IMG/VR virus record: IMGVR_UViG_3300027419_000027
Location: 16,039-80,038 of that record
Length of the DNA: 64,000 nucleotides
DNA from: a virus
Taxonomy: Duplodnaviria > Caudoviricetes
Reading direction: 5' to 3' (one strand)
The notes under the pieces are model-generated. The model did not search any database, was not told where the DNA came from, and saw only the letters and a program-made list of their open reading frames with translations. Below, in pieces: positions 1 through 64,000 of this stretch (within the stretch, counting starts at the first letter, position 1; the number at the start of each line of letters is the position of its first letter). The position numbers and the translations under genes were made by a program.

Positions 1-1755
1 TGTTGGGGATACGATCCGCGAGCCAGAGTCAAGATTACCCCGTTCATTCCACACCCACACCAGGAATCGGTGTTCCTGGCGATGGACGATGCCATTGATC
101 GGGCCGAGCGTGAAGAACGGTCGATCGATGTGATTCTCGACAAAGCCCGTGCGCAGGGCGGAACATTCGGCTATCTGTGGATCGATCTTCGACGGTGGCT
201 GCGTGACAGCATGTTCTCTGCGGGATACGTGACCAGAAACGAGGCTCTGGTCGACAGCAAGACGGACTCGAACACCGTTTTGTGGAAGATTGCATGGGCC
301 ATACAGATGCTGCCGACATGGATGCAGCCAGACTATGAAAGGAACCTGGCGCAGCATACGTTCGTTAATAATGAGAACGGTGCGTTGTTGCGTGGATATG
401 CTGCCGGGCAAGACGTAGCTGCCGGCGGACGGTCGACGGTCTTCACATGTGACGAGTTTGGAGCGAAGGAATTCATTGCCGGCGGAAAAGATGAGTCGGT
501 GATGGAGAGTCTACACGATGTCACGAACTGCATTCGGATGGTGAGTGCAAGGTACGCCGACTCAGGAGTTTTTAACGAAGCGTGCGAGAACCCTGACACA
601 CGCAAGAACGGCGTCTATCTGGTCCTTGACTGGAAAGATCATCCAGCCCACGGGAAGAACTCCTACATCGTAGTTGACGGGAAGCCTGTCTCCAAAAAAC
701 CAGAGGAACAAGAGGCAGTCGACAAGTACCATGCCGAAAACCCTGATCTTCGTGCGAGACTGGAGAGAAAGGGGTTCAAGTTCGAGGGAGTGGTTCGCAG
801 TCCGTGGTACGACATGCGGTGCCTGCGTCCCACTGCCACGCCCAGGCTGATCGCGTCACAACTTGATCGGAATCCGAAAGGCGCCGTGGGCAAGGTCTTT
901 CTTGTCGATCTTCTGGATCGCATGAAACAGAAGCACTGCAAGCCGCCTGTCTGGCAGGGCCAGCCGGTATTCGACTCGGAAACGCTGAAGCTGACAGGGC
1001 TGATTCCGCGAGACGATGGCCCGCTGAAGCTCTGGTTCAAGCCGGGCATCGACGACTCACCACCTCTCGGCCCGTTCACTGCCGGCTGTGACATCGCCTC
1101 CGGTGGCGTTTCGCAGTACGCGACGAATTCCACCATGTCGGCGCTGGACGATCGGACAGGAGAACAGGTGCTGGAATACGCGATCAAGGGGCTTGAGCCG
1201 CGCCCGTTCGCCCGTCGCGTGGTCGGACTGTGCATGTGGCTGAGAAATGCCCTGTTAGGGTGGGAGGATTCTGGCGTATCTGGAGGGTTTGCAAAGGAGA
1301 TAATGGAAGTCATCTACTATGGCAACGTGTTCTTCCGCGACGTAACGCAACTTGGTTCCCAGAAGAAAAGCCGCAAGCCTGGCTGGCCGTGCCGGGATGC
1401 AGACAAGGCGGACATGTTCGAGCAACTGGCCCTGGCAATGGAGATGGGAAAGTACATTCCGCGGTCGGAAGACATGATCATCGAGTGCGGAGAATACGAG
1501 TGGGAAGGCGACAAGATTATCCACGCGCCCACAAAGAATAAGGGAGCAACGGACAAAAACCACGCCGATCGGGCGGTCGCTTCTGGTGGAAGCTGGCTCG
1601 TCTACATGACGGACAATGCCGGGGATCGAGTCGATACTGGCGAAGAGGATGGGTCAATTCCCGAGTACGGGAGCTTCAAGTGGCGTGAGGATCAGGAACG
1701 TCGACAAGCCAAAATCGGCAGTCCCAGGTTTGGAATTCGGGACGTGATTTGGTGA
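1..1755 (+). CDS. terL: Terminase large subunit (5'-truncated by the window)
   Basis: Frame is open from base 1 (YDPRARVKITPFIPHPHQ). Walker A-like DKARAQGGT, Walker B VFTCDEFG, RNase H-like nuclease motifs GCDIASGG and HADRAVA. Lies upstream of the portal. Confidence 0.9.
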   Translation, partial: CWGYDPRARVKITPFIPHPHQESVFLAMDDAIDRAEREERSIDVILDKARAQGGTFGYLWIDLRRWLRDSMFSAGYVTRNEALVDSKTDSNTVLWKIAWAIQMLPTWMQPDYERNLAQHTFVNNENGALLRGYAAGQDVAAGGRSTVFTCDEFGAKEFIAGGKDESVMESLHDVTNCIRMVSARYADSGVFNEACENPDTRKNGVYLVLDWKDHPAHGKNSYIVVDGKPVSKKPEEQEAVDKYHAENPDLRARLERKGFKFEGVVRSPWYDMRCLRPTATPRLIASQLDRNPKGAVGKVFLVDLLDRMKQKHCKPPVWQGQPVFDSETLKLTGLIPRDDGPLKLWFKPGIDDSPPLGPFTAGCDIASGGVSQYATNSTMSALDDRTGEQVLEYAIKGLEPRPFARRVVGLCMWLRNALLGWEDSGVSGGFAKEIMEVIYYGNVFFRDVTQLGSQKKSRKPGWPCRDADKADMFEQLALAMEMGKYIPRSEDMIIECGEYEWEGDKIIHAPTKNKGATDKNHADRAVASGGSWLVYMTDNAGDRVDTGEEDGSIPEYGSFKWREDQERRQAKIGSPRFGIRDVIW

Positions 1756-1785
1756 CAACGAAGTATTGTGTTGTGCAATTCAGAA

Positions 1786-1798
1786 TACGTGATAGAAT
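1786..1798 (+). promoter_or_regulatory. Extended -10 promoter (TGaTAGAAT)
   Basis: tacgTGaTAGAAT, with TTGTGC at 1771-1776. The same context recurs at 2396-2408. Confidence 0.55.
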
Positions 1799-1856
1799 AA
1801 GCGATGGATATGCAAGGAGTCCTTGTGGCCTTATGCAGCTTCAGAGCTAGAACCTG

Positions 1857-2174
1857 ATGGAGATTCACATGACGGAAACGATCGGTCAGAAGTGGGACAA
1901 GGCGTCCAAGGCAACAAGAGGCAAGATCAATTCCAACCTGACCCCAGACGATAGCCCCAAGGCGACCCAAGCGGTTCTGAATCTGGCGCAGGCGAAGGCG
2001 TTGGATATGGCCTTGCAGACGACGGAATTGGACGAGGAGCTTTCGGTGGTGTTGGACCGGGTTCGGCCCAACCTGTCCCCGGTGGACATGATGAAGGCCA
2101 CCCAAGCGGTTCTGAATCTGATGCACGCGAGGATTCAGCAAGAGGGCGCGAAGGAGTTCGCCAAAAAGACATAA
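1857..2174 (+). CDS. Small helical protein with two internal 'KATQAVLNL' repeats
   Basis: LTPDDSPKATQAVLNLAQA and LSPVDMMKATQAVLNLMHA. The DNA repeat aaggc(g/c)acccaagcggttctgaatctg is also conserved. Confidence 0.75.
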   Translation: MEIHMTETIGQKWDKASKATRGKINSNLTPDDSPKATQAVLNLAQAKALDMALQTTELDEELSVVLDRVRPNLSPVDMMKATQAVLNLMHARIQQEGAKEFAKKT

Positions 2175-2200
2175 ACTAACTGATTCGGAGATAGAGCCCG

Positions 2201-2365
2201 ATGGAAATTACATGCCAAAACGCTATTGTTGTCATGCTGGAACGTGCCGTTAGGCCGGAGAATACAGCCGACCAAGCGTTGATGTACACTCAGGCAGCGT
2301 CAAACATTGCCAATGTGTACGCGTGCTGGTCAGCGAACACTGCGACGGTGCCAAAAACCAAGTGA
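2201..2365 (+). CDS. 54-aa protein, probable paralog of 1857-2174 (not in ORF track)
   Basis: Manual translation MEITCQNAIVVMLERAVRPENTADQALMYTQAASNIANVYACWSANTATVPKTK. GGAG SD upstream. The 'TQAASNIAN' motif resembles 'TQAVLNLAQ'. Confidence 0.65.
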   Translation: MEITCQNAIVVMLERAVRPENTADQALMYTQAASNIANVYACWSANTATVPKTK

Positions 2366-2395
2366 TTCCAGCGGATTCAGTGATTGAAGAAGCCG

Positions 2396-2408
2396 TACGT
2401 GATATAAT
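2396..2408 (+). promoter_or_regulatory. Consensus extended -10 promoter (TGaTATAAT)
   Basis: tacgTGaTATAAT, a perfect sigma70 extended -10. Confidence 0.65.
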
Positions 2409-2540
2409 CAAACTGCTGTACACGATTCGGAGATAGAACCCGATGCACGACAAAACGAGGGGGCCGGCTTCTTAGCCAGCCGCTGAAAGGCATAGACGGA
2501 GTAGCTACCGTCGAGATGCCCTATATCATCGCAGCCTGTA

Positions 2541-2576
2541 GGGGGCGCGGCGAAGAGCCACGCCCCCTTCTTTTTT
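2541..2576 (+). terminator. Rho-independent terminator immediately upstream of portal
   Basis: GGGGGCGCGGC-GAAGA-GCCACGCCCCC stem (10 of 11 bp) followed by TTCTTTTTT. Confidence 0.75.
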
Positions 2577-2585
2577 GGCATTGCG

Positions 2586-4376
2586 ATGTTCGATCTTTCC
2601 GATCCGGAAAAGCGGGCGAAACTCTTCAAGGCCATCAAATCGTCTCGTGACGCTCTCGAGCCTCATCGTCGCGTTCGGAAGCTGATGGTCGAGCACTATT
2701 GCGGATCGTGGTACAACACCACGACGCCGCAAGACGACGGGAAGATTCTGGTCAATCTGATGAACCAGACTGCCCGTATCTTCACGGTCGCTCTGGCCTC
2801 GAACAATCCGCAAGTCCTCGTCTCTACCCCGCAAATGGACAACCTGCCATTTGCACGCCGGTTCGAGGTAGGACTGAACAAGCTGATCTCCGACATGGCG
2901 CTGGACCAGACGTTCCGCGCCATTCTTCTGGATGCCTTTTTCTGCATTGGGTGCGGCGTCGTGATGATGCGCGACACCGATACCCGATTCCACGGGCTGC
3001 TGGAATCCGAGGAGGATGTGTGGCTGGATCCAGGCGAACCGTGGCTGAACCGTGTTTCGTTGGACGACCTGATTGTGGACATGCCTTCCAAGGAACGCAA
3101 CAAGATGCGGTTCTGCGGGCATCGCTATCGGGCAGACTACGAAAAGGTGATGGCCGAGCCTGGCTATTCCAAGGAGTTCAAGGACAAGCTCACACCGACC
3201 AGTCGGGAATCGTTTGATAGCACGGGCTCCACGCGAGACATCGGAACGGATCCGGCCGAAGACGACGACCTGAAGGAGATGGTCTGGCTGCAAGACGTAT
3301 GGATCGCAGAGAACAAGTCGATTGCCACTATGGCGTGCGACCAGGATGACTTGGAGCCGGCGATTGAACGCGAGTGGATAGGCTCTCAGGCTGGCCCCTA
3401 CAAGTTCCTCTCGTTGGGCGATGTGCCAGATCGCATCATTCCAGCCGCCCCGGCAATCAACCTGTTCGGAATGCACCTTCAGCAGAACCGGCTTCACGTT
3501 CGTATGGAAGCGGATTCTGACTCGCACCGGATCGTGAACGTCTATCCCCCAGGCATGGAAGACGACGCCGAAAATCTGCGCAAGGCTGTGCGGAACGGAT
3601 GGTATCGAGGCAAGAGCCCTGATTCGATCAAGCAATTCGAGACGGGTGGAGTCGATCAGCGGGACATGGCGCTGGCAACGTTCATTATGGACGAATACGA
3701 CCGTTTCGCTGGAAACCTCCAGGCGATGGGAGGACTTGGGGCACAGGCAGCAACGGCAACCCAGGAACAGATGATCTACGGCGAACTGTCGCGGAATGTT
3801 GCAGACATGCGAATGTCCATGGTTTCTTTCGCCTCTGACTGCATCCTGGATCTCGGACACCTGATGTGGGAAGACCAGACGCTCGAGATTCAGGCGTCGA
3901 TTCCTGTCGGCAACAACGGCAGGCAATTCGGATCGAATTGGACTCCAGACAACCGCGTCGGAGAATTCGATGACTACGAGTTTCGCGTCGAGCCGTACTC
4001 GATGGTCTTCAAGACTCCCGAGCAGAAGTTGCAGGAACTGTTCCAGGTCTTGCAACAGATCGCACCTCTCTGGCCGATGTTCCAGGCTTCCGGAGCTGCG
4101 CTCGATGCCGAGGCGATCGTAGACGAAATTGCCCGGCTCAAGAATAGGCCCGAGTTCAATCGGTTTATAACGTTCGCCAATCCCGCCGAGATGCTGGGCG
4201 GGGATCAGAACACGATCCGGCAATCGCCGGTGACTTCCCGAGAAACAGTGCGGCGCAATGTCGGAACGGGCGGAACGCCCCAAGCTAGATCAAATGTTCT
4301 GATCCAGTCATTGATGGGTGGTAAGCCACAAGTCAATGGCCAGCAACAGGCCATGATGGGGAGACGGCCAGCATGA
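2586..4376 (+). CDS. Portal protein
   Basis: 596 aa, follows terL, helical P22/T7-like portal character (ATATQEQMI segment, EFRVEPYSM). Confidence 0.8.
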   Translation: MFDLSDPEKRAKLFKAIKSSRDALEPHRRVRKLMVEHYCGSWYNTTTPQDDGKILVNLMNQTARIFTVALASNNPQVLVSTPQMDNLPFARRFEVGLNKLISDMALDQTFRAILLDAFFCIGCGVVMMRDTDTRFHGLLESEEDVWLDPGEPWLNRVSLDDLIVDMPSKERNKMRFCGHRYRADYEKVMAEPGYSKEFKDKLTPTSRESFDSTGSTRDIGTDPAEDDDLKEMVWLQDVWIAENKSIATMACDQDDLEPAIEREWIGSQAGPYKFLSLGDVPDRIIPAAPAINLFGMHLQQNRLHVRMEADSDSHRIVNVYPPGMEDDAENLRKAVRNGWYRGKSPDSIKQFETGGVDQRDMALATFIMDEYDRFAGNLQAMGGLGAQAATATQEQMIYGELSRNVADMRMSMVSFASDCILDLGHLMWEDQTLEIQASIPVGNNGRQFGSNWTPDNRVGEFDDYEFRVEPYSMVFKTPEQKLQELFQVLQQIAPLWPMFQASGAALDAEAIVDEIARLKNRPEFNRFITFANPAEMLGGDQNTIRQSPVTSRETVRRNVGTGGTPQARSNVLIQSLMGGKPQVNGQQQAMMGRRPA

Positions 4377-4398
4377 TGAAAAAAAATAGGAGGCAGGC

Positions 4399-4575
4399 AT
4401 GAGCGCTATCCGCAAAGCATACGTCCTGGCACGGCTGGCAGATGTAGATCGAACACTCGAATGGCGTGAGGTTGAAGCTGAAAGCCTTGAACAGGCAATC
4501 AAGCTCGTCGAACAACAGAACGACGTTGAGGTTGTTCTGGAATCAAGTTGGATTCCAGGAGGCGTGGTGACTTGA
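4399..4575 (+). CDS. Hypothetical 58-aa protein (not in ORF track)
   Basis: AGGAGG SD, MSAIRKAYVLARL...GGVVT*. Fills the gap after portal. Confidence 0.6.
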   Translation: MSAIRKAYVLARLADVDRTLEWREVEAESLEQAIKLVEQQNDVEVVLESSWIPGGVVT

Positions 4576-4943
4576 AAAAACACAGACTAAAGCTGAATGG
4601 CAAGTGGGTGACGCCATCGGAATTCCATCGAAGTGGGCCGGTCGGAGGCGTTGGCATTCCGGCCATCCCCGCAACCTGTTCCTCTGCGAAGCCGCGGGTG
4701 TCAGAGTCAATGGGTGTGCTTCCACATCAAGTCCCCGTGGAGCGGGCGAAGCTTAGGGAGTTGCAACACAAAGGCGAGTTGACCGGCGTAAATATTCGCA
4801 ACGATGGTGCAGTCGAGTACACCTGCAATGGTGAACAGGGTGCGATCGGCTGGCAAAGGTATCGCGGAAACAAAGTCAACTTGGACGGAGGGTATTCAGA
4901 CACATACACTCCAGATGATCGGTTTGGCGCGAAACAAGAGTGA
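4572..4943 (+). CDS. Hypothetical head-region protein
   Basis: TTG start overlapping the previous stop (TTGA). In the operon between portal and scaffold. Confidence 0.6.
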   Translation: MKKHRLKLNGKWVTPSEFHRSGPVGGVGIPAIPATCSSAKPRVSESMGVLPHQVPVERAKLRELQHKGELTGVNIRNDGAVEYTCNGEQGAIGWQRYRGNKVNLDGGYSDTYTPDDRFGAKQE

Positions 4944-4957
4944 CAGGAGAACGATTC

Positions 4958-5974
4958 ATGGCAACGGTAGAACTGAGCGAACTCAACAGCAAAGAAGAGA
5001 TCGCTGCCTACGCCGATCAAGTGGTGAAGGAAGCGGAAGCGGATCGCGCTGGCGAACATGGGAAGAAGTCCGACGCACAGATCGTTTCCGAAACCGCCGG
5101 CAGACCCGCACAAGACAAAACACCTGTCGAGACAAATTCCGACAGCGACGATACCGCCCACGAGGGCGAGACTTCCGCTGAGGTCGAGGACCAAGGCGAA
5201 GATACCGGAACCGAGGAACTATCCTGGCTGGACGATTCCTTGAAAGCCGAGGCAACCGCGTTTGGCATCGGGGAATCGGATCTTGCCGAGTTCTCCAGCC
5301 GCGAGGAATTGGAACGGGCACTGAGGCTCTTCGACAAGAGCGCACTGGAAGCCGGCCGCAAGGCGTTGGCCGAAGGCGACAAAGGCCAGACTCGCAACGA
5401 GAAGGGCCAGTTTGCGAAGACGGATGAGCCCGAAATTACTGAACCGCCAGCAAAACGCGACGGTCAGTACGAGTTCAAGCTGAACACCGACGTGATATGG
5501 GACGAAGCGACTGCGAAAGACCTGACGACAGCAATATCAGGGCTTCGCGATCACTACGACTCTCGCTTGGCTGCGATCGAAGCACGGTTCGCTGAAGCGG
5601 ACGCCGTTGCCAAGGAACGGCACTTCGACACTCTGGTGGATTCTCTCGGGCACTCCGACCTTTTCGGTAAGACCGACAAGGAGACTACCCAGGAGAAGCA
5701 GCGCCGCGAAGACCTGTTCGTGGAGGTAGAAACCTACCTGCGTGGGCGAGAGATTCTCGGTCGTCCAGTTGAACTCAACGAGGCTGTGATCGATCGCGTT
5801 GCGAGATCGCTATTCGCGGCCGAAATCAGCAAGAAAGAACTGAAACAACGAACACGGAAGATTTCCAAGCAGAGCAACGGCCGGCAAGGCGGCGGGGCGA
5901 CTCGACCGCAAGACCCGAGGGAAGACCCGAGGGACGAATTCGACCGACTCTACCGGGAACTCGACCGGAACTGA
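4958..5974 (+). CDS. Capsid scaffolding protein
   Basis: Acidic, helical, contains an 'RNEKGQF' motif and a basic C-terminus. Directly precedes the major capsid gene. Confidence 0.75.
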   Translation: MATVELSELNSKEEIAAYADQVVKEAEADRAGEHGKKSDAQIVSETAGRPAQDKTPVETNSDSDDTAHEGETSAEVEDQGEDTGTEELSWLDDSLKAEATAFGIGESDLAEFSSREELERALRLFDKSALEAGRKALAEGDKGQTRNEKGQFAKTDEPEITEPPAKRDGQYEFKLNTDVIWDEATAKDLTTAISGLRDHYDSRLAAIEARFAEADAVAKERHFDTLVDSLGHSDLFGKTDKETTQEKQRREDLFVEVETYLRGREILGRPVELNEAVIDRVARSLFAAEISKKELKQRTRKISKQSNGRQGGGATRPQDPREDPRDEFDRLYRELDRN

Positions 5975-5990
5975 ATAAAGGAGCGGCCCC

Positions 5991-7109
5991 ATGGCGCTTG
6001 GAATTGAACAGATTGATGATTTCGTTGCTGGGATTCACCAGAAGTTTGCTGGCGAAGAACGGCTGGCTGCGCAGGACATCTCCCTGCCATTGCAAGAGTA
6101 CAAGTACGCATCGCGTCTTTTCAGCGGAAACCTGAAAAAAGACACGATGAGTACGTCGCAGTGCAAGTGGAAGGTCAAGGTAAATACGAACGACAACTTC
6201 CAGGTTGTCGGTCTGTATCACCGGGATGCTTCGACTCGTGTGAACGTGTTGGACGAAGGCGAATTGAAGTGGGGCCTGACGACCAACAACTACCACTACG
6301 ACATCGACGAAGAAATCTTCCGCACCGGCGGCCGGCAGATTTACGACTACATCGAGTCGTTGGAAAACGACTTGCTCACGTCGTTCTACACCGGCATGGA
6401 AGACCTGATGTTCGGTCCTGGCCCGTCCAGCCCGACTCAGTCTCCTTTCCCGCCCGTTTCGCTGTTGTGGTGGATCACCGCGACCGACGACAGCACGACG
6501 GAGAACAACTCGGAAGAGGGCTTCGACGGGTACGAGCCTCTCGGCTGGGGATCCAATGGTGCGGGCGGGATTTCCTGCACGACTTATCCCCAGTGGCGAA
6601 ACCGGACGTTCCCGTACGCCAACGTGGATCGTGCCGATTTCGTCGAGAAGACCATCAATTCGATGGACCTCTGCCAGTTCATGCCTCCTGTTCAGCGTCC
6701 TGACATCGTTGACCAGAAGCGGCACGACTGGGAATTGCTGACCACCCATAGCGTCTTGGCCAAATCCCGCCAGTTGTTGCAGTTGGGCAACGACAACATC
6801 GGCGACGACATGGCGGCGCACAGCGGCACGGTCTACATCCGTGGCGTACCGCTGAACTGGGTTCCTGCCTGGACGAATTCTGCCAGCGTGAATGCTCGCA
6901 CGGACGGGATCATTCTGGGCGTGAACTGGGCGACGTTCAAGGCGTACTACGCCGAGGGGCGCAGGATGCGGAAGCGGAAGGCGTTCCAGCATCCCGACAT
7001 GTCGAATGTCCGTGTGCGTTGCATGGACGACTCTGTGCAGATCGTGTGCTTCAACCGTCGCGGGAACTTCCGCGGCTACAGCACTAGCACCGTGACGGAA
7101 ACCGCCTGA
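5991..7109 (+). CDS. Major capsid protein (HK97-fold likely)
   Basis: 372 aa, strong AAGGAG SD, follows the scaffold gene. Confidence 0.8.
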   Translation: MALGIEQIDDFVAGIHQKFAGEERLAAQDISLPLQEYKYASRLFSGNLKKDTMSTSQCKWKVKVNTNDNFQVVGLYHRDASTRVNVLDEGELKWGLTTNNYHYDIDEEIFRTGGRQIYDYIESLENDLLTSFYTGMEDLMFGPGPSSPTQSPFPPVSLLWWITATDDSTTENNSEEGFDGYEPLGWGSNGAGGISCTTYPQWRNRTFPYANVDRADFVEKTINSMDLCQFMPPVQRPDIVDQKRHDWELLTTHSVLAKSRQLLQLGNDNIGDDMAAHSGTVYIRGVPLNWVPAWTNSASVNARTDGIILGVNWATFKAYYAEGRRMRKRKAFQHPDMSNVRVRCMDDSVQIVCFNRRGNFRGYSTSTVTETA

Positions 7110-7120
7110 CATCCCGAGTC

Positions 7121-7150
7121 GTAGTTGCCCGTAGTTGCCCGTAGTTGCCC
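7121..7150 (+). repeat. Perfect 10-bp tandem repeat x3 (GTAGTTGCCC)
   Basis: Directly visible, intergenic after the capsid stop. Confidence 0.95.
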
Positions 7151-7187
7151 ATATTTACGAAACGCACAATCTCAAAGGAGATAGCAA

Positions 7188-8081
7188 ATGCTTACCATGT
7201 GGAGTGAACTCGATGGCGATAGGCTGTTTTCGCCAAAACTCTGGAAGGGCATGGCCCCGCCTTTGGGGTCTGGCATCTTTCAGACGCAGTCCGGAAATCC
7301 AGCCGTTGGCGTGTTTGACGATTTCGTCGGATTCGGCGGCACGTTGAGCACAAACACTGGTTCGTACTACAGCGGGGCGAATCGGTACATCAGCTACCAA
7401 ACGGCCAGCACGTTGCTGACCAACGTGGCCCTGACGCCGACGCCCGCGAGTGTCGCGCCGACCAGCATCGGAGCGATCATTTTCCAGCCGACCTCTGGCG
7501 TTACTGACAACGACCAGATTTCGCTTCAATGGGGTGGCCACGAACTGACACCTTATGGGTGTTTCCCGTTCTCGGTCATTCCTGGCATGAGCAAGGATCT
7601 GGTCTTTGAGTGCCGATTCAAGGTCAGCGCCATCACGGACAGTCTTGGCGACCTGTTCATCGGCTTGGCGGGCGCCGCTGGCGTGGCCCCGGCGGCTTCG
7701 GCCGTCCCGATCACGCAAACGGCCGACACGATGGCGACGACTGTAAGCCATCTCGGTTTCCACAAGCTCTCTGGGGACGGCGACAAGATCGACCTGTCCT
7801 ACGAGCGAGCCAGTGGAACGGTTGCCACCAAGGCGGATGTCGGAACTCTCGTTGCCGACACCTACATCAAGGCCGGTTACCGCTACGACTCGCTCACGAA
7901 GACCTGCACCCCGTGGGTCGACGGGGAGGCTGTTACGGGTTCGCGAGTCAGCGCATCGACGACTGGTGCGACACCGTGGCCGAACGACTTCATGGCGCCT
8001 GTGTTGGCTTCCATGCAAGTGGACGGCACCACGGGGTTGACGATGACGGTCGACTGGTGCGCCTGCGCTCAGTACATCTGA
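7188..8081 (+). CDS. Putative capsid decoration/minor virion protein (beta-rich)
   Basis: T/S/G/A-rich, follows MCP, strong SD. Confidence 0.55.
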   Translation: MLTMWSELDGDRLFSPKLWKGMAPPLGSGIFQTQSGNPAVGVFDDFVGFGGTLSTNTGSYYSGANRYISYQTASTLLTNVALTPTPASVAPTSIGAIIFQPTSGVTDNDQISLQWGGHELTPYGCFPFSVIPGMSKDLVFECRFKVSAITDSLGDLFIGLAGAAGVAPAASAVPITQTADTMATTVSHLGFHKLSGDGDKIDLSYERASGTVATKADVGTLVADTYIKAGYRYDSLTKTCTPWVDGEAVTGSRVSASTTGATPWPNDFMAPVLASMQVDGTTGLTMTVDWCACAQYI

Positions 8082-8094
8082 CCATTTCTGGATT

Positions 8095-8130
8095 GCTGGA
8101 GGCAGGCACCCCCTGCCTCCAGCGTCCTTT
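8095..8130 (+). terminator. Stem-loop, probable terminator or mRNA stabiliser after the capsid genes
   Basis: GCTGGAGGCAGG-CACCC-CCTGCCTCCAGC, a perfect 12-bp stem with a short T-run. Confidence 0.55.
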
Positions 8131-8145
8131 CTGGAGACTTGAGCA

Positions 8146-9108
8146 ATGGCTGATCCAGCCGCCCTGACGGTCAGTTACACAAGCCTACTCGAAAGAGTAG
8201 GCCGATTTCTATTCGGGCTAAGAACCGGCTATTCCACTGCGGAAACATCGGACATCAATGACTGCATTCGCGACGGACTTCGTCGGACCTACGCTGCGAA
8301 CGACTGGTCATTCTTCAAGCCGATCGAAGACGTTTCCACTACCGCACCCTACGCTACCGGAACAATCGAAGTAGTCGATGGCGTGGTGACTCTGACGAGC
8401 GGGACGTTTCCAACCTGGGCAGCAGACGGACTGCTGAGTGCGGATAACAGTTACTACTCTGTCGCCAGCCGAGGTGATGACACGCATATTACCCTGGACG
8501 ACACCAGCGTAGACATCGACGCTGGAACGACCTACGAACTTGGTCGGCCCGAGATTTCCATGCCAACAGCGTTCGAGGCGGTCGCTGGCGATAGCGAATT
8601 GACATACTATCCCGACCAAAACGAATTGTATCCGGCAGTCCAGCAGAGACACGATCAGCAAATCCGCAAGTGGCAGATGAACGATCCGTATTTCGATCGG
8701 CCACGCTACTACTCGGTGCGGACTGTCGAATTCGATCCAACCGTTGGAAGCCGAAAGGTTCTGGCATTCTATCCGACGCCCGACGCAATTTACGTTCTTC
8801 GTTGCCCGATGATTCTGCGGCCAGTGTTCATCGACGCAACCAATTTGTATCCGGTCGGAGGCGAGACTCTTTCTGCGCTCATTCAGGAAGCGTGTCTAGC
8901 GGCAGCAGAGCACAATCTTGATGACGGCGACGGCATTCACGAGAAACAGTTCCGCGAACTACTGCCGGCGGCAGTTATGGCAGACAGGGACCGCAGTTCT
9001 CCTACGACATTAGGCCCCGATGCTCCAGGAAGCGGGCAGCGAACTTCGGACTACTGGCTGCGAAGCGCGAGAATGGGGGCGGTTAGCCTCGATGGCACAG
9101 AGCTTTAG
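8146..9108 (+). CDS. Head-tail adaptor / tail tubular A-like protein with an inserted beta domain
   Basis: N-terminal 'SLLERVGRFL...DCIRDGLRR...DWSF' helix pair and 'LAFYPTPDAIY' motif, typical of adaptors. Confidence 0.6.
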   Translation: MADPAALTVSYTSLLERVGRFLFGLRTGYSTAETSDINDCIRDGLRRTYAANDWSFFKPIEDVSTTAPYATGTIEVVDGVVTLTSGTFPTWAADGLLSADNSYYSVASRGDDTHITLDDTSVDIDAGTTYELGRPEISMPTAFEAVAGDSELTYYPDQNELYPAVQQRHDQQIRKWQMNDPYFDRPRYYSVRTVEFDPTVGSRKVLAFYPTPDAIYVLRCPMILRPVFIDATNLYPVGGETLSALIQEACLAAAEHNLDDGDGIHEKQFRELLPAAVMADRDRSSPTTLGPDAPGSGQRTSDYWLRSARMGAVSLDGTEL

Positions 9109-9125
9109 GTGTAAAGGAGATCGTA

Positions 9126-9461
9126 ATGGCTTGGGATAAACTAGACGCCTTCGGCCTGTTTTCGCTGACGGGCGCTACCGAAATAACGCTGGAACTGCTT
9201 CCGATGTATTCGTACAAGTTAACGCATACAGGGAAGGATTCGGCCGGAAATGACGATGCGAGTTCCGCGATTTCGGCGTGGCTGTCGACGACTAGCGCGA
9301 CGATTACCGCCGACAACACCGTGGAAGACGACAAGATGTGGATTGCCGACGCCGGCAACGAAACCATCGGTCCAGGCATCAGCAAGTTGTACGTCGTGTC
9401 GACGGCCGGGGCCGACGCTGCAATTCAGATCGTTCGGCAAAATTCGCACGACATCTGGTAA
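9126..9461 (+). CDS. Hypothetical virion protein
   Basis: AAGGAG SD, structural operon context. Confidence 0.6.
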   Translation: MAWDKLDAFGLFSLTGATEITLELLPMYSYKLTHTGKDSAGNDDASSAISAWLSTTSATITADNTVEDDKMWIADAGNETIGPGISKLYVVSTAGADAAIQIVRQNSHDIW

Positions 9462-9485
9462 CAATTTTTCGCGAGGTCCGATACT

Positions 9486-9896
9486 GTGGCTATTCACGCA
9501 ATGCTGAACGATTTATCGCGGGCGTTTACCGAACCAGGGCCTGGCTACGTCAACGCCACGGCGACGGACGATGGATCCGGAACCGGGACACTCCGCGAGA
9601 ATCTGCTGGTCCAGTTCGTCGTTCCCAACTGGGACGGCGACGCCAACCACATCTTGGTTCTGCCGAGTCCGCTGCCTGGCAAGATCGTTATCATCGCCGG
9701 GGCGGCGACAGGTGGAGAATTGCGAACCACTTCGCCGACGACGGTCGGCATCAACGGTGGAACGGGAGCGGCCGCAGAGTCCGCCGTGGCGGCTAGCCAG
9801 ATGGTGGTTGCCATCTGCGAATCCACAACCAGTTGGAAGGCGTTCACCATCGCGTCCGATGGGACGACGGCTGGGCTGGAAGCGGCGGCAACGTAA
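9486..9896 (+). CDS. Virion decoration-like protein, paralog 1 of 3
   Basis: N-terminus HAMLNDLSRAF...PGPG is shared with the next two genes. Confidence 0.6.
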   Translation: MAIHAMLNDLSRAFTEPGPGYVNATATDDGSGTGTLRENLLVQFVVPNWDGDANHILVLPSPLPGKIVIIAGAATGGELRTTSPTTVGINGGTGAAAESAVAASQMVVAICESTTSWKAFTIASDGTTAGLEAAAT

Positions 9897-9958
9897 TGTG
9901 GTATGTAACCCAACCGGGTCTTGGGACTTCCCCGAACATAACTGAGAAGGAGTAGACA

Positions 9959-10366
9959 ATGGCTGGAGCACACAGAAGCCTGAACGATATGTTTCGCGCC
10001 TTCGGAACAGGTGGGCCTGGAAGGGTTCCAGATCCTGGCAGTGGTGGAACCATCCAATTTGAGTTGTGGGGCCAGGTCTGCTCCGTGAACACGACCGGGG
10101 GAGGGGCTCGCACGTTAGCACAGCCAAACAGGCCGGGGCTTCTCGCAACAGTGGAGCTTGATGTCGACGGTGGCGATATGACTCTCACCGTAACCGGCGG
10201 GTACAACCAGCCGGGCCATACCACGATCACGATGGACGATGCCGGCGACTTCGCGACGTTCATGTCTGTTGAAATCGGCGGCTCGTATTACTGGCGACAA
10301 GTCGGCAAGGAAAGAAAACTGGTCGTTACTTCCAGCACGCCATCCAGTTCGCCTTCGGCGTCGTAA
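9959..10366 (+). CDS. Virion decoration-like protein, paralog 2, short Ser-rich tail
   Basis: HRSLNDMFRAF...GPGR; ends TSSTPSSSPSAS. Confidence 0.65.
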   Translation: MAGAHRSLNDMFRAFGTGGPGRVPDPGSGGTIQFELWGQVCSVNTTGGGARTLAQPNRPGLLATVELDVDGGDMTLTVTGGYNQPGHTTITMDDAGDFATFMSVEIGGSYYWRQVGKERKLVVTSSTPSSSPSAS

Positions 10367-10422
10367 GAAGCACTTTATCCTTTCGGGCCAAGGGGCCTTT
10401 CACTTTTGCAAGGAGCAGATCA

Positions 10423-10983
10423 ATGTCTGCACACAGAACTCTGAAAGACATGTACCGAGCTTTCGAGGCAACGGGACCGGGCAGACTTGCCGATCCTGGA
10501 GATACCGAGACAATCACGGTAACCATGTATGGGCAAATCTGCTCCGTTGTGACGGCAACGACAGAAACCCGCACGTTGGCCCAGCCGGACAGGCCGGGAA
10601 TTATTGCTACCGTCTGCTTGGCTGAAGACGGTGGCGATCTGACTCTCACCGTTACCGGAGGGTACAACCAGGACGCCGACACGGTGATGACATTTGCCGA
10701 CGCTGGCGACTTCGTGACGTTCATCTCGATCGAGGTGGGCACCAGCTACTACTGGCGCGTGTTTGCTCCAGCAGAGGAATTGGTCATTCCGTCGGCTTCG
10801 GCGTCGAACACGCCGTCGTCTTCTGTGTCGAACACTCCGTCGACTTCTCCGTCGGCATCTGTATCGAACACGCCGTCTGCTTCGGTATCGAACACGGTGT
10901 CGCGTACTCCGTCTGCTTCGGTATCGAACACTCCGTCCGCGTCTATATCGAACACCCCGTCTACTTCGCCTTCGGCAACGTAA
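10423..10983 (+). CDS. Virion decoration-like protein, paralog 3, long Ser/Thr/Pro tail
   Basis: Clearly alignable with 9959-10366 (RTLAQP.RPG, LTVTGGYNQ). Tail of (S)VSNTPS repeats ending SPSAT. Confidence 0.7.
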   Translation: MSAHRTLKDMYRAFEATGPGRLADPGDTETITVTMYGQICSVVTATTETRTLAQPDRPGIIATVCLAEDGGDLTLTVTGGYNQDADTVMTFADAGDFVTFISIEVGTSYYWRVFAPAEELVIPSASASNTPSSSVSNTPSTSPSASVSNTPSASVSNTVSRTPSASVSNTPSASISNTPSTSPSAT

Positions 10984-10994
10984 GGACGTTTGCT

Positions 10995-11714
10995 ATGTCC
11001 GACCTGACAGTTCTCTACCTAACAGCGAATAGGATGCCCCAGCGTTGGGTCGACTTCCATCTGGAACATCTGTTGGCGGCAGTTGGCGACTATCCGCTAA
11101 TTACTGTCTCGTCGAAGCGAATGGACCTTGGAGTAGGAGAAACCAACATCATTCAGGATATCCCCTACGGAGGCTGGAGCACGTTCTGCATGTGGAATCG
11201 TGCGGCGAAGTTGGCCGACACGCCATTCGTAGCGATAGCCGAGGATGATTCTCTGTATCCAAGGGAACACTTTGCGACATTCCGTCCGAAAATGGACGAA
11301 GTCGCGTACAACATGGCCCGCTGGACGGTGATGAGTTGGCATGACCGTCCTAGCTTCTCGCTTATCAGGCGCCTGGGCGGATTCACGATGATCTGTCCGC
11401 GAAAACTATTGATCGAAGCGTTGGAAGAACGGGAAGCCAAGTATCCAGACGGACATTACCGACCTGGAGAAATCGGCAGACCGGACAGCGATAGGCGAAT
11501 GCGGGTCACTCCCCGCAAACATGTGGAGTGGTGGTCGAAAACGCCTGTCATAAACCTAGCCCATACTGTGGGCGTTTCTCCGACGTACATAGGCGTTCGA
11601 GGACATCGACGCAAGGAAGGCGAATTGAAGGCGTTTGACGTACCGTACTGGGGGAAAGCCGCGGACATAGCGGCAGTATTCAACAGCGGATTGGCGGAAG
11701 AAGCGAATGTCTGA
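10995..11714 (+). CDS. GT-A fold glycosyltransferase-like protein
   Basis: N-terminal beta strand LTVLYLT; FVAIAEDDSLY DxD-type motif. Confidence 0.6.
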   Translation: MSDLTVLYLTANRMPQRWVDFHLEHLLAAVGDYPLITVSSKRMDLGVGETNIIQDIPYGGWSTFCMWNRAAKLADTPFVAIAEDDSLYPREHFATFRPKMDEVAYNMARWTVMSWHDRPSFSLIRRLGGFTMICPRKLLIEALEEREAKYPDGHYRPGEIGRPDSDRRMRVTPRKHVEWWSKTPVINLAHTVGVSPTYIGVRGHRRKEGELKAFDVPYWGKAADIAAVFNSGLAEEANV

Positions 11715-12324
11715 TTTTCTCGCAATCCTAGAGCAGCATTGCCACTACTACGGACAAACCGACAGCCTTCCATTTGGGGTGAGGCCACGGCGCCGGAATC
11801 AGCACGGACGTACCATTCTGGCGCGTATCTTACGGGACATGGGATTTCGGGAAGGTGTGGAGGTAGGCACTGAGCGTGGGACGTCCGCCATGCTCTGGTG
11901 CGAAACGAATCCACTTCTGCACTTGACATGCGTTGATCCGTACGGGGTCTATCGCGCAAGGCAGTCGCAGGAAAAACAGGACGCTGTCTATGCTCTCGCC
12001 CAGGAAAACCTGAAGCCGTTCAACGCAACGATTCTTCGGGAACCAAGTTTGGAAGCAGTCACGCATTTCGCAGACGGATCGTTGGATTTCGTCCACATTG
12101 ACGGAAATCACGAGTTCGATGCGTGCATGATGGACATCATCCATTGGGTGCCGAAAGTGCGGGAGGGCGGCCTAATTCTGATCCATGACTATTGCAACTT
12201 CTATCGAGGAGGTGTGGTTCAGGCCGTGGATGCGTATGTGAGTGGACACGCCATCCGGTCATGGTTCGTGACGCACGATGCGCCGGCAACTGCTTTCTGG
12301 CAGAAAGGCGTGGAGTTGATATGA
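11707..12324 (+). CDS. Class I SAM-dependent methyltransferase (Methyltransf_24-like)
   Basis: GVEVGTERG, CVDPY, LDFVHIDGNH, GGLILIHDY. Confidence 0.85.
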   Translation: MSDFLAILEQHCHYYGQTDSLPFGVRPRRRNQHGRTILARILRDMGFREGVEVGTERGTSAMLWCETNPLLHLTCVDPYGVYRARQSQEKQDAVYALAQENLKPFNATILREPSLEAVTHFADGSLDFVHIDGNHEFDACMMDIIHWVPKVREGGLILIHDYCNFYRGGVVQAVDAYVSGHAIRSWFVTHDAPATAFWQKGVELI

Positions 12325-13139
12325 ACGTCTCCATTTGCATGGCGAGCTTCAACAGAGACCCGAAGGTTCTCGATGCGGTGCTCAATAGCATTTGTTCGCA
12401 GACATGCCACTTTCCGGTCGAAGTGGTCGTTGCAGACGACGGAAGCGAGTTTGGGGCACCGGACGTGTGCGGGAACTATCCGGTGGAGTATCGAAGGATC
12501 GACAGGGAACCGGCCGTGCGAAACCCGAGCGTGGCACGCAACATTGCCTATCGCCAGGCTTCCGGCGACATCATTATCGCGCAGTCTGACGATGTGGTCC
12601 ATGAAGACGGAGCCGTCGCTGAGCTGGTCGAACTGTTGGAGAACAATTCCTCTTCATTCGTTATCGCCACAGTCCTTGGGTGCGATAGAAACGGTATTCC
12701 GGAAGAGGTGTATACGGGCGAATGGAACGGCCAGTTGAGACATCTTCCGCTGTTTTTCCTTGGTGCGCTATGGAAAAGCGACCTCTACGCCATCGGAGGA
12801 AACGATGAGGAGTTTGCCGTTTGCGGAGGAAATGGAGGGCAGGAAGACAAGTGGTTTGCCAGGTGTTTGATCGATGGACGTGGATTGTCTCCGGTTTACG
12901 CGGAGAACGTAGTTGGCTACCACATGGCGCATGACAGGCCGTCGGAGCGATCTGCCAAGCACACCAACATGAAACTGTATCACCAAAAACTAGAACGAGC
13001 GATGAACACTGGTGTGTGGTGTTCCTCGAGCGGGCCTTGGAGGGAATACGATGGGGCGACTTCGGTTGGCGCCGTTTCGCGGCAGTCACTTGCCTTTGCT
13101 GATGCAGGCCGTGGCGAAAACCACCGGTCCGATCCTTGA
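12321..13139 (+). CDS. GT2 glycosyltransferase
   Basis: VSICMASFNR, VVVADDGS, IIIAQSDD, IGGNDEEF...GQEDKW. Start reassigned to the ATG overlapping the previous stop. Confidence 0.85.
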   Translation: MNVSICMASFNRDPKVLDAVLNSICSQTCHFPVEVVVADDGSEFGAPDVCGNYPVEYRRIDREPAVRNPSVARNIAYRQASGDIIIAQSDDVVHEDGAVAELVELLENNSSSFVIATVLGCDRNGIPEEVYTGEWNGQLRHLPLFFLGALWKSDLYAIGGNDEEFAVCGGNGGQEDKWFARCLIDGRGLSPVYAENVVGYHMAHDRPSERSAKHTNMKLYHQKLERAMNTGVWCSSSGPWREYDGATSVGAVSRQSLAFADAGRGENHRSDP

Positions 13140-13566
13140 ATTGGGTTGTGGTTTGTACTCGACCACGCCGCTTCACTGGGCCTGCTTCGTCCCCAAGCGG
13201 AAGCTGGTGACGTACGAGAACAACGAAGAATACTTCGACTTCCTGAAAGCGTACGCGACCGATTTCCACGAGGTTAATTGCGTTTCCGACTGGGATTCGA
13301 TTGACATTGCCGGTCCCTGGTCGGTGGCGTTTGTCGATCACGAGCCGTGCCATCCAGGCGAACGTGACAGGCGCTTTCGTGAAGTCCAGCGACTCGGACA
13401 CGCGGAATACGTGGTCGTTCACGATACGGAGCGCAGGAACGAGCAGAGACACCGGATAAGCGAGATGAATGCTCTGTTCAAATACCGGTTCTGGTTCCGC
13501 GATGCACGACCAAACACGACGGTTTTCAGCAACGTCCACGATCTGAACGGTTTTTTGGACCCATGA
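13051..13566 (+). CDS. SAM methyltransferase-fold protein
   Basis: SHLPLL...GPILELGCGLYST, VAFVDH, YVVVHDT. GGAGG SD upstream of ATG 13051. Confidence 0.6.
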   Translation: MGRLRLAPFRGSHLPLLMQAVAKTTGPILELGCGLYSTTPLHWACFVPKRKLVTYENNEEYFDFLKAYATDFHEVNCVSDWDSIDIAGPWSVAFVDHEPCHPGERDRRFREVQRLGHAEYVVVHDTERRNEQRHRISEMNALFKYRFWFRDARPNTTVFSNVHDLNGFLDP

Positions 13567-14312
13567 TTCAAGTCAGCTTGATTATTCCTGTTCTGAACAG
13601 CCATGAGATCGTGCGGAGGCAGATTCTGCATTGGGAGCGGATGAATCTTCCAGATGACGTCGAGATCATCCTCATGGATGACGGCAGCGCTCCTCCGTTG
13701 AAGTTTGACACGAACGTATGCAGGATCGTCCCAACCAACGAAACACGCCCGTGGACAAGTTCTGTTGCCAGAAACAAGGGAGCGAAGATTTCCACTGGCC
13801 GGAATCTTCTGATGGTCGACGTGGACTACATCATCCCCAAGAGCGTCATCATGGAGGTGCGAGAATTCACCGGCCAGAAGATGCAGTTCTCCCGTGAATT
13901 CGGCGTACTGGACGAAAACGGCAACTTCACCCAGGACAAGGACACGCTCCTGGCTTACGGGCTCCTGCCGGATCGCTACGCGAAGCGAGGAACTCGGGTT
14001 CCGTTCCACCCGAACACCTTCGCCATGAACCGGGACGTGTTCTTCGAGATCGGAGGATACGACGAAGGTCTTGTGTTCCGCAGGCAGTATCCGCAGGGAG
14101 AAGACAATCTATTCAAGCGCCGCTGGTGGCAATGGGAAGCAGCCGGGAAGGGCCAGGTACACCAGCATCAGCCGAAAATCTACATGTTTCCCTGTGGCCA
14201 GTTCTGCGGTGACGTTGACTACAACCCGCATGGACTGTTTCACGACTTGAGCCGCAAGACAAGAACCAACGTATTCTGGCACCGTCAATTACGCCGCGAG
14301 GTACAGAAATGA
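13563..14312 (+). CDS. GT2 glycosyltransferase
   Basis: VSLIIPVLNS, IILMDDGS, ARNKGA, LLMVDVD, IGGYDE...GED. Confidence 0.9.
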   Translation: MIQVSLIIPVLNSHEIVRRQILHWERMNLPDDVEIILMDDGSAPPLKFDTNVCRIVPTNETRPWTSSVARNKGAKISTGRNLLMVDVDYIIPKSVIMEVREFTGQKMQFSREFGVLDENGNFTQDKDTLLAYGLLPDRYAKRGTRVPFHPNTFAMNRDVFFEIGGYDEGLVFRRQYPQGEDNLFKRRWWQWEAAGKGQVHQHQPKIYMFPCGQFCGDVDYNPHGLFHDLSRKTRTNVFWHRQLRREVQK

Positions 14313-15553
14313 CGATCTGTCTGGTGCGATGTCCGTCTACGTTTCTGATTGATGAGCGTGCATTTCCTCCGCTCGGACTGATGGCTGTAGGCGCCGCACT
14401 CAAGCGGGACGGTCACGATGTTGTACTCTACGATGGAGAACTCGAGCAACTTCCATTGGACTATGAGTATTACGGATTCGGCCCAACGAGCCCCGAGTAT
14501 CCTTCGGCGGTGGAATGTTTGACCAGGATCAGATATGCGAATCCAAAAGCCCGAGTTGTGATTGGAGGCCCTCACGCCACCCTGGTTCCTTTCGATCCAT
14601 GGGAAAGTGGATTTGACTGCACGGTCGTTGGAGACGGCGAGAACGTCGCGTCTGAGGCGTTCTTCGGGACAGAAACCATCATCTACGCAGAGAACTTGCC
14701 GCTGGACGAGTACCCGATTCCCGACAGAACATTGGTGGACCTGACAAGCTACCACTTTCGTCTGCATGATAGGCCGGCCACCACGGTCATGGGGTCTCGC
14801 GGGTGCCCTTGGAAATGTGCGTTCTGCTGCAAGAACCATACTGGCGTTCGCTTGAACAGCGCTGAACGGCTGATCGAAGAGATTGGGATGCTGCATGATG
14901 ACTTCGGCTACAAGGCAATAGCGTTCCCGGAGGACATCTTCACTCTCAACAAGCAGCGAACGATTGAGGTGTGCAGGTTTCTCAAGAGAAAAGGTATCAT
15001 CTGGCGATGCCTGGTGAGGGCCGATCTGGTCATCAAATACGGAGCGGACTTCCTTGACATGATGGTTGATTCCGGATGTATCGGGGTTGGAATGGGAATC
15101 GAGTCCGGCTCTGACACGATCCTGAAAAACATCCACAAGTCCGAAACGACAGCTCAGATGCGGGAGGCCATTACGCTGCTGCGAAGCCGTGGAATCTTCA
15201 TCAAGGCATTCTTCATCGTCGGCCTGCCTGGCGAGAGTGAGGAGACGTTAGCGGAGACAGAGCAGTTTCTGCAATGGGCGAAGTTTGACGACATTGACGC
15301 GAAGATATTTCACCCGTACCCAGGAAGCCCGATCTACGCCAACAAGGACAAGTACGACATCGAGTGGGATTCTGTTCCGCTGGAATACGCATTCTACAAA
15401 GGGCGTCCCGGTGAGTATTACGGCAATATCCGCACGTCGTCGTTGACCAATCAGCAGATCGTCGACGCGTGGAAGTATTTCGAGGAAACCTACAAGGATT
15501 GGACTTTTGCCATCGAAGGAACGATGGTGGCTGGTGATTCCGATGATCAGTGA
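14309..15553 (+). CDS. B12-binding-domain radical SAM protein (class B methyltransferase-like)
   Basis: PPLGL...GGPHAT cobalamin-binding domain, SRGCPWKCAFC (CxxxCxxC), GIESGS, FFIVGLPGE. Confidence 0.9.
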   Translation: MTICLVRCPSTFLIDERAFPPLGLMAVGAALKRDGHDVVLYDGELEQLPLDYEYYGFGPTSPEYPSAVECLTRIRYANPKARVVIGGPHATLVPFDPWESGFDCTVVGDGENVASEAFFGTETIIYAENLPLDEYPIPDRTLVDLTSYHFRLHDRPATTVMGSRGCPWKCAFCCKNHTGVRLNSAERLIEEIGMLHDDFGYKAIAFPEDIFTLNKQRTIEVCRFLKRKGIIWRCLVRADLVIKYGADFLDMMVDSGCIGVGMGIESGSDTILKNIHKSETTAQMREAITLLRSRGIFIKAFFIVGLPGESEETLAETEQFLQWAKFDDIDAKIFHPYPGSPIYANKDKYDIEWDSVPLEYAFYKGRPGEYYGNIRTSSLTNQQIVDAWKYFEETYKDWTFAIEGTMVAGDSDDQ

Positions 15554-16181
15554 CTACGTTATTTCACGCGACCGGTATCTGCTCATGGCCGACCAGCATC
15601 GGCCACTGTGGGCGGCGCTGCATAGGTTCGTCTACTCCAACAAGGTGCAGACGTTGATGGAAGCGGGATGCGGAGTGGCAGAACTGTCCCATGTGGTGGA
15701 CGAGTACGTCGGAATTGACGTGAATGTCAGCGTCTTGAAGGAGAACGAACACTTCTACAGCAAGCGATCAGTCTGGATCAACGACGATTGGCGCAACGTA
15801 GACGTAAGGTCCAAGCCTGTCGATATGTTCCTGGCGGCCGGCACGATCGAGCGTTGTGATTCATGTGAGACGTTCCTGTCGCATGTTCTGGATATTCCCC
15901 GATTGAAATATGCTGTTGTGACGTTTCATAAAGGATTACGACACGAGGCATCGCCACGAACAGGGCGCGAGGGCTGGTTCAATAACTACATAAGCGAGTC
16001 GGAAGTCACGCACTGGTTGGAATCGAACGTGCAAACTCACTGGTGGTTGTGCAATCTGCCACATTCACGGTCGCCACGGTGGAGGAGTAAGCAGTGGGAT
16101 ACTGTACTGGTCGTCGATTGGACAAAACAAGCACAATTGGATATGTGGCAACCTAGGGTAGGGCATAATGTCACGAGCTAA
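15543..16181 (+). CDS. Class I SAM methyltransferase-like protein
   Basis: LMEAGCG...YVGIDVN motifs I and II. Confidence 0.6.
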   Translation: MISDYVISRDRYLLMADQHRPLWAALHRFVYSNKVQTLMEAGCGVAELSHVVDEYVGIDVNVSVLKENEHFYSKRSVWINDDWRNVDVRSKPVDMFLAAGTIERCDSCETFLSHVLDIPRLKYAVVTFHKGLRHEASPRTGREGWFNNYISESEVTHWLESNVQTHWWLCNLPHSRSPRWRSKQWDTVLVVDWTKQAQLDMWQPRVGHNVTS

Positions 16182-17163
16182 GTTACTGAGTGTCGTTGTT
16201 CCAGGCAGGAACGAGCAGTTCATGCGGCATACCGTGGACGATGTTCTCGCACACAGTTGCGAGGATACAGAGGTCATTGCCGTCTGCGATGGAGCGTGGC
16301 CGGATCCGCCACTGCAAGATCATCCGCGACTTCAAGTGCTCCACTTTACCGAGCCTGTAGGTCAGAGAGCAGCGACCAATGCCGGGGCGAGGTTAAGCAG
16401 TGCCAAATACATCATGAAGATGGATGCCCACTGTTCCACGGACGAAGGATTCGATGTCAAGCTGTTCGCGAAGATGCAACCGGATTGGACGATGATTCCG
16501 GCAATGCACAGGCTTCACGTATTCGACTGGGGATGCAGCGGTTGCGGCGAGCGGACGTATCAGGGGTCGAAACCGGCCAAGTGCGAGGAGTGCGGCGGGG
16601 AAGAATTCTACATGCACATGGTCTGGCAACCGCGGTTCCAGTACGACCCGACCGTGACGTGGTTGTTCGACTCCAGTCTCCACTTTCAGTATTTCAGACA
16701 GTACAAGAAGCGGGAGGAATTTAAGGCGCAGGAGCCGACTGGCCTGGCAGATACGATGAGTTGCATCGGATGTTGTTTCATGATGGACCGAGAGCGTTTC
16801 TGGAAACTTGGAGGAATGTCGGAAGAGCACGGAAGTTGGGGGCAGATGGGAACGGAAATCTCAGGGAAGACATGGCTTTCCGGTGGAAAGATGGTCACGT
16901 GTCTCGACACCTGGGTAGCTCACCTGTTTAGAACTGGCAACTTCGGACAGAACGGTGAATCGTCTTGGCCCTATCCAATTTCACAGAGGGACATTGACAA
17001 AGCCCGGCGTGTGTCACGCGACATCTGGTTGAAGAACGCCTGGCCGGGGCAGACGCGGCCTCTGTCGTGGCTCGTCGATAAGTTCTGGCCCGTGCCGGGG
17101 TGGTCAGATGCCGACCTCAGGAAGCTGAAGGAGAGCGAACGTGGTTTCGTTGCAGCGGTGTAG
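16168..17163 (+). CDS. GT2 glycosyltransferase with Zn-ribbon insertion
   Basis: LSVVVPGRNE, VIAVCDG, YIMKMDAH, CSGC...CEEC, LGGMSEEHGSWG. Confidence 0.8.
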   Translation: MSRAKLLSVVVPGRNEQFMRHTVDDVLAHSCEDTEVIAVCDGAWPDPPLQDHPRLQVLHFTEPVGQRAATNAGARLSSAKYIMKMDAHCSTDEGFDVKLFAKMQPDWTMIPAMHRLHVFDWGCSGCGERTYQGSKPAKCEECGGEEFYMHMVWQPRFQYDPTVTWLFDSSLHFQYFRQYKKREEFKAQEPTGLADTMSCIGCCFMMDRERFWKLGGMSEEHGSWGQMGTEISGKTWLSGGKMVTCLDTWVAHLFRTGNFGQNGESSWPYPISQRDIDKARRVSRDIWLKNAWPGQTRPLSWLVDKFWPVPGWSDADLRKLKESERGFVAAV

Positions 17164-17767
17164 TCAGTGTGCGTTCGACAGACCACCCCATGCGAAGGCG
17201 CTGGGCGAGGGTTTTTCCGGAGATACCAAGCGTTTCCGCCCAGTCGGGAATGCTTTGGGTGACGCCGTTAAATGTCAGCAATCGATTGCGACTGGTGTTG
17301 CAGGCCTGCTCTCGTCTGGTGGCCCATCGGCAGTTGTTTTTCGAGTAGCCGAGATCGTTCTTCACTCTCTCAATCGTGTGCTTAGGCGTAGGTCTTTGCC
17401 CCATGTCGCGGTAGAACGTCGCAAACGACTCCCACTCCACACATACGTCAATTCCACGTCCTCCGTAACGAGCGTAGTTCTTGTCGGCTTGACTTCTGCA
17501 TCGAGAACGCATCCGCTTCCAGACAATGTACTCTGGGCAGTTGCCCTTGCCGTGCGTTTTGTTCCGGCATCGGACGCAGGAAGTGCTTCGCCCGAGCCGC
17601 AGTTCCTTGCCATCGACAACCGCTTTGGTTCCACAGTCGCAGATGCATGTCCAATAGCGGCGGGAGTTACGAGGAGCCGCTTCCTGAAGGACTGTCCACT
17701 GACTGAAGGAAATGCCAGTCAAGTCTGTGCGGCTGGACAATCTCTGGATAGAATCATGAGAAGCCAT
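17117..17767 (-). CDS. Free-standing HNH-type homing endonuclease
   Basis: WTCICDCG...GRSTSC, YGGRGI.VC.EW.SF..FY.DMG.RP, TIERVKNDLGYSKNNCRWAT. GAAGGAG SD before ATG 17767. Confidence 0.85.
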   Translation of the reverse strand: MASHDSIQRLSSRTDLTGISFSQWTVLQEAAPRNSRRYWTCICDCGTKAVVDGKELRLGRSTSCVRCRNKTHGKGNCPEYIVWKRMRSRCRSQADKNYARYGGRGIDVCVEWESFATFYRDMGQRPTPKHTIERVKNDLGYSKNNCRWATRREQACNTSRNRLLTFNGVTQSIPDWAETLGISGKTLAQRLRMGWSVERTLTTPLQRNHVRSPSAS

Positions 17768-17798
17768 TCGAGTCTCCTTCACAGATTCGGATTGGTTA

Positions 17799-17832
17799 GA
17801 GCAGCCAAGGCGTTCCAGCGCCTCGGCTGCTC
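17799..17832 (-). promoter_or_regulatory. Strong stem-loop in the HNH gene leader
   Basis: GAGCAGCC(A)AGGCG-TTCCAG-CGCCT(C)GGCTGCTC. Confidence 0.7.
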
Positions 17833-17834
17833 GC

Positions 17835-17863
17835 ATTATATCACATGTGGGATGGGGGGTCTA
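17835..17863 (-). promoter_or_regulatory. Sigma70-type promoter for the HNH gene
   Basis: Minus strand TAGACC-N17-TATAAT with a TG extension (TGaTATAAT). Confidence 0.65.
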
Positions 17864-17867
17864 TTCC

Positions 17868-18962
17868 ATGCCGAGTAGCACACCTTACCAAATAGAATTC
17901 CCTCGTCTTGGGGTTGTCAGACGATTTGGTCACAGAGCAACTGCGCAGAGTGGCGAGCACGGAAGCCCTTACTCAATAAACGTCCGTCTTAAAGATTCTC
18001 TCACGGGCAGGCTGCGGGGCGGCTCTTTCACAGCTATTGGACTGCCAGTAAAATCCGACCCTGTTTACCGCGATCGGGCGATTTCATTTTCAGGCAATAT
18101 CATAACGGCAGCCAGGCAGGGCAATTCGTCAGACACCGCCCTGAGCACGGATATATCCGATACACGTCGCCCGATCATCTTTCCGCTTTCCCTGGCCGGC
18201 GTCGTGGGTGGGACTGTCGTGGCGGTAGTTCCGCACAAGGATGCGTACCTACTTTGTTTCACCGCAACAGAAATCTGGGTTCTGGCTGGCGATCCAACGA
18301 CGGGCGGGTTGCGTCGTGTTTCGGACCAAGTTGGAATCGTCGGAGTCAATGCGTGGTGCGTTGCCCACGATACTGTTTACTTCCTATCGCAGTACGGACT
18401 GTACGCCGTTGGAGCGGACGGAAGCGGCCTGAAGCCGCTTTCTGAAGACCGAGTGCCTGAAGAACTCACCGATACGATTGATACCACGGCGATTCTGGAC
18501 TACTACCATCTCGACCGAGGCGTCTACATTCACCTGACGAAAGCTCCGTCGTGGTTTTATGACACCGAGCATGGCGGCTTTTGGCCATTTGGGGGAAGCA
18601 CACAGCAAAGCCACCTCCTGCTGGGTCCGTTCCACGTCGGGGAAGAGAATTCCTACGGTCGGATTCAAAACCTGCAAGGGAACATGGCTGCCGGAAGCGA
18701 TGATGTCACTTGGCGGATCGTCACCGGGCTCACTGCGGAAGAGGCTGCGGCAAACGGGAAAGCCGCTATTGCGGCGGCTGTGGCAGGCAACAGCTATTCA
18801 AGCTACGTCGCGGCAAGCGGAACCTGGAGTGCGGGCAGGTCGCACATGTCCTATCCCAGAACCCGTGCGATCTGGTGCTGTTTCTGGTTATCTGTCGAGT
18901 CTGGCGACTGGGCATACGAAGCTATGGCCATGACTCGTATGCCATCTGGTAAGTGGAGATGA
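17868..18962 (+). CDS. Tail nozzle / packaged-DNA stabilisation-like beta-propeller protein (short form)
   Basis: LLCFTATEIWVLAGDP, VGIVGVNAW, VYFLSQYGLY blades resemble P22 gp10/T7 gp12-type proteins. Confidence 0.55.
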   Translation: MPSSTPYQIEFPRLGVVRRFGHRATAQSGEHGSPYSINVRLKDSLTGRLRGGSFTAIGLPVKSDPVYRDRAISFSGNIITAARQGNSSDTALSTDISDTRRPIIFPLSLAGVVGGTVVAVVPHKDAYLLCFTATEIWVLAGDPTTGGLRRVSDQVGIVGVNAWCVAHDTVYFLSQYGLYAVGADGSGLKPLSEDRVPEELTDTIDTTAILDYYHLDRGVYIHLTKAPSWFYDTEHGGFWPFGGSTQQSHLLLGPFHVGEENSYGRIQNLQGNMAAGSDDVTWRIVTGLTAEEAAANGKAAIAAAVAGNSYSSYVAASGTWSAGRSHMSYPRTRAIWCCFWLSVESGDWAYEAMAMTRMPSGKWR

Positions 18963-18966
18963 AACG

Positions 18967-21606
18967 ATGAGCGTAACGAAGCCACCGGCAGTAGATCCCG
19001 GCCCTCAGACCGAGATTTGGCAGCCGCAGATGATTTCGCCATACAACGCGGGCTGGTGGGCGACTCAGACTGTCTCGAATGTCCCAAAAGAGTCCGTTGG
19101 GTGGATGCTTGCAACCAGCTGGATAGTTACCGGCATCACTTACGACGAGACGGTAACGCCCAAAGAACCGTACTACGCGATGACGCGGCAGGGTGTGCAG
19201 ACATCGAACATCCTCTATTCTCTCCTGGACGCTTACACGACCGAGTACAACAAGGCGTTGGACGCAAACGCCACTCGCTACAATGACGTTCTTACCGGAT
19301 GGGTCAATCTTGTCAACGGTGCCTACGCCCACATGGATAACGAGGTGGCCGAGCAGAATGCCCATACGGTTCTGTTCCTCGCGTCCATGCACGACTACAT
19401 GGGCATCGTGGATACGATGATCGACGCGAACCAAAGCACTTTGGTGACGGAAGCTGAAGGTGCCTCAACAGCCTTGTCGGAACTCAACGTCAAGCTGGAC
19501 GACTTGGAGGCCAACGTAAACACCAACACGTCCACTATCGAAGGGTTGTTGAGCGATCAGGCTAATTATCTCAGCGAGTTCCTGATGGATTTCGCTGCGG
19601 AACTGGCTGAACTGGATACCAATTACGCCAATCACCTGGCCGACATCGAGCCGCTCCTGACAAACGCGACATCGCAACTGGCGACGTTTATTTCGGATCA
19701 GGCTACGGAACTGGCTGCATTGGAGGACGAACAGACAGATACCAGAGCGACCATCGAAACGCTACTTACCGGCGAAGCTACGTCGCTCGCTGAACATCTG
19801 GCAGACCACGCCGCCAAACTGGAAGAACCGGGTACGCATGGCGACACCACGCGAACGAACGTAGAGTCGCTGATCGACGACAAAACATCGGCACTGGCAG
19901 AATTCCTGACCGATTACGCCGCGGCAATCGCACTTCTGGCGACCGACTTCACAGATCACCAAGCTGATGCGCTTGGAAAGCAGACAGACGCCCTCGAGGC
20001 ACTGACCAACCATATCAGCGATTACGAAGACCAGTTGCTGATTCTGGAGGCCAACTATACGTCGCACGCGAGCGTTCTGGACGATCTGTTGGCGGCCGCG
20101 TCAACCAATGTGGGCACGTTCGTCACTGACGTGGGGGATCTACTGGAAATTCTTCTGTCCGACTATTCGACAGTGTCCGCAGATATTGACGACGTGCTGA
20201 CCAGCGCTATGTCTGCGTTTGAAGACCACAATGTCGACTACAGCGCGGTCTTGGAGTTACTGGAGTCGGACTACAACACGCACTCGCCGATAGCCACGGC
20301 GTTTCTGACCGACCTCGGCGTGACCGAATTAGCTCGAATCAACGAGAAGTTTGCGGCATCGCTATCAACGCAGCTTCAGCAGTTGACCGACCGCGGACTG
20401 TATTCGAGTGTCATCGCAACAGACATCACAGCCAGAAACACGCGGGATCTCAACGAAGAAATTGTTGCCCTGAACGATCGGTTGAACCGGGAAAAATGGG
20501 AAAATCAGCACCGACTGTACGGGCAGCAATTCGAGGTGCGGACTCGAACTCTGGACGGAAAGGACCGTTTGCACACAGTCCACCAGGAGATACTTCGCTA
20601 TAAGGCATCCCAGGTGACCGGCGTCTATGGACTGCTGCAAGAGGCGCGTAATCGCACGCTGGCCGGCAAGCAGGCGATCCTTGGCGCCCAGGACGCCAAT
20701 TCCCGGCTGGGAATCGAGGTTCAGTCAGGGCTCTATGCCAAGATGCAGGATGTCCGTGTGCGACTGCTTGAATCGGCCGACCGCGTCTACCAATTGCGAG
20801 ACGCTTTGACGAAATGGAGCACTGACGAATTGCATCGCATCTACGGCGAGCAGCTTCAGACTCGACTGAAGGCTGCCGATGCAGAAGATCGGCAACATGC
20901 GGTCGAACAGGAGGTTTCGGCGAGCATTGCAACCTACCGAATGCAGTTGCATGACCAGTTGATGAACGAGGTGCGGATCGTTCTGGATGGCCTGGACCGC
21001 GAACGGGCGGCGACTTCCGACGTAGCCAAACTCACGATCGGGACGCAGGAGCGACTATTCGCAGCGGTGCAGTCCGTTCTGGGCCAGCTACTCGACGGGA
21101 TCGAGAAGAAACACGGTTTGTCAGTGGACGTGTGGCGGGCCGAGGCGACCCAGCGGGACAGGCTTCTGGAGCAGATCCAGCAGATCGAGATGCAGCAGGC
21201 GGCTGGAGTCGAGAAACAGCACGCTGCCCAGCAGGATATTTCGCGGATTGCCATGGGCGAGCGTGACGCCCTGCTGGGACAGCTTCAGGACGCCGTCAAG
21301 GGCGTTCTGGATGGCAAGGCACGTTATTCCGACATGACGGTCCAGCACGCTTCGACGATGGCAGAACACCGCCACAGGGCGATTGTCGAGAAGATGAACG
21401 AAGCCGCCGTAAGGCTTTCCGGGCTGAGCGAAAAGCACGCCGAGGACATGAAGCTCATGGCGTACCAGTTCGATGCCCGTAATCAGCTCTACCTCGGGTT
21501 TTATGCTTACGTCGAGAGGCGAGAAGACGAGTACCCCGCGTTCGAGTCACTGACGCAGTTGGCGACCGGCTTGGCGGACTCCGGCGGTGGGTGGTTGACA
21601 CCATGA
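18967..21606 (+). CDS. Long helical internal virion protein with 36-aa periodicity
   Basis: Almost entirely helical. Y/F anchors (ATDF, EANY, LSDY, ESDY) fall exactly 36 aa apart. Confidence 0.6.
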   Translation: MSVTKPPAVDPGPQTEIWQPQMISPYNAGWWATQTVSNVPKESVGWMLATSWIVTGITYDETVTPKEPYYAMTRQGVQTSNILYSLLDAYTTEYNKALDANATRYNDVLTGWVNLVNGAYAHMDNEVAEQNAHTVLFLASMHDYMGIVDTMIDANQSTLVTEAEGASTALSELNVKLDDLEANVNTNTSTIEGLLSDQANYLSEFLMDFAAELAELDTNYANHLADIEPLLTNATSQLATFISDQATELAALEDEQTDTRATIETLLTGEATSLAEHLADHAAKLEEPGTHGDTTRTNVESLIDDKTSALAEFLTDYAAAIALLATDFTDHQADALGKQTDALEALTNHISDYEDQLLILEANYTSHASVLDDLLAAASTNVGTFVTDVGDLLEILLSDYSTVSADIDDVLTSAMSAFEDHNVDYSAVLELLESDYNTHSPIATAFLTDLGVTELARINEKFAASLSTQLQQLTDRGLYSSVIATDITARNTRDLNEEIVALNDRLNREKWENQHRLYGQQFEVRTRTLDGKDRLHTVHQEILRYKASQVTGVYGLLQEARNRTLAGKQAILGAQDANSRLGIEVQSGLYAKMQDVRVRLLESADRVYQLRDALTKWSTDELHRIYGEQLQTRLKAADAEDRQHAVEQEVSASIATYRMQLHDQLMNEVRIVLDGLDRERAATSDVAKLTIGTQERLFAAVQSVLGQLLDGIEKKHGLSVDVWRAEATQRDRLLEQIQQIEMQQAAGVEKQHAAQQDISRIAMGERDALLGQLQDAVKGVLDGKARYSDMTVQHASTMAEHRHRAIVEKMNEAAVRLSGLSEKHAEDMKLMAYQFDARNQLYLGFYAYVERREDEYPAFESLTQLATGLADSGGGWLTP

Positions 21607-21655
21607 TATAGGTATAACCCGTAACGATTACTAGCGTTTTCAAGGAGTATAACAG

Positions 21656-22177
21656 ATGTCGTTCGACAAGACGCCCACGAATTGGTTTGAGAGTTGGTCT
21701 GAAGACGGAACGTACATTACCGTTCCACTTGCAACCTTTCCAGAGATGTCTGCCGCGGACGCAGACGCAGCGACTGGCGATATTCGCAAGATCATGTTTG
21801 CGATTCTGGAGAAGTTCTACAGCGTTTACTTGGCGACGGCGACCGCTGATCGACCAGTCAAGCTGACGGTCACAAAGACCGCGACCGCAGACATGGTGCG
21901 TAGCGTGATCAAAAGCCGTTACGTATTCACCTGCGAGACGGATATTAGCGCACAGGAGGTTCGGGAAGAGTCATCGAGCAGTCCGTCCTCTTCGGTTTCG
22001 AATACCCCGTCTGCCACGCCATCCGCTACGGTTTCGAGTACACCGTCTGCTACGGTTTCGAGTACACCGTCTGCTACGCCTTCCGCGTCGGTGTCGAACA
22101 CGCCGTCGAGCACGCCGTCCTCGTCTGTTTCGAATACGCCTTCTGCAACGCCATCGAGTTCGCCGTCAGCCACATGA
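21656..22177 (+). CDS. Virion protein with Ser/Thr/Pro tail
   Basis: Tail SSSVSNTPSATPS...SPSAT, the same type as 10423-10983. Confidence 0.7.
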   Translation: MSFDKTPTNWFESWSEDGTYITVPLATFPEMSAADADAATGDIRKIMFAILEKFYSVYLATATADRPVKLTVTKTATADMVRSVIKSRYVFTCETDISAQEVREESSSSPSSSVSNTPSATPSATVSSTPSATVSSTPSATPSASVSNTPSSTPSSSVSNTPSATPSSSPSAT

Positions 22178-23313
22178 CATTCCGCAAACGTCGCAACCCA
22201 ACGCCCGGATTCAAACTCCCTCCACCGTATGAACCGCTGGAGGGAATCAGAGCACCGCTCAAGACAGAGGGTGTGTTTCCATACTGCGCCATGTACCAAG
22301 TGGCGGAAGAGGACACAGAAGACGACTACGTCCTCTGTCGCGGGTTCGACGTGCGCGTCAACAAGTTCATCGACTACGAGAAGGACAACCCGAACAAGCC
22401 CGGAATTCCCGTAGCGAAACCTTACGGACAGCGTGGCTCGGGGTGTTACTCGGTGGGGCAGATATTCGCGGCAATGTTGCCGCTCCAGACGCCCAACGCG
22501 AGTCCAACTGCCGTAGAGTGGCGGGTCGGGCAGAATCCTGGTGTAGCCGAAACGTCGACCGGGCATCCGACCGACCTGGAAGAAAAGGTTGACGAGCTGC
22601 ACACGGAGGAAAACAAGGCCATCAACTGGATGTTCATCCAGTCGCCTGGGATGCAGGTCATTGAAATTACGCACATCACACACACGAGCCCTTCCTTCGA
22701 CATGAAGAATTACGGTGTGTGTTTGGGCAAGTACGTCTCATTCGATACGGAATTGGAATGGAATGAGACGTATAAGAAGGGATCGGGAGAAATACTGAGC
22801 TACGTTCCTGACGACGATCTCGTCGAGGATGTCGAGAAGCGATACATCTTCATCGGTTTCGTTGACCAGAGCAAGGCTGGTGTTCCCGGCCAACGGTACT
22901 TCGCCATGCCGTACGGGACCAAGACGTGCGGAGAATTAACACGCCCGTTGGTCATGGTCGAAGGAGGGACGCCTGTGGCGTGCGTCCTGGCAGAGGACCA
23001 TCCTGGCTGCGGCGTGGTGTTCGATGTCTGGATTGCCCCGCGATGGGACATCGAAATGGACAGCAGTAACGGCGACTGGGATCTGAGTCATTCCACTGCA
23101 ATTTGGGACATCAAGGGTTGTGACGACGAAACCTACGGCGTGGTGAAGTTCAAGGCGATCGACAAGCGAAAGGGAGTTCCGGAGCCTTTGAAGTACGCGA
23201 CTGGTCTGTTTGCTCCGAGAGTGAGCAAGGCGTACGGAATTATCCTGGAAGTCATCGAACTCGACTGCGAGTCTCCAGGCGGCTGCTACTTCTGCGAGGA
23301 GCCAGTGGCATGA
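22174..23313 (+). CDS. Hypothetical virion protein
   Basis: ATGA-coupled, structural context. Confidence 0.6.
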   Translation: MTFRKRRNPTPGFKLPPPYEPLEGIRAPLKTEGVFPYCAMYQVAEEDTEDDYVLCRGFDVRVNKFIDYEKDNPNKPGIPVAKPYGQRGSGCYSVGQIFAAMLPLQTPNASPTAVEWRVGQNPGVAETSTGHPTDLEEKVDELHTEENKAINWMFIQSPGMQVIEITHITHTSPSFDMKNYGVCLGKYVSFDTELEWNETYKKGSGEILSYVPDDDLVEDVEKRYIFIGFVDQSKAGVPGQRYFAMPYGTKTCGELTRPLVMVEGGTPVACVLAEDHPGCGVVFDVWIAPRWDIEMDSSNGDWDLSHSTAIWDIKGCDDETYGVVKFKAIDKRKGVPEPLKYATGLFAPRVSKAYGIILEVIELDCESPGGCYFCEEPVA

Positions 23314-24407
23314 GCAGAAGATGTTGCTGCAAAGGTTGCGAAGTAGTCATCGACAACTTCGAGCGATACAACCCGGATGCTGTCGCCGGATGGACTGAAG
23401 AGGATGGCGATTCGTCTGTTGAAAATCTGAGGTTGGTCGTACCTGCTGGTGGCAAGATCATCAACAATACTCCGAACACTCGCGGCGGTCGGCAGGTAGT
23501 ATATGTTGATTTCTGGGATCCTCAGATAGGCGACATCTACCATATTTACGTCAACTCGCACAACAACGGAACTCCATCGCCTTACGTGGCGATCGAAGTG
23601 CTTTCGATCTCTGAGGCTGAAGTCACGTTGTACGCGTCTGATGATAGTGTAATCGAATCGCGAACTGTGATATGGGTAGGTTCCGCTGACAACGCTCTAT
23701 GCGAGAACGTAACTGTCTGCATCACAGAAGATTACTTCCTGTGCATCCTCGGTTCATGCGGAGATCCTACATCGCTGATCTGGACCGACCAATCGCCTTA
23801 TGACGCCGCCGGAAGATACGCAGGTCTTGGAAGCGGAGCCAATGAAATAGAATTCGACAATTTCGAGTTCTGGGCACACTTCTACGACGACCCGGAATGT
23901 CCAGAGTGCTTTTGCGTATGCTACGATCCGAACGGTGCAACGTGGAACGAGAAGGTAGCTGTCCCGCCGAAGGAACTAACGCTCACGTTCGTGAATACCA
24001 CGGGTGGATGCGTGACACTAGAGGGCAAGACGATCACGTTGACGTACCAATACCCAACAGAGACGTTTACGTCACCTCAGTGGAACAGCACAGACGATCC
24101 GTATGCGTTGCAGGCGTGTTTCAGTAACTGGTTTCAGGTACAGTTGACTTGTGCTGACTACCCATCGGGGTGTCAAAACTGGGAATTGTCGTGGCAGACG
24201 ACGTGCAACGATCATATCGAAGACGCCTACGATGTGCAGTTTGGGGTGAACCCTGAAATAAAGATCCCAAACATAGCGACTACGCCGTGCACCTGCGAGC
24301 CGTTATACCTACTGTACGGTCCGTGGGACTTGACGTGGGACGACATGCTGTGTGGATGTTGCGGAGGCGCCAACCCTGGAACGTACATGATAGAAATCAC
24401 GGAGTAG
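23310..24407 (+). CDS. Cys-rich virion protein (N-terminal CCC, lectin-like beta core)
   Basis: MSRRCCCKGC..., CPECFCVC, CGCCGG. Confidence 0.6.
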   Translation: MSRRCCCKGCEVVIDNFERYNPDAVAGWTEEDGDSSVENLRLVVPAGGKIINNTPNTRGGRQVVYVDFWDPQIGDIYHIYVNSHNNGTPSPYVAIEVLSISEAEVTLYASDDSVIESRTVIWVGSADNALCENVTVCITEDYFLCILGSCGDPTSLIWTDQSPYDAAGRYAGLGSGANEIEFDNFEFWAHFYDDPECPECFCVCYDPNGATWNEKVAVPPKELTLTFVNTTGGCVTLEGKTITLTYQYPTETFTSPQWNSTDDPYALQACFSNWFQVQLTCADYPSGCQNWELSWQTTCNDHIEDAYDVQFGVNPEIKIPNIATTPCTCEPLYLLYGPWDLTWDDMLCGCCGGANPGTYMIEITE

Positions 24408-24597
24408 TGTAGTATGCGTCAGTCCTGGCGTTGAAGTCAGCCAGCATATCGCGATTCCTCTCACGATACTCGGCCTGGACTTGTGACTCCTCATAAACGA
24501 CAAGCGACTGATAGGCTTTTGTACCCACGGATGCTATCACGACTACCCAGACTACTGCCAGAAAAAGAAGACAACTAAGGCGATTTTTTTTACTCAT
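24397..24597 (-). CDS. Small antisense membrane protein (66 aa)
   Basis: MSKKNR followed by a hydrophobic span LSCLLFLAVVWVVVIASVG. GGAG 6 nt upstream of the ATG. Confidence 0.45.
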   Translation of the reverse strand: MSKKNRLSCLLFLAVVWVVVIASVGTKAYQSLVVYEESQVQAEYRERNRDMLADFNARTDAYYTTP

Positions 24598-25072
24598 GGA
24601 AATCTCCAATAACTGCGAATGCAACATACATGGTGGAGGCTACTGCCAGCGGCACGGCGTCACGAAAAGTAAACGGCTGGTCGAGTTGTGCAATACCAAA
24701 ATTCGATACTGGCAGGCGTGGGAGGCTGGCAGAGGTCCACGGCAAGGGCAGTGGCCTCCGTTCGTCCAGCCGCCACCAGTAGTCGGCGGTCCAGGCACTG
24801 AACTGAAGGCAATTATAGCATGGTGGCAAAAGAGATTTCCATGGTTCGACCTGTCGCCAAGGAAAGGCTGCGGATGCTGGGCAACGGCAAAGCGGATGGA
24901 TCAGCTTGGACCTGACGGTTGCGAGAAGAACATGGACAAAATCCTCGACAAGCTGGAGTTTGAGGCGAGGCAGCGGAACCTGTCGATCCCCTTCCAGAGG
25001 TATTTTGCGAAGAAACTCGTGCGGCAGGCGATCCGCAGATCACGAAATAAGGAGCGAGTAAATGCCCATTAA
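24596..25072 (+). CDS. Cys-rich hypothetical protein
   Basis: CEC...CQRH...C, GPGTELK, GCGC, GPDGC. Confidence 0.65.
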   Translation: MEISNNCECNIHGGGYCQRHGVTKSKRLVELCNTKIRYWQAWEAGRGPRQGQWPPFVQPPPVVGGPGTELKAIIAWWQKRFPWFDLSPRKGCGCWATAKRMDQLGPDGCEKNMDKILDKLEFEARQRNLSIPFQRYFAKKLVRQAIRRSRNKERVNAH

Positions 25073-26471
25073 ATTCAAATACCAGCCGGCGGGTGCGATT
25101 GTTGGATTGGCTGCGTATGCGGCTGGGCAAAGCAAGGCGAGGGAGCGGGCCTTGTCTGGGGCCTTGTCTGGACGGCGATACCCTCGCACTTCACAGGCAG
25201 ACACGGAAGAAATCGGCGGCCGGTGGGTCGATCCGCTGGACCAATTCGAGGGTCCGGACGAGGCGTTGCAGCAGGCGAGGATTCAGCAGCGGGCCCAGAT
25301 GAAGGCTGTTGGCAGAGATCCTGGTCGGGCACAGCGATACGGTTCGAACAATCTGCTTCCTAGGTGGCAATCCGGCGCCCAGGTCAAACAGATACAGGAA
25401 GCTCAGAAGGAGGCGACCGAACAAGCGACCAAACAAGCGGGCGAAGTCCGGACGGATACTCGCGCGTGGCGCCGGGCGCAACTGTCGTCGATGTTCAGCG
25501 ACTTGCCAAAGATTCCAGAGCATACGGAAGGGGATGACCGACGCCGTCTGGAAGGTCTGCTGAGAGACATCAACAAGGCGCGATACTCCCGAGATCTCGA
25601 TCCGACAGACGACGACAAATTCGATCAAGTTGCTGCGTTGGTTAAGGAATATAATGAAGCGGTAGGTGCAGTTCCGCCGGCCAATCCGAATCAATACGGG
25701 TATGTGCTCAACCCAGAAACGAAGAAGCTGGAACCTGCTGGCGAGCAAATGGCGGAATATGAATGGAAACCTGGAATGACATCACCTGTGGAGACAGAGT
25801 GGTTCAGGAATAAGAGGGCGGAAGATGCGGCAAAGGCGGAACTGGACAGGACAAGGGCAGACGCGGCAGAAAAGGAACGAAAGGCCGCTGATGCGGCGGC
25901 ATTCAAAGAACGGAAGGATGTCATAAAAGGATACTATGACAAGTTAGTCCCAACCATAGGATCAAAGTCGACTGGTATAGGGCCTAAGCCACCGGCAACC
26001 ACTGCGGAAGCGATGGCTACGGCGACCCTACAGGCCGAAGAATATTTCAAGGCCACGTCGGCGGCTCCTGGCACACCGCCTGGTACGCCAGGAGCCGCTC
26101 CTGGTGGAAGCCCCGCGGCCCCTTCCGGCCCGGTACAAATGGGCCCAGATGGCATAGCAAGCCCGGCGCCCGAACCAATTACCCTTCAGCCAGCCCCGCC
26201 ATCGAACACGTACCCACAAGACGACGCACGGAGACCAGCGGAACCGACGTCGAATCCCGCAAGCCCAGCCACAGCGGTGCCTGCTGGGTCAAATGGCCAA
26301 CCTGTAGATCGGATTGTGCCGACGACGGCGGCGCCACCGCAAATAGCGACAGATCCGGGAAGGCGGTCAGGTAATTCATCGGCAGTCGATCGCGCCATCG
26401 CCGCGGCGCGTGCAGGCGACCAAGCCGCAAGGCGCTCTCTTGAAAGCAGGGGAATTCCATGGCAACAGTAG
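25062..26471 (+). CDS. Internal virion (ejection) protein, Q/A/P-rich
   Basis: Low-complexity helical and Pro-rich. Precedes the giant gene. Confidence 0.6.
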   Translation: MPIKFKYQPAGAIVGLAAYAAGQSKARERALSGALSGRRYPRTSQADTEEIGGRWVDPLDQFEGPDEALQQARIQQRAQMKAVGRDPGRAQRYGSNNLLPRWQSGAQVKQIQEAQKEATEQATKQAGEVRTDTRAWRRAQLSSMFSDLPKIPEHTEGDDRRRLEGLLRDINKARYSRDLDPTDDDKFDQVAALVKEYNEAVGAVPPANPNQYGYVLNPETKKLEPAGEQMAEYEWKPGMTSPVETEWFRNKRAEDAAKAELDRTRADAAEKERKAADAAAFKERKDVIKGYYDKLVPTIGSKSTGIGPKPPATTAEAMATATLQAEEYFKATSAAPGTPPGTPGAAPGGSPAAPSGPVQMGPDGIASPAPEPITLQPAPPSNTYPQDDARRPAEPTSNPASPATAVPAGSNGQPVDRIVPTTAAPPQIATDPGRRSGNSSAVDRAIAAARAGDQAARRSLESRGIPWQQ

Positions 26472-29400
26472 ACTGGGAATCGGAACTGACTGCCGAAGTT
26501 GGTCCACCTCTACAAGGCGGCCAATCGACAGCGATTGACTGGGAAGCGGAATTGGCCGCTGAACTCGGACCACCGCCCGTTCTCCGGGCTGAACCACAAC
26601 CGCAACAGCAACCCACTCCGCAGCAACCGGCTCCCGAACAGCCAGTGGCCAAAGTCGAGCAGGCATCGCTTGGTTCGTCCGCCATGTCGCCCCGAGAAGA
26701 ACCCCAGAAGCCGCCGCAAGTATTCGACTTTGAGGGAACCACTTACTCGGCACCGTCCGACTGGTCGCCTGAAACGATTTCCAGGTGGCTCAACAAATAC
26801 GCGATACCCGACACTCGCCGCAATCTGACCCGAGAACGTGCCGGAGGTCGATCCCAGTATTTCGATTCCGAACGCGAACAGAAACTCCGGACGTCAACGC
26901 CGGTTGGTCAGCAGGGGCTGAAGGAGTGGGCTGAGTACCTGTCGGGCGAGGACGCCGAGGGCAAGCCCATCGTCGTGAAGCCTGAAGATGTGACCCCACA
27001 GGCTATGGCCGAGGTCGTCAAGGCGTACAAGCAGCAAGCGGAAGAATCGGCCAAGGCGACAGACATTAACCCGGTGAAGATGCGAGAGCTTAACGAAGAC
27101 ATCGCGTCCCTGGAGCGGGATCTGGAGCGACGATGGCCAAACGAGACGACAGCCGAGAGCGTCAAGAGGCAAATCGTCGACAAGATGACCGACAAGGAGG
27201 TACTCGAAGGAGCGAAGAAGCGCGGCGCGAAGGAAAGAATCACGGCCGATGCCGCACGGCAGATGATCGTCGAGGAACGAGTCAAGGGCCGGACTCCGCA
27301 GCAGGTAGCTGCCGATGAGGCGATTCTGAATTCCAGGCCGGGATACGTCGCCAGGAAGAACCAGCCGAAGGAAGCGTTCTGGGCAGAGAACCTTTTGCGA
27401 GAATACCAGCAGAAATACGGAGACGAGATCCCTCGCGACAAGAAGCCTGCGTTCGACAACGCCAACAAAGCCTACGATGCGTGGCTGAAGAGCAGCCCCA
27501 ATGGCGCCGAGGAAGGATTCGACGACTGGAGACGGAGTGCAAAAAGTCGTTCGATACTGCACCCCGAGGAACAAAAGCAACTGGAGGAACAGAAGCGAGA
27601 TCCGCAAAATCGGCAACGCTACAACAACCTGTCGGAAGCGATGGTGGCTTACCACGCCTACAACACGGGCGACTTGGATGTCGTGCCCTATCTCTTGAAG
27701 CGGATCCCGTTTGCAGGAACGGCGGTCGAGGCTGCCGATCTTCTGTCGCTCCGCAATGCCGTCAAGAACATCGAAGCCAAAAAGGCGACCGATTCGGATT
27801 GGTTCACTCTTGCGGGGGCGATCGACGCTGCGGAAAAGAGCAAGGACAGAGGATTTGGCAGGAAAGTCTTCGATCTGGTATCGCAGCTTCCCGCGATGGG
27901 TGTTGAATTCACCATGACCGGCGGTGGATTCACGGCAGCGCGCGCCGGGGCCAGGAAGCTCGCCGCGCAAGTGCTTGGAAAGCAGCTTCTGCGTCGTGCG
28001 GTTCCCAGGATGGCCGTCAAGGCAGCCGGATTCGCGGCTGGCGTGGCTGGCCGAACAGCTCTCAATGCACCGCTGGTAGCGGCCAAGGTATCTGAGAAGT
28101 GGATGCCGGAATACGATCTGACGCGAGACGAGACTGGTCAGCTTACGGCTGCCATCACGGGTGACGATCCGTCCTTCCTGGAGGCCCTGGGAAAGGGATT
28201 TGGGGCAGCCTACATAGAGATGGGATCCGAGGAAGCCGGGCGCCTCATCGGGATCGGCGGCAAGGCCTTAGCACAAAGCGCGGTCGGTCAGGCGTTGGCA
28301 AAGATTCCGCTGGCCCAGCGTACCATGGCCTTGAAAGCCGCCGTGCTCAACCGTTTCCTTGCAAAGGGCGGCACTGCCGCAAAAGCCAGGGAGATCCTCG
28401 ACAAGGCCGGATGGAATGGCATGATCGGCGAGGTGTTCGAGGAACGTGTGGCGGACGTTGCTGGCGGTGTGACTGGTATCGAAAAGGACTATGGCACCAC
28501 AGGAAAATTGCTCGCCAATGATCCAGAGGGGTGGGAACAGTTGGGCGTCGAGGCGCTGTCGTTCTCGGCGATTCCCATTGGGCAGACCGTCTTGTCGGCC
28601 GCAGATGCTGCAATGGCGCCGAAGGATACCAGGGGGCCTGTCGCTACACGAGAACCGGTCAGTACGCCCAGGGCACAGACTGAATTGGAAAAGCTGCGTC
28701 AGATCGTGGCGAAAGGGTGGGTAACGGTTGAGGAGGCGAATGATGCCGGTCTGTCCGGTCAGAACCGAGGCTCGCGAAAGGCGGCAGTACAAGCACGCAT
28801 CCAACAACTCGAACAGGAGATTTCCGATGCCGAGAAAGTACCTAGCGATCAAGTCGTCCCTGAAGAAGCAGGGCAAGTCGGAGAACGAGTCCCAGCGGAT
28901 AGCCTCGGCGACATTCGTGGGCCAGGGCAAGAGCAAGTCGGAGCGCAGCCGGCGGGCGAAGTCGCTGAAACACAAGTAGAGCCCGAAACTCCGGACATCG
29001 CTGAATTGAAGCGAATGGATCCCAAGGAGATCGAACAGATGTGGCTGGCTACCTTCCCTGGCGGGGAGTTCATGCCAACCGACGTGGACGAACAGATTCA
29101 GCAGATCGCGAAGGCGTGGGGAGGCGAGAAACAGAAGACTACCCCGTCTGCTGCCGATTTGAACACCTTTGCCGATGAACTCGAACAGGAGAAACAAGAT
29201 GCCGAACTGGTGGCTGATCAACCTGGTGCGGTGGCTCCGGATGTGGGACCGCCCGCAGGACCAGTGGCCGATGGAACGGACAGTGCACTACCGATCGCAC
29301 CCGCCCCGAGCGTTTCGGAACCGGCGGATGTTGCAGCCCAACCCGAGGGACGGGAGGGAGTAGGGCAGGCAGGGAAGCATGAATTCTCGTCCACGCAAGT

Positions 29401-32400
29401 TAATCTTCCCAAAGCTATCGCAGACGAGATTGTGTCTGCCAGCCAACTGATCGACGAAGCTGATCTTGCGGAAGACGGCCGCGAAACAGAACCCCACATT
29501 ACGGTCAAGTACGGACTTCACACCGAAGACGTTGAAGCGGTTCGTAAACTCGTCCAGAATGAGCCCCCGATTACAGTCAAGCTCGGGAAGATATCCACGT
29601 TCGAGAATGACGATTACGATGTGGTCAAAGTGGATGTTGAAAGCGACGACTTACGCCGGATCAACAAGAAGATTGCCGACAACCTGGAAGTCACCGACAC
29701 GCAGCCCTCGTACAAACCACACGTCACTCTGGCGTATGTTAAGAAGGGAGAGGGCAAGAAATATGCTTCCGCCAAGGAACTCGGGCATGAAATCACTCTG
29801 GACGCACTGACGTTTTCCAGCAAGACAGGCGAGCGAGTCGACATTCCGCTTCTGGGAACGACACCATCCATCGCGGAGCCCCCACAAGCCCCACAAACGC
29901 CCATTCCGGCCGAGACGCCTCAAGACACCACCCCGCCCGCGGAAACGCAGCAGGAAGCGACCCAGGCGGTTTCCGTGGACTATTCCGGCATGACCGGCAA
30001 GGAATTGACAGCAGAGGCCAAGAAACGGGGGCTGAAGGGTTTCGGCGGGAAGAAAGTGGCTGCGATTCGGACGATGCTGGAAGAGGATGACCGGGCGGCA
30101 GTCAAGAAGCAAACCACCAGCGAGCCCGCAGAAGTGACCGGGGAAGTAGCCACAGAAACAAAACAGCCGTGGCAGGTGTCCAGCGAAGCGTACTCGTCCG
30201 CCACCATGCCGGAAAGGCGAATATCCGACGAACTCGGCAGGACTCTTCAGGAACTCGACGTCAAGAAGCGTTCATGGAGAAAGCCTGAAGAGTCCAATCA
30301 GATATACCCGACGTTGAGTGATCTTGGCATCGACAAGAAGGCGTTTCGTTCGCTCGTCAAGGAAGGGTACGCGGAAGATCGAGGCTTTGGGCCATCAACG
30401 ACACCAAAGGCTTGGTTTGAACTGCAAGTTCTTGCTGGCGAGAATCCGATCGTTGGCGTTAGCATTAAGAGCCATGAGCAGATTGTCGAAGAAGCACTTG
30501 CCGCCGGCAAGGAAGTTCCCGCCGAAGTCCTCGCCGAATATCCCGACCTGAAGCCCGTGGCAGAAACTACCAGCACTCCCGCAGAGCTCCCGAGCGAGCC
30601 TGTAGGGCCGTCCGTTGGCGTTCCCGAGGGGCTGGACCCTATATTCTACCGCAGGGGGTTGGAGGCCCGCTCAGCCGGTATCCGCAACCCGGAAGCGTCT
30701 GGAGTGAGACCCGGTACGATCCCTTGGAAATCGTGGATGGCAGGGAACGAGGCAGGCGAGAAGCCCCCCAAGAGGAAAAGCCGCGTCAAATCGGAGGAGC
30801 CCCCGAGCGAGCCAGAGGTTGTGACGGAAAAAACAGGTTTCGACGCTGCCATTCCAGAAGCAACCGAGGCGCTGAAGTCTGCAGACATGTCCACCCGCGA
30901 TGGCGAGCTCGCGGCCATGCGTGAGGTCAAGGCTATTGCCGAGAAACATGGCGTGGGGGCCAACGAGCTTTGGCGTGACGTAGCGTGGGATGCGGTTGGC
31001 GGAATGGACATCGAGACGGAAACAGGAACCGAGCGGAAGGGCGAGCGAACCAAACCATCAACGCCGAGTGGTCCTGGCCCTGGCAAAATGGAAGCCGAAT
31101 CAGATATTCGTGAAGCCTACGAAAGCGGAAACATTGACGTAAGCGAAGCGAGGCGGATGCTCGCAGAGCTTCGGGCAAAACCTTCCGAGCCCGAAACGAA
31201 GCCCGCGAAGGGGTTCAGGAAGTCAAAGACTCCGAAGGCCGCCCGCGGGGCCGCTTCCTCCCTGTCCCAAGCCTCCAAAGCAGCGGACAAGGAAGTTTCC
31301 GAAGCGCTCGACAAGTTTGGAAAGACTCTCCGCAGCAAGGGAGCAGGATCCAACCTGTTCCTTGATGCCGAGATTCTCGCTGCTGCCGCGAACCTGACCG
31401 TTAAGTTGGTCAAGGCCGGGGTGCTTCGGTTCGCTGTGGCGATGGAACGTATGACCGCCCGTTTCGGCGAAGCGGCCGAGCAGTACCGGCCTGCCATGGA
31501 ACGAGCATGGGACGACACCCGGGCCGCCAATCCGGACTGGGGCATGGAAGCTCGCGAACCGGAAACCGCCGAGCCAGAAGAACCCACCTCGCCGCCTGCC
31601 CCGCCCGCGGCCGTCCCTTCGCAACCTCCGCAGCCAGCAGCGAAGAAACCGCCACCGTCTGGATTCATCGGAATCAAGAGAGCACGGCTAGAAATGCAGG
31701 CCGATGCCGCTGGATTGCCTCGTCCAACAGAAGTCGAATCCGTAAACGCCATTGAGCTTGTGGCGAATGCAGTAGCCAATTTGACGCCCAAATCTGATCA
31801 GGACATTCAAGCACTTGCAGCAGAAGTCATCACTTCCCAAAAATCAATTACGGTTGAACAGACAGCCGAATTGTTGGCTAGCGTAGATTACCACAGCCGA
31901 AAAGCGGACGAGGCAGACGACTTATACAACAAGCATATGGCTGCCGGTGAACTGGAGAAAGCAAGAATAGCGGAAGAGGAATCAGCCCTCCACAAAACCA
32001 CCGTGCGCAATCTGTCACAGGCGGCGAGAGATGTCGGACGGCGGCAGTTCGCATACATGGGGCATGTTCTGCAAATCCTAGTTGACAAGGATGGACAAGC
32101 CCACATTGAACGACTTCTGCGAAAAGCCAATGACGGACGGCTGGACGAAAGCGATATTGCCTGGGCCGAGAAGATGGCAAAACAACTGGAGAAGGCAAAG
32201 AAGGATCAAGCGAAACGCGGCAGGGAGCTTGACGAAGAAGAAGCACTGACTCAAGCAAAACAGAAGATCGCCGAACTGGAAGCGGAAATCAAACGGGAGC
32301 GGATGCGACCACGCACACGTGGTTCCAAAAACAAGATCGTTACCCAAGAGGCAAAGGACGCGGCGGTACAGCGAATCTTGGCTCGGCTGAAGAACGTGGG

Positions 32401-35400
32401 AACCACATCTTCTTCAACTCCAGCCGGGATAATAGTAGAAATGCTGGCGGATGCCGCGATTGTTGCCGGCTACCATGTCGAGGCTGGAGCACGGAAACTC
32501 GCAGACTTCTCCAAGGCAATGATTGCGGATCTTGGTGCTTGGGTCGAGCCGCACTTGGACGATCTGTATCGCAAAGCCAGAGCGGAGTATGCCAGCATCC
32601 GCCTAGCGGAACTTGGAGAGAAACTTGCAGAAACCGACGATCTGCGTGGACAGCATAGCTACGTTGAGAAAATGGCGAAGGAGATCCTGGCGGAAACTCG
32701 CAGGGAGGACGGCACATTCATTCATCGGGAAGAATTGCTGGACAGACTGCATGAAAAGATGAAAGCATTTGATCCAGACATCACTCGGCGCGAGACAATG
32801 GATATGTTTTCTGGGTATGGCAAACATCGCGAGTTGTCGCAGGAAGACCTGGAGGTGGCGTACCGAGATCGTCGGGGAGAGTCCAGAGAACTTGGTAAGA
32901 TCGACGACATGCGGCAAAAGATAGCACCCAGTTCCACTGGCACGGAGAGGCACACGCCATCTGACGAGGAACGGCAACTGCATAGAGATGTGAGAGAGTT
33001 GAAGAGACAAGGAGAGGCGGAAGGGTGGTATTACTCAGGGGATAAAGAGAGGAAACTCAAAGGCACACTTGAATCGCAGAAGACACGCCTACACAATGAG
33101 ATTCGCGATCTCGACAACCAAATTGCATCCGGCAAGAAGACGGTAAAGGACAAGACAGCGCCTCTCACCGATGCAGAACTGGAATATTTGCGTGAACAGC
33201 GAGATCAAAAGAGGGAACGGCTGGATGCCGTCATACGTGCTTCCGAAGAAGCCGACTTCGCGAGATGGGAAAGCGAAGGAGGAACTTTTGTCGATCCCGC
33301 AGTCGAGGAATACCTGAAGGTGTTGGATCGACAGATTAGATCGCTACAAAAACAGTTGGCGACGAAAAGTGTGTTTTCAAAACCTTCGCCGTGGCGACCT
33401 GGCGGACAGGCAGTAGATGTCAAGAGGGCACAGATCGAAGCATTGCAGGCCGAAAAGGCTTTGATGCGGAAAATCTTGGACCCCAATTACGAAACGAATC
33501 AAAAACTCTTGAATGCCGAGAAGGCGGCAGAACGAGAACTTGCAAAACTGGAAAAGGAACAGGCCGAAGGTTTCAAGATGCGAGAGAAACCACAGCCCAT
33601 AGTCTCTGATAAGCTCAAGGAAACGCGCGCTAAGTTGTCCGCGATACGTCAACAGAGAAGGGACTCGCTAGAAGGCGAGTATGCCCTGCGAGCCGCTATT
33701 GCCCAAAGCACACGCAATTCCGCGAAGATTTCCGAACGCCTAGCAAGCGGTGACTTTTCGCCAAGGAAGCGAAAGCCCAAAAGAACATGGGACGATCCAG
33801 AATTCAAGAAGGCAAAAGCCAATGAATTGGAGGCACGAAAGCAACTGGCCGAAAAAATAGCCGAATACGAGTGGGAACACATGACTGGCTGGGGAAGAAC
33901 CAAGTTCTATGCCGGGCGAGTCAGAGACGTATGGAAGGCGGTCATGACAGGATTCGACCAGACGGCACTTGGATTGCAGGGTGGCATCGTCACGTTTACT
34001 AATCCGGCGGTATGGTCGAAGGCGTTAGTTCCTACCGCCAAAGCGCTGATGAGTGAAGAAAACCGCGAGCTGTTGGATGCAGAGAGAGAGTCGCATCCGA
34101 ATTACGAGCGATTCAAAAACTATGGACTTGCTGTGCGAGAACACGGTGTCAGTAAAGACATGGCAGCTACGGAATTCTACGGCTCAGATGCGTTGATAGA
34201 CCGCATCTTTGGCGTAGCTATGAGCGAGCGTTCATTCTCCACGTTCATCAATGAGCTGAGATTCAACTTGATGCAGGTGCTGGAATGGTCGTACACCAAG
34301 GATGGGCGACAACTCACGCCAACTCAAGGCGAAGCTCTGGCCAGGATCGTAAATGCATTCACTCTCGCGTACAAACCAAAAAGCCACAAATTGCAGATAG
34401 CATTAGGTGTTGCGGGTGAGTTTTTTTGGGCTCCATCCATGTACGTTGCACGTCTGCAATTAGCGGTGGGGGCGCCTGTATTGTTTAATCCTGGGGCCGA
34501 TTCACGGGTACGCATGATAGCTGCGAAACAGTATCTCAAGGCGGCGGTAGGCATTGCAGTCACAACCGCCGTCCTGCGAATGCTGTTGGACGGTGACGAT
34601 GATGATGAACTGAATATGACAGACCCCGATTACTACAAGGTGAAACATGGAAATATCCGGATGGATCTGACATCGGGGCTAGGCCAGATGATGGTACTTG
34701 GTGCCAGAATCCTTAACTCTATCGTCGATGCCAGACTTGGCGAACCTCTGTGGGAAACCAAGGGCCGCCCGACGAGCACTAGAGAACTATTCGGATCTTT
34801 TGCCAGTTTCAAGACAGCTCCATGGGTGTCCGCAATCTTCGACTTCACCGAGGAAAAGGATGTAGTCGGTCGTCCGACATCGTTGGGAAACATATTACTG
34901 TCAAACATCACTCCCCTATCAGTTCAAACGCTTGTTGAGTCAGTTGAAGAGGCGGGAATGATCGAGGGGTTGGCATGGACGCTTCCTGGCGTTACGGGGC
35001 GCAACCTGTCGATATACGACCAAACCGCACCGAAGTCCGAAGAGACATTTCTAGCCACCACGCTGCGACTAGGCAGACGAATGATCGGCGCAGAGGCTCC
35101 TGGGCTTAAACCGGCCGAAATGGACAAGTGGCTTGAATCTAAGATCGAGTGGGACGCTGACCTGTCTGCGGTCGATAGATTTCTGACTCCTGAACAAGTT
35201 AAACAGGCAAAGTCTCGCCTCGAAAACAGGAAACAGGCTGTTGTGTTTAATGGTCTGAATCCGGAACCCAAGCGAACCCCAAAAGACACGGACGAGACCT
35301 ACCAGAAGAAACTGGACGCGCACTCGAATGCCCAGAATCGGCTTCGGGAAATGACCCAGACCCTCGGGCTGAGTCACGCCGAGGCTCAGCGGCTTCTGGT

Positions 35401-35608
35401 GGAGTCCTACCGCAAACCGAACGCAGAAGGCGTCATGCAGACGGAAGTGAATGCCAGGAACACCAGGGCCTTCGACAAGAGTTATCCGGAAAAGGGGATT
35501 GCCCTGGCGAAACTCTACGGGTTATCGGAAGAGGACTTCTGGAAATTCCGAGATAGCGCCGAATTCCAGGCGTGGGATACACGGTGGCAGGCGGAACAGG
35601 GCTGGTAA
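26459..35608 (+). CDS. Giant (3049 aa) polyvalent internal virion protein
   Basis: Uninterrupted ORF. Contains a 2H phosphoesterase (PHITV...PHVTL), a Rho-N/SAP-like motif, an 'HEQIVEEALAAGKEVPAEVLAEYPDL' polyvalent-protein-type motif, and a helical C-terminal ejection-protein-like region. Confidence 0.85.
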   Translation: MATVDWESELTAEVGPPLQGGQSTAIDWEAELAAELGPPPVLRAEPQPQQQPTPQQPAPEQPVAKVEQASLGSSAMSPREEPQKPPQVFDFEGTTYSAPSDWSPETISRWLNKYAIPDTRRNLTRERAGGRSQYFDSEREQKLRTSTPVGQQGLKEWAEYLSGEDAEGKPIVVKPEDVTPQAMAEVVKAYKQQAEESAKATDINPVKMRELNEDIASLERDLERRWPNETTAESVKRQIVDKMTDKEVLEGAKKRGAKERITADAARQMIVEERVKGRTPQQVAADEAILNSRPGYVARKNQPKEAFWAENLLREYQQKYGDEIPRDKKPAFDNANKAYDAWLKSSPNGAEEGFDDWRRSAKSRSILHPEEQKQLEEQKRDPQNRQRYNNLSEAMVAYHAYNTGDLDVVPYLLKRIPFAGTAVEAADLLSLRNAVKNIEAKKATDSDWFTLAGAIDAAEKSKDRGFGRKVFDLVSQLPAMGVEFTMTGGGFTAARAGARKLAAQVLGKQLLRRAVPRMAVKAAGFAAGVAGRTALNAPLVAAKVSEKWMPEYDLTRDETGQLTAAITGDDPSFLEALGKGFGAAYIEMGSEEAGRLIGIGGKALAQSAVGQALAKIPLAQRTMALKAAVLNRFLAKGGTAAKAREILDKAGWNGMIGEVFEERVADVAGGVTGIEKDYGTTGKLLANDPEGWEQLGVEALSFSAIPIGQTVLSAADAAMAPKDTRGPVATREPVSTPRAQTELEKLRQIVAKGWVTVEEANDAGLSGQNRGSRKAAVQARIQQLEQEISDAEKVPSDQVVPEEAGQVGERVPADSLGDIRGPGQEQVGAQPAGEVAETQVEPETPDIAELKRMDPKEIEQMWLATFPGGEFMPTDVDEQIQQIAKAWGGEKQKTTPSAADLNTFADELEQEKQDAELVADQPGAVAPDVGPPAGPVADGTDSALPIAPAPSVSEPADVAAQPEGREGVGQAGKHEFSSTQVNLPKAIADEIVSASQLIDEADLAEDGRETEPHITVKYGLHTEDVEAVRKLVQNEPPITVKLGKISTFENDDYDVVKVDVESDDLRRINKKIADNLEVTDTQPSYKPHVTLAYVKKGEGKKYASAKELGHEITLDALTFSSKTGERVDIPLLGTTPSIAEPPQAPQTPIPAETPQDTTPPAETQQEATQAVSVDYSGMTGKELTAEAKKRGLKGFGGKKVAAIRTMLEEDDRAAVKKQTTSEPAEVTGEVATETKQPWQVSSEAYSSATMPERRISDELGRTLQELDVKKRSWRKPEESNQIYPTLSDLGIDKKAFRSLVKEGYAEDRGFGPSTTPKAWFELQVLAGENPIVGVSIKSHEQIVEEALAAGKEVPAEVLAEYPDLKPVAETTSTPAELPSEPVGPSVGVPEGLDPIFYRRGLEARSAGIRNPEASGVRPGTIPWKSWMAGNEAGEKPPKRKSRVKSEEPPSEPEVVTEKTGFDAAIPEATEALKSADMSTRDGELAAMREVKAIAEKHGVGANELWRDVAWDAVGGMDIETETGTERKGERTKPSTPSGPGPGKMEAESDIREAYESGNIDVSEARRMLAELRAKPSEPETKPAKGFRKSKTPKAARGAASSLSQASKAADKEVSEALDKFGKTLRSKGAGSNLFLDAEILAAAANLTVKLVKAGVLRFAVAMERMTARFGEAAEQYRPAMERAWDDTRAANPDWGMEAREPETAEPEEPTSPPAPPAAVPSQPPQPAAKKPPPSGFIGIKRARLEMQADAAGLPRPTEVESVNAIELVANAVANLTPKSDQDIQALAAEVITSQKSITVEQTAELLASVDYHSRKADEADDLYNKHMAAGELEKARIAEEESALHKTTVRNLSQAARDVGRRQFAYMGHVLQILVDKDGQAHIERLLRKANDGRLDESDIAWAEKMAKQLEKAKKDQAKRGRELDEEEALTQAKQKIAELEAEIKRERMRPRTRGSKNKIVTQEAKDAAVQRILARLKNVGTTSSSTPAGIIVEMLADAAIVAGYHVEAGARKLADFSKAMIADLGAWVEPHLDDLYRKARAEYASIRLAELGEKLAETDDLRGQHSYVEKMAKEILAETRREDGTFIHREELLDRLHEKMKAFDPDITRRETMDMFSGYGKHRELSQEDLEVAYRDRRGESRELGKIDDMRQKIAPSSTGTERHTPSDEERQLHRDVRELKRQGEAEGWYYSGDKERKLKGTLESQKTRLHNEIRDLDNQIASGKKTVKDKTAPLTDAELEYLREQRDQKRERLDAVIRASEEADFARWESEGGTFVDPAVEEYLKVLDRQIRSLQKQLATKSVFSKPSPWRPGGQAVDVKRAQIEALQAEKALMRKILDPNYETNQKLLNAEKAAERELAKLEKEQAEGFKMREKPQPIVSDKLKETRAKLSAIRQQRRDSLEGEYALRAAIAQSTRNSAKISERLASGDFSPRKRKPKRTWDDPEFKKAKANELEARKQLAEKIAEYEWEHMTGWGRTKFYAGRVRDVWKAVMTGFDQTALGLQGGIVTFTNPAVWSKALVPTAKALMSEENRELLDAERESHPNYERFKNYGLAVREHGVSKDMAATEFYGSDALIDRIFGVAMSERSFSTFINELRFNLMQVLEWSYTKDGRQLTPTQGEALARIVNAFTLAYKPKSHKLQIALGVAGEFFWAPSMYVARLQLAVGAPVLFNPGADSRVRMIAAKQYLKAAVGIAVTTAVLRMLLDGDDDDELNMTDPDYYKVKHGNIRMDLTSGLGQMMVLGARILNSIVDARLGEPLWETKGRPTSTRELFGSFASFKTAPWVSAIFDFTEEKDVVGRPTSLGNILLSNITPLSVQTLVESVEEAGMIEGLAWTLPGVTGRNLSIYDQTAPKSEETFLATTLRLGRRMIGAEAPGLKPAEMDKWLESKIEWDADLSAVDRFLTPEQVKQAKSRLENRKQAVVFNGLNPEPKRTPKDTDETYQKKLDAHSNAQNRLREMTQTLGLSHAEAQRLLVESYRKPNAEGVMQTEVNARNTRAFDKSYPEKGIALAKLYGLSEEDFWKFRDSAEFQAWDTRWQAEQGW
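28827..28979 (+). CDS. Nested +1-frame 50-aa basic protein inside the giant gene
   Basis: AGGAG-N7-ATG. MPRKYLAIKSSLKKQGKSENESQRIASATFVGQGKSKSERSRRAKSLKHK*. Confidence 0.55.
   Translation: MPRKYLAIKSSLKKQGKSENESQRIASATFVGQGKSKSERSRRAKSLKHK
29199..29363 (+). CDS. Second nested +1-frame 54-aa Trp/Arg-rich protein inside the giant gene
   Basis: AGGAG-N7-ATG in the same upstream context. MPNWWLINLVRWLRMWDRPQ...GRE*. Confidence 0.45.
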   Translation: MPNWWLINLVRWLRMWDRPQDQWPMERTVHYRSHPPRAFRNRRMLQPNPRDGRE

Positions 35609-35620
35609 ATTTCTGGTGCC

Positions 35621-35956
35621 TCAGTCCGCATCAATGACGATTCGCAAATCGCGTTTCCTCACGGGAAACGTGTCCCTGTTGCTTGATCCATCGATCACGA
35701 TGAAATACGCGAAGAACGTGCCTGCGGTATCCACATCGCCGCTGGAGAACGTGTACTGTACCTCGCCGGAATCGGCATCAGTCACAGTCACACCCGAGGT
35801 TGTTTCGGCTACCACGTCAGCCCCGTCGCTGTCGACCATCGTGAACTTGACCGTCAACCCCGTCAGATCCACCACGGTCCCATCCGGCCTGACGAGCGTT
35901 GCCGCCAGAGCCACCTCGGTATCGCCTACGTGTCGTAGCTGTTGGCTTGTGCTCAT
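35621..35956 (-). CDS. BppU N-terminal-like / tail-fibre-associated Ig-like protein
   Basis: VVDLTGLTVKFTM...SGEVQYTF...DVDTAGTFFAYF. Confidence 0.6.
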   Translation of the reverse strand: MSTSQQLRHVGDTEVALAATLVRPDGTVVDLTGLTVKFTMVDSDGADVVAETTSGVTVTDADSGEVQYTFSSGDVDTAGTFFAYFIVIDGSSNRDTFPVRKRDLRIVIDAD

Positions 35957-36147
35957 CGTGTCCCCTCCAGGGTAATGCGTTGCGAATCCGTACCAACGAG
36001 CGATAGGCGGGTTGCGTCGGTGCCGGCCAGGGTGATGCGTGCCGTTGACGTGCCGATGAGGTCGTATCGCTCAACGACTGTGCCAGGAGTTACAGGTGCA
36101 CTCCACCAGTGAAGCACGACCCCCAGAATATCCCTGAATCCCGCCAC
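35953..36147 (-). CDS. Hypothetical tail-associated protein
   Basis: Coupled to its neighbours. Confidence 0.5.
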   Translation of the reverse strand: MAGFRDILGVVLHWWSAPVTPGTVVERYDLIGTSTARITLAGTDATRLSLVGTDSQRITLEGTR

Positions 36148-39100
36148 TAGCTCACCCCCGTGATCGGGTCAGCGGCGCCGTCACTCGTGACCGGCTTGGT
36201 GGCATGCGTCGTAATGTTGTCTGTGCGGTAGATCGTCCACACGTCATCAGCCACACTCGAATGGAACCCGGCCAGAATCAGGGTTATCAGCGAATCCTCT
36301 TCGGCGGCTGCTTGGTCGTTGGTCACGCTTTTGGTGAACAGTTCGGTACGAATCTGTGCGACCGTTGGAGCAGCAGTTTTCGCCGCATCGTATGCCGATG
36401 TGAGCGTCATAGCCGACCCTACAGCAGCCGGTGAAGCAGGGATCAGGCCGGTCTTGGCGGCCACCGTCGATAACTGCGTGTCGAGATTCGCCGCGGCCAT
36501 CCCAACGGCTGTACGCACGCCAGCGGCATCCAGTGTGCTCGTTCCGGTGCCTCGGCTACTGATTGCGACATCCAGGTACCCCGCTCTGGTCGGTGTCCAG
36601 TCGCTTGCGGCTGGAGGTATGACCCACGTTGCCGGAAGACAGTCAACGTAGGTGTTGACATCACCGATCTGCGTATCCAAATTCGCCTCAGCAAGCCCAA
36701 CGGCTGCCCGCACAACATCCTGCAATTCACCCTCGCTGTTCGGCCAACGCGATGCGGTATATCCAAGCTCGACTGCCGCGGCTGCGAGAATGGCAACAAG
36801 CTGTGCTCCAGCCGAGTTGTAATGCGTTCCGCCATCCTCTGTGTATGTTGCATCGAACGTCGGAATAGACTCCAATTCCGTGCCGGCCTCAACAACCTCA
36901 TACCACGGGTTCACGAATGCACACCTGGATGCCGTCGCTGCACCTTCCAGCACACCATTGAGTTGATCGCGAATCGCGGCTGCGTCTGCCGCCGATGCGG
37001 TACCAGAACTGTAAGGCGGCAATCCAATAATCAACGATGGAACCGATCGGTCTTGCAGATCATCGATAATTTCCGCAAGTCGCGTAGTGATCAACGATAC
37101 TGCCCCATTGCGATTTGCCTCCAAATCGTTCACGAGCCCGGAAATGTCGTTCAGACCCATTCCACCGTAGACGAATAACGGAGTAGTCATTTCGCACAAG
37201 TCGCCATATCCTGCCGATGCGGACTTATATCGCAGGTATCCTGCCGTGCTGCCGCCGACAGATGTGTTGCACAATGCATTGCCAGCAATCCACGCCTGCC
37301 ACCAGATCCGATCATGGGTAAATGCCGTTGGCAAGTGCGTTCCCAATCTCGACGAAGTTCTAGAACATTGAGAATCCCCAAGGATCACCAATGGTTGCCA
37401 ACCAACCTCCAACGCTGAAACAGTCGCAGTTCCAGAAAGTCTGAGCCAATCCCCGCTGGTAACGCTGTACTCGGCGGCACGAGCACTGGCGTTTTTACAG
37501 GCGTGGGAAATCGTCGCAATATCCGAATCACCTTGCCCGCCTTGCCCGCTGGTTTTGTTCACATAAAACACGTCGGCTTTATTGTCGGCTCGCTGCTCAT
37601 AGAGCAAGTCGAACGTATCGCCAGCCTCAGCACCAGCAGCGGCCAACGACACATTCGCCGCACCGAACGTCACCTGATCCGTCGCACCCATGTCAAGAGC
37701 AAGCGTCGTCTGCGTTGCATCATTTCCGGAGCTGGTGACCATCACTGCACACGAAAGAGATTGCCCGTCAGCTACCACGGAGTCTTGGAGCTTTACGCAA
37801 TAATCGCCATCGGTTCGCTTGGGAATCAATACGTCTTTCGCTGTGCTGTACGTCGTACTCAGAAGCTTTCGTGCGGATGTAGTGAACGTAATATACCCAC
37901 GCGGCAATTCTCCCGAGCTATTGGCTGCACCTGTGTGTGATGCAGGCGGAAAACTTGTCAGCGTGTACGTGCTATAGCACGTCAGATTTTGCGGCCCCTT
38001 TGTGTCATTAAATCGGACGATCCCAGGATGTGCCGCCGTACGCCCTGCCTTGCCCTCGATGCCCCAACCCATCTGGTAACTCTTACCAGATTCGAGTGTG
38101 AACGACACGCTCGCAACGGTTGTCGGTCCAATCTTTGCCCCGCTCGCAGCAAGATGTTCAATGTCCGCGGTCATGTCGATGTACGTCGCACCATTTCCAA
38201 ACGTGATCGGAGTAAGCGTGCCTCCATCGTCCTCGAAAATGGAAAACCGTGCATCGCCAATGTCGGCGTCTAGCGTGAATCCCGCGAACACGAAAGTCCC
38301 AGTTAGGTAGTACACACCAGGATTCAGAGTCAGCGGAATTGTGTGGCACATCCACTTGTTGTCTGTGCCAGAAAATCCCGTGTCGTACACTCCGCCGGGT
38401 GCTGTTGAAACAGCAACTCCGTACTTCCAGGCCGACGCATTGGAGGCGCCACTATAAGCCGGGTAATGTGCAATCTGTGCATCGCCAGTTCCGGTCGGCA
38501 GATTAACTGGATTGGTGAGTGCTCTCACAACGCCAACGGCTCCGCTTGCAGTCGTGATTGCGCCACCGGTGACGATGTCTGTCGCTACCATCGTGGATAG
38601 CCCGGCCTGTATTTTCGTCACAGCATCGGCCTTAACCGCGGCGGCAGTGATGGCATCTGTGCTGATCGTTTTGACGTTCACATCCACATCATCCGCCACC
38701 GCTGCATTCGTTATCGCACCCGCCGCAAACGCCGTGCTGGCAATCGCTCCGGTGGCAATGGTATCGTCGGTGATGGCGTCGGTGGCAATCTTCGCGGCTG
38801 TGATAGCGTCGTCTTTGATCGCAGTCGCGTCGATGGCGTTGGCGGCAATCGCTCCAACGGAAGTTGTGCCAGAAACAGCCGTAGCTGTCGTAACAATCGT
38901 CACCGTCGCCGTTGTGCAATCGGCTTTGTAGACGGTTACGGTGAATGCCGTGTAATTTGTTTCGGCTTGCGTTGGCGTGTAGTACCAAATCCCAGACGTT
39001 GCACCAACAGCCAGAGTCCCATCGCCAGCACCCTCGTTTCCACCTTCTGCTCGCACAACAACAGAAGCATCGGCAACGACCTTCGCTCCAGTTGCAATAA

Positions 39101-39155
39101 CGTAAATCGCACCAACAGCAATCCGTGGAGGTGATGCGGCATTTCTCGGATACAT
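36147..39155 (-). CDS. Tail fibre/spike with SGNH (GDSL-like) esterase domain
   Basis: A/I/D/T fibre repeats, VILGDSQ (block I), GMGLNDI (block III), DGGTHYN (block V), repeated AVG.A.ANLDTQ. Confidence 0.7.
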   Translation of the reverse strand: MYPRNAASPPRIAVGAIYVIATGAKVVADASVVVRAEGGNEGAGDGTLAVGATSGIWYYTPTQAETNYTAFTVTVYKADCTTATVTIVTTATAVSGTTSVGAIAANAIDATAIKDDAITAAKIATDAITDDTIATGAIASTAFAAGAITNAAVADDVDVNVKTISTDAITAAAVKADAVTKIQAGLSTMVATDIVTGGAITTASGAVGVVRALTNPVNLPTGTGDAQIAHYPAYSGASNASAWKYGVAVSTAPGGVYDTGFSGTDNKWMCHTIPLTLNPGVYYLTGTFVFAGFTLDADIGDARFSIFEDDGGTLTPITFGNGATYIDMTADIEHLAASGAKIGPTTVASVSFTLESGKSYQMGWGIEGKAGRTAAHPGIVRFNDTKGPQNLTCYSTYTLTSFPPASHTGAANSSGELPRGYITFTTSARKLLSTTYSTAKDVLIPKRTDGDYCVKLQDSVVADGQSLSCAVMVTSSGNDATQTTLALDMGATDQVTFGAANVSLAAAGAEAGDTFDLLYEQRADNKADVFYVNKTSGQGGQGDSDIATISHACKNASARAAEYSVTSGDWLRLSGTATVSALEVGWQPLVILGDSQCSRTSSRLGTHLPTAFTHDRIWWQAWIAGNALCNTSVGGSTAGYLRYKSASAGYGDLCEMTTPLFVYGGMGLNDISGLVNDLEANRNGAVSLITTRLAEIIDDLQDRSVPSLIIGLPPYSSGTASAADAAAIRDQLNGVLEGAATASRCAFVNPWYEVVEAGTELESIPTFDATYTEDGGTHYNSAGAQLVAILAAAAVELGYTASRWPNSEGELQDVVRAAVGLAEANLDTQIGDVNTYVDCLPATWVIPPAASDWTPTRAGYLDVAISSRGTGTSTLDAAGVRTAVGMAAANLDTQLSTVAAKTGLIPASPAAVGSAMTLTSAYDAAKTAAPTVAQIRTELFTKSVTNDQAAAEEDSLITLILAGFHSSVADDVWTIYRTDNITTHATKPVTSDGAADPITGVS

Positions 39156-39156
39156 G

Positions 39157-39972
39157 CTATACTCCACTACCTATGACTTGTGAATTGTGTTGACGCGACC
39201 AGATCCAATAGGAGGTCGCTGCCGATACCGTCGCCACCGGCCACAGCACTCTTCGCGGCGGCCGGATCAACCCACCAATCCATGGGTCAGGATTGGCAAG
39301 CTGCTGGATTTCAGGAAGTGCAAGGGCTCGGCCGTGGATCAATACGTCAGCAACTTTTCCGCCAGTAAAATCCTGTGTCGCATCATCAGCCCAGTTTCCG
39401 ATTCTCACGCCAGAGAATGGACCTCCACCCGATCTGTCTGTGTTATTCACACCACGTAAAACACCATCCACCCATAACTCTCTATTAGTTGCGGAAGTGC
39501 TTTGAGCGACAATATGCACCCATCTGCCAACCACGCTTACGCCATACTCTATATTCCCACCGACGTCTCGCCAATAATACCGCACTCCATTAGAAAAATT
39601 TGAATCACCGACGTAGATGATCAGATCGTCCGTTCCGTTCACTGTGAAGGCAGCAGGCGTAGCAATTGCTGATGACGCGTACGCCCAAAACGAGATCGCA
39701 TAATTCTGGTTAACGAAATACGAACTTATGTTCGGTAGTTGGATGTACTTCGTGTTTGAGAATCCACCAACAGCGAATCTCCCGATCGTCCCATCGAACC
39801 CCCAATCACTCGACGGGTCCATCCCAGTGAGTGTGCCGTTGTAGCCGTAGACGCTTGAGTCGTGGTAGTACATGCTCCCAACGAAACGAGCCGGAGCTAT
39901 CCAGGCACATACCAATTCATTGGCAAGCTGGTGCCCGTAGCTCAGTCGAGGATATTCAGGCCGAATCTGCAT
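39157..39972 (-). CDS. LamG/concanavalin-A-like lectin domain protein
   Basis: AISFW, GRWVHIV, ELWVDG, IGNW, DVLIHGRAL. Confidence 0.8.
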   Translation of the reverse strand: MQIRPEYPRLSYGHQLANELVCAWIAPARFVGSMYYHDSSVYGYNGTLTGMDPSSDWGFDGTIGRFAVGGFSNTKYIQLPNISSYFVNQNYAISFWAYASSAIATPAAFTVNGTDDLIIYVGDSNFSNGVRYYWRDVGGNIEYGVSVVGRWVHIVAQSTSATNRELWVDGVLRGVNNTDRSGGGPFSGVRIGNWADDATQDFTGGKVADVLIHGRALALPEIQQLANPDPWIGGLIRPPRRVLWPVATVSAATSYWIWSRQHNSQVIGSGV

Positions 39973-39973
39973 G

Positions 39974-40489
39974 TTAGGAAGCCGCTACGTTGCGGTAAAC
40001 ACCCTTAGTTGTGATCTGATTTCCGCCAGCCGCAGCTAGATGATCGTTTGTGTTGTGGGTGACGAACAGGCAGCACTTCGCCGGACACACACCTCCGAAC
40101 AGATTGGCAATCGAGAACGGCCCAAAGTAGTAGACCTTGTTTTCCACGTCGTCGCAGGTGATGTTTGCACCTTGCTTCGCGTGGTTGCGAATCACGCTTG
40201 CGTCCACTGTTTCCGCCGATGCCGTTCCGTCAAATGGTGCAGGCCAATTGGTATCGTCCAGCATTCCAATCACATAGATTCGGATGCTGCTGTTCAGTAA
40301 GACCGCCGTGTCACCAACAGTGATCTTTCCCGAGACGAAAATGTCCTCGTACAGATTGCTGCTGTTGTCGATAATTGGAGACTCCCAGCCATCTGTCCAA
40401 GTGGCGGAAGTGGCTAGGCCGTCCAACCCCGAGTCTACCCCCATATTGGCTGATGCGGCCCACACTAATTTGCAATCGCCTACGGCCAT
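39974..40489 (-). CDS. Hypothetical beta-rich tail-associated protein
   Basis: AAGGA SD, tail operon. Confidence 0.55.
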   Translation of the reverse strand: MAVGDCKLVWAASANMGVDSGLDGLATSATWTDGWESPIIDNSSNLYEDIFVSGKITVGDTAVLLNSSIRIYVIGMLDDTNWPAPFDGTASAETVDASVIRNHAKQGANITCDDVENKVYYFGPFSIANLFGGVCPAKCCLFVTHNTNDHLAAAGGNQITTKGVYRNVAAS

Positions 40490-40537
40490 AGTGTCATCCT
40501 TTCAAAATCCTCGAATAACTTCCCTGTCCGCCGACCA

Positions 40538-40810
40538 TCAGCACCGATGGAGCAAGGTTTTCACTTCATGCACTTTATCTTCGCCGCCACGCTTCCGGAC
40601 AAACACAATCTTCTCGACGCCCATCGCCCGAAACCGCTCCACAATCGCTCGCCAGATCGAAGGCGTCATCTGTTTCGTTACCCCCAGGATTTCCACTCGG
40701 CTTGGATCCAGGAATCTGCATGTCGCACACCACTCGTACGAGTCGCCGTAGGTCTTGCCGTCCGCGAAAACACGGACGATTCCACACAGCGGCTCGAAGT
40801 GCGCGTTCAT
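40538..40810 (-). CDS. Hypothetical protein
   Basis: AAGGAG SD. Confidence 0.55.
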   Translation of the reverse strand: MNAHFEPLCGIVRVFADGKTYGDSYEWCATCRFLDPSRVEILGVTKQMTPSIWRAIVERFRAMGVEKIVFVRKRGGEDKVHEVKTLLHRC

Positions 40811-40813
40811 GCT

Positions 40814-41092
40814 TTACTCCTTTAAGCGGTCTAGGATGTCATCGAGACGTAGCATCATGTTTCGCTGCCCGGCCACAATCTCTTTCTCCATGGCGTCCTG
40901 GCGCGTCTCCACACGGCCGACTCTCTCGGCAGTGTTGCTCGACATATTCATGGCTGTGCCGACCCCGCCCAACATGAGCAAGAAGAAGCCCCCCAGGAAA
41001 ATCAGCGTCCAGAGCGTACTTCCATGTCTCTCGCGGCATCGCGCGTGCGTCACGAATTCACTGTCTCCATTCGAGCTCGGTCGTGCGTTCAT
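40814..41092 (-). CDS. Single-TM membrane protein (holin-like candidate)
   Basis: TLWTLIFLGGFFLLMLGGVGTAM followed by a coiled C-terminus. Confidence 0.5.
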   Translation of the reverse strand: MNARPSSNGDSEFVTHARCRERHGSTLWTLIFLGGFFLLMLGGVGTAMNMSSNTAERVGRVETRQDAMEKEIVAGQRNMMLRLDDILDRLKE

Positions 41093-41124
41093 CAACTTGC
41101 CCTTCTTGCTCACAGATTCCATAA

Positions 41125-41721
41125 TCAATCAGCCACGATAATCACAGCGAAGTACACGCCCCGCCTCGATCTTGCCAGCCCGTCCCCGAATCGCTTGTGT
41201 GGTGTTGCGACAACCCGCCAGTGTCCCGCTGATTGCCGCCAGTCGTGGAATGCCTCGCGGGCGATGTCGTCGCCTTCTCCCGGTCTCTCCATCGCCGACA
41301 CCTCCACACCGGCCATTCCGAGCTTCCGCCGAATCTCTGCATGGCGTTGGTTCCAGCCGGGGTGCCCGTCCCATCTGTAGCCTCGCTCTCCGCGCCGAGC
41401 CATCGCGTCTGCCGCCTCTTGAGCCAACTGCACCAGCAACGGGTCGCGGACGCCATCGTGGAACCGAACTCCTGGGTAGAGTCGCGCTGCGGAAACCAGA
41501 GGTGAGTCGTCCGCGGCCTGTGCGGGGAGGATGAAGAGCAGGAGGAGGATGAGCGCTGTTGGGAGCATGGATACGTTGATCACTGTTTGCCGAATACCTC
41601 TGTACGGCTCATCAAATTCGGTGGCATCTTCATCGCAATCACGCATTTCCAACTCCTCCATTACGGTTGCGTATCCGTCACCGAACTTCTGAATCGTAAG
41701 CCAACTATCTATCGTCGTCAT
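41125..41721 (-). CDS. Secreted CAP/SCP-domain protein (true start uncertain)
   Basis: Signal-like LILLLLFILPAQA; DWRQSAGHW CAP signature. Confidence 0.65.
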   Translation of the reverse strand: MTTIDSWLTIQKFGDGYATVMEELEMRDCDEDATEFDEPYRGIRQTVINVSMLPTALILLLLFILPAQAADDSPLVSAARLYPGVRFHDGVRDPLLVQLAQEAADAMARRGERGYRWDGHPGWNQRHAEIRRKLGMAGVEVSAMERPGEGDDIAREAFHDWRQSAGHWRVVATPHKRFGDGLARSRRGVYFAVIIVAD

Positions 41722-41748
41722 AGTCCTAGGTCCGTTGTGGTTCTCAGT

Positions 41749-42552
41749 CTACGCGGCCACGGCGGTCAGGCTGGAGCAAATCCCGATCATCTCGTCAGGG
41801 ATCGCCCGATCGCCAGTCAACTCGATCAGGTCATCCTCATCGTGCGAATTCCGCTCGATCACTCGGAGGTTGTTCTTCTGGCTCTCGTCCCACTCGACTC
41901 CGACAACACTCGTGGCGTGTCCCCACCAGTTATGAGCGTTGTAAATCGTGGTCCCGGTCTTTAGGATCGAAATCATGTACTGGATTCGGGACGCGATGGA
42001 ATCGTTCGGCGTGTCCCACGTGTCGCCAAGAACGGACTGGAGTGCGTTTTCCTCCCAGCCATCCTTGAACGTCTTGGGGCTCCGGCTGTGCGGGTTAGGG
42101 GTGTATTCCATCTCGCACAGCCCGTACTTTCGGAAGCCAGCCACGGCGTCTTCGAGATAGTTTCCGGCATTCTGCCAGTTGACGATTCGGCCGAGGCTGA
42201 CAGGCGAGAGCAGCTTGACCGGCTTGCCCTCGATTGCTTGGGCCGTCATGAATGCCCCCGCGAGCGACCAGATCCAGCAGTAATTGAGCCCGTTCTGATT
42301 CCAGCGAAAGCCGGCCGGGGCCCACGTCGCCTGCTGGTGATACATGGGGAAGATTTTTCGCTCGTGGCACCACGCGATTACTTCCTTGTAATCCTTCGGG
42401 TCGATGAGATTGTCAGGGTACGCTTCTCCGAACGGGATCAGGTTTGGCGCGTACCCGTACAGCGTTCGGCGGGGAATAACACCCGGCTCTGCGAACGAAT
42501 GACGAGCGGCGACTGGTAGCGGACGATCAGCGTCGATTATGATTCGGCTCAT
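41749..42552 (-). CDS. Papain-like (clan CA, C1-like) cysteine peptidase
   Basis: QNGLNYCW (Q-x5-C), WWGHATSVVG, ERNSH triad. Confidence 0.8.
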   Translation of the reverse strand: MSRIIIDADRPLPVAARHSFAEPGVIPRRTLYGYAPNLIPFGEAYPDNLIDPKDYKEVIAWCHERKIFPMYHQQATWAPAGFRWNQNGLNYCWIWSLAGAFMTAQAIEGKPVKLLSPVSLGRIVNWQNAGNYLEDAVAGFRKYGLCEMEYTPNPHSRSPKTFKDGWEENALQSVLGDTWDTPNDSIASRIQYMISILKTGTTIYNAHNWWGHATSVVGVEWDESQKNNLRVIERNSHDEDDLIELTGDRAIPDEMIGICSSLTAVAA

Positions 42553-43418
42553 TGCTGCGCCTCCAGTAGCTTGTAGAACGCGGCCTCGTCGGCCGGCATC
42601 GGGAAATCGCGAATATCCCCGCCATCAATCGGTGCGATCGCCAGGCGGGGCAGCGAATCGCCCTTTACGGCGCCCCACCAAGGAGCCAAGTCGGACTTGA
42701 CCGCAAGGTACGGCCGGCAAGTCACGCCGTTGCAGGTCGAGCGAGTCTCCATGACGGAATTGCGATCGTAGCGGCCCATGAACCGGTGCCCGGAGGCATC
42801 AAGCGACTGGCGAAACGTGAGGCTTGAGACTAACTCGATTTGTCCGGCGGACAGATCGTCAGCGTCGGTCGATTCAAGGAAGAACATCACCTGCCATTTC
42901 GCTGTAGGATTCGGCGGGGGAGGGTCCGGAGGGTTCGGTGGATTCGGAGGCAACGGAGGGTTTACGTTGCCCTCCACCACAACCATGTGTTCGACGAACT
43001 GGTTGGTCTGGTAGTTCCAATCGACAATCACGCGGTACTCGCCCGGCTGCCCGGCAGGAAAATGAACCTGGGGCCGCATCGTAGCTCCGCCGGCGGAGAA
43101 TACAATCGTGCCCTCGACATCAAGTGGGACCGCCGGCTGCCCGGGCATCAGGACGTGGGCCGTCATGGCGTTTTCGCCCATAAGCCAATCGAGCTGCGTC
43201 GTCAGGGGCTGCGTGAGGTCAAGTGCCGGCGTGCCAACGAGATAGATCGTGACCGTGCTCCCGCTCGAGGCCTTGTCGGGGCCCGACAGATCGACCGCGC
43301 CCTGTACGGCAGAGGCGGCGCTTGCCGGCGTTGCGTGCACTACGATTGACGGTTCTTGCGATGGGCACGGCTGCCAGAGTGCGGCAGCCAGTGCGAGTGA
43401 GAGGAGTATGTTTTTCAT
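42549..43418 (-). CDS. Exported protein: signal peptide, Ig-like domain, Pro linker, thioredoxin-like C-terminal domain
   Basis: MKNILLSLALAAALW, PPLPPNPPNPPDPPPPNP linker, SLPRLAIAP...PMP. Confidence 0.55.
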   Translation of the reverse strand: MKNILLSLALAAALWQPCPSQEPSIVVHATPASAASAVQGAVDLSGPDKASSGSTVTIYLVGTPALDLTQPLTTQLDWLMGENAMTAHVLMPGQPAVPLDVEGTIVFSAGGATMRPQVHFPAGQPGEYRVIVDWNYQTNQFVEHMVVVEGNVNPPLPPNPPNPPDPPPPNPTAKWQVMFFLESTDADDLSAGQIELVSSLTFRQSLDASGHRFMGRYDRNSVMETRSTCNGVTCRPYLAVKSDLAPWWGAVKGDSLPRLAIAPIDGGDIRDFPMPADEAAFYKLLEAQQ

Positions 43419-43488
43419 TGGATGAGTCCTAAAGGTGCCGGCCGACGCATCCGATCGGCTACGCCGGCCGGCGGACCGGGGAGGTGGA

Positions 43489-43860
43489 TCACGCCGCTGT
43501 CTTCAGCTCGTCCCACGCCTGAGCCAGCAAGCCTTCGCCGGCTGTCTTTTTGGACGTGGCCTTGACTTCCTCGATAATCGCATCCTTCGCGGCGAACGAC
43601 ATCAGCATCGTTTGAAACACTCCCCATTCATGCTCGCGGCGAACATCCCACAGCAGGTCAGCGATGTGCCGGCGAAGCCGGTTCTCGTGTGCCGCGGACG
43701 GGTTCGCGCAGGCGGCGACGAAGCCGGCTTGCGTTTCGGAGCACTGCTCCATAAACAACTGAAGCGCTTCCATGAGAATTGGAAGCAGCAACATGAACCA
43801 GCTACCAACCTTCTCGTTCCTCGACGCTCCCAACAAAATCGTTTCGACTGCACTACTCAT
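43489..43860 (-). CDS. Hypothetical protein with hydrophobic helix
   Basis: ATGA-coupled; WFMLLLPILMEALQLF. Confidence 0.55.
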   Translation of the reverse strand: MSSAVETILLGASRNEKVGSWFMLLLPILMEALQLFMEQCSETQAGFVAACANPSAAHENRLRRHIADLLWDVRREHEWGVFQTMLMSFAAKDAIIEEVKATSKKTAGEGLLAQAWDELKTAA

Positions 43861-44105
43861 GGTTTGGTTTCCTCCCTTGGGTCAATTCGGAACGTAAACG
43901 GTAATTTCCAGCCCCACTTCTCCAATACGGAATCAATGAGCGGTATACCAGTCGGCTTGACGCCGATCTCGATGTTCACCCCATCGGACAAGTCCTCGAT
44001 CAATACCTTGATCAGGCCGGTCGCTTGATCTGCCTTGTTCAGGGTCTGGTGCGAGTGTGACTCCAGCCCGTCCAGCCTCTGTCGTAGTCGTCTCAGTCCC
44101 ATCAT
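43857..44105 (-). CDS. Hypothetical protein
   Basis: Coupled to the downstream gene. Confidence 0.55.
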   Translation of the reverse strand: MMGLRRLRQRLDGLESHSHQTLNKADQATGLIKVLIEDLSDGVNIEIGVKPTGIPLIDSVLEKWGWKLPFTFRIDPREETKP

Positions 44106-44607
44106 CCACCGCCTTTACTGTTGGTTTGCCGTACTTTGCTTGGAGCTTATTCAGGCACGATGCACAGAGCACGTTCTGTCTTCCACCCTGAATCGTCATC
44201 AGGCACTTGCCTGCCCCGACTGGATTGTTGCAGTGACCGTTCGGCAACAAAAAGATGTGGCCGTACTCGTGGAGGAAGAGACTCTTCCAAATCTTGGGAT
44301 CTTTCCATTGGGCGTCCGTCTTCCACACCTTGCGGCTGTAGGTGACGTAGATGGAATTCCCGCGGACCTGTCCCCATACCGCCGAGGAACTAGTCGGACG
44401 GACGTAAATGTTCGGCCGGCTCGACCCAGTCCAGGTGATGTTCGCGAATTTGCTCCACTCTTTCTGCGCGTCCCGGCGCCCCTGGTCCAGAGCAGACCAC
44501 GCTCCCACGTAGTAGCGTTCCATGCCGGATTGGTATCCGACGCTGAAGTTTCGAGCCTCGGCGGTGGAAGTGATTAGGAACAGGATGCAAAACAGTCGAA
44601 CAATCAT
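43933..44607 (-). CDS. Secreted zinc metallopeptidase (metzincin-like)
   Basis: Signal peptide MIVRLFCILFLITSTAEA, LFLHEYGHIFLLPNGH, Met-turn CLMT. The last 173 bp overlap the next gene. Confidence 0.7.
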   Translation of the reverse strand: MIVRLFCILFLITSTAEARNFSVGYQSGMERYYVGAWSALDQGRRDAQKEWSKFANITWTGSSRPNIYVRPTSSSAVWGQVRGNSIYVTYSRKVWKTDAQWKDPKIWKSLFLHEYGHIFLLPNGHCNNPVGAGKCLMTIQGGRQNVLCASCLNKLQAKYGKPTVKAVDDGTETTTTEAGRAGVTLAPDPEQGRSSDRPDQGIDRGLVRWGEHRDRRQADWYTAH

Positions 44608-44609
44608 GC

Positions 44610-44762
44610 TTATTGCAGCCACCAAATGAGGATGTTTCCAACGATGAATCCGATAACAATTCCAACCACATCGCCAGTGAACCGCCACAGACGCATTGGT
44701 TTGTTTTCCGGCTTCGATAGCCAGTCATCCAGCCACTTGTCAATATCGGTGCGTTGGCTCAT
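44610..44762 (-). CDS. 50-aa single-TM protein (not in ORF track)
   Basis: MSQRTDIDKWLDDWLSKPENKPMRLWRFTGDVVGIVIGFIVGNILIWWLQ*, GGAGG SD. Confidence 0.6.
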   Translation of the reverse strand: MSQRTDIDKWLDDWLSKPENKPMRLWRFTGDVVGIVIGFIVGNILIWWLQ

Positions 44763-44778
44763 CGCTTCCTCCGTTGAA

Positions 44779-45261
44779 TCATGCTGCTTGTGCCTTAAAA
44801 CGAGGTCCCGCCAAACGCACCCAGAGCCAGATATGGTTGGCCTTGGCTTCCTTCGCCCCGTTAGCTCGGCAGGCGTCGTGCAGGTCCAGATGAGCTATCG
44901 GAGAATCAACCGGGTACGGTGGCGTGCACTCCCAATCATGAACAACGAACGCTGGGAGACAGTCGGGTTGGTCTGGCGGGTAGAGCCACCAGAACAGGAA
45001 TGGCACAGACCCCCCATCGAAAATGAACCCGCGTTTGACCAGGATTCTACGGCGAATTCCGTTCTCGTCCGGTGCCGTGAAGTACAGGATGTCTTCCAAC
45101 AGCAGGTACTGCGGAATCTTCACCCACGGGAACAGCAGGCCCCAGATACCGGGTAGCGGCTTGCCGGCCATGTGCCTGAGACAAACATCCTGGAAGAGCA
45201 GCGGCTGCTCTGACACGGTGTCCGCGAAATAGCCGTATGGGTACTCGGTCTGATGGATCAT
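44779..45261 (-). CDS. DUF1353-family protein
   Basis: GFIFDGGSVP...W...PAFVVHDW...VRLAG signature. Confidence 0.8.
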   Translation of the reverse strand: MIHQTEYPYGYFADTVSEQPLLFQDVCLRHMAGKPLPGIWGLLFPWVKIPQYLLLEDILYFTAPDENGIRRRILVKRGFIFDGGSVPFLFWWLYPPDQPDCLPAFVVHDWECTPPYPVDSPIAHLDLHDACRANGAKEAKANHIWLWVRLAGPRFKAQAA

Positions 45262-45452
45262 TCCGCCAATCCCCCGTTCAGGAGGTCGCGGAGCAGAAGC
45301 AGCTCACGGCGGATGAGGACAGGGTCGCCGTCAGAGCGAGCGGAGTCGAGCAGATGTGCACGCTCAGAGGCAAGGCGTGCGATGTCATCGAGCGAGAGAA
45401 TCTCCTCGCGGTGTGGATGGGGAATCAGCGGATCTTTACGTTGGCCTCCCAT
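45258..45452 (-). CDS. Hypothetical protein
   Basis: Coupled to the DUF1353 gene; GAGG upstream. Confidence 0.45.
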   Translation of the reverse strand: MGGQRKDPLIPHPHREEILSLDDIARLASERAHLLDSARSDGDPVLIRRELLLLRDLLNGGLAE

Positions 45453-45552
45453 CGGTCAATTATCCGCCTCGTGGTTAGGCGGTGCCACCCAAAAGAAATA
45501 GGGACGGCAACGCGGGGCGTCGTAGACACACCGCAAAGCCATCCCACGAAAT

Positions 45553-45580
45553 AGTGTAGCCGAGGTGGATTATTTGTCAA
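45553..45580 (-). promoter_or_regulatory. Putative sigma70 promoter for the leftward lysis/tail block
   Basis: Minus strand TTGACA-N16-TACACT. Confidence 0.45.
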
Positions 45581-45749
45581 CAGCGGAAACAGTCGTCACG
45601 ACCCCTCTCCCTTTCATGCACTTCTCGCAGTAAGGCCCATGCCCGTTGATCCACCACCACCCCAGATGATAGCCGATGCACTTGTAGCTGGTGTGGCACT
45701 TGACACATTCGGTCCACTCTGACTCTGCGTAGGTAACGTCAATTCCCAT
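45570..45749 (-). CDS. 59-aa Zn-finger-like protein (not in ORF track)
   Basis: MGIDVTYAESEWTECVKCH...YCEKCMK, GGAGG SD. Confidence 0.6.
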   Translation of the reverse strand: MGIDVTYAESEWTECVKCHTSYKCIGYHLGWWWINGHGPYCEKCMKGRGVVTTVSAVDK

Positions 45750-45772
45750 CGGATCGTTTCCTCCTCCTCAAA

Positions 45773-45828
45773 CAGCAGGCGCGGCGGCTACCGGGGGATG
45801 GTCGGTGTGTCGCGCCGCCGGCCTGCTG
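45773..45828. terminator. Long GC-rich intergenic stem-loop
   Basis: CAGCAGGC/GCCTGCTG plus CGGCGGC/GCCGCCG. Confidence 0.5.
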
Positions 45829-45836
45829 AGTGGTTG

Positions 45837-46025
45837 TTACTGTTCTGCAGCCTGCTTCAGTCGTATAGACAACTCCACAACACATAGCACACCGTCCACG
45901 TCAGCTAGGACAGCCATATTGCACGGTCCCAAGTCTGGTCGCATAACCGGGTCCGACAGTGCCGTTACTCCAGGATAGATTTCATGCCCCTTTATGGGCG
46001 GCAGCCTGAGTTCGCCTGTGATCAT
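45837..46025 (-). CDS. Hypothetical protein
   Basis: Early-region packing; AAGGA SD. Confidence 0.5.
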   Translation of the reverse strand: MITGELRLPPIKGHEIYPGVTALSDPVMRPDLGPCNMAVLADVDGVLCVVELSIRLKQAAEQ

Positions 46026-46029
46026 CGTC

Positions 46030-46344
46030 TCATTCCTTGCTCGCTTTCGTAGTAATCGCCACATCCAGCAGGTCGAGGTCGGCCAGAATTCGGCGCTCCT
46101 GTGCGCGATACCGATCGAGCTCCGCCTTTAGACGATCGATCAGCACGTTCACCCGGTCGTTGTCCTCCAGCAGCCTCCGAATCGTCGCCGCTCGGCCGTT
46201 AGATTTTGCACCAAGACGCTTGATCTCTATAAAATCTAACGCCTCTCCTCTCCGCAATCGGCTAACCTGTTGGCACATCGCAGTCGGTCCCAGGTGATCT
46301 CGCCACGCCACTCCGCACGCCGGGCATTTGGGTTCGTCACTCAT
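46030..46344 (-). CDS. Hypothetical protein (CxxC plus coiled coil)
   Basis: MSDEPKCPACG. Confidence 0.55.
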   Translation of the reverse strand: MSDEPKCPACGVAWRDHLGPTAMCQQVSRLRRGEALDFIEIKRLGAKSNGRAATIRRLLEDNDRVNVLIDRLKAELDRYRAQERRILADLDLLDVAITTKASKE

Positions 46345-46600
46345 GCGTCGCCTCAATAGCTTTTGCTAGGATAGCTCGGAACATCTGTAACGCCTCGACT
46401 TTTGCTTGGTCGATGTCTTTTGATTCCAGTGGTTGGCAGTCGCAAATTCCATGGCATGAACACAACCACACGTCGGGCTTGAAGTAAATGTGCCGATGCA
46501 CAGACAGACGGAATTGACCGATCCTCGCATCCCATACGCGCGGTGTTCTGTCCTTCTCGCCCCGAGAGTAACTCGTTACATTCTTCCATTCAACGCTCAT
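46337..46600 (-). CDS. Hypothetical protein
   Basis: AGGAG SD, coupled. Confidence 0.55.
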   Translation of the reverse strand: MSVEWKNVTSYSRGEKDRTPRVWDARIGQFRLSVHRHIYFKPDVWLCSCHGICDCQPLESKDIDQAKVEALQMFRAILAKAIEATHE

Positions 46601-46797
46601 GTCGTCTCCTTCAGCCAGGGCCACTCGATTGATCGTCTGAATTCCACCAGAGACGCGTATTCGCGTTCACACGTCTTCACTTGCTTCGTCACCAGATCCA
46701 CGGTCCACGGCCGAACTCCGCAGTCCCAAAGCCACTGGTAGGCGTCTCGTTCGGCGCGTGTGAATTTGGCTGGCAGTTCGTCGCGTCGGTCAGTCAT
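46597..46797 (-). CDS. Hypothetical protein
   Basis: Start reassigned to MTDRRD. Confidence 0.5.
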   Translation of the reverse strand: MTDRRDELPAKFTRAERDAYQWLWDCGVRPWTVDLVTKQVKTCEREYASLVEFRRSIEWPWLKETT

Positions 46798-46942
46798 CGC
46801 TCGGTTCCTCGTACGCGTCGTCGATTTCGTCGTCAGCAACCTTGCCGCAAACGCTGCACGTCCATGTTGTCCATCCAGGTTCTTTTTTAACGAAACACTC
46901 GGTGACTTCCATGCAATGCGGACAGAATACCATTTCACCCAT
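46790..46942 (-). CDS. 50-aa Zn-ribbon protein (not in ORF track)
   Basis: MGEMVFCPHC...WTCSVCG. Confidence 0.6.
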   Translation of the reverse strand: MGEMVFCPHCMEVTECFVKKEPGWTTWTCSVCGKVADDEIDDAYEEPSDD

Positions 46943-47216
46943 CGCTCGGTTCCTCCCCTCTCGATCGAATCATCGCGTCAATTGCGTTGTAAAGGTTCTG
47001 GTCGCCGTTGTTGTCAACCATCCCATCCCACACGTCGTCGGGAATTTGCTCACAGATTCGGCCCCAGAGCCAGTCTGTTCCCAGCCATTCCAGCGCGTCC
47101 CACACGCGTTCGCCGAGCCATTGCTCGTGCAGGCTCCAGGGATCCTCTGATAAGTCGTACCACTCGGAAACCGGGTGGCTCGCGATGCAGATGTAGGATG
47201 TTGATTCGAGTGTCAT
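46935..47216 (-). CDS. Hypothetical acidic Trp-rich protein
   Basis: ATGA overlap with the dam stop. Confidence 0.55.
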   Translation of the reverse strand: MTLESTSYICIASHPVSEWYDLSEDPWSLHEQWLGERVWDALEWLGTDWLWGRICEQIPDDVWDGMVDNNGDQNLYNAIDAMIRSRGEEPSDG

Positions 47217-48022
47217 GTCGGTTCCTCCTCGTAATTCATCCAGACGCACTCAGTCTTCCGCTGCTTTTCTTTGGCGCCGCTTGCGTTGTTCGGCAGATCG
47301 AATTCCACACATCGCCAGCCGTACCATTCGTACAATTCCGAACGATACCCTGACAACTGAAATGTCCCCTTAATCTCACTCAATACCTTCAAAAGCCGCT
47401 TGTGCTGATCGCGGTCCATTTCGTACTGGTAAGCGTCAGTCGTTGAGCGCGTCTCATGCAGATAAGGCGGATCGAGGTAGAAATGGGTGTTAGGTCCGTC
47501 CTGTTGCTGGATCACGTCCAAGGCGTCGGTGTTCAGGATCACAACCCGCTTGAGTCGCTCGTGGGCCTCTGGAAGCCCCTCAATTGCCGATAGCCATGAC
47601 GAGACCTGCTCGTTCATCCCGCGGCGAGTGCGATTGCGGGAGAGGGTTGCAAAGTCCTTGCCGAGGCCCTGGCGGGACTGACGGTAGCGGATGAAGAATC
47701 GTGCAGCCTCTATCCCGACAGACGACGCCTGAATACCAGAGTCTTCCCATTCAACTTGCGAAAACGGAACAGCCTCTATGAACCGACAAAACTCCTGAAA
47801 CCAATGGTCATGTTGCAACGCCGTCCAGAACGTCGTCAACTCACGATTGATGTCGTTGACAGCCTCACTGACGCCCTCTGGATTCTTGGCGAACAGTACC
47901 GCCCCGCCGCCGAAGTACGGCTCGACGTAGTGGACATGCTTCGGCATCAGAGCAATGATCCGCTCGGCCAGGTAATGCTTCCCTCCGTGCCATTTAAGCG
48001 GGAGTGATGGTTTCGTTTTCAT
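47213..48022 (-). CDS. dam: DNA adenine methyltransferase (D12/Dam class)
   Basis: LKWHGGK, YVEPYFGGGAV, NDIN, FYLDPPY. Confidence 0.9.
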   Translation of the reverse strand: MKTKPSLPLKWHGGKHYLAERIIALMPKHVHYVEPYFGGGAVLFAKNPEGVSEAVNDINRELTTFWTALQHDHWFQEFCRFIEAVPFSQVEWEDSGIQASSVGIEAARFFIRYRQSRQGLGKDFATLSRNRTRRGMNEQVSSWLSAIEGLPEAHERLKRVVILNTDALDVIQQQDGPNTHFYLDPPYLHETRSTTDAYQYEMDRDQHKRLLKVLSEIKGTFQLSGYRSELYEWYGWRCVEFDLPNNASGAKEKQRKTECVWMNYEEEPT

Positions 48023-48055
48023 ATCAGGTTACCTATCCTTTCCTTTGTGTCCTCG

Positions 48056-48418
48056 TCATCTCGTCACCCTCTCCCCTCCGTGCACATGAACCCCCAAGTC
48101 CGCCAGCCTCACCACCTGGATCTCCACCGGCTCCACCAGTTCCAACTCGGTATGCCGACGCCGCACGATGGCGATACGATCCTGCAACTCCTTGCCGCGC
48201 GGCTCATATGTCTGGCCAGATATGTTCATGGGCAGCCCATGATACGGCGTGTCAACCAGCTTGTCGCGACACGCCTGTCGCCGCGTTATCACTCGTGCGA
48301 TCGAAGTGCTGGTGACGTGCAGCGCCGCACGAATCTGTTCGTAGGAATGGCCGGCGTCCACCAGTTTCAGAATCTGTTTCTGAAGGGCTATCGTCAGAAT
48401 CTGCGGGGTGTATTTCAT
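48056..48418 (-). CDS. HTH-like DNA-binding protein
   Basis: GHSYEQIRAALHVTSTSIARV. Confidence 0.55.
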   Translation of the reverse strand: MKYTPQILTIALQKQILKLVDAGHSYEQIRAALHVTSTSIARVITRRQACRDKLVDTPYHGLPMNISGQTYEPRGKELQDRIAIVRRRHTELELVEPVEIQVVRLADLGVHVHGGERVTR

Positions 48419-49098
48419 GGCTCTACTTTCTCAAACGAAATCACCCACACCCATGGATTCGCGTCCCAGCCGAAACCACGTTTGAAGTTGATCGAATCCC
48501 AGAGGGCCGAGAACTGGCTTATCGGGTCGTGTGGTGCAGATCTCCAGTCGATCGTCATTCCCTCTGCGATGGCGTCGGTGTTCTCGATCTCCTGCAACCG
48601 CTCGACACGCACGCCGGTAACCTCCAGCGTGATCCTCGACGCCCAGCGAGGCCTGTGGATGGACGGTCTCCAACGACTCGGAGTAACGCTTTCGTTGTTG
48701 TCTGCTCGATACAACGCCTTCACGCCATCCATCAGGAATTGGCCATCGTAGTCAGTGGTGTATGCCCACGTCTCTCGCACCCAGAGGCGGTCCCCAAGAC
48801 CGCCATATGGACACGTCATTGGCTTTCCCTTGCCGCCACCAGTAACGCATCGAATCCATCCGCCAGAATCATCTCGTTGGACCCATGGAATCTCACCGCC
48901 ACCGAATATGATCGGCTTCTGTGCATCAGCAACGTACATGCAGACGCAACCCTCTATGAGTCGAAGTTGCGTCAGTTCGTCTGGCATACCCGTGGCGTTT
49001 ACGAATCCGATGATTCGCCGCATCGTCGACTTGCGGCCTTGCTGGATCGCTCGCACTTCCGGACCGCTAGAAAGAATCGGTCGCTCTTTCATGTTCAC
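48415..49098 (-). CDS. Conserved phage protein, ASCH/PUA-like
   Basis: MKERPIL...GRKSTMRR...CPYG..GDRLWVRE...WRPSIH.PRWASRITLEV...W..NPWVWVISF. Confidence 0.8.
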   Translation of the reverse strand: MNMKERPILSSGPEVRAIQQGRKSTMRRIIGFVNATGMPDELTQLRLIEGCVCMYVADAQKPIIFGGGEIPWVQRDDSGGWIRCVTGGGKGKPMTCPYGGLGDRLWVRETWAYTTDYDGQFLMDGVKALYRADNNESVTPSRWRPSIHRPRWASRITLEVTGVRVERLQEIENTDAIAEGMTIDWRSAPHDPISQFSALWDSINFKRGFGWDANPWVWVISFEKVEP

Positions 49099-49268
49099 CT
49101 TCCTCCCTAAGTGCCGTTCAGAATTCGTGTCGGCCCATTCGCCTCGATCTCTTCCCGCACCCGCCGCATACTACATGAGCCGGTCGGGTGCCATTCGCCG
49201 CTGTCCACGCGAATCCAGACGCGTGGTGGCCCGTTGGTGTGTAGTATTCGATGTCCATGTTCACCCTT

Positions 49269-49475
49269 TCAGCTCGCAGCTTCTCGCCATTCTCGGTACT
49301 GCAACGTCCAACTCGATTCGTACTCTGCATCGCCATCTGAGTTGATTCGTTTTGCCAGTACGCTGTTCTCCCCAACCGCTGTAAGCTCAATCACCGTATC
49401 GCGGAATCCGTCATTCCCGACGAGCCTGGTTCCAGGCCCCCATCCGTTCTGCCTGCACTTTTCGGCGTCTGTCAT
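49269..49475 (-). CDS. Hypothetical protein
   Basis: ATGA-coupled. Confidence 0.55.
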   Translation of the reverse strand: MTDAEKCRQNGWGPGTRLVGNDGFRDTVIELTAVGENSVLAKRINSDGDAEYESSWTLQYREWREAAS

Positions 49476-49756
49476 GGCTTTTCCTTCTTCAACTCGCGAA
49501 ACGCTTCCCGTGCCTTCCCAATGGCTTCCGTCGCCACCGCCAACTCTTCTTTCAGACGCCCGATCTCAACACGAAACGCTGCCAGTTCCGTGTCCAGTTT
49601 AGTTTCCGCTTTGTCCGCTCGTTCCCTGAGAGTCTTCACCGACTCGAAACAGTCCGCGTATTCCGCGTTGCACCTGTTCAGGGAATGAACAACGCCACGC
49701 ATTTGTTCACGCCACCAGGAAAGCGTGTAGGTGTCTGGCCGGGTGTCGTCGCTCAT
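49472..49756 (-). CDS. Coiled-coil hypothetical protein
   Basis: ATGA-coupled. Confidence 0.55.
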   Translation of the reverse strand: MSDDTRPDTYTLSWWREQMRGVVHSLNRCNAEYADCFESVKTLRERADKAETKLDTELAAFRVEIGRLKEELAVATEAIGKAREAFRELKKEKP

Positions 49757-50115
49757 TGCTTTCCGTCCTGCTTGACGAAGAACAGGCTCCAATACTTGCC
49801 GTTCTTAACTCGTACCGCAAATGCGCCAGTTTCAGTTTTTCTACAGCGGACGAACAGGCCTTCCCGGTAATCAACCAAGTACCTTTCAGGTCTTCGCGGT
49901 TTCTCTCGCTTGTGGGAAATCTCCGACGCTTCCATCCACTTCAGAGCCTTGATGGCTCTCTTGTGCCGATACGCGACGCCAGGCTCCAACGTTATCAGTC
50001 GCGTGTGGTCCAAGCCGTTCGGGCAAACGAAGTACTTCGACACCAAACGGACTAACGGCGCTTTGCATACCGGGCAACGCTGTATCGCTTCAAGTTCCTT
50101 CAGGCTTACACGCAT
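49753..50115 (-). CDS. Zn-finger hypothetical protein
   Basis: CPVCK...VCPNG.H; GGAGG SD. Confidence 0.55.
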   Translation of the reverse strand: MRVSLKELEAIQRCPVCKAPLVRLVSKYFVCPNGLDHTRLITLEPGVAYRHKRAIKALKWMEASEISHKREKPRRPERYLVDYREGLFVRCRKTETGAFAVRVKNGKYWSLFFVKQDGKQ

Positions 50116-50168
50116 CGTTCGTCCTCCACGTGTCCATTTCCTGTAGTACGGAGTATATATACGCCGTA

Positions 50169-50372
50169 CTATCGCTTTTCTCTCCCGAGCGTTTCCAACC
50201 TGCCAGCTTCCGCTTCTATTTCCGCGCGAAGCTCGTCCACGGAAACATTCACCTCCGCAGCTATCACACGGAGCATCGTTGCCGAATAACACAACCCGTC
50301 TCGGTATCCGATGTTAAACGCTTCCATGATGTCGGCCTTGGCTCGTACCTTCAGTTCGTTCAGCATCGCCAT
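50169..50372 (-). CDS. Hypothetical protein
   Basis: GGAGG SD. Confidence 0.55.
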   Translation of the reverse strand: MAMLNELKVRAKADIMEAFNIGYRDGLCYSATMLRVIAAEVNVSVDELRAEIEAEAGRLETLGREKR

Positions 50373-50399
50373 CGTTCGTCCTCCGTCCTTGTCACCAAC

Positions 50400-50846
50400 C
50401 TATTCGTCAAACGAGTCCTCAGCGCGTCTTTTGACGCATTCAAGAACTTCGTCCATGTTCACGCAAATCGCGTCACACATCTTGACCATCAACTCAGGTT
50501 CGCCGTCTTCCAAAAGCAGAATGGTTGTCTTGCCAGTTCCTGAGGCCCATCCAAGCTCAAGTGACGCGGACCGTCCGAACGGCTGCACAGCCACGACTAC
50601 GTCCGCCGCGCGAAGAGCGTTCATGTCGCTCGCGAATCCATACTCTGCATACGGGTGTTGCAGACACTCTCGGTATCGCTCCGGAGTCCACTGTTTCCAA
50701 TCGGGATCAATCTCCGACCAGTGAAACCCGTTGTTGCCAGGGGCTGGATTTCTGAAGTCGTAGACCTCGTATCCAGCTTCGCGAAGTTCCGTAACGACTT
50801 CCGGTTGTTTCTCGTTTCGCCAACTACTTGCCACATAGATTTTCAT
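50400..50846 (-). CDS. Nucleoside 2-deoxyribosyltransferase-like / nucleotide N-hydrolase
   Basis: KIYVASSW, DMNALRAADVVV, GRSASLELGWA. Confidence 0.75.
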   Translation of the reverse strand: MKIYVASSWRNEKQPEVVTELREAGYEVYDFRNPAPGNNGFHWSEIDPDWKQWTPERYRECLQHPYAEYGFASDMNALRAADVVVAVQPFGRSASLELGWASGTGKTTILLLEDGEPELMVKMCDAICVNMDEVLECVKRRAEDSFDE

Positions 50847-50900
50847 TGTTTCTCCCTCATCTGTATCACCAGTTTCTTCGCTTCCTACGACGGATCACTT

Positions 50901-51299
50901 TCAAAATGGAATGTAGACGGCTTCGGACCATTCCACGTCCGAAGTCACACCAGCCACCGCCTGAAGCACGATGAAGGTCGAGCCGCGATGAACGCAAGCA
51001 AGTCGCTCGGCTTCCTTCCTTGCTTCCTCCTCGGTCGCGTGGCGAAATGTCCGCACGCCAACTCCAAGTACCATCCAAAACATGCGGAACTGTTCCTCCT
51101 CAACCGCTTTCTGTTCGGTTTCTGCTGGATCCGAGTCGTAGACCACACGATAGTAAGTTTCTCCAGGTGGGCAATCGTACAGAAAGGCCCCCACCCACAG
51201 TTCTCCGTCCTTCGCCTCGCAGTGCCACTTCCTGTCGCTCTTTTCGGCTGTCTCAACATCTCTGCAAAACGCGTAGTACGCATTCCAGTCAATTGCCAT
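50901..51299 (-). CDS. Hypothetical protein
   Basis: HATEEEARKEAERLA motif; AAGGAG SD. Confidence 0.6.
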   Translation of the reverse strand: MAIDWNAYYAFCRDVETAEKSDRKWHCEAKDGELWVGAFLYDCPPGETYYRVVYDSDPAETEQKAVEEEQFRMFWMVLGVGVRTFRHATEEEARKEAERLACVHRGSTFIVLQAVAGVTSDVEWSEAVYIPF

Positions 51300-51303
51300 C
51301 TCA

Positions 51304-51693
51304 TCACTCCTTTTCGTTCATCATCTTTCTGACAATCTTCTTCGCTTCCCACACCGGATCGTCCTCCCCACGAATCACCATCGCCATCGTCAACCCGAGC
51401 AGGAACCAGTCGTCACGAGTCATCGTTTCGGATGTTGTTGTTTCCACGGGGGAATGAGCGTCTTCTATCAATCCCCTGTCTTCTGCAATGAAACGCGGCA
51501 TTGTCGCTGCCGTCACCAGTTCCTCCGCTTCACCAGTGACTTCCAGTTCCGTCTTCGAAACGGGTAGCCACACGTCTTCCTGTCCGTCGGCAGTGAGCTT
51601 GAACGCCTTTCCGAACGACTCACATTTCCGGGGTGGCTCTCGCACGCTTTCGTACACCTCACACCTCCGTGGCATACTCAAAGTCGACTTCAT
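51304..51693 (-). CDS. Hypothetical protein
   Basis: Contains VWLPVS and MPRFIAEDRGL segments. Confidence 0.55.
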   Translation of the reverse strand: MKSTLSMPRRCEVYESVREPPRKCESFGKAFKLTADGQEDVWLPVSKTELEVTGEAEELVTAATMPRFIAEDRGLIEDAHSPVETTTSETMTRDDWFLLGLTMAMVIRGEDDPVWEAKKIVRKMMNEKE

Positions 51694-51865
51694 CGTCTAC
51701 GTCTATCGTTATTGTGCGTCCGTGTTTCAGTGCGTTGTTCAGGTGAGTCAGAAACATGTCGTCCCTGTAGTCTTGCGACTTCAGTTTCATGCGTTCGACG
51801 CGGCCAGTTAACTCGTCTTCAATAGCAGTAATGTCCACCAGCACTTCCTCCTTGGAAACAGCCAC
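51659..51865 (-). CDS. Hypothetical protein
   Basis: ORF track; early-region packing. Confidence 0.45.
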   Translation of the reverse strand: MAVSKEEVLVDITAIEDELTGRVERMKLKSQDYRDDMFLTHLNNALKHGRTITIDVDDEVDFEYATEV

Positions 51866-52138
51866 ACTGCAGCTTCAACGACTTGAATTCACCAGTTCCG
51901 ACAGTGCATACCTTTGCCGGATGACCAAAAATAGGACATAAAACTAGGTAGTTCGCAGGTGCCATATCAGCGGTTGTCACCGGGTTTCATCCGCAGGGAT
52001 CGGACTTTGGCGGCCCGAAGGCACTCTAACCGTTTTCGTGTCCGACTCTCCGAGTTTCCCCGGAGAACACTTGCTAGTTTCCCTCGCTGCCAATTCTGGG
52101 CTCTATGCCGCCGGGGAAGCACTTGCGGCGTTCTTCCC

Positions 52139-52339
52139 CTACATGTCGCGGGGCCTGTTCATAGGTCCGCCACACTGAAGGCATCTTGGTCTTCTGGCTG
52201 CGTACCTCTCACTCGAATGGATGTCGCGTGGCGCGCCACAGTCGCTACAGACCATCTTGGTGATTCGTCTTTTCCGCTGTGGACGCACTTTGGGAAGTGG
52301 CTTTCCGCGTCTTTTCGTGCTACAGTAAGCTTTAGACAT
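52139..52339 (-). CDS. Basic Zn-ribbon protein
   Basis: CSDCG...CLQCGG; GAGG SD. Confidence 0.55.
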   Translation of the reverse strand: MSKAYCSTKRRGKPLPKVRPQRKRRITKMVCSDCGAPRDIHSSERYAARRPRCLQCGGPMNRPRDM

Positions 52340-52442
52340 GCTGGCCTCTCTACAAGGTTGGCATCGTTCAGAGAAGTCCGGGTGACTAGCGAGTTCCCGG
52401 ACTTCTCGTATTTATACCACACCTGTACGGAAATACAACACA

Positions 52443-53042
52443 CTATTTCTTCCTCGCGGCTTCACGCAATTGGAACAGCCTCTGGCGGCTCACTGATTCG
52501 AGTCGCTTCCTGAGTGTTTCACTGTCGTCACCAATCGAAGCCATGTACGCAGCGACGTTTATTCGGTTTCGTTCGCGCCGGGTCTCTTCTCGCGTTTTCC
52601 AAAATGAATTCCCCGGTTCATGCGGACGTTCCCAATCAGCACGCCACATGCGATGCTTTGCTGATGGGCGATTTCCGACGTAGGCCATAAATGCCTCGAA
52701 CGAATTCGCCCAAACGTCGCACAATATTCCTCTGCGTCTCAGGTCACTCCAGGTGGTGTACTCTGGCACTGCCATAAGGCTGCGTCCACCCTTGTATTTG
52801 TGGCCGCAGCCCGCACAGTGCCTAACCGGTCGATCTTGTCTCGTAAGGCAGCCCGATTGAATTTCGGTGTAGTTTCCGCAGTCACACCGGGCGAGCCAGA
52901 TTGACTGCACGCATCTGGCGGAAGCTCTACGCTGCCTGACGAATCCGACGACTACCAGCGAGCCGAATCGATGGTCGAGCAGATTTCTCCGAATACACGC
53001 TGGAACATTCCGGCTTATCTTCGGGTCAGTTACGATTGGCAT
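52443..53042 (-). CDS. Divergent HNH-endonuclease-like protein
   Basis: RFGSLVV...WLARCDCGN...C.GCG, W.NSFEAF..YVGNRP, HRMWRADWERPHEPGNSFW. Confidence 0.7.
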   Translation of the reverse strand: MPIVTDPKISRNVPACIRRNLLDHRFGSLVVVGFVRQRRASARCVQSIWLARCDCGNYTEIQSGCLTRQDRPVRHCAGCGHKYKGGRSLMAVPEYTTWSDLRRRGILCDVWANSFEAFMAYVGNRPSAKHRMWRADWERPHEPGNSFWKTREETRRERNRINVAAYMASIGDDSETLRKRLESVSRQRLFQLREAARKK

Positions 53043-53076
53043 GGTCCTATTCCTTCGAATCTGCATGTCTTGCCTT

Positions 53077-54672
53077 TCAGTATGGTGCCATCGCAGGTTC
53101 TTCCTGCTTCACTAAGTAATCGCCGCCGTGGTGTCCCTTGACTATCGGAAACAGCATGTCAACGCGTCGGCCGTGGTCGTCAACATCATCGAACCTCAGC
53201 ATTCTGTAGCGCCTGCCTGCAATCTCGACAGACTTCGGAACTCGGTAATTCGTCCCCTGTTTTCTGCACTCCTTCTTAAACATCCCAAAACACTGTTTCC
53301 ACGTCCTGCCGGACTTTCCGGCCGCGAATAAGGCGTCCTTCATCAGTTCCTCGGCGCTCGCCACCTTCGGCTTCTTTTCCTCTTCGCGAACGACTTCCTT
53401 TAGTTCGGTCCCATCGAATACCAGTCCCTGGCCTTTCCGCTCGCTCGGGGTCGGCTCGTACCCGCAGTACCGGCACTTTCCTCCGCGGTAGATGGCATGG
53501 CACTTCGGGCACTCAATTGTCGGCCGCGACAGGACTTCCCCAGGTTCCTTCGTGGTGATGTCCAGAGTCCACGGCGGGTCGTCTTCGAAGAATCCGAGCC
53601 CACGCTTCAGGTTTCCACCATGATCAAGAACGATCGCGTCTGTCTTCTCTGGGTGCCTTCTGGACGCTCTGCCAATCATCTGACGCCACCGGACGATGGA
53701 CGCCACTGCTACGCACACCTGGACGCACCCGATTCGCGGAATGTCCGTCCCTCGCTCAACTACCTGGACGTTGCACAGATAGTCGATGTGGTGGTTGTTC
53801 AACTCTCGGAATATCCGGCGGCGGTCGTCGTCGGGCGTTTCCCCGTCCACGTACGCCACTCGGACGCCAGCGGATTCCAGTTGGGCCATAGCGTCACGGG
53901 CATGGGAACGTCGCGGAAAGAATCCGACTGTCGGCCTGCCTTCCGCATATTGCTTCCAGTCTCGCACCAGGTCGCCGGCAAGCCCGTCCATTGCGTCGGA
54001 AACGCTGTCCTTGGTAAACTCCCCACCGCGCTTCACCAGCAGGTTCAGCTTGCCCTGGGTCGCCCGGAAGTATCGGAATGGAGACAGGTAGTTGTTGTCG
54101 ATCAGCCATTGCGTGCTCGGGCCAGGAACGATTTCCTTGTAGATGTCTGCCAGTCCCCGAGCCTGTGGTGTCGCACTCAGCCCGATCACGTACGCTGGAT
54201 TCTGTCCCGAGGCTTCCCGTTTGGCGTCGTGGTACTTCAGAAACTTCGCCAGCTTCTGCAAGTGACTGTGAGTTTCGTCAAAACAAATCAGGTCGAACGT
54301 CAGATTCGGGCGATAGATTCCTCCCTCCACAAACCAACTCAGCATCGTGTCAATGGACGCCACTTGGATCTTGTCACCGTAGCTCGTGTCCCGGCCCGAC
54401 ATGATGATTCCATGCGGCAGGGCGGGTTCTTCCGCAAACGAATCCACGGCGTTGTCCACAAGTCCCCGGCGGTGGACGGCGAAAAGACTGTGCCCGGTCT
54501 GTTTCTCGCTGGGCTCCCTGTTTGCACTCGCTCCGAGAATCCACTTCGAGAGCCGAGTCTTGCCCATGCCGGGAGGTGCACAGACGATGACTCGCCGGTG
54601 CTGAGCCAGGGACGCCCTGACACGGTCCCGGTGTGATTCCTGGTGCGGATAAAGTGAAGGCAACTCGATCAT
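53077..54672 (-). CDS. SF2 DExH helicase with C-terminal Zn finger
   Basis: APPGMGKT, FDETH, SATP, ERGTDIP, QMIGRASR, CPKC...CRYCG. Confidence 0.9.
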   Translation of the reverse strand: MIELPSLYPHQESHRDRVRASLAQHRRVIVCAPPGMGKTRLSKWILGASANREPSEKQTGHSLFAVHRRGLVDNAVDSFAEEPALPHGIIMSGRDTSYGDKIQVASIDTMLSWFVEGGIYRPNLTFDLICFDETHSHLQKLAKFLKYHDAKREASGQNPAYVIGLSATPQARGLADIYKEIVPGPSTQWLIDNNYLSPFRYFRATQGKLNLLVKRGGEFTKDSVSDAMDGLAGDLVRDWKQYAEGRPTVGFFPRRSHARDAMAQLESAGVRVAYVDGETPDDDRRRIFRELNNHHIDYLCNVQVVERGTDIPRIGCVQVCVAVASIVRWRQMIGRASRRHPEKTDAIVLDHGGNLKRGLGFFEDDPPWTLDITTKEPGEVLSRPTIECPKCHAIYRGGKCRYCGYEPTPSERKGQGLVFDGTELKEVVREEEKKPKVASAEELMKDALFAAGKSGRTWKQCFGMFKKECRKQGTNYRVPKSVEIAGRRYRMLRFDDVDDHGRRVDMLFPIVKGHHGGDYLVKQEEPAMAPY

Positions 54673-55094
54673 CAGATTCCCCTCACGATTTCGTCGGGAA
54701 CATCAAATAACCCCTGTTGGCCTCGATAGGGAATCGGGGACGCGAATCGCATTGGGTTCGCCAGGATTATGCAATATGGGCCTTCGGCGTGAATGTGATC
54801 CAGAAGCCACGGCCACTGCTTCAACACACTATCTCGAAATCCAAGATTCCAGTTTCCTTGCGCATATCCGACCACCTCAACTCGGCCGATAAGGGCACCG
54901 AACGGCATGTCGTCGGGAATAGGGCCGTCCCAGCAATCGAGCCACTTCCGCGACTTCCCCGCATGTATCAGCAAAGGACCGCGGTATTCCATGCGCCAGC
55001 AACGGTTCTCGACGCGCTTGCGGATTTCTTCCGGCATTCCGTCCCACCCGACGATCAGCGAGGCATATGGCTGGCAGATAGTCAATGCTTTCAT
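54672..55094 (-). CDS. ASCH domain protein
   Basis: KALTICQPYASLI...KRVENR.W...YRGPLLIHAGK. Confidence 0.85.
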   Translation of the reverse strand: MKALTICQPYASLIVGWDGMPEEIRKRVENRCWRMEYRGPLLIHAGKSRKWLDCWDGPIPDDMPFGALIGRVEVVGYAQGNWNLGFRDSVLKQWPWLLDHIHAEGPYCIILANPMRFASPIPYRGQQGLFDVPDEIVRGI

Positions 55095-55123
55095 CTCAAC
55101 TTCTCCAATGCTCGCAGCCTTTT

Positions 55124-55429
55124 CTAAAATGGACTACCAAGCCGACGCTCCCACTCCGCATCCCATTCCTCTCGCGTCATGCGGGAAATGCGGAGTTGCT
55201 CCTGAATCTGTTCGTCCGTCAGGTACGGACGCGGATCCTCTCCCATGGTTGCTGCCATCTCGGCACCGATGTTTATGCTTCCGAATGGTGTACCTTCATC
55301 CTCGTCGTGCATGTACCTTTCGCAGCACTCGTCAGAACAAACCTCGCTTTTGCGAACGTCTCTTTCGAATGGGGCACCCTGGTCAAGCGGCGCACCGCAA
55401 ACCAAACACCGAGGTTCTAGCAAGCTCAT
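55124..55429 (-). CDS. Zn-finger hypothetical protein
   Basis: CLVCG...VCSDECC; ATGA-coupled. Confidence 0.55.
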   Translation of the reverse strand: MSLLEPRCLVCGAPLDQGAPFERDVRKSEVCSDECCERYMHDEDEGTPFGSINIGAEMAATMGEDPRPYLTDEQIQEQLRISRMTREEWDAEWERRLGSPF

Positions 55430-56202
55430 TTCCACCCTTTCGCAACTGTTAACAACGCCTTGCATGTCCGAATCGCCTGGACATGCTCCGGTTTCGCGAG
55501 CATGGTCTGCAGGTCGTCGAATGCCCGCATGAGCGCCTCGATCGTTTTTATGGTTTTCTGGCGCTGGGTCTTCAGGCGTTCCTCGTCCGTATCCCCAGCC
55601 GGTTCTCCGTACGGGTGGTGGCACTTCGCGCAGGAAACGCCGTCCTCGTCCTCGGTCCACTTCGTCCCGGCGCAGGCAGGGCACTTGCCAAAATCGACAG
55701 CCGGCGTTTCCGTGTCATTCCTCGACGGCCGGCTGTCAGATTCCTCGGGCGTCCCTGCCGAATCAGCGTCCTCTCCAATCTTTTCGATTCGCATCTCAAC
55801 TACCGCTTCGAGTTGTTCCTTCGTCGGTGTGTTGCCGTTGGCCAAATCAACCGCCTCGACCCACGCGGATTTCTGCTCTTGTTTAGGCAGTTTGGATAAA
55901 ATGCGGGCCTGTTTTTCGTTCGAAAGCGTTACCCGGGTAACGCTTTCCACCTCATTGGCTACCTCCGCACCACCCATTAACTGACGGGCCCGGCTGTCAC
56001 TGAAACCCCACTTTTCCTTGCAGTACGCCTTGAAGCTGCCGTAGCTTTCTCGGAATAGTTGCTGGTCGCGAATCTGTGCCAGTGCTTCTCCGACTTCGCG
56101 AAATGTCTCGACTCCCTTCGTGATAGTCTTTTCGCAGTTTCGTAGGGTGGTGCGCTCAAGCGAGTTGAGAACCGGTTTGTTTACAACGGCGTCTTGACTC
56201 AT
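55426..56202 (-). CDS. DUF3102-like/helical DNA-associated protein with Zn ribbon
   Basis: EVGEAL..IRD..LFR..Y.SF..YC..KWG.S..RARQL, CPAC...CAKC. Confidence 0.6.
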   Translation of the reverse strand: MSQDAVVNKPVLNSLERTTLRNCEKTITKGVETFREVGEALAQIRDQQLFRESYGSFKAYCKEKWGFSDSRARQLMGGAEVANEVESVTRVTLSNEKQARILSKLPKQEQKSAWVEAVDLANGNTPTKEQLEAVVEMRIEKIGEDADSAGTPEESDSRPSRNDTETPAVDFGKCPACAGTKWTEDEDGVSCAKCHHPYGEPAGDTDEERLKTQRQKTIKTIEALMRAFDDLQTMLAKPEHVQAIRTCKALLTVAKGWK

Positions 56203-56597
56203 GTTTCTTCTCCAATGCAAACGATACTGCACCACGGCAAATCGCCGAACATCTTTCGGCCGATAGATGAACTGTCTTCAAGCTCTTCGAGCACGCGGTG
56301 CATTGTCTGCCGAGACATCGCAAACCATTCTCCACGCGTTCTGTACTCTTCCAGGGATTTGTGGATCAAAGCCTCCAACTTGAATCCTCCGCGCAGGATC
56401 GCGAACACTCGCAGATCCCATGGGCTGTGAACTTGCACCTGTTGCCAGCGACGAACAGGGTTGGTCGTCGTGCCAATCTTGTAGAGCCCAGGCGATGCAA
56501 AGTCTCCGAACGGACTGTTTTCAAGAAGCGAACCGAACACGTCGTCCTCGTTCTCCATTCCGAAGATGTACACCCACCGGGTTTCGTAGTTAGCCAT
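56199..56597 (-). CDS. GIY-YIG superfamily (T5orf172/MUG113-like) nuclease
   Basis: WVYIF, YKIGTTTNP..R, LEALIH, RGEWF. Confidence 0.8.
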   Translation of the reverse strand: MANYETRWVYIFGMENEDDVFGSLLENSPFGDFASPGLYKIGTTTNPVRRWQQVQVHSPWDLRVFAILRGGFKLEALIHKSLEEYRTRGEWFAMSRQTMHRVLEELEDSSSIGRKMFGDLPWCSIVCIGEET

Positions 56598-56868
56598 CTG
56601 AATCGTTTCCTTCCTGTTGGCTGCCATAGTATTCCGAGGTGCTGGGGTCTTCGACCATATGCAGGCAGGCGATGCGACATTCTGAGGCGTTCTTGTCTGC
56701 CGCGTTTTTGCTGTCATGTATTGCCGTGGTTGTGCATGAGCGTGAGTAGACGTTCAGCCAGAACTCCTTCGGCTTGTAGATCACGCGGAACTCCCGTCCC
56801 GACTCGACGGCTTTGGCGATCTCCTCGATTGACATAATAAGCTTCTGTAGCTGCTCTGCGTTCATCAT
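56590..56868 (-). CDS. Hypothetical protein
   Basis: AGGAAGG SD. Confidence 0.55.
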   Translation of the reverse strand: MMNAEQLQKLIMSIEEIAKAVESGREFRVIYKPKEFWLNVYSRSCTTTAIHDSKNAADKNASECRIACLHMVEDPSTSEYYGSQQEGNDSDG

Positions 56869-56884
56869 GTTTCCTTCCTGTTGG

Positions 56885-57868
56885 TCATCGAGCCTGCGAA
56901 TCAAACGGCTTTGTTCCGCTCAGAATCGCGTTCCCGCAAGTGATTCGTCCGTCGTCCTCTTCGTGCGAGGCAATGAACACCAGCACGTCATACCCGGCAT
57001 CTTTCAGCCGTTGCTCCAAATCTGCGTACGGTGCGATGGTGGTGTAGTCTCCGTCCGTTTCGATTCCGTGGAGCATCGCTGATCGCGTCTTGTGCATCGG
57101 TGTCAGTTTGCAGATGTACCACGCCGGGTTGAAATACTTCCGCAGGACTTGTGGGTCGACGGGATACTCTGCAACGGCGAAGTTCAGCGTGATCTTCCGC
57201 CCGTTCGGAATGATGCCTTCCATGACACGGGCGATCTGGTCCAGAGAAAGGGCATTGCCGTGAAACATCCGATCCCGTTCAAACGGATCGGTTGAGTTAA
57301 TACTGATTTGCAGTCCGGCCTCGCCATGCAGTAGCCGGTTCTTCATCCGCATCCAGGTATGAATGAATGTCTTCAGCCACTCGTTATTCTTCGGCATCAT
57401 CGTGGAGACGACAGGATGGATGTGATACTCCGGGTCGATGTGAGTTTTGAACCATCTGGTCGCTTCCAAGACAGCAGGATTCAACGTCGGCTCTCCCATC
57501 CTGGCGAAATGAATGTTGAGACGCTTCGACGATTCGACTTCGGGATGGAGCTTGATTCCAGTTAGCACTTGCTCGATCAGATCATTCTCGGTCGCATTGA
57601 CTCCAGGGCCGACGCGCGGAACGTCGCAGAAACGGCACCCCATCGAGCAGCCGTATTGGGTGCTGATTGTGATAACCCATTTCTCTTCCAGTGGGAGAAG
57701 TTTGGTATGTCGCACTGGATCAGGGTCACGAGTCAGCCCGAGTGCGTCACACTTCAGGTTCACGTCTTTCCCGTAGTCTCCGATCGAGAGAAGCTCCAAC
57801 TTCCCTTGATCTCCTTGGACAACGAGAATGTCGCCTGTTGGGACGGATAGTCGTTCAAGAATCTTCAT
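56885..57868 (-). CDS. RlmN/Cfr-like radical SAM enzyme
   Basis: ISTQYGCSMGCRFC, ARMGEP, LQISINS, C-terminal ITCGN. Confidence 0.85.
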   Translation of the reverse strand: MKILERLSVPTGDILVVQGDQGKLELLSIGDYGKDVNLKCDALGLTRDPDPVRHTKLLPLEEKWVITISTQYGCSMGCRFCDVPRVGPGVNATENDLIEQVLTGIKLHPEVESSKRLNIHFARMGEPTLNPAVLEATRWFKTHIDPEYHIHPVVSTMMPKNNEWLKTFIHTWMRMKNRLLHGEAGLQISINSTDPFERDRMFHGNALSLDQIARVMEGIIPNGRKITLNFAVAEYPVDPQVLRKYFNPAWYICKLTPMHKTRSAMLHGIETDGDYTTIAPYADLEQRLKDAGYDVLVFIASHEEDDGRITCGNAILSGTKPFDSQAR

Positions 57869-57891
57869 GACGTTTTCTCCTGTTCATCGAT

Positions 57892-58419
57892 TCACCGAAT
57901 CATTTCCGCCTCGGCCCCTCGCAGTCGTCGCCGGAATTCCAGTCGCATGTCCACCAGTTCTTCCCGGGTGAACTGTCGCGAAGTGCGTTTCAGCTCCTCG
58001 AGTCGTTCGATTTCCTCTACGCCGCGAACCGATTCCATCCACAGCCGAAATGCCACCTGATTGCCAGACAGGTGCTTGTTGCAGTGCGAACACTGAGGGG
58101 CGACGTTGCATTCGTCCAGAACGATCGACGCTCGCCTCCCGGCGAGGAAATGCCCGGTCTCCATCTGTCCGTAGCCCTCGCCCCTCCAGGCTTTCACCGC
58201 TCCGCACGTCACACAAGCACACTGGCCAGTCGCGCGGAATACGAAACTCATTCGTCCGGCCACGACAGCAGGAAACATTCCCGCTGGCCTGGAAGCCGCC
58301 TCAGCGCGGATCATCTGCTGAAAGTCCTTCGCGACAAACCGATTGATGTAGGTGCCAATTTGGTATTGGCGGGCCGTCTCGATCATCCGGTCCCGCGGAG
58401 TTGTTTTCACTTTCGCCAT
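57892..58419 (-). CDS. NinG/Rap-like recombination endonuclease
   Basis: CVTCG, GHFL...NVAPQCSHCN..LSGN, G.EEIE.L. Confidence 0.85.
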   Translation of the reverse strand: MAKVKTTPRDRMIETARQYQIGTYINRFVAKDFQQMIRAEAASRPAGMFPAVVAGRMSFVFRATGQCACVTCGAVKAWRGEGYGQMETGHFLAGRRASIVLDECNVAPQCSHCNKHLSGNQVAFRLWMESVRGVEEIERLEELKRTSRQFTREELVDMRLEFRRRLRGAEAEMIR

Positions 58420-58649
58420 CACGCATCCTCCTTCATCCAGTAAAATTGCGTCCGTGCTTCCGGGACGAGTTTCTGGTCGACAACGGAATTCCAGATCGGA
58501 ACCGCCTTCTCGTCTCCCAGTTGTGCCGCCGCTTCTCGAACACGTCGGAGCGAGTCTGTTCCTCGTCGCCACACGGAGTGGTCGTCGGAATATGCGTAGG
58601 TCAGGTCGTGCTGTTCGCACATCGTGCGGAATTCTTCCTCAGTCATCAC
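58419..58649 (-). CDS. Hypothetical protein
   Basis: HDLTYAYSDD..VWRRG motif. Confidence 0.6.
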   Translation of the reverse strand: MMTEEEFRTMCEQHDLTYAYSDDHSVWRRGTDSLRRVREAAAQLGDEKAVPIWNSVVDQKLVPEARTQFYWMKEDA

Positions 58650-58669
58650 TCGCCGCCTTTCGTGTCGGA

Positions 58670-59845
58670 TTAGATTCGTGTCCCCATCGGTACGCTGACA
58701 TCCGTTCGTAGAGTCACGAGTTGCCGAACAACGTCGAGTTGCTCGGCTAGTTGAATCAGTGCCAGCCGTTTCTTTTCCTTGATCGATTCATCGCCGGATT
58801 TTGCAGCCGCAATCACGGCGTCCAGACTTCCGAATTGGATAATCAGATCCGTGGCGCCCTTCTCCCCAATCCCAGGCGCACCTTTGATTCCGTCGACGTT
58901 GTCACCCATGATGGCCTGAAACCCGGCCCACTGGTCTGGACGCAGCCCGGTCGTTTCGAGCAACTGTTTCGCCGACAGCCACTTGTACTTCGGCATCATG
59001 TCGCCCGTGGAAACGTCTTCCTCCCATTCCACGTCCTGGAGAATGTTGACTTTGTCGGAAAGGAGTTGCTTCAGATCCTTGTCCTGAGACAGCAAGGTCA
59101 CTCGCCCTTCGAACTGTTTCGCATACGAGGCCATGATGTCGTCAGCCTCAAATCCTTCCGCGGTCACACAGCAGAATCCGGCAGCCGCGAGAAGTTCCAC
59201 CACCAAGTTCAACTGGTTCGAGAGTTCCGGATCCTTCGGCGGGCGGTCCTTGTACTTCGCTTCCCAGTCCTCGGTGAGTTTCTTCCGGAAGTTCGTCCTG
59301 GAATCCAGGCAGCAGACGCAGTCTGTGAGCCCCTTTTCCTTGAGACGCTCGACGGTTCGACGAATCCATTCCGTCACACGCGAAGCGGCTTCCACGCCTG
59401 CCCCGGAAAACCAGTGCCGATGCAGGTGATAGTTCACGTCCACCGCCAGCAGCCACCTTGCCGCCGGCGGCGCCGTCCCTGCCTCGCGGCTTTCCTTTGC
59501 CGCCTTCCTTGATTCGTCGGTGGTCAATCCTTGGTCGACGATCTCCTGTAGTTTCCGCTGGCGATCTGGATCGTTCGCCAGTTTCATATACTGCGTCCAC
59601 GTCGCGGAAACTGTTCGGTCTTCTGGCCTGGGGTACGCCAGGGAAACAGCTTCACAGCGAGCAATGAGTCCCGGCGATACTTCGGGCGGAAACACCTGAT
59701 GCAAGGCGTCTTCACTGATCGCTCGGGCTCTCCTGGCAATGTCTCCAATTGCCCAATTGCAGAGCCGTTGAGCGTCGGCCCAGAATTGGGCGTGTTGCTG
59801 AAGTGTTTCCAGGTCATCGGGTAGGTCTGGTTTCAGTCCGCTCAT
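58670..59845 (-). CDS. 5'-3' exonuclease (PolI N-terminal/FEN family) with N-terminal helical extension
   Basis: VDVNY, LDSRTNFRK, FEADDI, SQDKD, GDNVDGIKGAPGIGEKGA. Confidence 0.9.
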   Translation of the reverse strand: MSGLKPDLPDDLETLQQHAQFWADAQRLCNWAIGDIARRARAISEDALHQVFPPEVSPGLIARCEAVSLAYPRPEDRTVSATWTQYMKLANDPDRQRKLQEIVDQGLTTDESRKAAKESREAGTAPPAARWLLAVDVNYHLHRHWFSGAGVEAASRVTEWIRRTVERLKEKGLTDCVCCLDSRTNFRKKLTEDWEAKYKDRPPKDPELSNQLNLVVELLAAAGFCCVTAEGFEADDIMASYAKQFEGRVTLLSQDKDLKQLLSDKVNILQDVEWEEDVSTGDMMPKYKWLSAKQLLETTGLRPDQWAGFQAIMGDNVDGIKGAPGIGEKGATDLIIQFGSLDAVIAAAKSGDESIKEKKRLALIQLAEQLDVVRQLVTLRTDVSVPMGTRI

Positions 59846-60654
59846 GTTGTCGCCCCATGGAACGGGATGTCGCTATCTGGCCCAGCCGGGTCGGTGGTCA
59901 TAGTGATGCGTTTCTGACACCGCTCCAGCACGTCGCGAGTCCAACAACTCACGTCAAAAACGGGTATGTCAGAAATGCTGCGAACGAATCGCTTGAAGCC
60001 CTCGCGTAGCTCGGCATTGTTTTTTACGTCCGTCGCGAATTTAGCACGCCACGCCTGCTTCACTTCTTCGAATTCCTCTTCCGTGATTGCTTCGATTTCT
60101 GGAGTTGCCCACGCCGGAAGTACTGGATCTTTCCAGTAGTACGCGCCTCCACCGTCCTGCTTCGAAAGCTTCGCCCAGTGCCACTGTTTGGTCGGCTGCT
60201 GTTCCGAAACCTCGGCGAATGTTTCGTCGAGGCGGTACAAATACCTGCCGATTCCCCACTGTGCCCCGGCGCGTTTCTCGCCTCCGCTGAAGCCGCCCTT
60301 GGCCGGCTCGATGTTCGTCGGCTCGCACACGTCCCACTTGGTTACCCATTCACTATCGATGCGAATTGACAGGCCGATGGCGAATGCCGACTTGGAGACG
60401 GGCTTCCCTTCTTTGTCGAACAGTTTCAGGTCGAGCAAGACGGGCTGCTCAGTACGCCAATTCTCTGGACCGCACACGTCATCGAGGCGTTTCTGAATCG
60501 CCCTGGCTGTCACGTAGGCAAGAACCTTGCAGTAAATTCCTTTCGGGTTCCGTCCAGAGTTGCTCGATGTCGATCGACCAAGCCCGCTTTGTGAAACCCG
60601 CCACTCTATGTCTTCGTCCGAAAACGGCTCAGCTAGTCTTGCCAAGTCCATCAT
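59842..60654 (-). CDS. Rad52/Rad22-like single-strand annealing protein (Sak-type)
   Basis: EPF...IEWR, AYVTARAI..RLD.VCG..NW, KGG.SG..KRAG..WGIGRYLY. Confidence 0.85.
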   Translation of the reverse strand: MMDLARLAEPFSDEDIEWRVSQSGLGRSTSSNSGRNPKGIYCKVLAYVTARAIQKRLDDVCGPENWRTEQPVLLDLKLFDKEGKPVSKSAFAIGLSIRIDSEWVTKWDVCEPTNIEPAKGGFSGGEKRAGAQWGIGRYLYRLDETFAEVSEQQPTKQWHWAKLSKQDGGGAYYWKDPVLPAWATPEIEAITEEEFEEVKQAWRAKFATDVKNNAELREGFKRFVRSISDIPVFDVSCWTRDVLERCQKRITMTTDPAGPDSDIPFHGATT

Positions 60655-60892
60655 GAATCTCCATCAGTGTCTGAAGTTTGTCGCACGCCACATCCCCATA
60701 AATCGAACGACTCTGAAGCATTTCGCGGATGCCATTGACGAGCGCACGATGCCGATGAACGCGTCGAAATCGCTCCGAGGTCGTTTCCTCGGGAGGCTCG
60801 AACTGACGCATGAATTCATCGTGGAATTTCTTCCACTTCTCGTAGGCGGCCCGCTCGGCTTCGCTTTCTATCCAGTCCTGGTAGCGGCTCAT
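60629..60892 (-). CDS. Hypothetical protein
   Basis: ATGA-coupled. Confidence 0.55.
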   Translation of the reverse strand: MSRYQDWIESEAERAAYEKWKKFHDEFMRQFEPPEETTSERFRRVHRHRALVNGIREMLQSRSIYGDVACDKLQTLMEIHDGLGKTS

Positions 60893-61119
60893 GGGCTCGC
60901 TCCGTCCAATATCCTCATAGCTTCTCGCAACGCGGCGATGTTGTAGTCGTCCACGTCGAACCTCTCGAAAAAGTCTTCAACGTCTTTGTCGCTCAGACCT
61001 TCCGCGGATCTCCAGCACTTCGCCGATTCCGATTTTGGCCACCTCGATGTGCCACCCTTCGCCTTCCCGTCGACCTCGATCAGGTCATCGCTACGTCCGT
61101 AGATTTTCACGCTTCGCAT
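60889..61119 (-). CDS. Hypothetical protein
   Basis: VKIYGRSDDLIEVDG motif. Confidence 0.55.
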   Translation of the reverse strand: MRSVKIYGRSDDLIEVDGKAKGGTSRWPKSESAKCWRSAEGLSDKDVEDFFERFDVDDYNIAALREAMRILDGASP

Positions 61120-61379
61120 TGTTTTCCCTCGCTGTACCCTTCGAAAAACACTCCTGCACTGACTTTGAAAAACGTCGCCAACTTCCAAAGCGTGTCTGCG
61201 GTCGGGGATGATAGCCCGTTCTCAATCTGGCTGATGTGGCCTGTCCCCAGCCCCGAGCCGTCGGCAACCTGTTGCAGCGTGATGTGACGATCTTTCCGCA
61301 ACGACAAGAGCACGGATCCAACATGCAAGGACAGGTGGCTTTTTGCGGTTCGAACTACTGGTTTCTGAAGTCGTCCCAT
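61107..61379 (-). CDS. XRE/Cro-C1 HTH regulator
   Basis: LRKDRHITLQQVADGSGLGTGHISQIENG...PTADTL.KLA.FF. Confidence 0.85.
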   Translation of the reverse strand: MGRLQKPVVRTAKSHLSLHVGSVLLSLRKDRHITLQQVADGSGLGTGHISQIENGLSSPTADTLWKLATFFKVSAGVFFEGYSEGKQCEA

Positions 61380-61446
61380 GTTCAGCTTTCTGCTTTATTG
61401 ACTGCCGCTTTCATGGTAGCGGCTTCGGATTCATGGTAGCGGCTCA

Positions 61447-61701
61447 TCACTTTCGCCACCCTTCCTTTGCGTGTTCAACAGCAATCGCTGTGTCGTATTC
61501 GGCAAGCGGACTCGGGCACCCGTGATACGCTCGCCTCATGCAGACGTAGCTGTAAGCACCGGTATTCCTTGATCCAGACATAGTTGCTCCACGATGTTGA
61601 TACTCACCGGGAGAGAAGCACAGGCGCCCGATGCAGTCGGCATCGAGGAAATCGTATTGGTGTTTTTCTCGCACTCGATGGAACTTCACTTCTCCCTCCA
61701 C
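61447..61701 (-). CDS. Cys-containing hypothetical protein (start uncertain)
   Basis: ORF track; DC.G.L...VC...GCP. Confidence 0.45.
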   Translation of the reverse strand: MEGEVKFHRVREKHQYDFLDADCIGRLCFSPGEYQHRGATMSGSRNTGAYSYVCMRRAYHGCPSPLAEYDTAIAVEHAKEGWRK

Positions 61702-61781
61702 TCAACTAACCTGTCGTGTGCCACGATGGCGAGGCACACCAGGAATAGGGCTATGATGAATCGCATGTCGTCCTCCGTGAC

Positions 61782-62114
61782 TTACTTGTCAGACATCTCG
61801 ATTGGATTAAACCAGTCGTCCTTGACGATGTGTCCAATGGCCTCGATGTGTTGGTCGTTGCCTTTCACACGAATCGTCTTCCCCTTCAGGTGATCCCACT
61901 GCGTCACCCCGGCAATTTCCATGACTCGCCAAATGAAATGCCCAGCGGGACCGTTGAGATTGTGGTGCGTAAATGACTTCGGCAGGTAGAGTGCGTATCC
62001 GCCAAATCCCTGCCCGCTTCCTCCGTAGTCGAGCTGAAGCCACGCAGACAGGCATCCGTGATCGTCTGTGGTGATCGTCGCACTTTCAATGATTGCGTTC
62101 TTGATGTTGTCCAT
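61782..62114 (-). CDS. Hypothetical protein
   Basis: AAGGA SD; GSGQGFGGY. Confidence 0.6.
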
Positions 62115-62124
62115 CGCTTTTCCT

Positions 62125-62301
62125 TTAGTTTTCCTCGACGAGCTTGGCGTACTCAACAAGATCCGGCCATTGATCGCACCAGTCCTGTGTCAGAAACCAC
62201 CGCCAGTACGAGTCGGGCACCTCTCCGAGACGCGAGCCCTTGTGCTTACCGAACGGCATCTTGTCGTCGTCATGTAGTTTCGTGCGGTTGCTAAGTCCCA
62301 T
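62125..62301 (-). CDS. DUF3820-like small protein
   Basis: [15 protein letters not shown]. Confidence 0.8.
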
Positions 62302-62318
62302 GATTCCGTCCTTAAATC

Positions 62319-62370
62319 GCCCCGGCCCGGCTAACCGACGCGGTGCGTTGGCGTTCACCGGGTCCAGGGC
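62319..62370 (-). promoter_or_regulatory. Long imperfect stem-loop in the leader of the DUF3820 gene
   Basis: GCCCTGG/CCGGGGC, CCCGG/CCGGG and GCCAACGC/GCGTCGGT nested helices. Confidence 0.55.
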
Positions 62371-62625
62371 CCAAGAACGACACTAGGAAGTGCCGCTAAT
62401 TACATTCGGAAGTGGATTGGCTTGCACGGGCCGGATTCGTGCGCCTCCATGTTTTGGGTGAGTTGCTCATATATGTCTTACTTGTGCGTGCATCGAATGC
62501 CTTAACTTGACATCTCAGCTTTGCCGGTCGACGGCTTACGTTGCCATGGCCAAGTCTCCTATCTACGAACAACATCAGAATCATTTCGCAGTCACTCACC
62601 AGGATCAGAGCTATTCATTACGTCG

Positions 62626-62787
62626 TAACATCCAACCGACGTTGGGCCCCCGACAGGCCCGAGCGTAGCTAAACGTAGCCGCTCGGGTATCTCCCGCATT
62701 TCGCCCACGGGACCGGGCAGTTAAGGTTTTCCTCTGGCCTCAAATATCGAGGCGCCGTCGCTGGGCCGTCTGGTCGCAGCAACGTTA
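62626..62787 (-). ncRNA. Candidate multi-stem structured ncRNA
   Basis: Closing helices TAACGT/ATGTTA, GGCCC/GGGCC and CGACGG/CTGTCG enclose several hairpins (GCCTCG/TGAGGC, CCCGAGCG/CGCTCGGG). Confidence 0.5.
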
Positions 62788-62831
62788 AAACGAATATGTA
62801 GAGGGTTGCCATCATTACTTCACCGTCCAAG

Positions 62832-62934
62832 TCCCAAGGGCAGGAATTGAACCTGCTAGCGGCAAGATTCGATTACGAGGCTGAATCCCGCGACTGCCAG
62901 GAAATCCGCGTTTCACCGTCAACGCCGCCTTGGG
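62832..62934 (-). tRNA. tRNA-like RNA with an expanded (31-nt) anticodon loop; identity undetermined
   Basis: Acceptor CCCAAGG/CCTTGGG+A, D-arm GCGT-TGACGGTGAA-ACGC, T-arm GCAGG-TTCAATT-CCTGC, GATTT/GAATC stem. Confidence 0.6.
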
Positions 62935-63070
62935 TAATGGGCATAGGGGAGGGACATCTCCCCTGACAGCCCACGCCGTTGTCCGCGTGTTCCCGCCGAG
63001 TGGCATGGTCCGCATCTCGGCTTCGCGCTCATCGCGTTCCACGGCTACACACTCGCGTTCAGGTTATTTC

Positions 63071-63292
63071 CTATTGCACCTCCGCTGCGTCCAATCGCTG
63101 CTCGATCTCGCTGAGCGGCATTCCATCGGCCATCATCCGCTGAATCGTCACCTCGCGACGGTCAATCCGTATTCCATCTGGTGCGGTGATGCCGATGAAT
63201 ACGTGCCTGCCTACGATTTTCTGAACAAACACTTGTATCCGGCCTCCATCGATGTCGATGGTTTCGCCTGGATTACGACTAAGCATCAACAT
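63071..63292 (-). CDS. csrA: Carbon storage regulator CsrA/RsmA homolog
   Basis: [15 protein letters not shown]...IQV.V..I.G..V.IGITAP..IRIDRRE. Confidence 0.85.
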   Translation of the reverse strand: MLMLSRNPGETIDIDGGRIQVFVQKIVGRHVFIGITAPDGIRIDRREVTIQRMMADGMPLSEIEQRLDAAEVQ

Positions 63293-63545
63293 TGCTCGAT
63301 TCCTTTCGTTTGATTGCATTCACAGCTTCTTCGATCCTCTCCCACATATGGCAGCACATTTCGCTTGGACATTGCGATTCGTCAGCCATTTCACAGTCGC
63401 ACCGAGTGCGCAAGTCGGCAATGACACTCCGCATCCGGTCGATCTCGTCAGCCGCTTCCTCGATCATCTTCGCCGCCCCATCGCATTCCGGGTCGGCTCG
63501 CATCAGGGTTGCTAATGCTCGCAGGTCTTTCGTTGATACGCTCAT
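63279..63545 (-). CDS. Hypothetical protein
   Basis: ATGA-coupled; [12 protein letters not shown] helix. Confidence 0.55.
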
Positions 63546-64000
63546 TGCTTCGCTCGTCTGAGAATTTTCGGCGAACTATCGCCGTCGATTACGTAGGCCG
63601 ATAACGTGTCGATAGCCCATTGCCACAACGGATCTCCGGACAACGCAACGAAATGACTCCAACACCAGTCGCGACTAACGAGTATCAAGCCGGCTACCTT
63701 TCGTTTCTCGATGTCGTCGCCGGAAGCGCGAAGCAGCAATTCGGCTATCGTGTCGTGGGATTGCCAATTGAGGTTGGCACCGTCGAGGTTGGCACCGTCG
63801 AGGTAGGCACCGCGGAGGTTGGCACCGTCGAGGTTGGCACCGCGGAGGTAGGCACCGCGGAGGTTGGCACCGTCGAGGTAGGCACCGTCGAGGTTGGCAC
63901 CGTCGAGGTTGGCACCGTCGAGGTTGGCACCGTCGAGGTAGGCACCGCGGAGGTTGGCACCGTCGAGGTTGGCACCGCGGAGGTAGGCACCGCGGAGGTT
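63542..64000 (-). CDS. Pentapeptide-repeat protein (5'-truncated by the window)
   Basis: Frame open from 64000: (N/Y)L(R/D)GA x15, then [19 protein letters not shown]...RRAKQ*. The ORF track shows the wrong frame for the repeat. Confidence 0.9.
63776..64000 (-). repeat. 15-bp coding tandem repeat, at least 15 copies
   Basis: Unit (a/t)acctc(ga/cg)cggtgcc. Confidence 0.95.

Follow-up and report, generated by a model that had tools for sequence, protein, structure and literature searches.

The Rz/Rz1 spanin pair of phage lambda is encoded, across phages, either by embedded genes or by separate neighbouring genes (PMC5295617, PMC6139136). The architecture of an embedded gene in the +1 frame is already known, as lambda Rz1 inside Rz, and by analogy this is the closest known architecture to the locus described here, in which the whole of a small gene, with a start codon of its own, lies in the +1 frame of a larger phage gene. 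The locus differs from Rz/Rz1 in several respects. The host is a 9-kb DarB-like gene and not a lysis gene, the nested product is predicted to be a soluble basic three-helix protein and not a lipoprotein like Rz1, an interaction between the giant and nested products has not been shown, and the same slot is used by two families without detectable homology.

The locus also resembles the overprinted genes of viruses (PMC8227390, PMC7017920), in which two frames are used and one of the products is disordered and biased in composition. Unlike in classical overprinting (PMC8227390), however, the nested ORF is old and widespread, whereas the host linker reading is younger and disordered. The overlap likely arose when an existing gene was engulfed or inserted and then recoded at synonymous sites.

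In phage P1, the virion takes up DarB along with small Dar proteins and ejects them together (PMC12810830), and polyvalent proteins are believed to enter the capsid and to be injected along with the DNA (PMC5512222). As in the P1 Dar system (Hdf, DdrA and Ulx; PMC12810830, PMC9024508), a giant DarB-like protein is here genetically tied to small accessories. Unlike in this locus, the P1 genes are separate, and packaging has not been shown for the proteins of the window. No sequence similarity of the nested protein to any Dar protein was found. What sets the locus apart is the 9-kb DarB-like host, the older nested gene, the use of one slot by two families, and an explicit recoding signature.

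We estimate at roughly 80% the probability that a genuine protein is encoded at 28827..28979, out of frame (+1) within a disordered linker of the giant gene, with the origin, expression and function proposed below.

The giant host gene and the nested reading frame

The window, that is, the whole 64,000-nucleotide stretch that was analysed, belongs to a virus record of 80,038 bp from a groundwater metagenome, which CheckV rates as complete. The host gene (26459..35608, plus strand) spans 3049 codons and encodes a giant multidomain protein of DarB-like type, similar to polyvalent proteins. Its conserved N-terminal domain (28076..28826, plus strand; alignment A3) ends just 5' of the nested start. 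The seven giant genes in A3 show 63-83% identity to the window sequence with a mean column identity of 68%, and substitutions in this region fall mainly at host-frame position 3. The domain is followed by the host-frame linker (28826..28978, plus strand), which is acidic and rich in E, Q, G and P (DAEKVPSDQVVPEEAGQ...). On the 3' side of the nested gene lies a 2H phosphoesterase (LigT/Acb1-like) domain (29405..29797, plus strand; aa 983-1113), which matches PF13563 (E 4e-12), PF23474 (Acb1; E 3e-4) and phrog_755. Residues 1787-2250 of the giant protein match phrog_10089, 'DarB-like antirestriction' (E 2.8e-13), and a conserved C-terminal domain (33830..35605, plus strand; alignment A5) completes the protein. 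A second +1 ORF, at 29199..29363, is also present inside the giant gene and is probably a shadow ORF.

Relatives of the giant gene encode proteins of 2082-3859 aa, which keep the N- and C-terminal domains and exchange internal modules. Among the other modules found in relatives are PF01624 MutS_I (P0005), PF18857 (P0011) and extra inserted segments (P0004). As far as domain matches can tell, the host gene encodes a DarB-like/polyvalent giant protein in which disparate enzymatic domains are combined. The sequence-only reading had called it a virion gene. This label may be apt; it rests on the DarB-like PHROG match and the embedded 2H domain, and there is no direct evidence for it. That the giant protein would enter the capsid and leave it along with the DNA is likewise an inference, drawn only from the systems described in PMC5512222 and PMC12810830.

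The nested gene (28827..28979, plus strand) consists of 50 codons followed by TAG and lies in the +1 frame of the giant ORF, since (28827-26459) mod 3 = 1. A Shine-Dalgarno (SD) sequence, AGGAG (28815..28819, plus strand), is located 7 nt 5' of the nested ATG (28827-28829), from which it is separated by the spacer ATTTCCG (28820-28826); the stop codon TAG occupies 28977-28979. The AGGAG-N7-ATG signal and the 50-residue peptide that had been noticed at the outset were reproduced exactly from the sequence and its translation, and the main frame is indeed a low-complexity linker, reading EQEISDAEKVPSDQ... at this site. The nested product, P0001, has 50 residues, of which 15 are K or R and 3 are E; its net charge is about +12. 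The small gene occurs only once in the 80,038-bp genome. The closest sigma-70-like site is weak (9/12 matches, 28398-28425), about 400 nt 5' of the nested start, and no terminator was found in 28000-29600.

A family of small basic phage proteins

A phmmer search with P0001 against 1.84 billion representative proteins returned four proteins of 52-65 aa (E 6e-7 to 6e-4); the alignments start at Met1 and cover residues 1-48/50. Profile searching extended the family to 114 clusters of 41-75 aa proteins, all annotated as 'hypothetical' and without a Pfam domain. In alignment A2 (73 sequences), M1, P2 and Y5 are invariant and A26 and A27 nearly so. P0001 has all five of these residues, and its 50 aa fall within the 41-75 aa of the family. 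The A2 profile scores the window ORF at E 3.5e-22, the window sequence being itself part of the profile. The motif MP.KY..I...L..G.S..EA..IA.AT, which the sequence-only reading had proposed, agrees with the consensus of these 73 members, and the standalone homologues that it had proposed to look for were found by both phmmer and profile searches.

phrog_32268, of unknown function, is matched by 29 of the 73 A2 members (best E 5e-6), and Pfam DUF7218 (PF23855), also of unknown function, is matched weakly by nine of them (best E 0.0047). P0001 itself matched neither phrog_32268 in PHROGs at an E limit of 0.01 nor DUF7218 in Pfam at an E limit of 0.1, and its Pfam and PHROGs scans gave only noise (Carla_C4, E 0.048; phrog_25825, E 0.3). 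In the ESM Atlas, the nested protein has a recognition score of 3327, with matches at 0.91 and a DUF7218 cluster at 0.85. Kinship with DUF7218 is only a lead. From its homology, the window protein can be assigned to an unnamed 'MPxxY' family of small basic phage proteins that overlaps phrog_32268. In INPHARED, a collection of cultured phage genomes, no tblastn match was obtained for P0001, P0059 or P0029, for which such a search is weak because the queries are so short, and blastn with the region gave no match either. A metagenome scan with P0001 found no relative.

AlphaFold2 with A2 as input gave a three-helix model with a mean pLDDT of 94.3. Foldseek searches of PDB and BFVD with the nested protein returned nothing at E <= 0.001. 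The product, which an earlier suggestion likened to a helix-turn-helix, is confidently predicted to have three helices; it is not a classical helix-turn-helix, and it has no fold match. Its binding to nucleic acid is inferred from the net charge alone.

Standalone members of the family occur in diverse surroundings. The copy in L004 is flanked by the portal and Bbp19-like genes at one end and by the capsid genes at the other. In L012 and L007, the copy lies two genes 5' of a large gene, which encodes no fewer than 1580 aa in L012 and 669 aa in L007, and in L020-L024 it lies 20 nt 3' of a gene for a 1256-aa protein. The C-terminus of the 1256-aa protein (L020) matches the giant C-terminal domain of P0005 and P0004 (E 1.5e-8); the window's P0003 gave no direct match to it. 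The small family is genetically linked to giant genes, either nested within them or adjacent to them.

Conservation and selection in the two frames

The family HMM was run over six-frame translations of the DNA of the giant-gene relatives. A nested ORF that is intact, including its SD, ATG and stop, occupies the same linker site in the window, L002, L015 and L018, and probably in L006 also, so that the signals whose absence from homologous giant genes would have spoken against the gene are all kept in L002, L015 and L018. Relics are found elsewhere. L001 retains only the last 11 codons (RSRRAKSLKHK-stop) without a start, and no second copy of the small gene was found in its contig, which is 71% complete. 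In L010 the ORF ends after 11 codons (MPKQYEALKKK-stop). L009 is probably a relic as well, its start context being kept and P2 and Y5 lost, and nothing recognisable of the nested gene is left at the linker site of L011. Since the gene has been lost or truncated in L001, L010, L011 and probably L009, some lineages can do without it. The similarity of contigs from other metagenomes covers 28761-28979 and breaks off directly behind the nested stop, so the block that carries the nested gene has a sharp boundary at this stop.

A small ORF wholly inside a larger ORF in the +1 frame was found not only in L002, L015 and L018 but also in L008, L027, L035 and L088. In all nested copies of this family and of the second family described below that were checked, (A)AGGAG lies 6-7 nt 5' of ATG; L027 has the same context, and L035 and L088 have other purine-rich motifs. 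The same AGGAG could in principle be read as a frameshift stimulator, as in prfB. Ribosomes would then slip by +1 immediately 5' of 28827 and terminate at 28979, giving an N-terminal fragment of about 840 aa that ends in the small domain. In favour of this, the SD-like sequence is internal to a translated ORF, and the +1 frame of the window is open for 33 codons 5' of the ATG. However, a stop closes the +1 frame 12 codons 5' of the ATG in L002 and 5 codons 5' of it in L008, the nested copies have no slippery motif in common, and all family members that are called as genes of their own start at this very Met-Pro. Frameshifting is therefore very unlikely. Translation of the nested gene from its own start remains an inference, because only the conserved SD-ATG was seen and there is no direct evidence of translation.

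The window and L002 differ at 28 of 153 nt (18% of the ORF sites). By nested codon position, the differences are distributed 8/6/14, and by host position 14/8/6. In 51-codon stretches of the host frame upstream, the distribution by host position ranges from about 7/1/19 to 12/7/37, and the shift in periodicity between the upstream and nested stretches is significant (Fisher p = 3e-6). Synonymous change in the host frame falls from 15-37 to 6 per 51 codons at the nested gene; this is the suppression of synonymous variation that had been named as a test of dual coding. Identity between the window and L002 is 76% in the nested frame, with conservative changes, and 65% in the host frame. When the same substitutions were placed at random, the observed nested identity was reached with P = 8e-4 and the BLOSUM score with P = 5e-5. 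The short-type copies (L015, L018 and L017) show the same excess at nested position 3. These tests rest on few sequence pairs. Within this limit, the substitution patterns show selection on the nested frame.

Composition at the third nested position is also biased. T is found there in 0 of the 50 codons of the window gene, where 6.7 would be expected under the codon usage of the giant gene (P = 4e-4). Over family 1, that is, the family of P0001, T occupies this position in 3 of 185 nested codons and in 61 of 286 standalone codons (about 21%; p = 2.6e-11). The frame equivalent to the host frame contains 1-8 stops in most standalone copies of family 1. The host frame stays open because the nested copies lack nearly all T at the third position. 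Taken with the substitution patterns, this comparative evidence shows that selection maintains the two frames alike.

The sequence-only reading had itself warned that main frames rich in E and Q naturally give +1 frames rich in K and R, and high-GC DNA is also rich in long alternative-frame ORFs. The nested ORF could on these grounds be a chance shadow, or the conservation could belong to a nucleic-acid element instead of a protein. We regard both possibilities as hardly tenable. The ORF has significant homology to a gene family that was called independently, and its product is given a confident fold. Substitution is codon-periodic in the nested frame, and the fold of the RNA around the nested start is unexceptional (z = -1.1). 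Mis-called ORFs among the standalone members are argued against by their alternative frames, which are full of stops. The caveat about E/Q-rich frames is answered by the homology together with the substitution pattern. The proposal of a real out-of-frame gene in the linker is borne out by its homologues, by the conserved SD, ATG and stop, by the synonymous suppression and by the confident fold, and none of the conditions that the sequence-only reading had named as refuting it was fulfilled.

A gene that was captured or engulfed by the giant ORF might still be a silent relic, no longer expressed and too recent to have decayed. The relics in L001, L010 and L009 (where P2 and Y5 are lost) indicate that loss of the gene is tolerated, as this explanation would have it. 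Yet the window and L002 have diverged by 18% with the ORF, SD, ATG and stop intact, their changes gather at the nested third position with conservative amino-acid changes (P = 5e-5, as above), and an intact copy is kept in three, probably four, more lineages. An unexpressed relic is thus unlikely, and we favour a gene that is still expressed.

Origin of the overlap and possible role of the product

The comparison shows that the small gene comes from an older, widespread family of basic phage proteins of 41-75 aa that are normally standalone, and that in this phage clade the giant ORF reads straight through it. The pre-existing gene was probably engulfed by the giant ORF or inserted into it and then recoded synonymously; the nested copies have shed nearly all third-position T, which leaves the giant frame free of stops. 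The direction of this change is indicated by the standalone copy in L017: read in the frame that corresponds to the host's, it yields DAEAVRGPEEEV, words that recur in the giant linker of L010. Because L017 and L010 share DAEAVRGPEEEV, the linker is an out-of-frame reading of the small gene and not the reverse.

Two other origins were rejected. De novo overprinting does not fit a nested family of 114 clusters, several of which were verified as standalone in unrelated contexts, nor a host-frame linker that is restricted to this clade and repeats what a standalone copy gives when read out of frame. A simple fusion of an upstream gene, the small gene and a downstream gene is unsupported, as the flanks of standalone copies fail to match the two flanks of the giant in the expected order. 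The sole flank match, between the N-terminus of the L012 giant and residues 576-666 of P0003, is weak (29%).

For expression, we propose that ribosomes may initiate on their own at the strong AGGAG-N7-ATG within the mRNA of the giant gene. The level of the small protein would thereby be uncoupled from that of the low-copy giant protein. The product most likely works with the giant protein, as a small accessory that is internal to the head or ejected and that would bind the packaged DNA or help to load the giant protein. The role of an internal-head or DNA-binding accessory is inferred only from charge and gene neighbourhood.

In L008, the same site holds a different 41-aa ORF in the +1 frame with the same type of SD (MPKELHDKL...YVYGTLNK). 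This second family (family 2) comprises 35 clusters and more than 460 IMG/VR loci, and comparison with family 1 by hhalign showed no homology (probability 0.8%). Its nested copies, in L008, L027, L035 and L088, all lie within giant ORFs and in their +1 frame. The L027 copy is at the same site as the nested gene of the window, and its junction is nearly identical to that of the window (GAACAGGAGATTCGAGATGCCGAAG). The host-equivalent frame is open in none of 23 distinct standalone genes of family 2 and in all four nested ones, and T at the third position drops from 21% in standalone to 2% in nested copies.

It is possible that DarB-like giant genes of a clade of uncultured phages carry a conserved slot directly after the N-terminal domain for interchangeable small genes, the small protein being an obligate partner of the giant one. 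In this tentative proposal, the small protein would be a packaging adaptor or a DNA-binding internal protein whose stoichiometry is set by internal initiation. We consider it somewhat less likely than not; this judgement applies jointly to the two MPK-starting families without detectable homology, the SD-ATG junction, the engulfment with recoding, and the partner role.

An old gene inside a younger frame, with a recoding signature, runs counter to the usual account of overlaps that arise by de novo overprinting. The locus ties one uncharacterised family of small proteins, and a second unrelated one, to DarB-like/polyvalent injected proteins. As a functional lead, it suggests a partner on which packaging, ejection or DNA protection depends. 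It is also a natural example of two proteins sharing one DNA sequence and may be useful for the design of overlapping genes.

As this case illustrates, the linkers of giant phage genes can conceal conserved, foldable proteins. Fully nested genes on the same strand are forbidden by standard gene callers, and a nested gene is normally absent from annotation for this reason. The nested copies surfaced only on short contigs in which the callers had split the giant ORF (L018 and probably L006).

Small basic proteins nested in giant ORFs

A second family of small basic proteins, MPKELH..YVYGT, has members of 37-67 aa at more than 460 IMG/VR loci. Nested copies of it occupy the +1 frame of giant ORFs that are 1796 to 2845 aa long, at L008 5213-5338, L027 4187-4300, L035 5001-5141 and L088 5001-5132. 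The site and the SD junction of the L027 copy are the same as those of the nested gene of the window (28827..28979), which belongs to the first, MPxxY family. No homology between the MPKELH and MPxxY families was detectable.

Window 28761-28979 was matched by short contigs from runs X3-X5, metagenomes that other studies took from landfill and groundwater. The match was limited to the final ~65 nt of the sequence encoding the conserved N-domain of the giant protein and the nested gene, and divergence of the contigs from the window falls exactly at the nested stop. One of these contigs has a variant start context, AAGGAGTTACAAGATGCCACAGC.

The second +1 ORF at 29199-29363

Downstream of the nested gene there is a second +1 ORF on the + strand (29199-29363; 54 aa, MPNWWLINLVRWLR...), with an SD context at 29179-29205. 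The CTCGAACAGGAGA..GATGCCGA context ahead of it is nearly equal to that of the nested gene at 28807-28833. Recombination may have left this repeated junction as a scar, or the linker may have been duplicated. Its ATG and stop were also found in the related loci L002 and L001. This ORF is probably a shadow ORF, because substitutions had no codon-position bias in any frame (windows 901-952), its Atlas recognition score was low (1479, best hit 0.79), and the frame of the giant ORF across this region (ELVADQPGAVAP...GREGV) is itself conserved.

The giant protein and its relatives

The giant protein matched phrog_10089 'DarB-like antirestriction' in PHROGs at window 31817-33208 (E 2.8e-13), which independently supports an injected anti-restriction or polyvalent role of this protein.

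In L018 1-960, the ORF hosting the nested gene ends at 768 and a new ORF begins at 784. The two show homology to successive stretches of the proteins P0008 and P0010, so at least two genes make up the 'giant' in this phage. In L001, the 5' part of the giant gene (about 2993-3260) appears to be split or to contain a frameshift: ORFs 1764..3182 and 2993..12796 overlap, and ORF 2993..12796 seems to be out of frame for its first ~90 residues. Either a sequencing error or a genuine break could account for this.

Elsewhere in the window

In an otherwise unannotatable gene block on the + strand, neither Pfam matches for nine other large ORFs nor PHROG matches for ten large ORFs were found. Within this block lies a gene for a B12-binding radical SAM enzyme (14309-15553, + strand; PF04055, E 2e-20; PF02310, E 2e-10).

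Follow-up and report, generated by a model that had tools for sequence, protein, structure and literature searches.

Does the linker ahead of the first cargo domain in a giant phage gene hide a second, far smaller gene that is read in another frame, or is the open frame found there a by-product of how the linker is built and exchanged? The locus that raises this question lies in an uncultured phage represented by an 80,038-nt IMG/VR virus record that CheckV rates as complete. The stretch analyzed here, which we call the window, comprises the last 64 kb of that record. The giant gene (positions 26459 to 35608, + strand, 3049 codons) is located after the virion genes and is annotated as encoding a polyvalent virion protein with a 2H/LigT/Acb1-like domain and a DarB-like region. 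Pfam places the 2H/LigT phosphoesterase at residues 983 to 1115 (PF13563, 4e-12; also PF02834), which corresponds to positions 29405 to 29803 on the + strand. The match to Acb1 is sub-threshold in Pfam, and PHROGs locates the DarB-like region at residues 1787 to 2250.

Phage-type polyvalent proteins are very large phage proteins that string together several unrelated effector domains and are encoded among late or virion genes, and 2H is listed among their domains (Iyer et al. 2017, PMC5512222). The product of the giant gene has 3049 residues, matches to both 2H and DarB-like sequences, and a cargo domain that is swapped among relatives. Because both a 2H/LigT domain and a DarB-like region were matched, we place it on sequence grounds among the phage-type polyvalent proteins, as that study uses the term.

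A first-pass annotation of the window had proposed that the linker carries two small nested genes with the same initiation context. The second of these, ORF2 (positions 29199 to 29363, + strand), is read in the +1 frame relative to the giant gene, which we refer to as its host gene. It begins with an ATG at 29199, ends with a TAG at 29361 to 29363, encodes 54 amino acids, and occupies most of a stop-to-stop run that extends from 29163 to 29363. As had been noticed in that annotation, the ORF ends just before the 2H domain, with 42 nt separating it from the start of the Pfam match (residue 983, position 29405). The predicted peptide has a net charge of +6 and includes 5 Trp and 11 Arg residues. 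AlphaFold models it as a helix spanning residues 4 to 17 followed by a low-confidence tail (pLDDT 64), which is too weak a model for a fold search. Thus, the Trp-rich N-terminus claimed for this peptide is present and is modeled as a helix, but its amphipathic character is ordinary for the frame, since 16% of all +1-frame 15-mers of the giant gene are at least as amphipathic.

Several other properties of ORF2 are likewise typical of its surroundings. Its richness in Arg and Pro is the norm for the +1 frame of the giant gene (Arg 17% and Pro 9% overall). The length of ORF2 carries no weight because this gene contains ten +1-frame open runs of at least 64 codons, and the frame is open over ORF2 because the linker is poor in Leu, Ile and Met codons. 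In favor of a gene, the codon-usage score of ORF2 ranks within the best ~5-8% among 93 open stretches of the +1 frame. Searches for homologues of ORF2 returned none from Pfam or PHROGs, from a k-mer search of 5.8 billion proteins, from a profile HMM run against 1.84 billion protein representatives, or from elsewhere in its own genome. The ESM Atlas likewise gave no relative (best score 0.79, low recognition), and among GenBank phages there were no matches by blastn with the region or by tblastn with either ORF1 or ORF2.

The 64-kb window contains exactly two instances of the pattern AACTCGAACAGGAGA-N5-GATGCCGA, located at 28806 to 28833 and at 29178 to 29205 (both + strand), and 100 shuffles gave none, even when two mismatches were allowed. 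The first site covers the start of ORF1, and the second includes AGGAG at 29187 to 29191, a 7-nt spacer and the ATG of ORF2. The start context reported earlier for the two nested ORFs is therefore real, but its coordinates were off, and the true starts of both sites lie one base to the left. The two ATGs (28827 and 29199) are indeed 372 nt apart and share one frame, +1 with respect to the host gene, as had been reported.

These two 28-nt sites have 23 bases in common, and no larger duplication was found around them; beyond the 28 nt they cannot be aligned, and their flanks are unrelated. In the host frame, both read LEQE-x-x-DA, and each of the six defined residues is encoded by the same codon at the two sites (P=0.004 given the codon usage of this gene). 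Only two of the seven Gln-Glu dipeptides in the giant gene are written CAGGAG, and these are exactly the two sites. The likeness therefore goes beyond a common LEQE..DA peptide motif and is present at the DNA level. The first-pass annotation had allowed that the context might be due only to a duplicated ELEQE..DAE motif, with the ATG lost in relatives. Instead, the ATG is retained in one relative (L011), and another (L055) has a GTG behind a preserved CAGGAGG.

The first nested ORF, ORF1 (28827 to 28979, + strand), serves as a comparator. Its 50-residue product is Lys-rich and basic, and the ORF is maintained in the +1 frame in relatives (frame test P<0.0005), with +1-frame conservation of 70% in L055, 51% in L033 and L034, 46% in L051 and 63% in L072. 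The differences between copies include silent changes, a switch between Ser codon families and a change of the stop codon from TAG to TAA. ORF1 is nested in five phages and stands alone in a sixth. In this last phage (L073, IMGVR_UViG_3300048503_000062), a free-standing homologue at 2501 to 2665 begins 20 nt past the stop of an ORF of at least 825 residues, an arrangement which suggests that the nested state of ORF1 arose by read-through or fusion. Judged from its pattern of conservation, ORF1 is a conserved gene. At 28731 to 28745, GAGGAGG stands ahead of an ATGATG that shares the +1 frame of ORF1 and lies 84-87 nt 5' of the conserved ATG. Initiation there would give an extended ORF1 product of 78 or 79 residues, but the relatives favor the downstream Met-Pro start over this one.

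We also asked how strongly the start region of ORF2 resembles genuine start sites of this phage, which uses canonical SD sites. The + strand of the window contains 16 AGGAG-N4-9-ATG motifs. Ten of these coincide with real gene starts and one runs antisense to a gene; the remaining five arise from four AGGAG sites in the giant gene, clustered at 28731 to 29199. Outside the giant gene, then, 10 of 11 such + strand motifs are real gene starts, and within this 9.1-kb gene the four sites fall inside 470 nt, between the N-terminal region and the first cargo domain. Against codon-shuffled sequences, this clustering is only marginally in excess (P about 0.1 for the number of motifs).

For the start region of ORF2, structure prediction gives an unpaired probability of 0.58, which is in the top 6% of 142 internal ATGs, and the means for real starts and internal ATGs are 0.47 and 0.42, respectively. 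By this prediction the region is as unstructured as real starts. With AGGAG, a 7-nt spacer, an ATG and 54 codons, ORF2 has a start codon and a ribosome-binding site at a working distance, and the earlier impression of a functional-looking start region that nearly copies that of ORF1 holds up. A scan of 28300 to 29800 for promoters and terminators yielded nothing notable. Entry into the +1 frame by programmed frameshifting was also considered and set aside: no stop-adjacent or slippery site is evident, and the SD-ATG pair makes a frameshift needless.

Comparison with relatives revealed that ORF2 is part of a 215-nt portable "pre-cargo" linker module (29151 to 29365, + strand). The homology borders of this module are sharp on both sides and enclose the start region, ORF2 and its stop. 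Besides the window, the module was found in three other phages (L011, L055 and P0001). Three DNA copies of the ORF2 region could be compared (window, L011 and L055), since P0001 is a Logan protein in which the module is known in the host frame only. The module is about 88% identical to L011 in nucleotide sequence, with flanks that cannot be aligned. When the giant gene is compared with the L011 contig, no other long segment is as well conserved (84% for the module, 75% for the conserved upstream domain). L011 retains the SD, the ATG, the open frame and the TAG of ORF2.

L055 carries CAGGAGG, a 6-nt spacer and GTG in place of ATG, and its +1 frame is open through a diverged stretch. The first half of its module has diverged, such that the N-terminal helix of ORF2 is lost save for an L-x-R-W-L patch, and the start region is better preserved than the N-terminal half of the peptide. 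Its final ~60 nt are 100% identical to the window (29304 to 29365 in the window, 3122 to 3183 in L055), amid a surrounding identity of ~50-65%, and this identity ends exactly at the cargo junction. Such a pattern has the appearance of a very recent recombination at the linker/cargo border.

In all four phages the host frame closes the module with ...PEGREGV and then enters a different cargo domain, which is 2H in the window and an unrecognized, unrelated domain in each of the other three. A host-frame motif, D-L-x-x-F/L-x-D/E-E-L, precedes the ATG position and is maintained in four of four phages with host-synonymous changes. On the other side of the cargo, at 29960 to 30060, lies an SAP/HeH-like segment (host frame ...VDYSGMTGKEL...) that is 83% identical in L055 and has a normal host-frame substitution pattern; it may be a right-hand homology arm for cargo swapping.

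Additional searches did not extend the known range of the module. Genome contigs and most viral-contig matches had the 2H domain only, without the linker. Metagenome contigs anchored on the upstream domain gave 12 loci, and the new, distant loci among them lacked both ORF1 and ORF2. Three degenerate DNA patterns (the module tail back-translated in the host frame and in the +1 frame, and the Val/Ala/Pro stretch back-translated in the host frame) recovered from IMG/VR only contigs that were already known, and protein-seeded viral scans in either frame found no further contigs with the module.

If ORF2 encodes a useful peptide, then substitutions between its copies should spare the +1 frame. We used two custom-written procedures, an OLGenie-style estimator and a simpler frame test in which the observed substitutions are relocated randomly, with the host frame kept open, and amino-acid changes are counted in each frame. 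The selection signal comes from a single informative pair, the window and L011, which differ by 25 substitutions. The frame test counted 16 amino-acid changes in the host frame (null 16.0, P=0.60), 11 in the +1 frame (null 16.9, P=0.004) and 18 in the +2 frame (P=0.90). The estimator gave dNN 0.10, dNS 0.42 and dSN 0.105 for the same pair, corresponding to dNN/dNS of 0.24 for the +1 frame (bootstrap 0.06-0.67) and dNN/dSN of 0.98 for the host frame. By simulation, the dNN/dNS value has P=0.006 at the observed kappa of 2.6 and 0.03 at kappa 8.

A stricter permutation that preserves the per-position counts gave P=0.029, or 0.011 when the outcome "no stop, ATG kept" was considered jointly. All 11 substitutions at +1-frame third positions are silent in the +1 frame, and in neutral simulations with the same 25 substitutions a stop arises in the +1 frame in about 75% of cases. 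By host codon position, the substitutions are distributed 11:8:6. Between these two phages, host-frame synonymous divergence is ~0.1 in the module and >1 in the adjacent conserved upstream domain. The low value in the module could reflect recent recombination instead of constraint, because the 60 nt identical to L055 show that exchange occurs here.

The frame test behaved as expected on its controls, but the second available comparison tempers the result. For ORF1, the +1-frame test gave P<0.0005 (window versus L055) and 0.006 (L034 versus L051), and for the linker between ORF1 and ORF2 the pattern was reversed (host frame P=0.002, +1 frame P=0.28). However, dNN/dNS below 1 was also seen in that control linker, and so this ratio alone is not specific. 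Over ORF2, the comparison of the window with L055 favored no frame (0.25 for both the host and the +1 frame), and the non-coding +2 frame reached P=0.03, which indicates that the frame test is noisy because this frame is meaningless. Local protein alignment of the diverged N-terminal half with L055 favored the +1 frame (z 4.0 against -0.1), a difference that rests on the one L-x-R-W-L patch and was not counted. Hence, the proposal of a gene within the linker finds backing in L011, where the frame is retained and substitutions spare it, but L055 adds no frame preference.

Taking these observations together, we regard ORF2 as a candidate for a young, lineage-restricted gene nested in an overlapping frame, and put its chances at about even. 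This reading explains the start region, the placement of the module borders, and why changes are silent in the +1 frame while the host frame drifts neutrally. Ribosomes would initiate internally on the giant late mRNA at AGGAG-N7-ATG (29187 to 29201) and read 54 codons in the +1 frame across a linker that, in the host frame, is disordered and composed of Ala, Pro, Gly, Val and acidic residues. Translation would end at the TAG (29361 to 29363), exactly where the conserved module stops and the cargo domain starts. The resulting peptide would be cationic (+6) and rich in Trp and Arg, with a single amphipathic helix at its N-terminus followed by an unstructured Arg/Pro tail. We infer that ORF2 is translated and that its peptide is functional; our guess is that it might be a membrane-surface or nucleic-acid-binding accessory made together with virion proteins, and it would act independently of ORF1 and of the 2H domain.

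A quite different origin for the same sequence has somewhat less than an even chance in our estimation, and the two readings stay close. ORF2 would be non-functional, and the 215-nt linker would spread by recombination as a homology arm for cargo swapping. Its SD-like CAGGAG would derive from the Gln-Glu of DELEQE, a motif at the end of a helix in the host frame, its ATG from Asp-Ala, and its open frame from the scarcity of linker codons that create +1 stops, leaving any peptide without a role. The occurrence of the module in four phages, each with a different cargo directly after ...PEGREGV, fits this well, as do the ~60 nt of complete identity with L055 at the junction and the maintenance of the upstream D-L-x-x-F/L-x-D/E-E-L motif by host-synonymous changes in every copy. 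The 11:8:6 distribution matches plain neutrality, ten +1 runs are similarly long, and the composition of ORF2 is typical of its frame; the lack of homologues in protein libraries and GenBank phages, the tiny range and the lack of frame preference against L055 point the same way. However, neutral drift leaves unexplained both the 11 silent +1 third-position changes and the absence of stops, and the deficit of amino-acid changes is confined to the +1 frame (P=0.004-0.03), opposite to the control linker. Moreover, CAGGAG is retained at synonymous positions in every Gln-Glu-bearing copy of both sites, where ~24% would be expected, and strong internal SD-ATG pairs are otherwise nearly confined to true starts in this phage.

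Two further proposals fare worse against the same data. Perhaps the act of translation matters rather than the peptide, with ribosome loading or pausing tuning the translation or folding of the cargo, or covering the long mRNA. The concentration of all four AGGAG-ATG motifs of the 9.1-kb gene within 470 nt (28731 to 29199) would suit such a role, as would a start region that outlasts the N-terminal half of the peptide in L055. We nonetheless consider this idea quite improbable, since it fails to explain the deficit of +1 amino-acid changes along the whole of ORF2 in L011, and the motif clustering is marginal against codon shuffling. Least probable of all, and by our estimate very unlikely, is the earlier suggestion that ORF1 and ORF2 form a functional pair, such as a toxin and chaperone, or inhibit the adjacent 2H enzyme. 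It was prompted by the same frame, the 372-nt distance and the near-identical start regions, but the two ORFs are distributed independently: L011 has ORF2 and a decayed ORF1 with an in-frame stop, L033, L034 and L051 have ORF1 without ORF2, and L073 has ORF1 alone as a free-standing gene. A tie to 2H is contradicted by the three of four phages in which the module precedes other, unrelated cargo, and there is no sign that either peptide serves as a toxin, a chaperone or an inhibitor. Although the remainder of ORF1 has decayed in L011, its final 35 nt (28943 to 28977) are 91% conserved there.

The embedded spanin genes Rz/Rz1 of phage lambda offer a well-known counterpart, in which a small gene equipped with an SD and ATG of its own lies wholly within a larger phage gene, on the same strand and in the +1 frame. 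Rz1, a lipoprotein that carries a signal sequence and a lipobox Cys, was proven genetically and works with the product of its host gene. ORF2 differs in that it is only a candidate, lacks the signal peptide and the lipobox cysteine of an Rz1-type o-spanin (it contains no Cys), and has nothing to tie it to the polyvalent protein. A closer parallel is ORF1, which has the same host gene, frame and near-identical 28-nt start, overlies linker sequence, and likewise combines a neutral host frame with a protected +1 frame. Even so, ORF1 is Lys-rich, is found in at least six phages and stands alone in L073, whereas ORF2 is Trp/Arg-rich, occurs in three or four phages and never stands alone, and the two peptides have no sequence similarity past Met-Pro.

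A third point of comparison is gp28 of phage phiKT, the "disruptin," a small cationic amphipathic lysis peptide encoded by a stand-alone gene in a lysis cassette (bioRxiv 10.1101/515445). The ORF2 product would likewise be a short phage peptide that bears a strong positive charge and contains an amphipathic helix, but ORF2 is nested, its amphipathicity is unremarkable for its frame, and no sequence similarity would be expected. That the ORF2 peptide works as gp28 does is only a guess by analogy. The literature searched covers embedded phage genes and polyvalent proteins, and nested genes in polyvalent linkers were not found there; the word "overlapping" is absent from Iyer et al. 2017 (PMC5512222).

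If the nested-gene reading is true, this giant anti-defence gene holds two tandem hidden genes with a common initiation cassette, never reported by gene finders. It would suggest that polyvalent genes are assembled and reshuffled by using small genes, read through in a different frame, as linkers, and the annotation of such phage genes would need to read linkers in all frames. A broader view, which we rate as unlikely, is that each "linker" of this polyvalent protein is the wrong-frame reading of a small portable gene, with ORF1 and ORF2 as two tandem instances that use the same initiation cassette. In this equally doubtful extension, each module would be a mobile nested gene whose host-frame read-out need only stay open and floppy, and its conserved DNA would additionally provide the homology arm through which cargo domains are exchanged. 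Should ORF2 prove not to be real, the locus offers a warning, namely that a recombining, neutrally drifting linker can produce a perfect SD-ATG pair, an open frame that is conserved and even a selection test that is nominally significant.

Other reading-frame features were encountered in the course of this work. A strong SD (AAGGAG, 9 nt) precedes a host-frame ATG at 29025 to 29041 (the Met of ...EIEQMW...), from which a 2189-residue isoform could be made that lacks the N-terminal part and starts shortly ahead of the cargo domains; this Met is Ile in L055 and so is not conserved there. In L011, the giant gene is split into ORFs at 1172 to 2590 and 2401 to 7311 that lie in different frames and overlap by ~190 nt, which could reflect a frameshift, an assembly error or a programmed event. 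Elsewhere in the window, on the - strand at 57892 to 58620, a 66-codon +1-frame stretch that starts near 58619 has a gene-like codon-usage score of 0.43, the highest of the 93 stretches, and the first part of the GTG-started ORF assumed at this site probably has the wrong frame or start.
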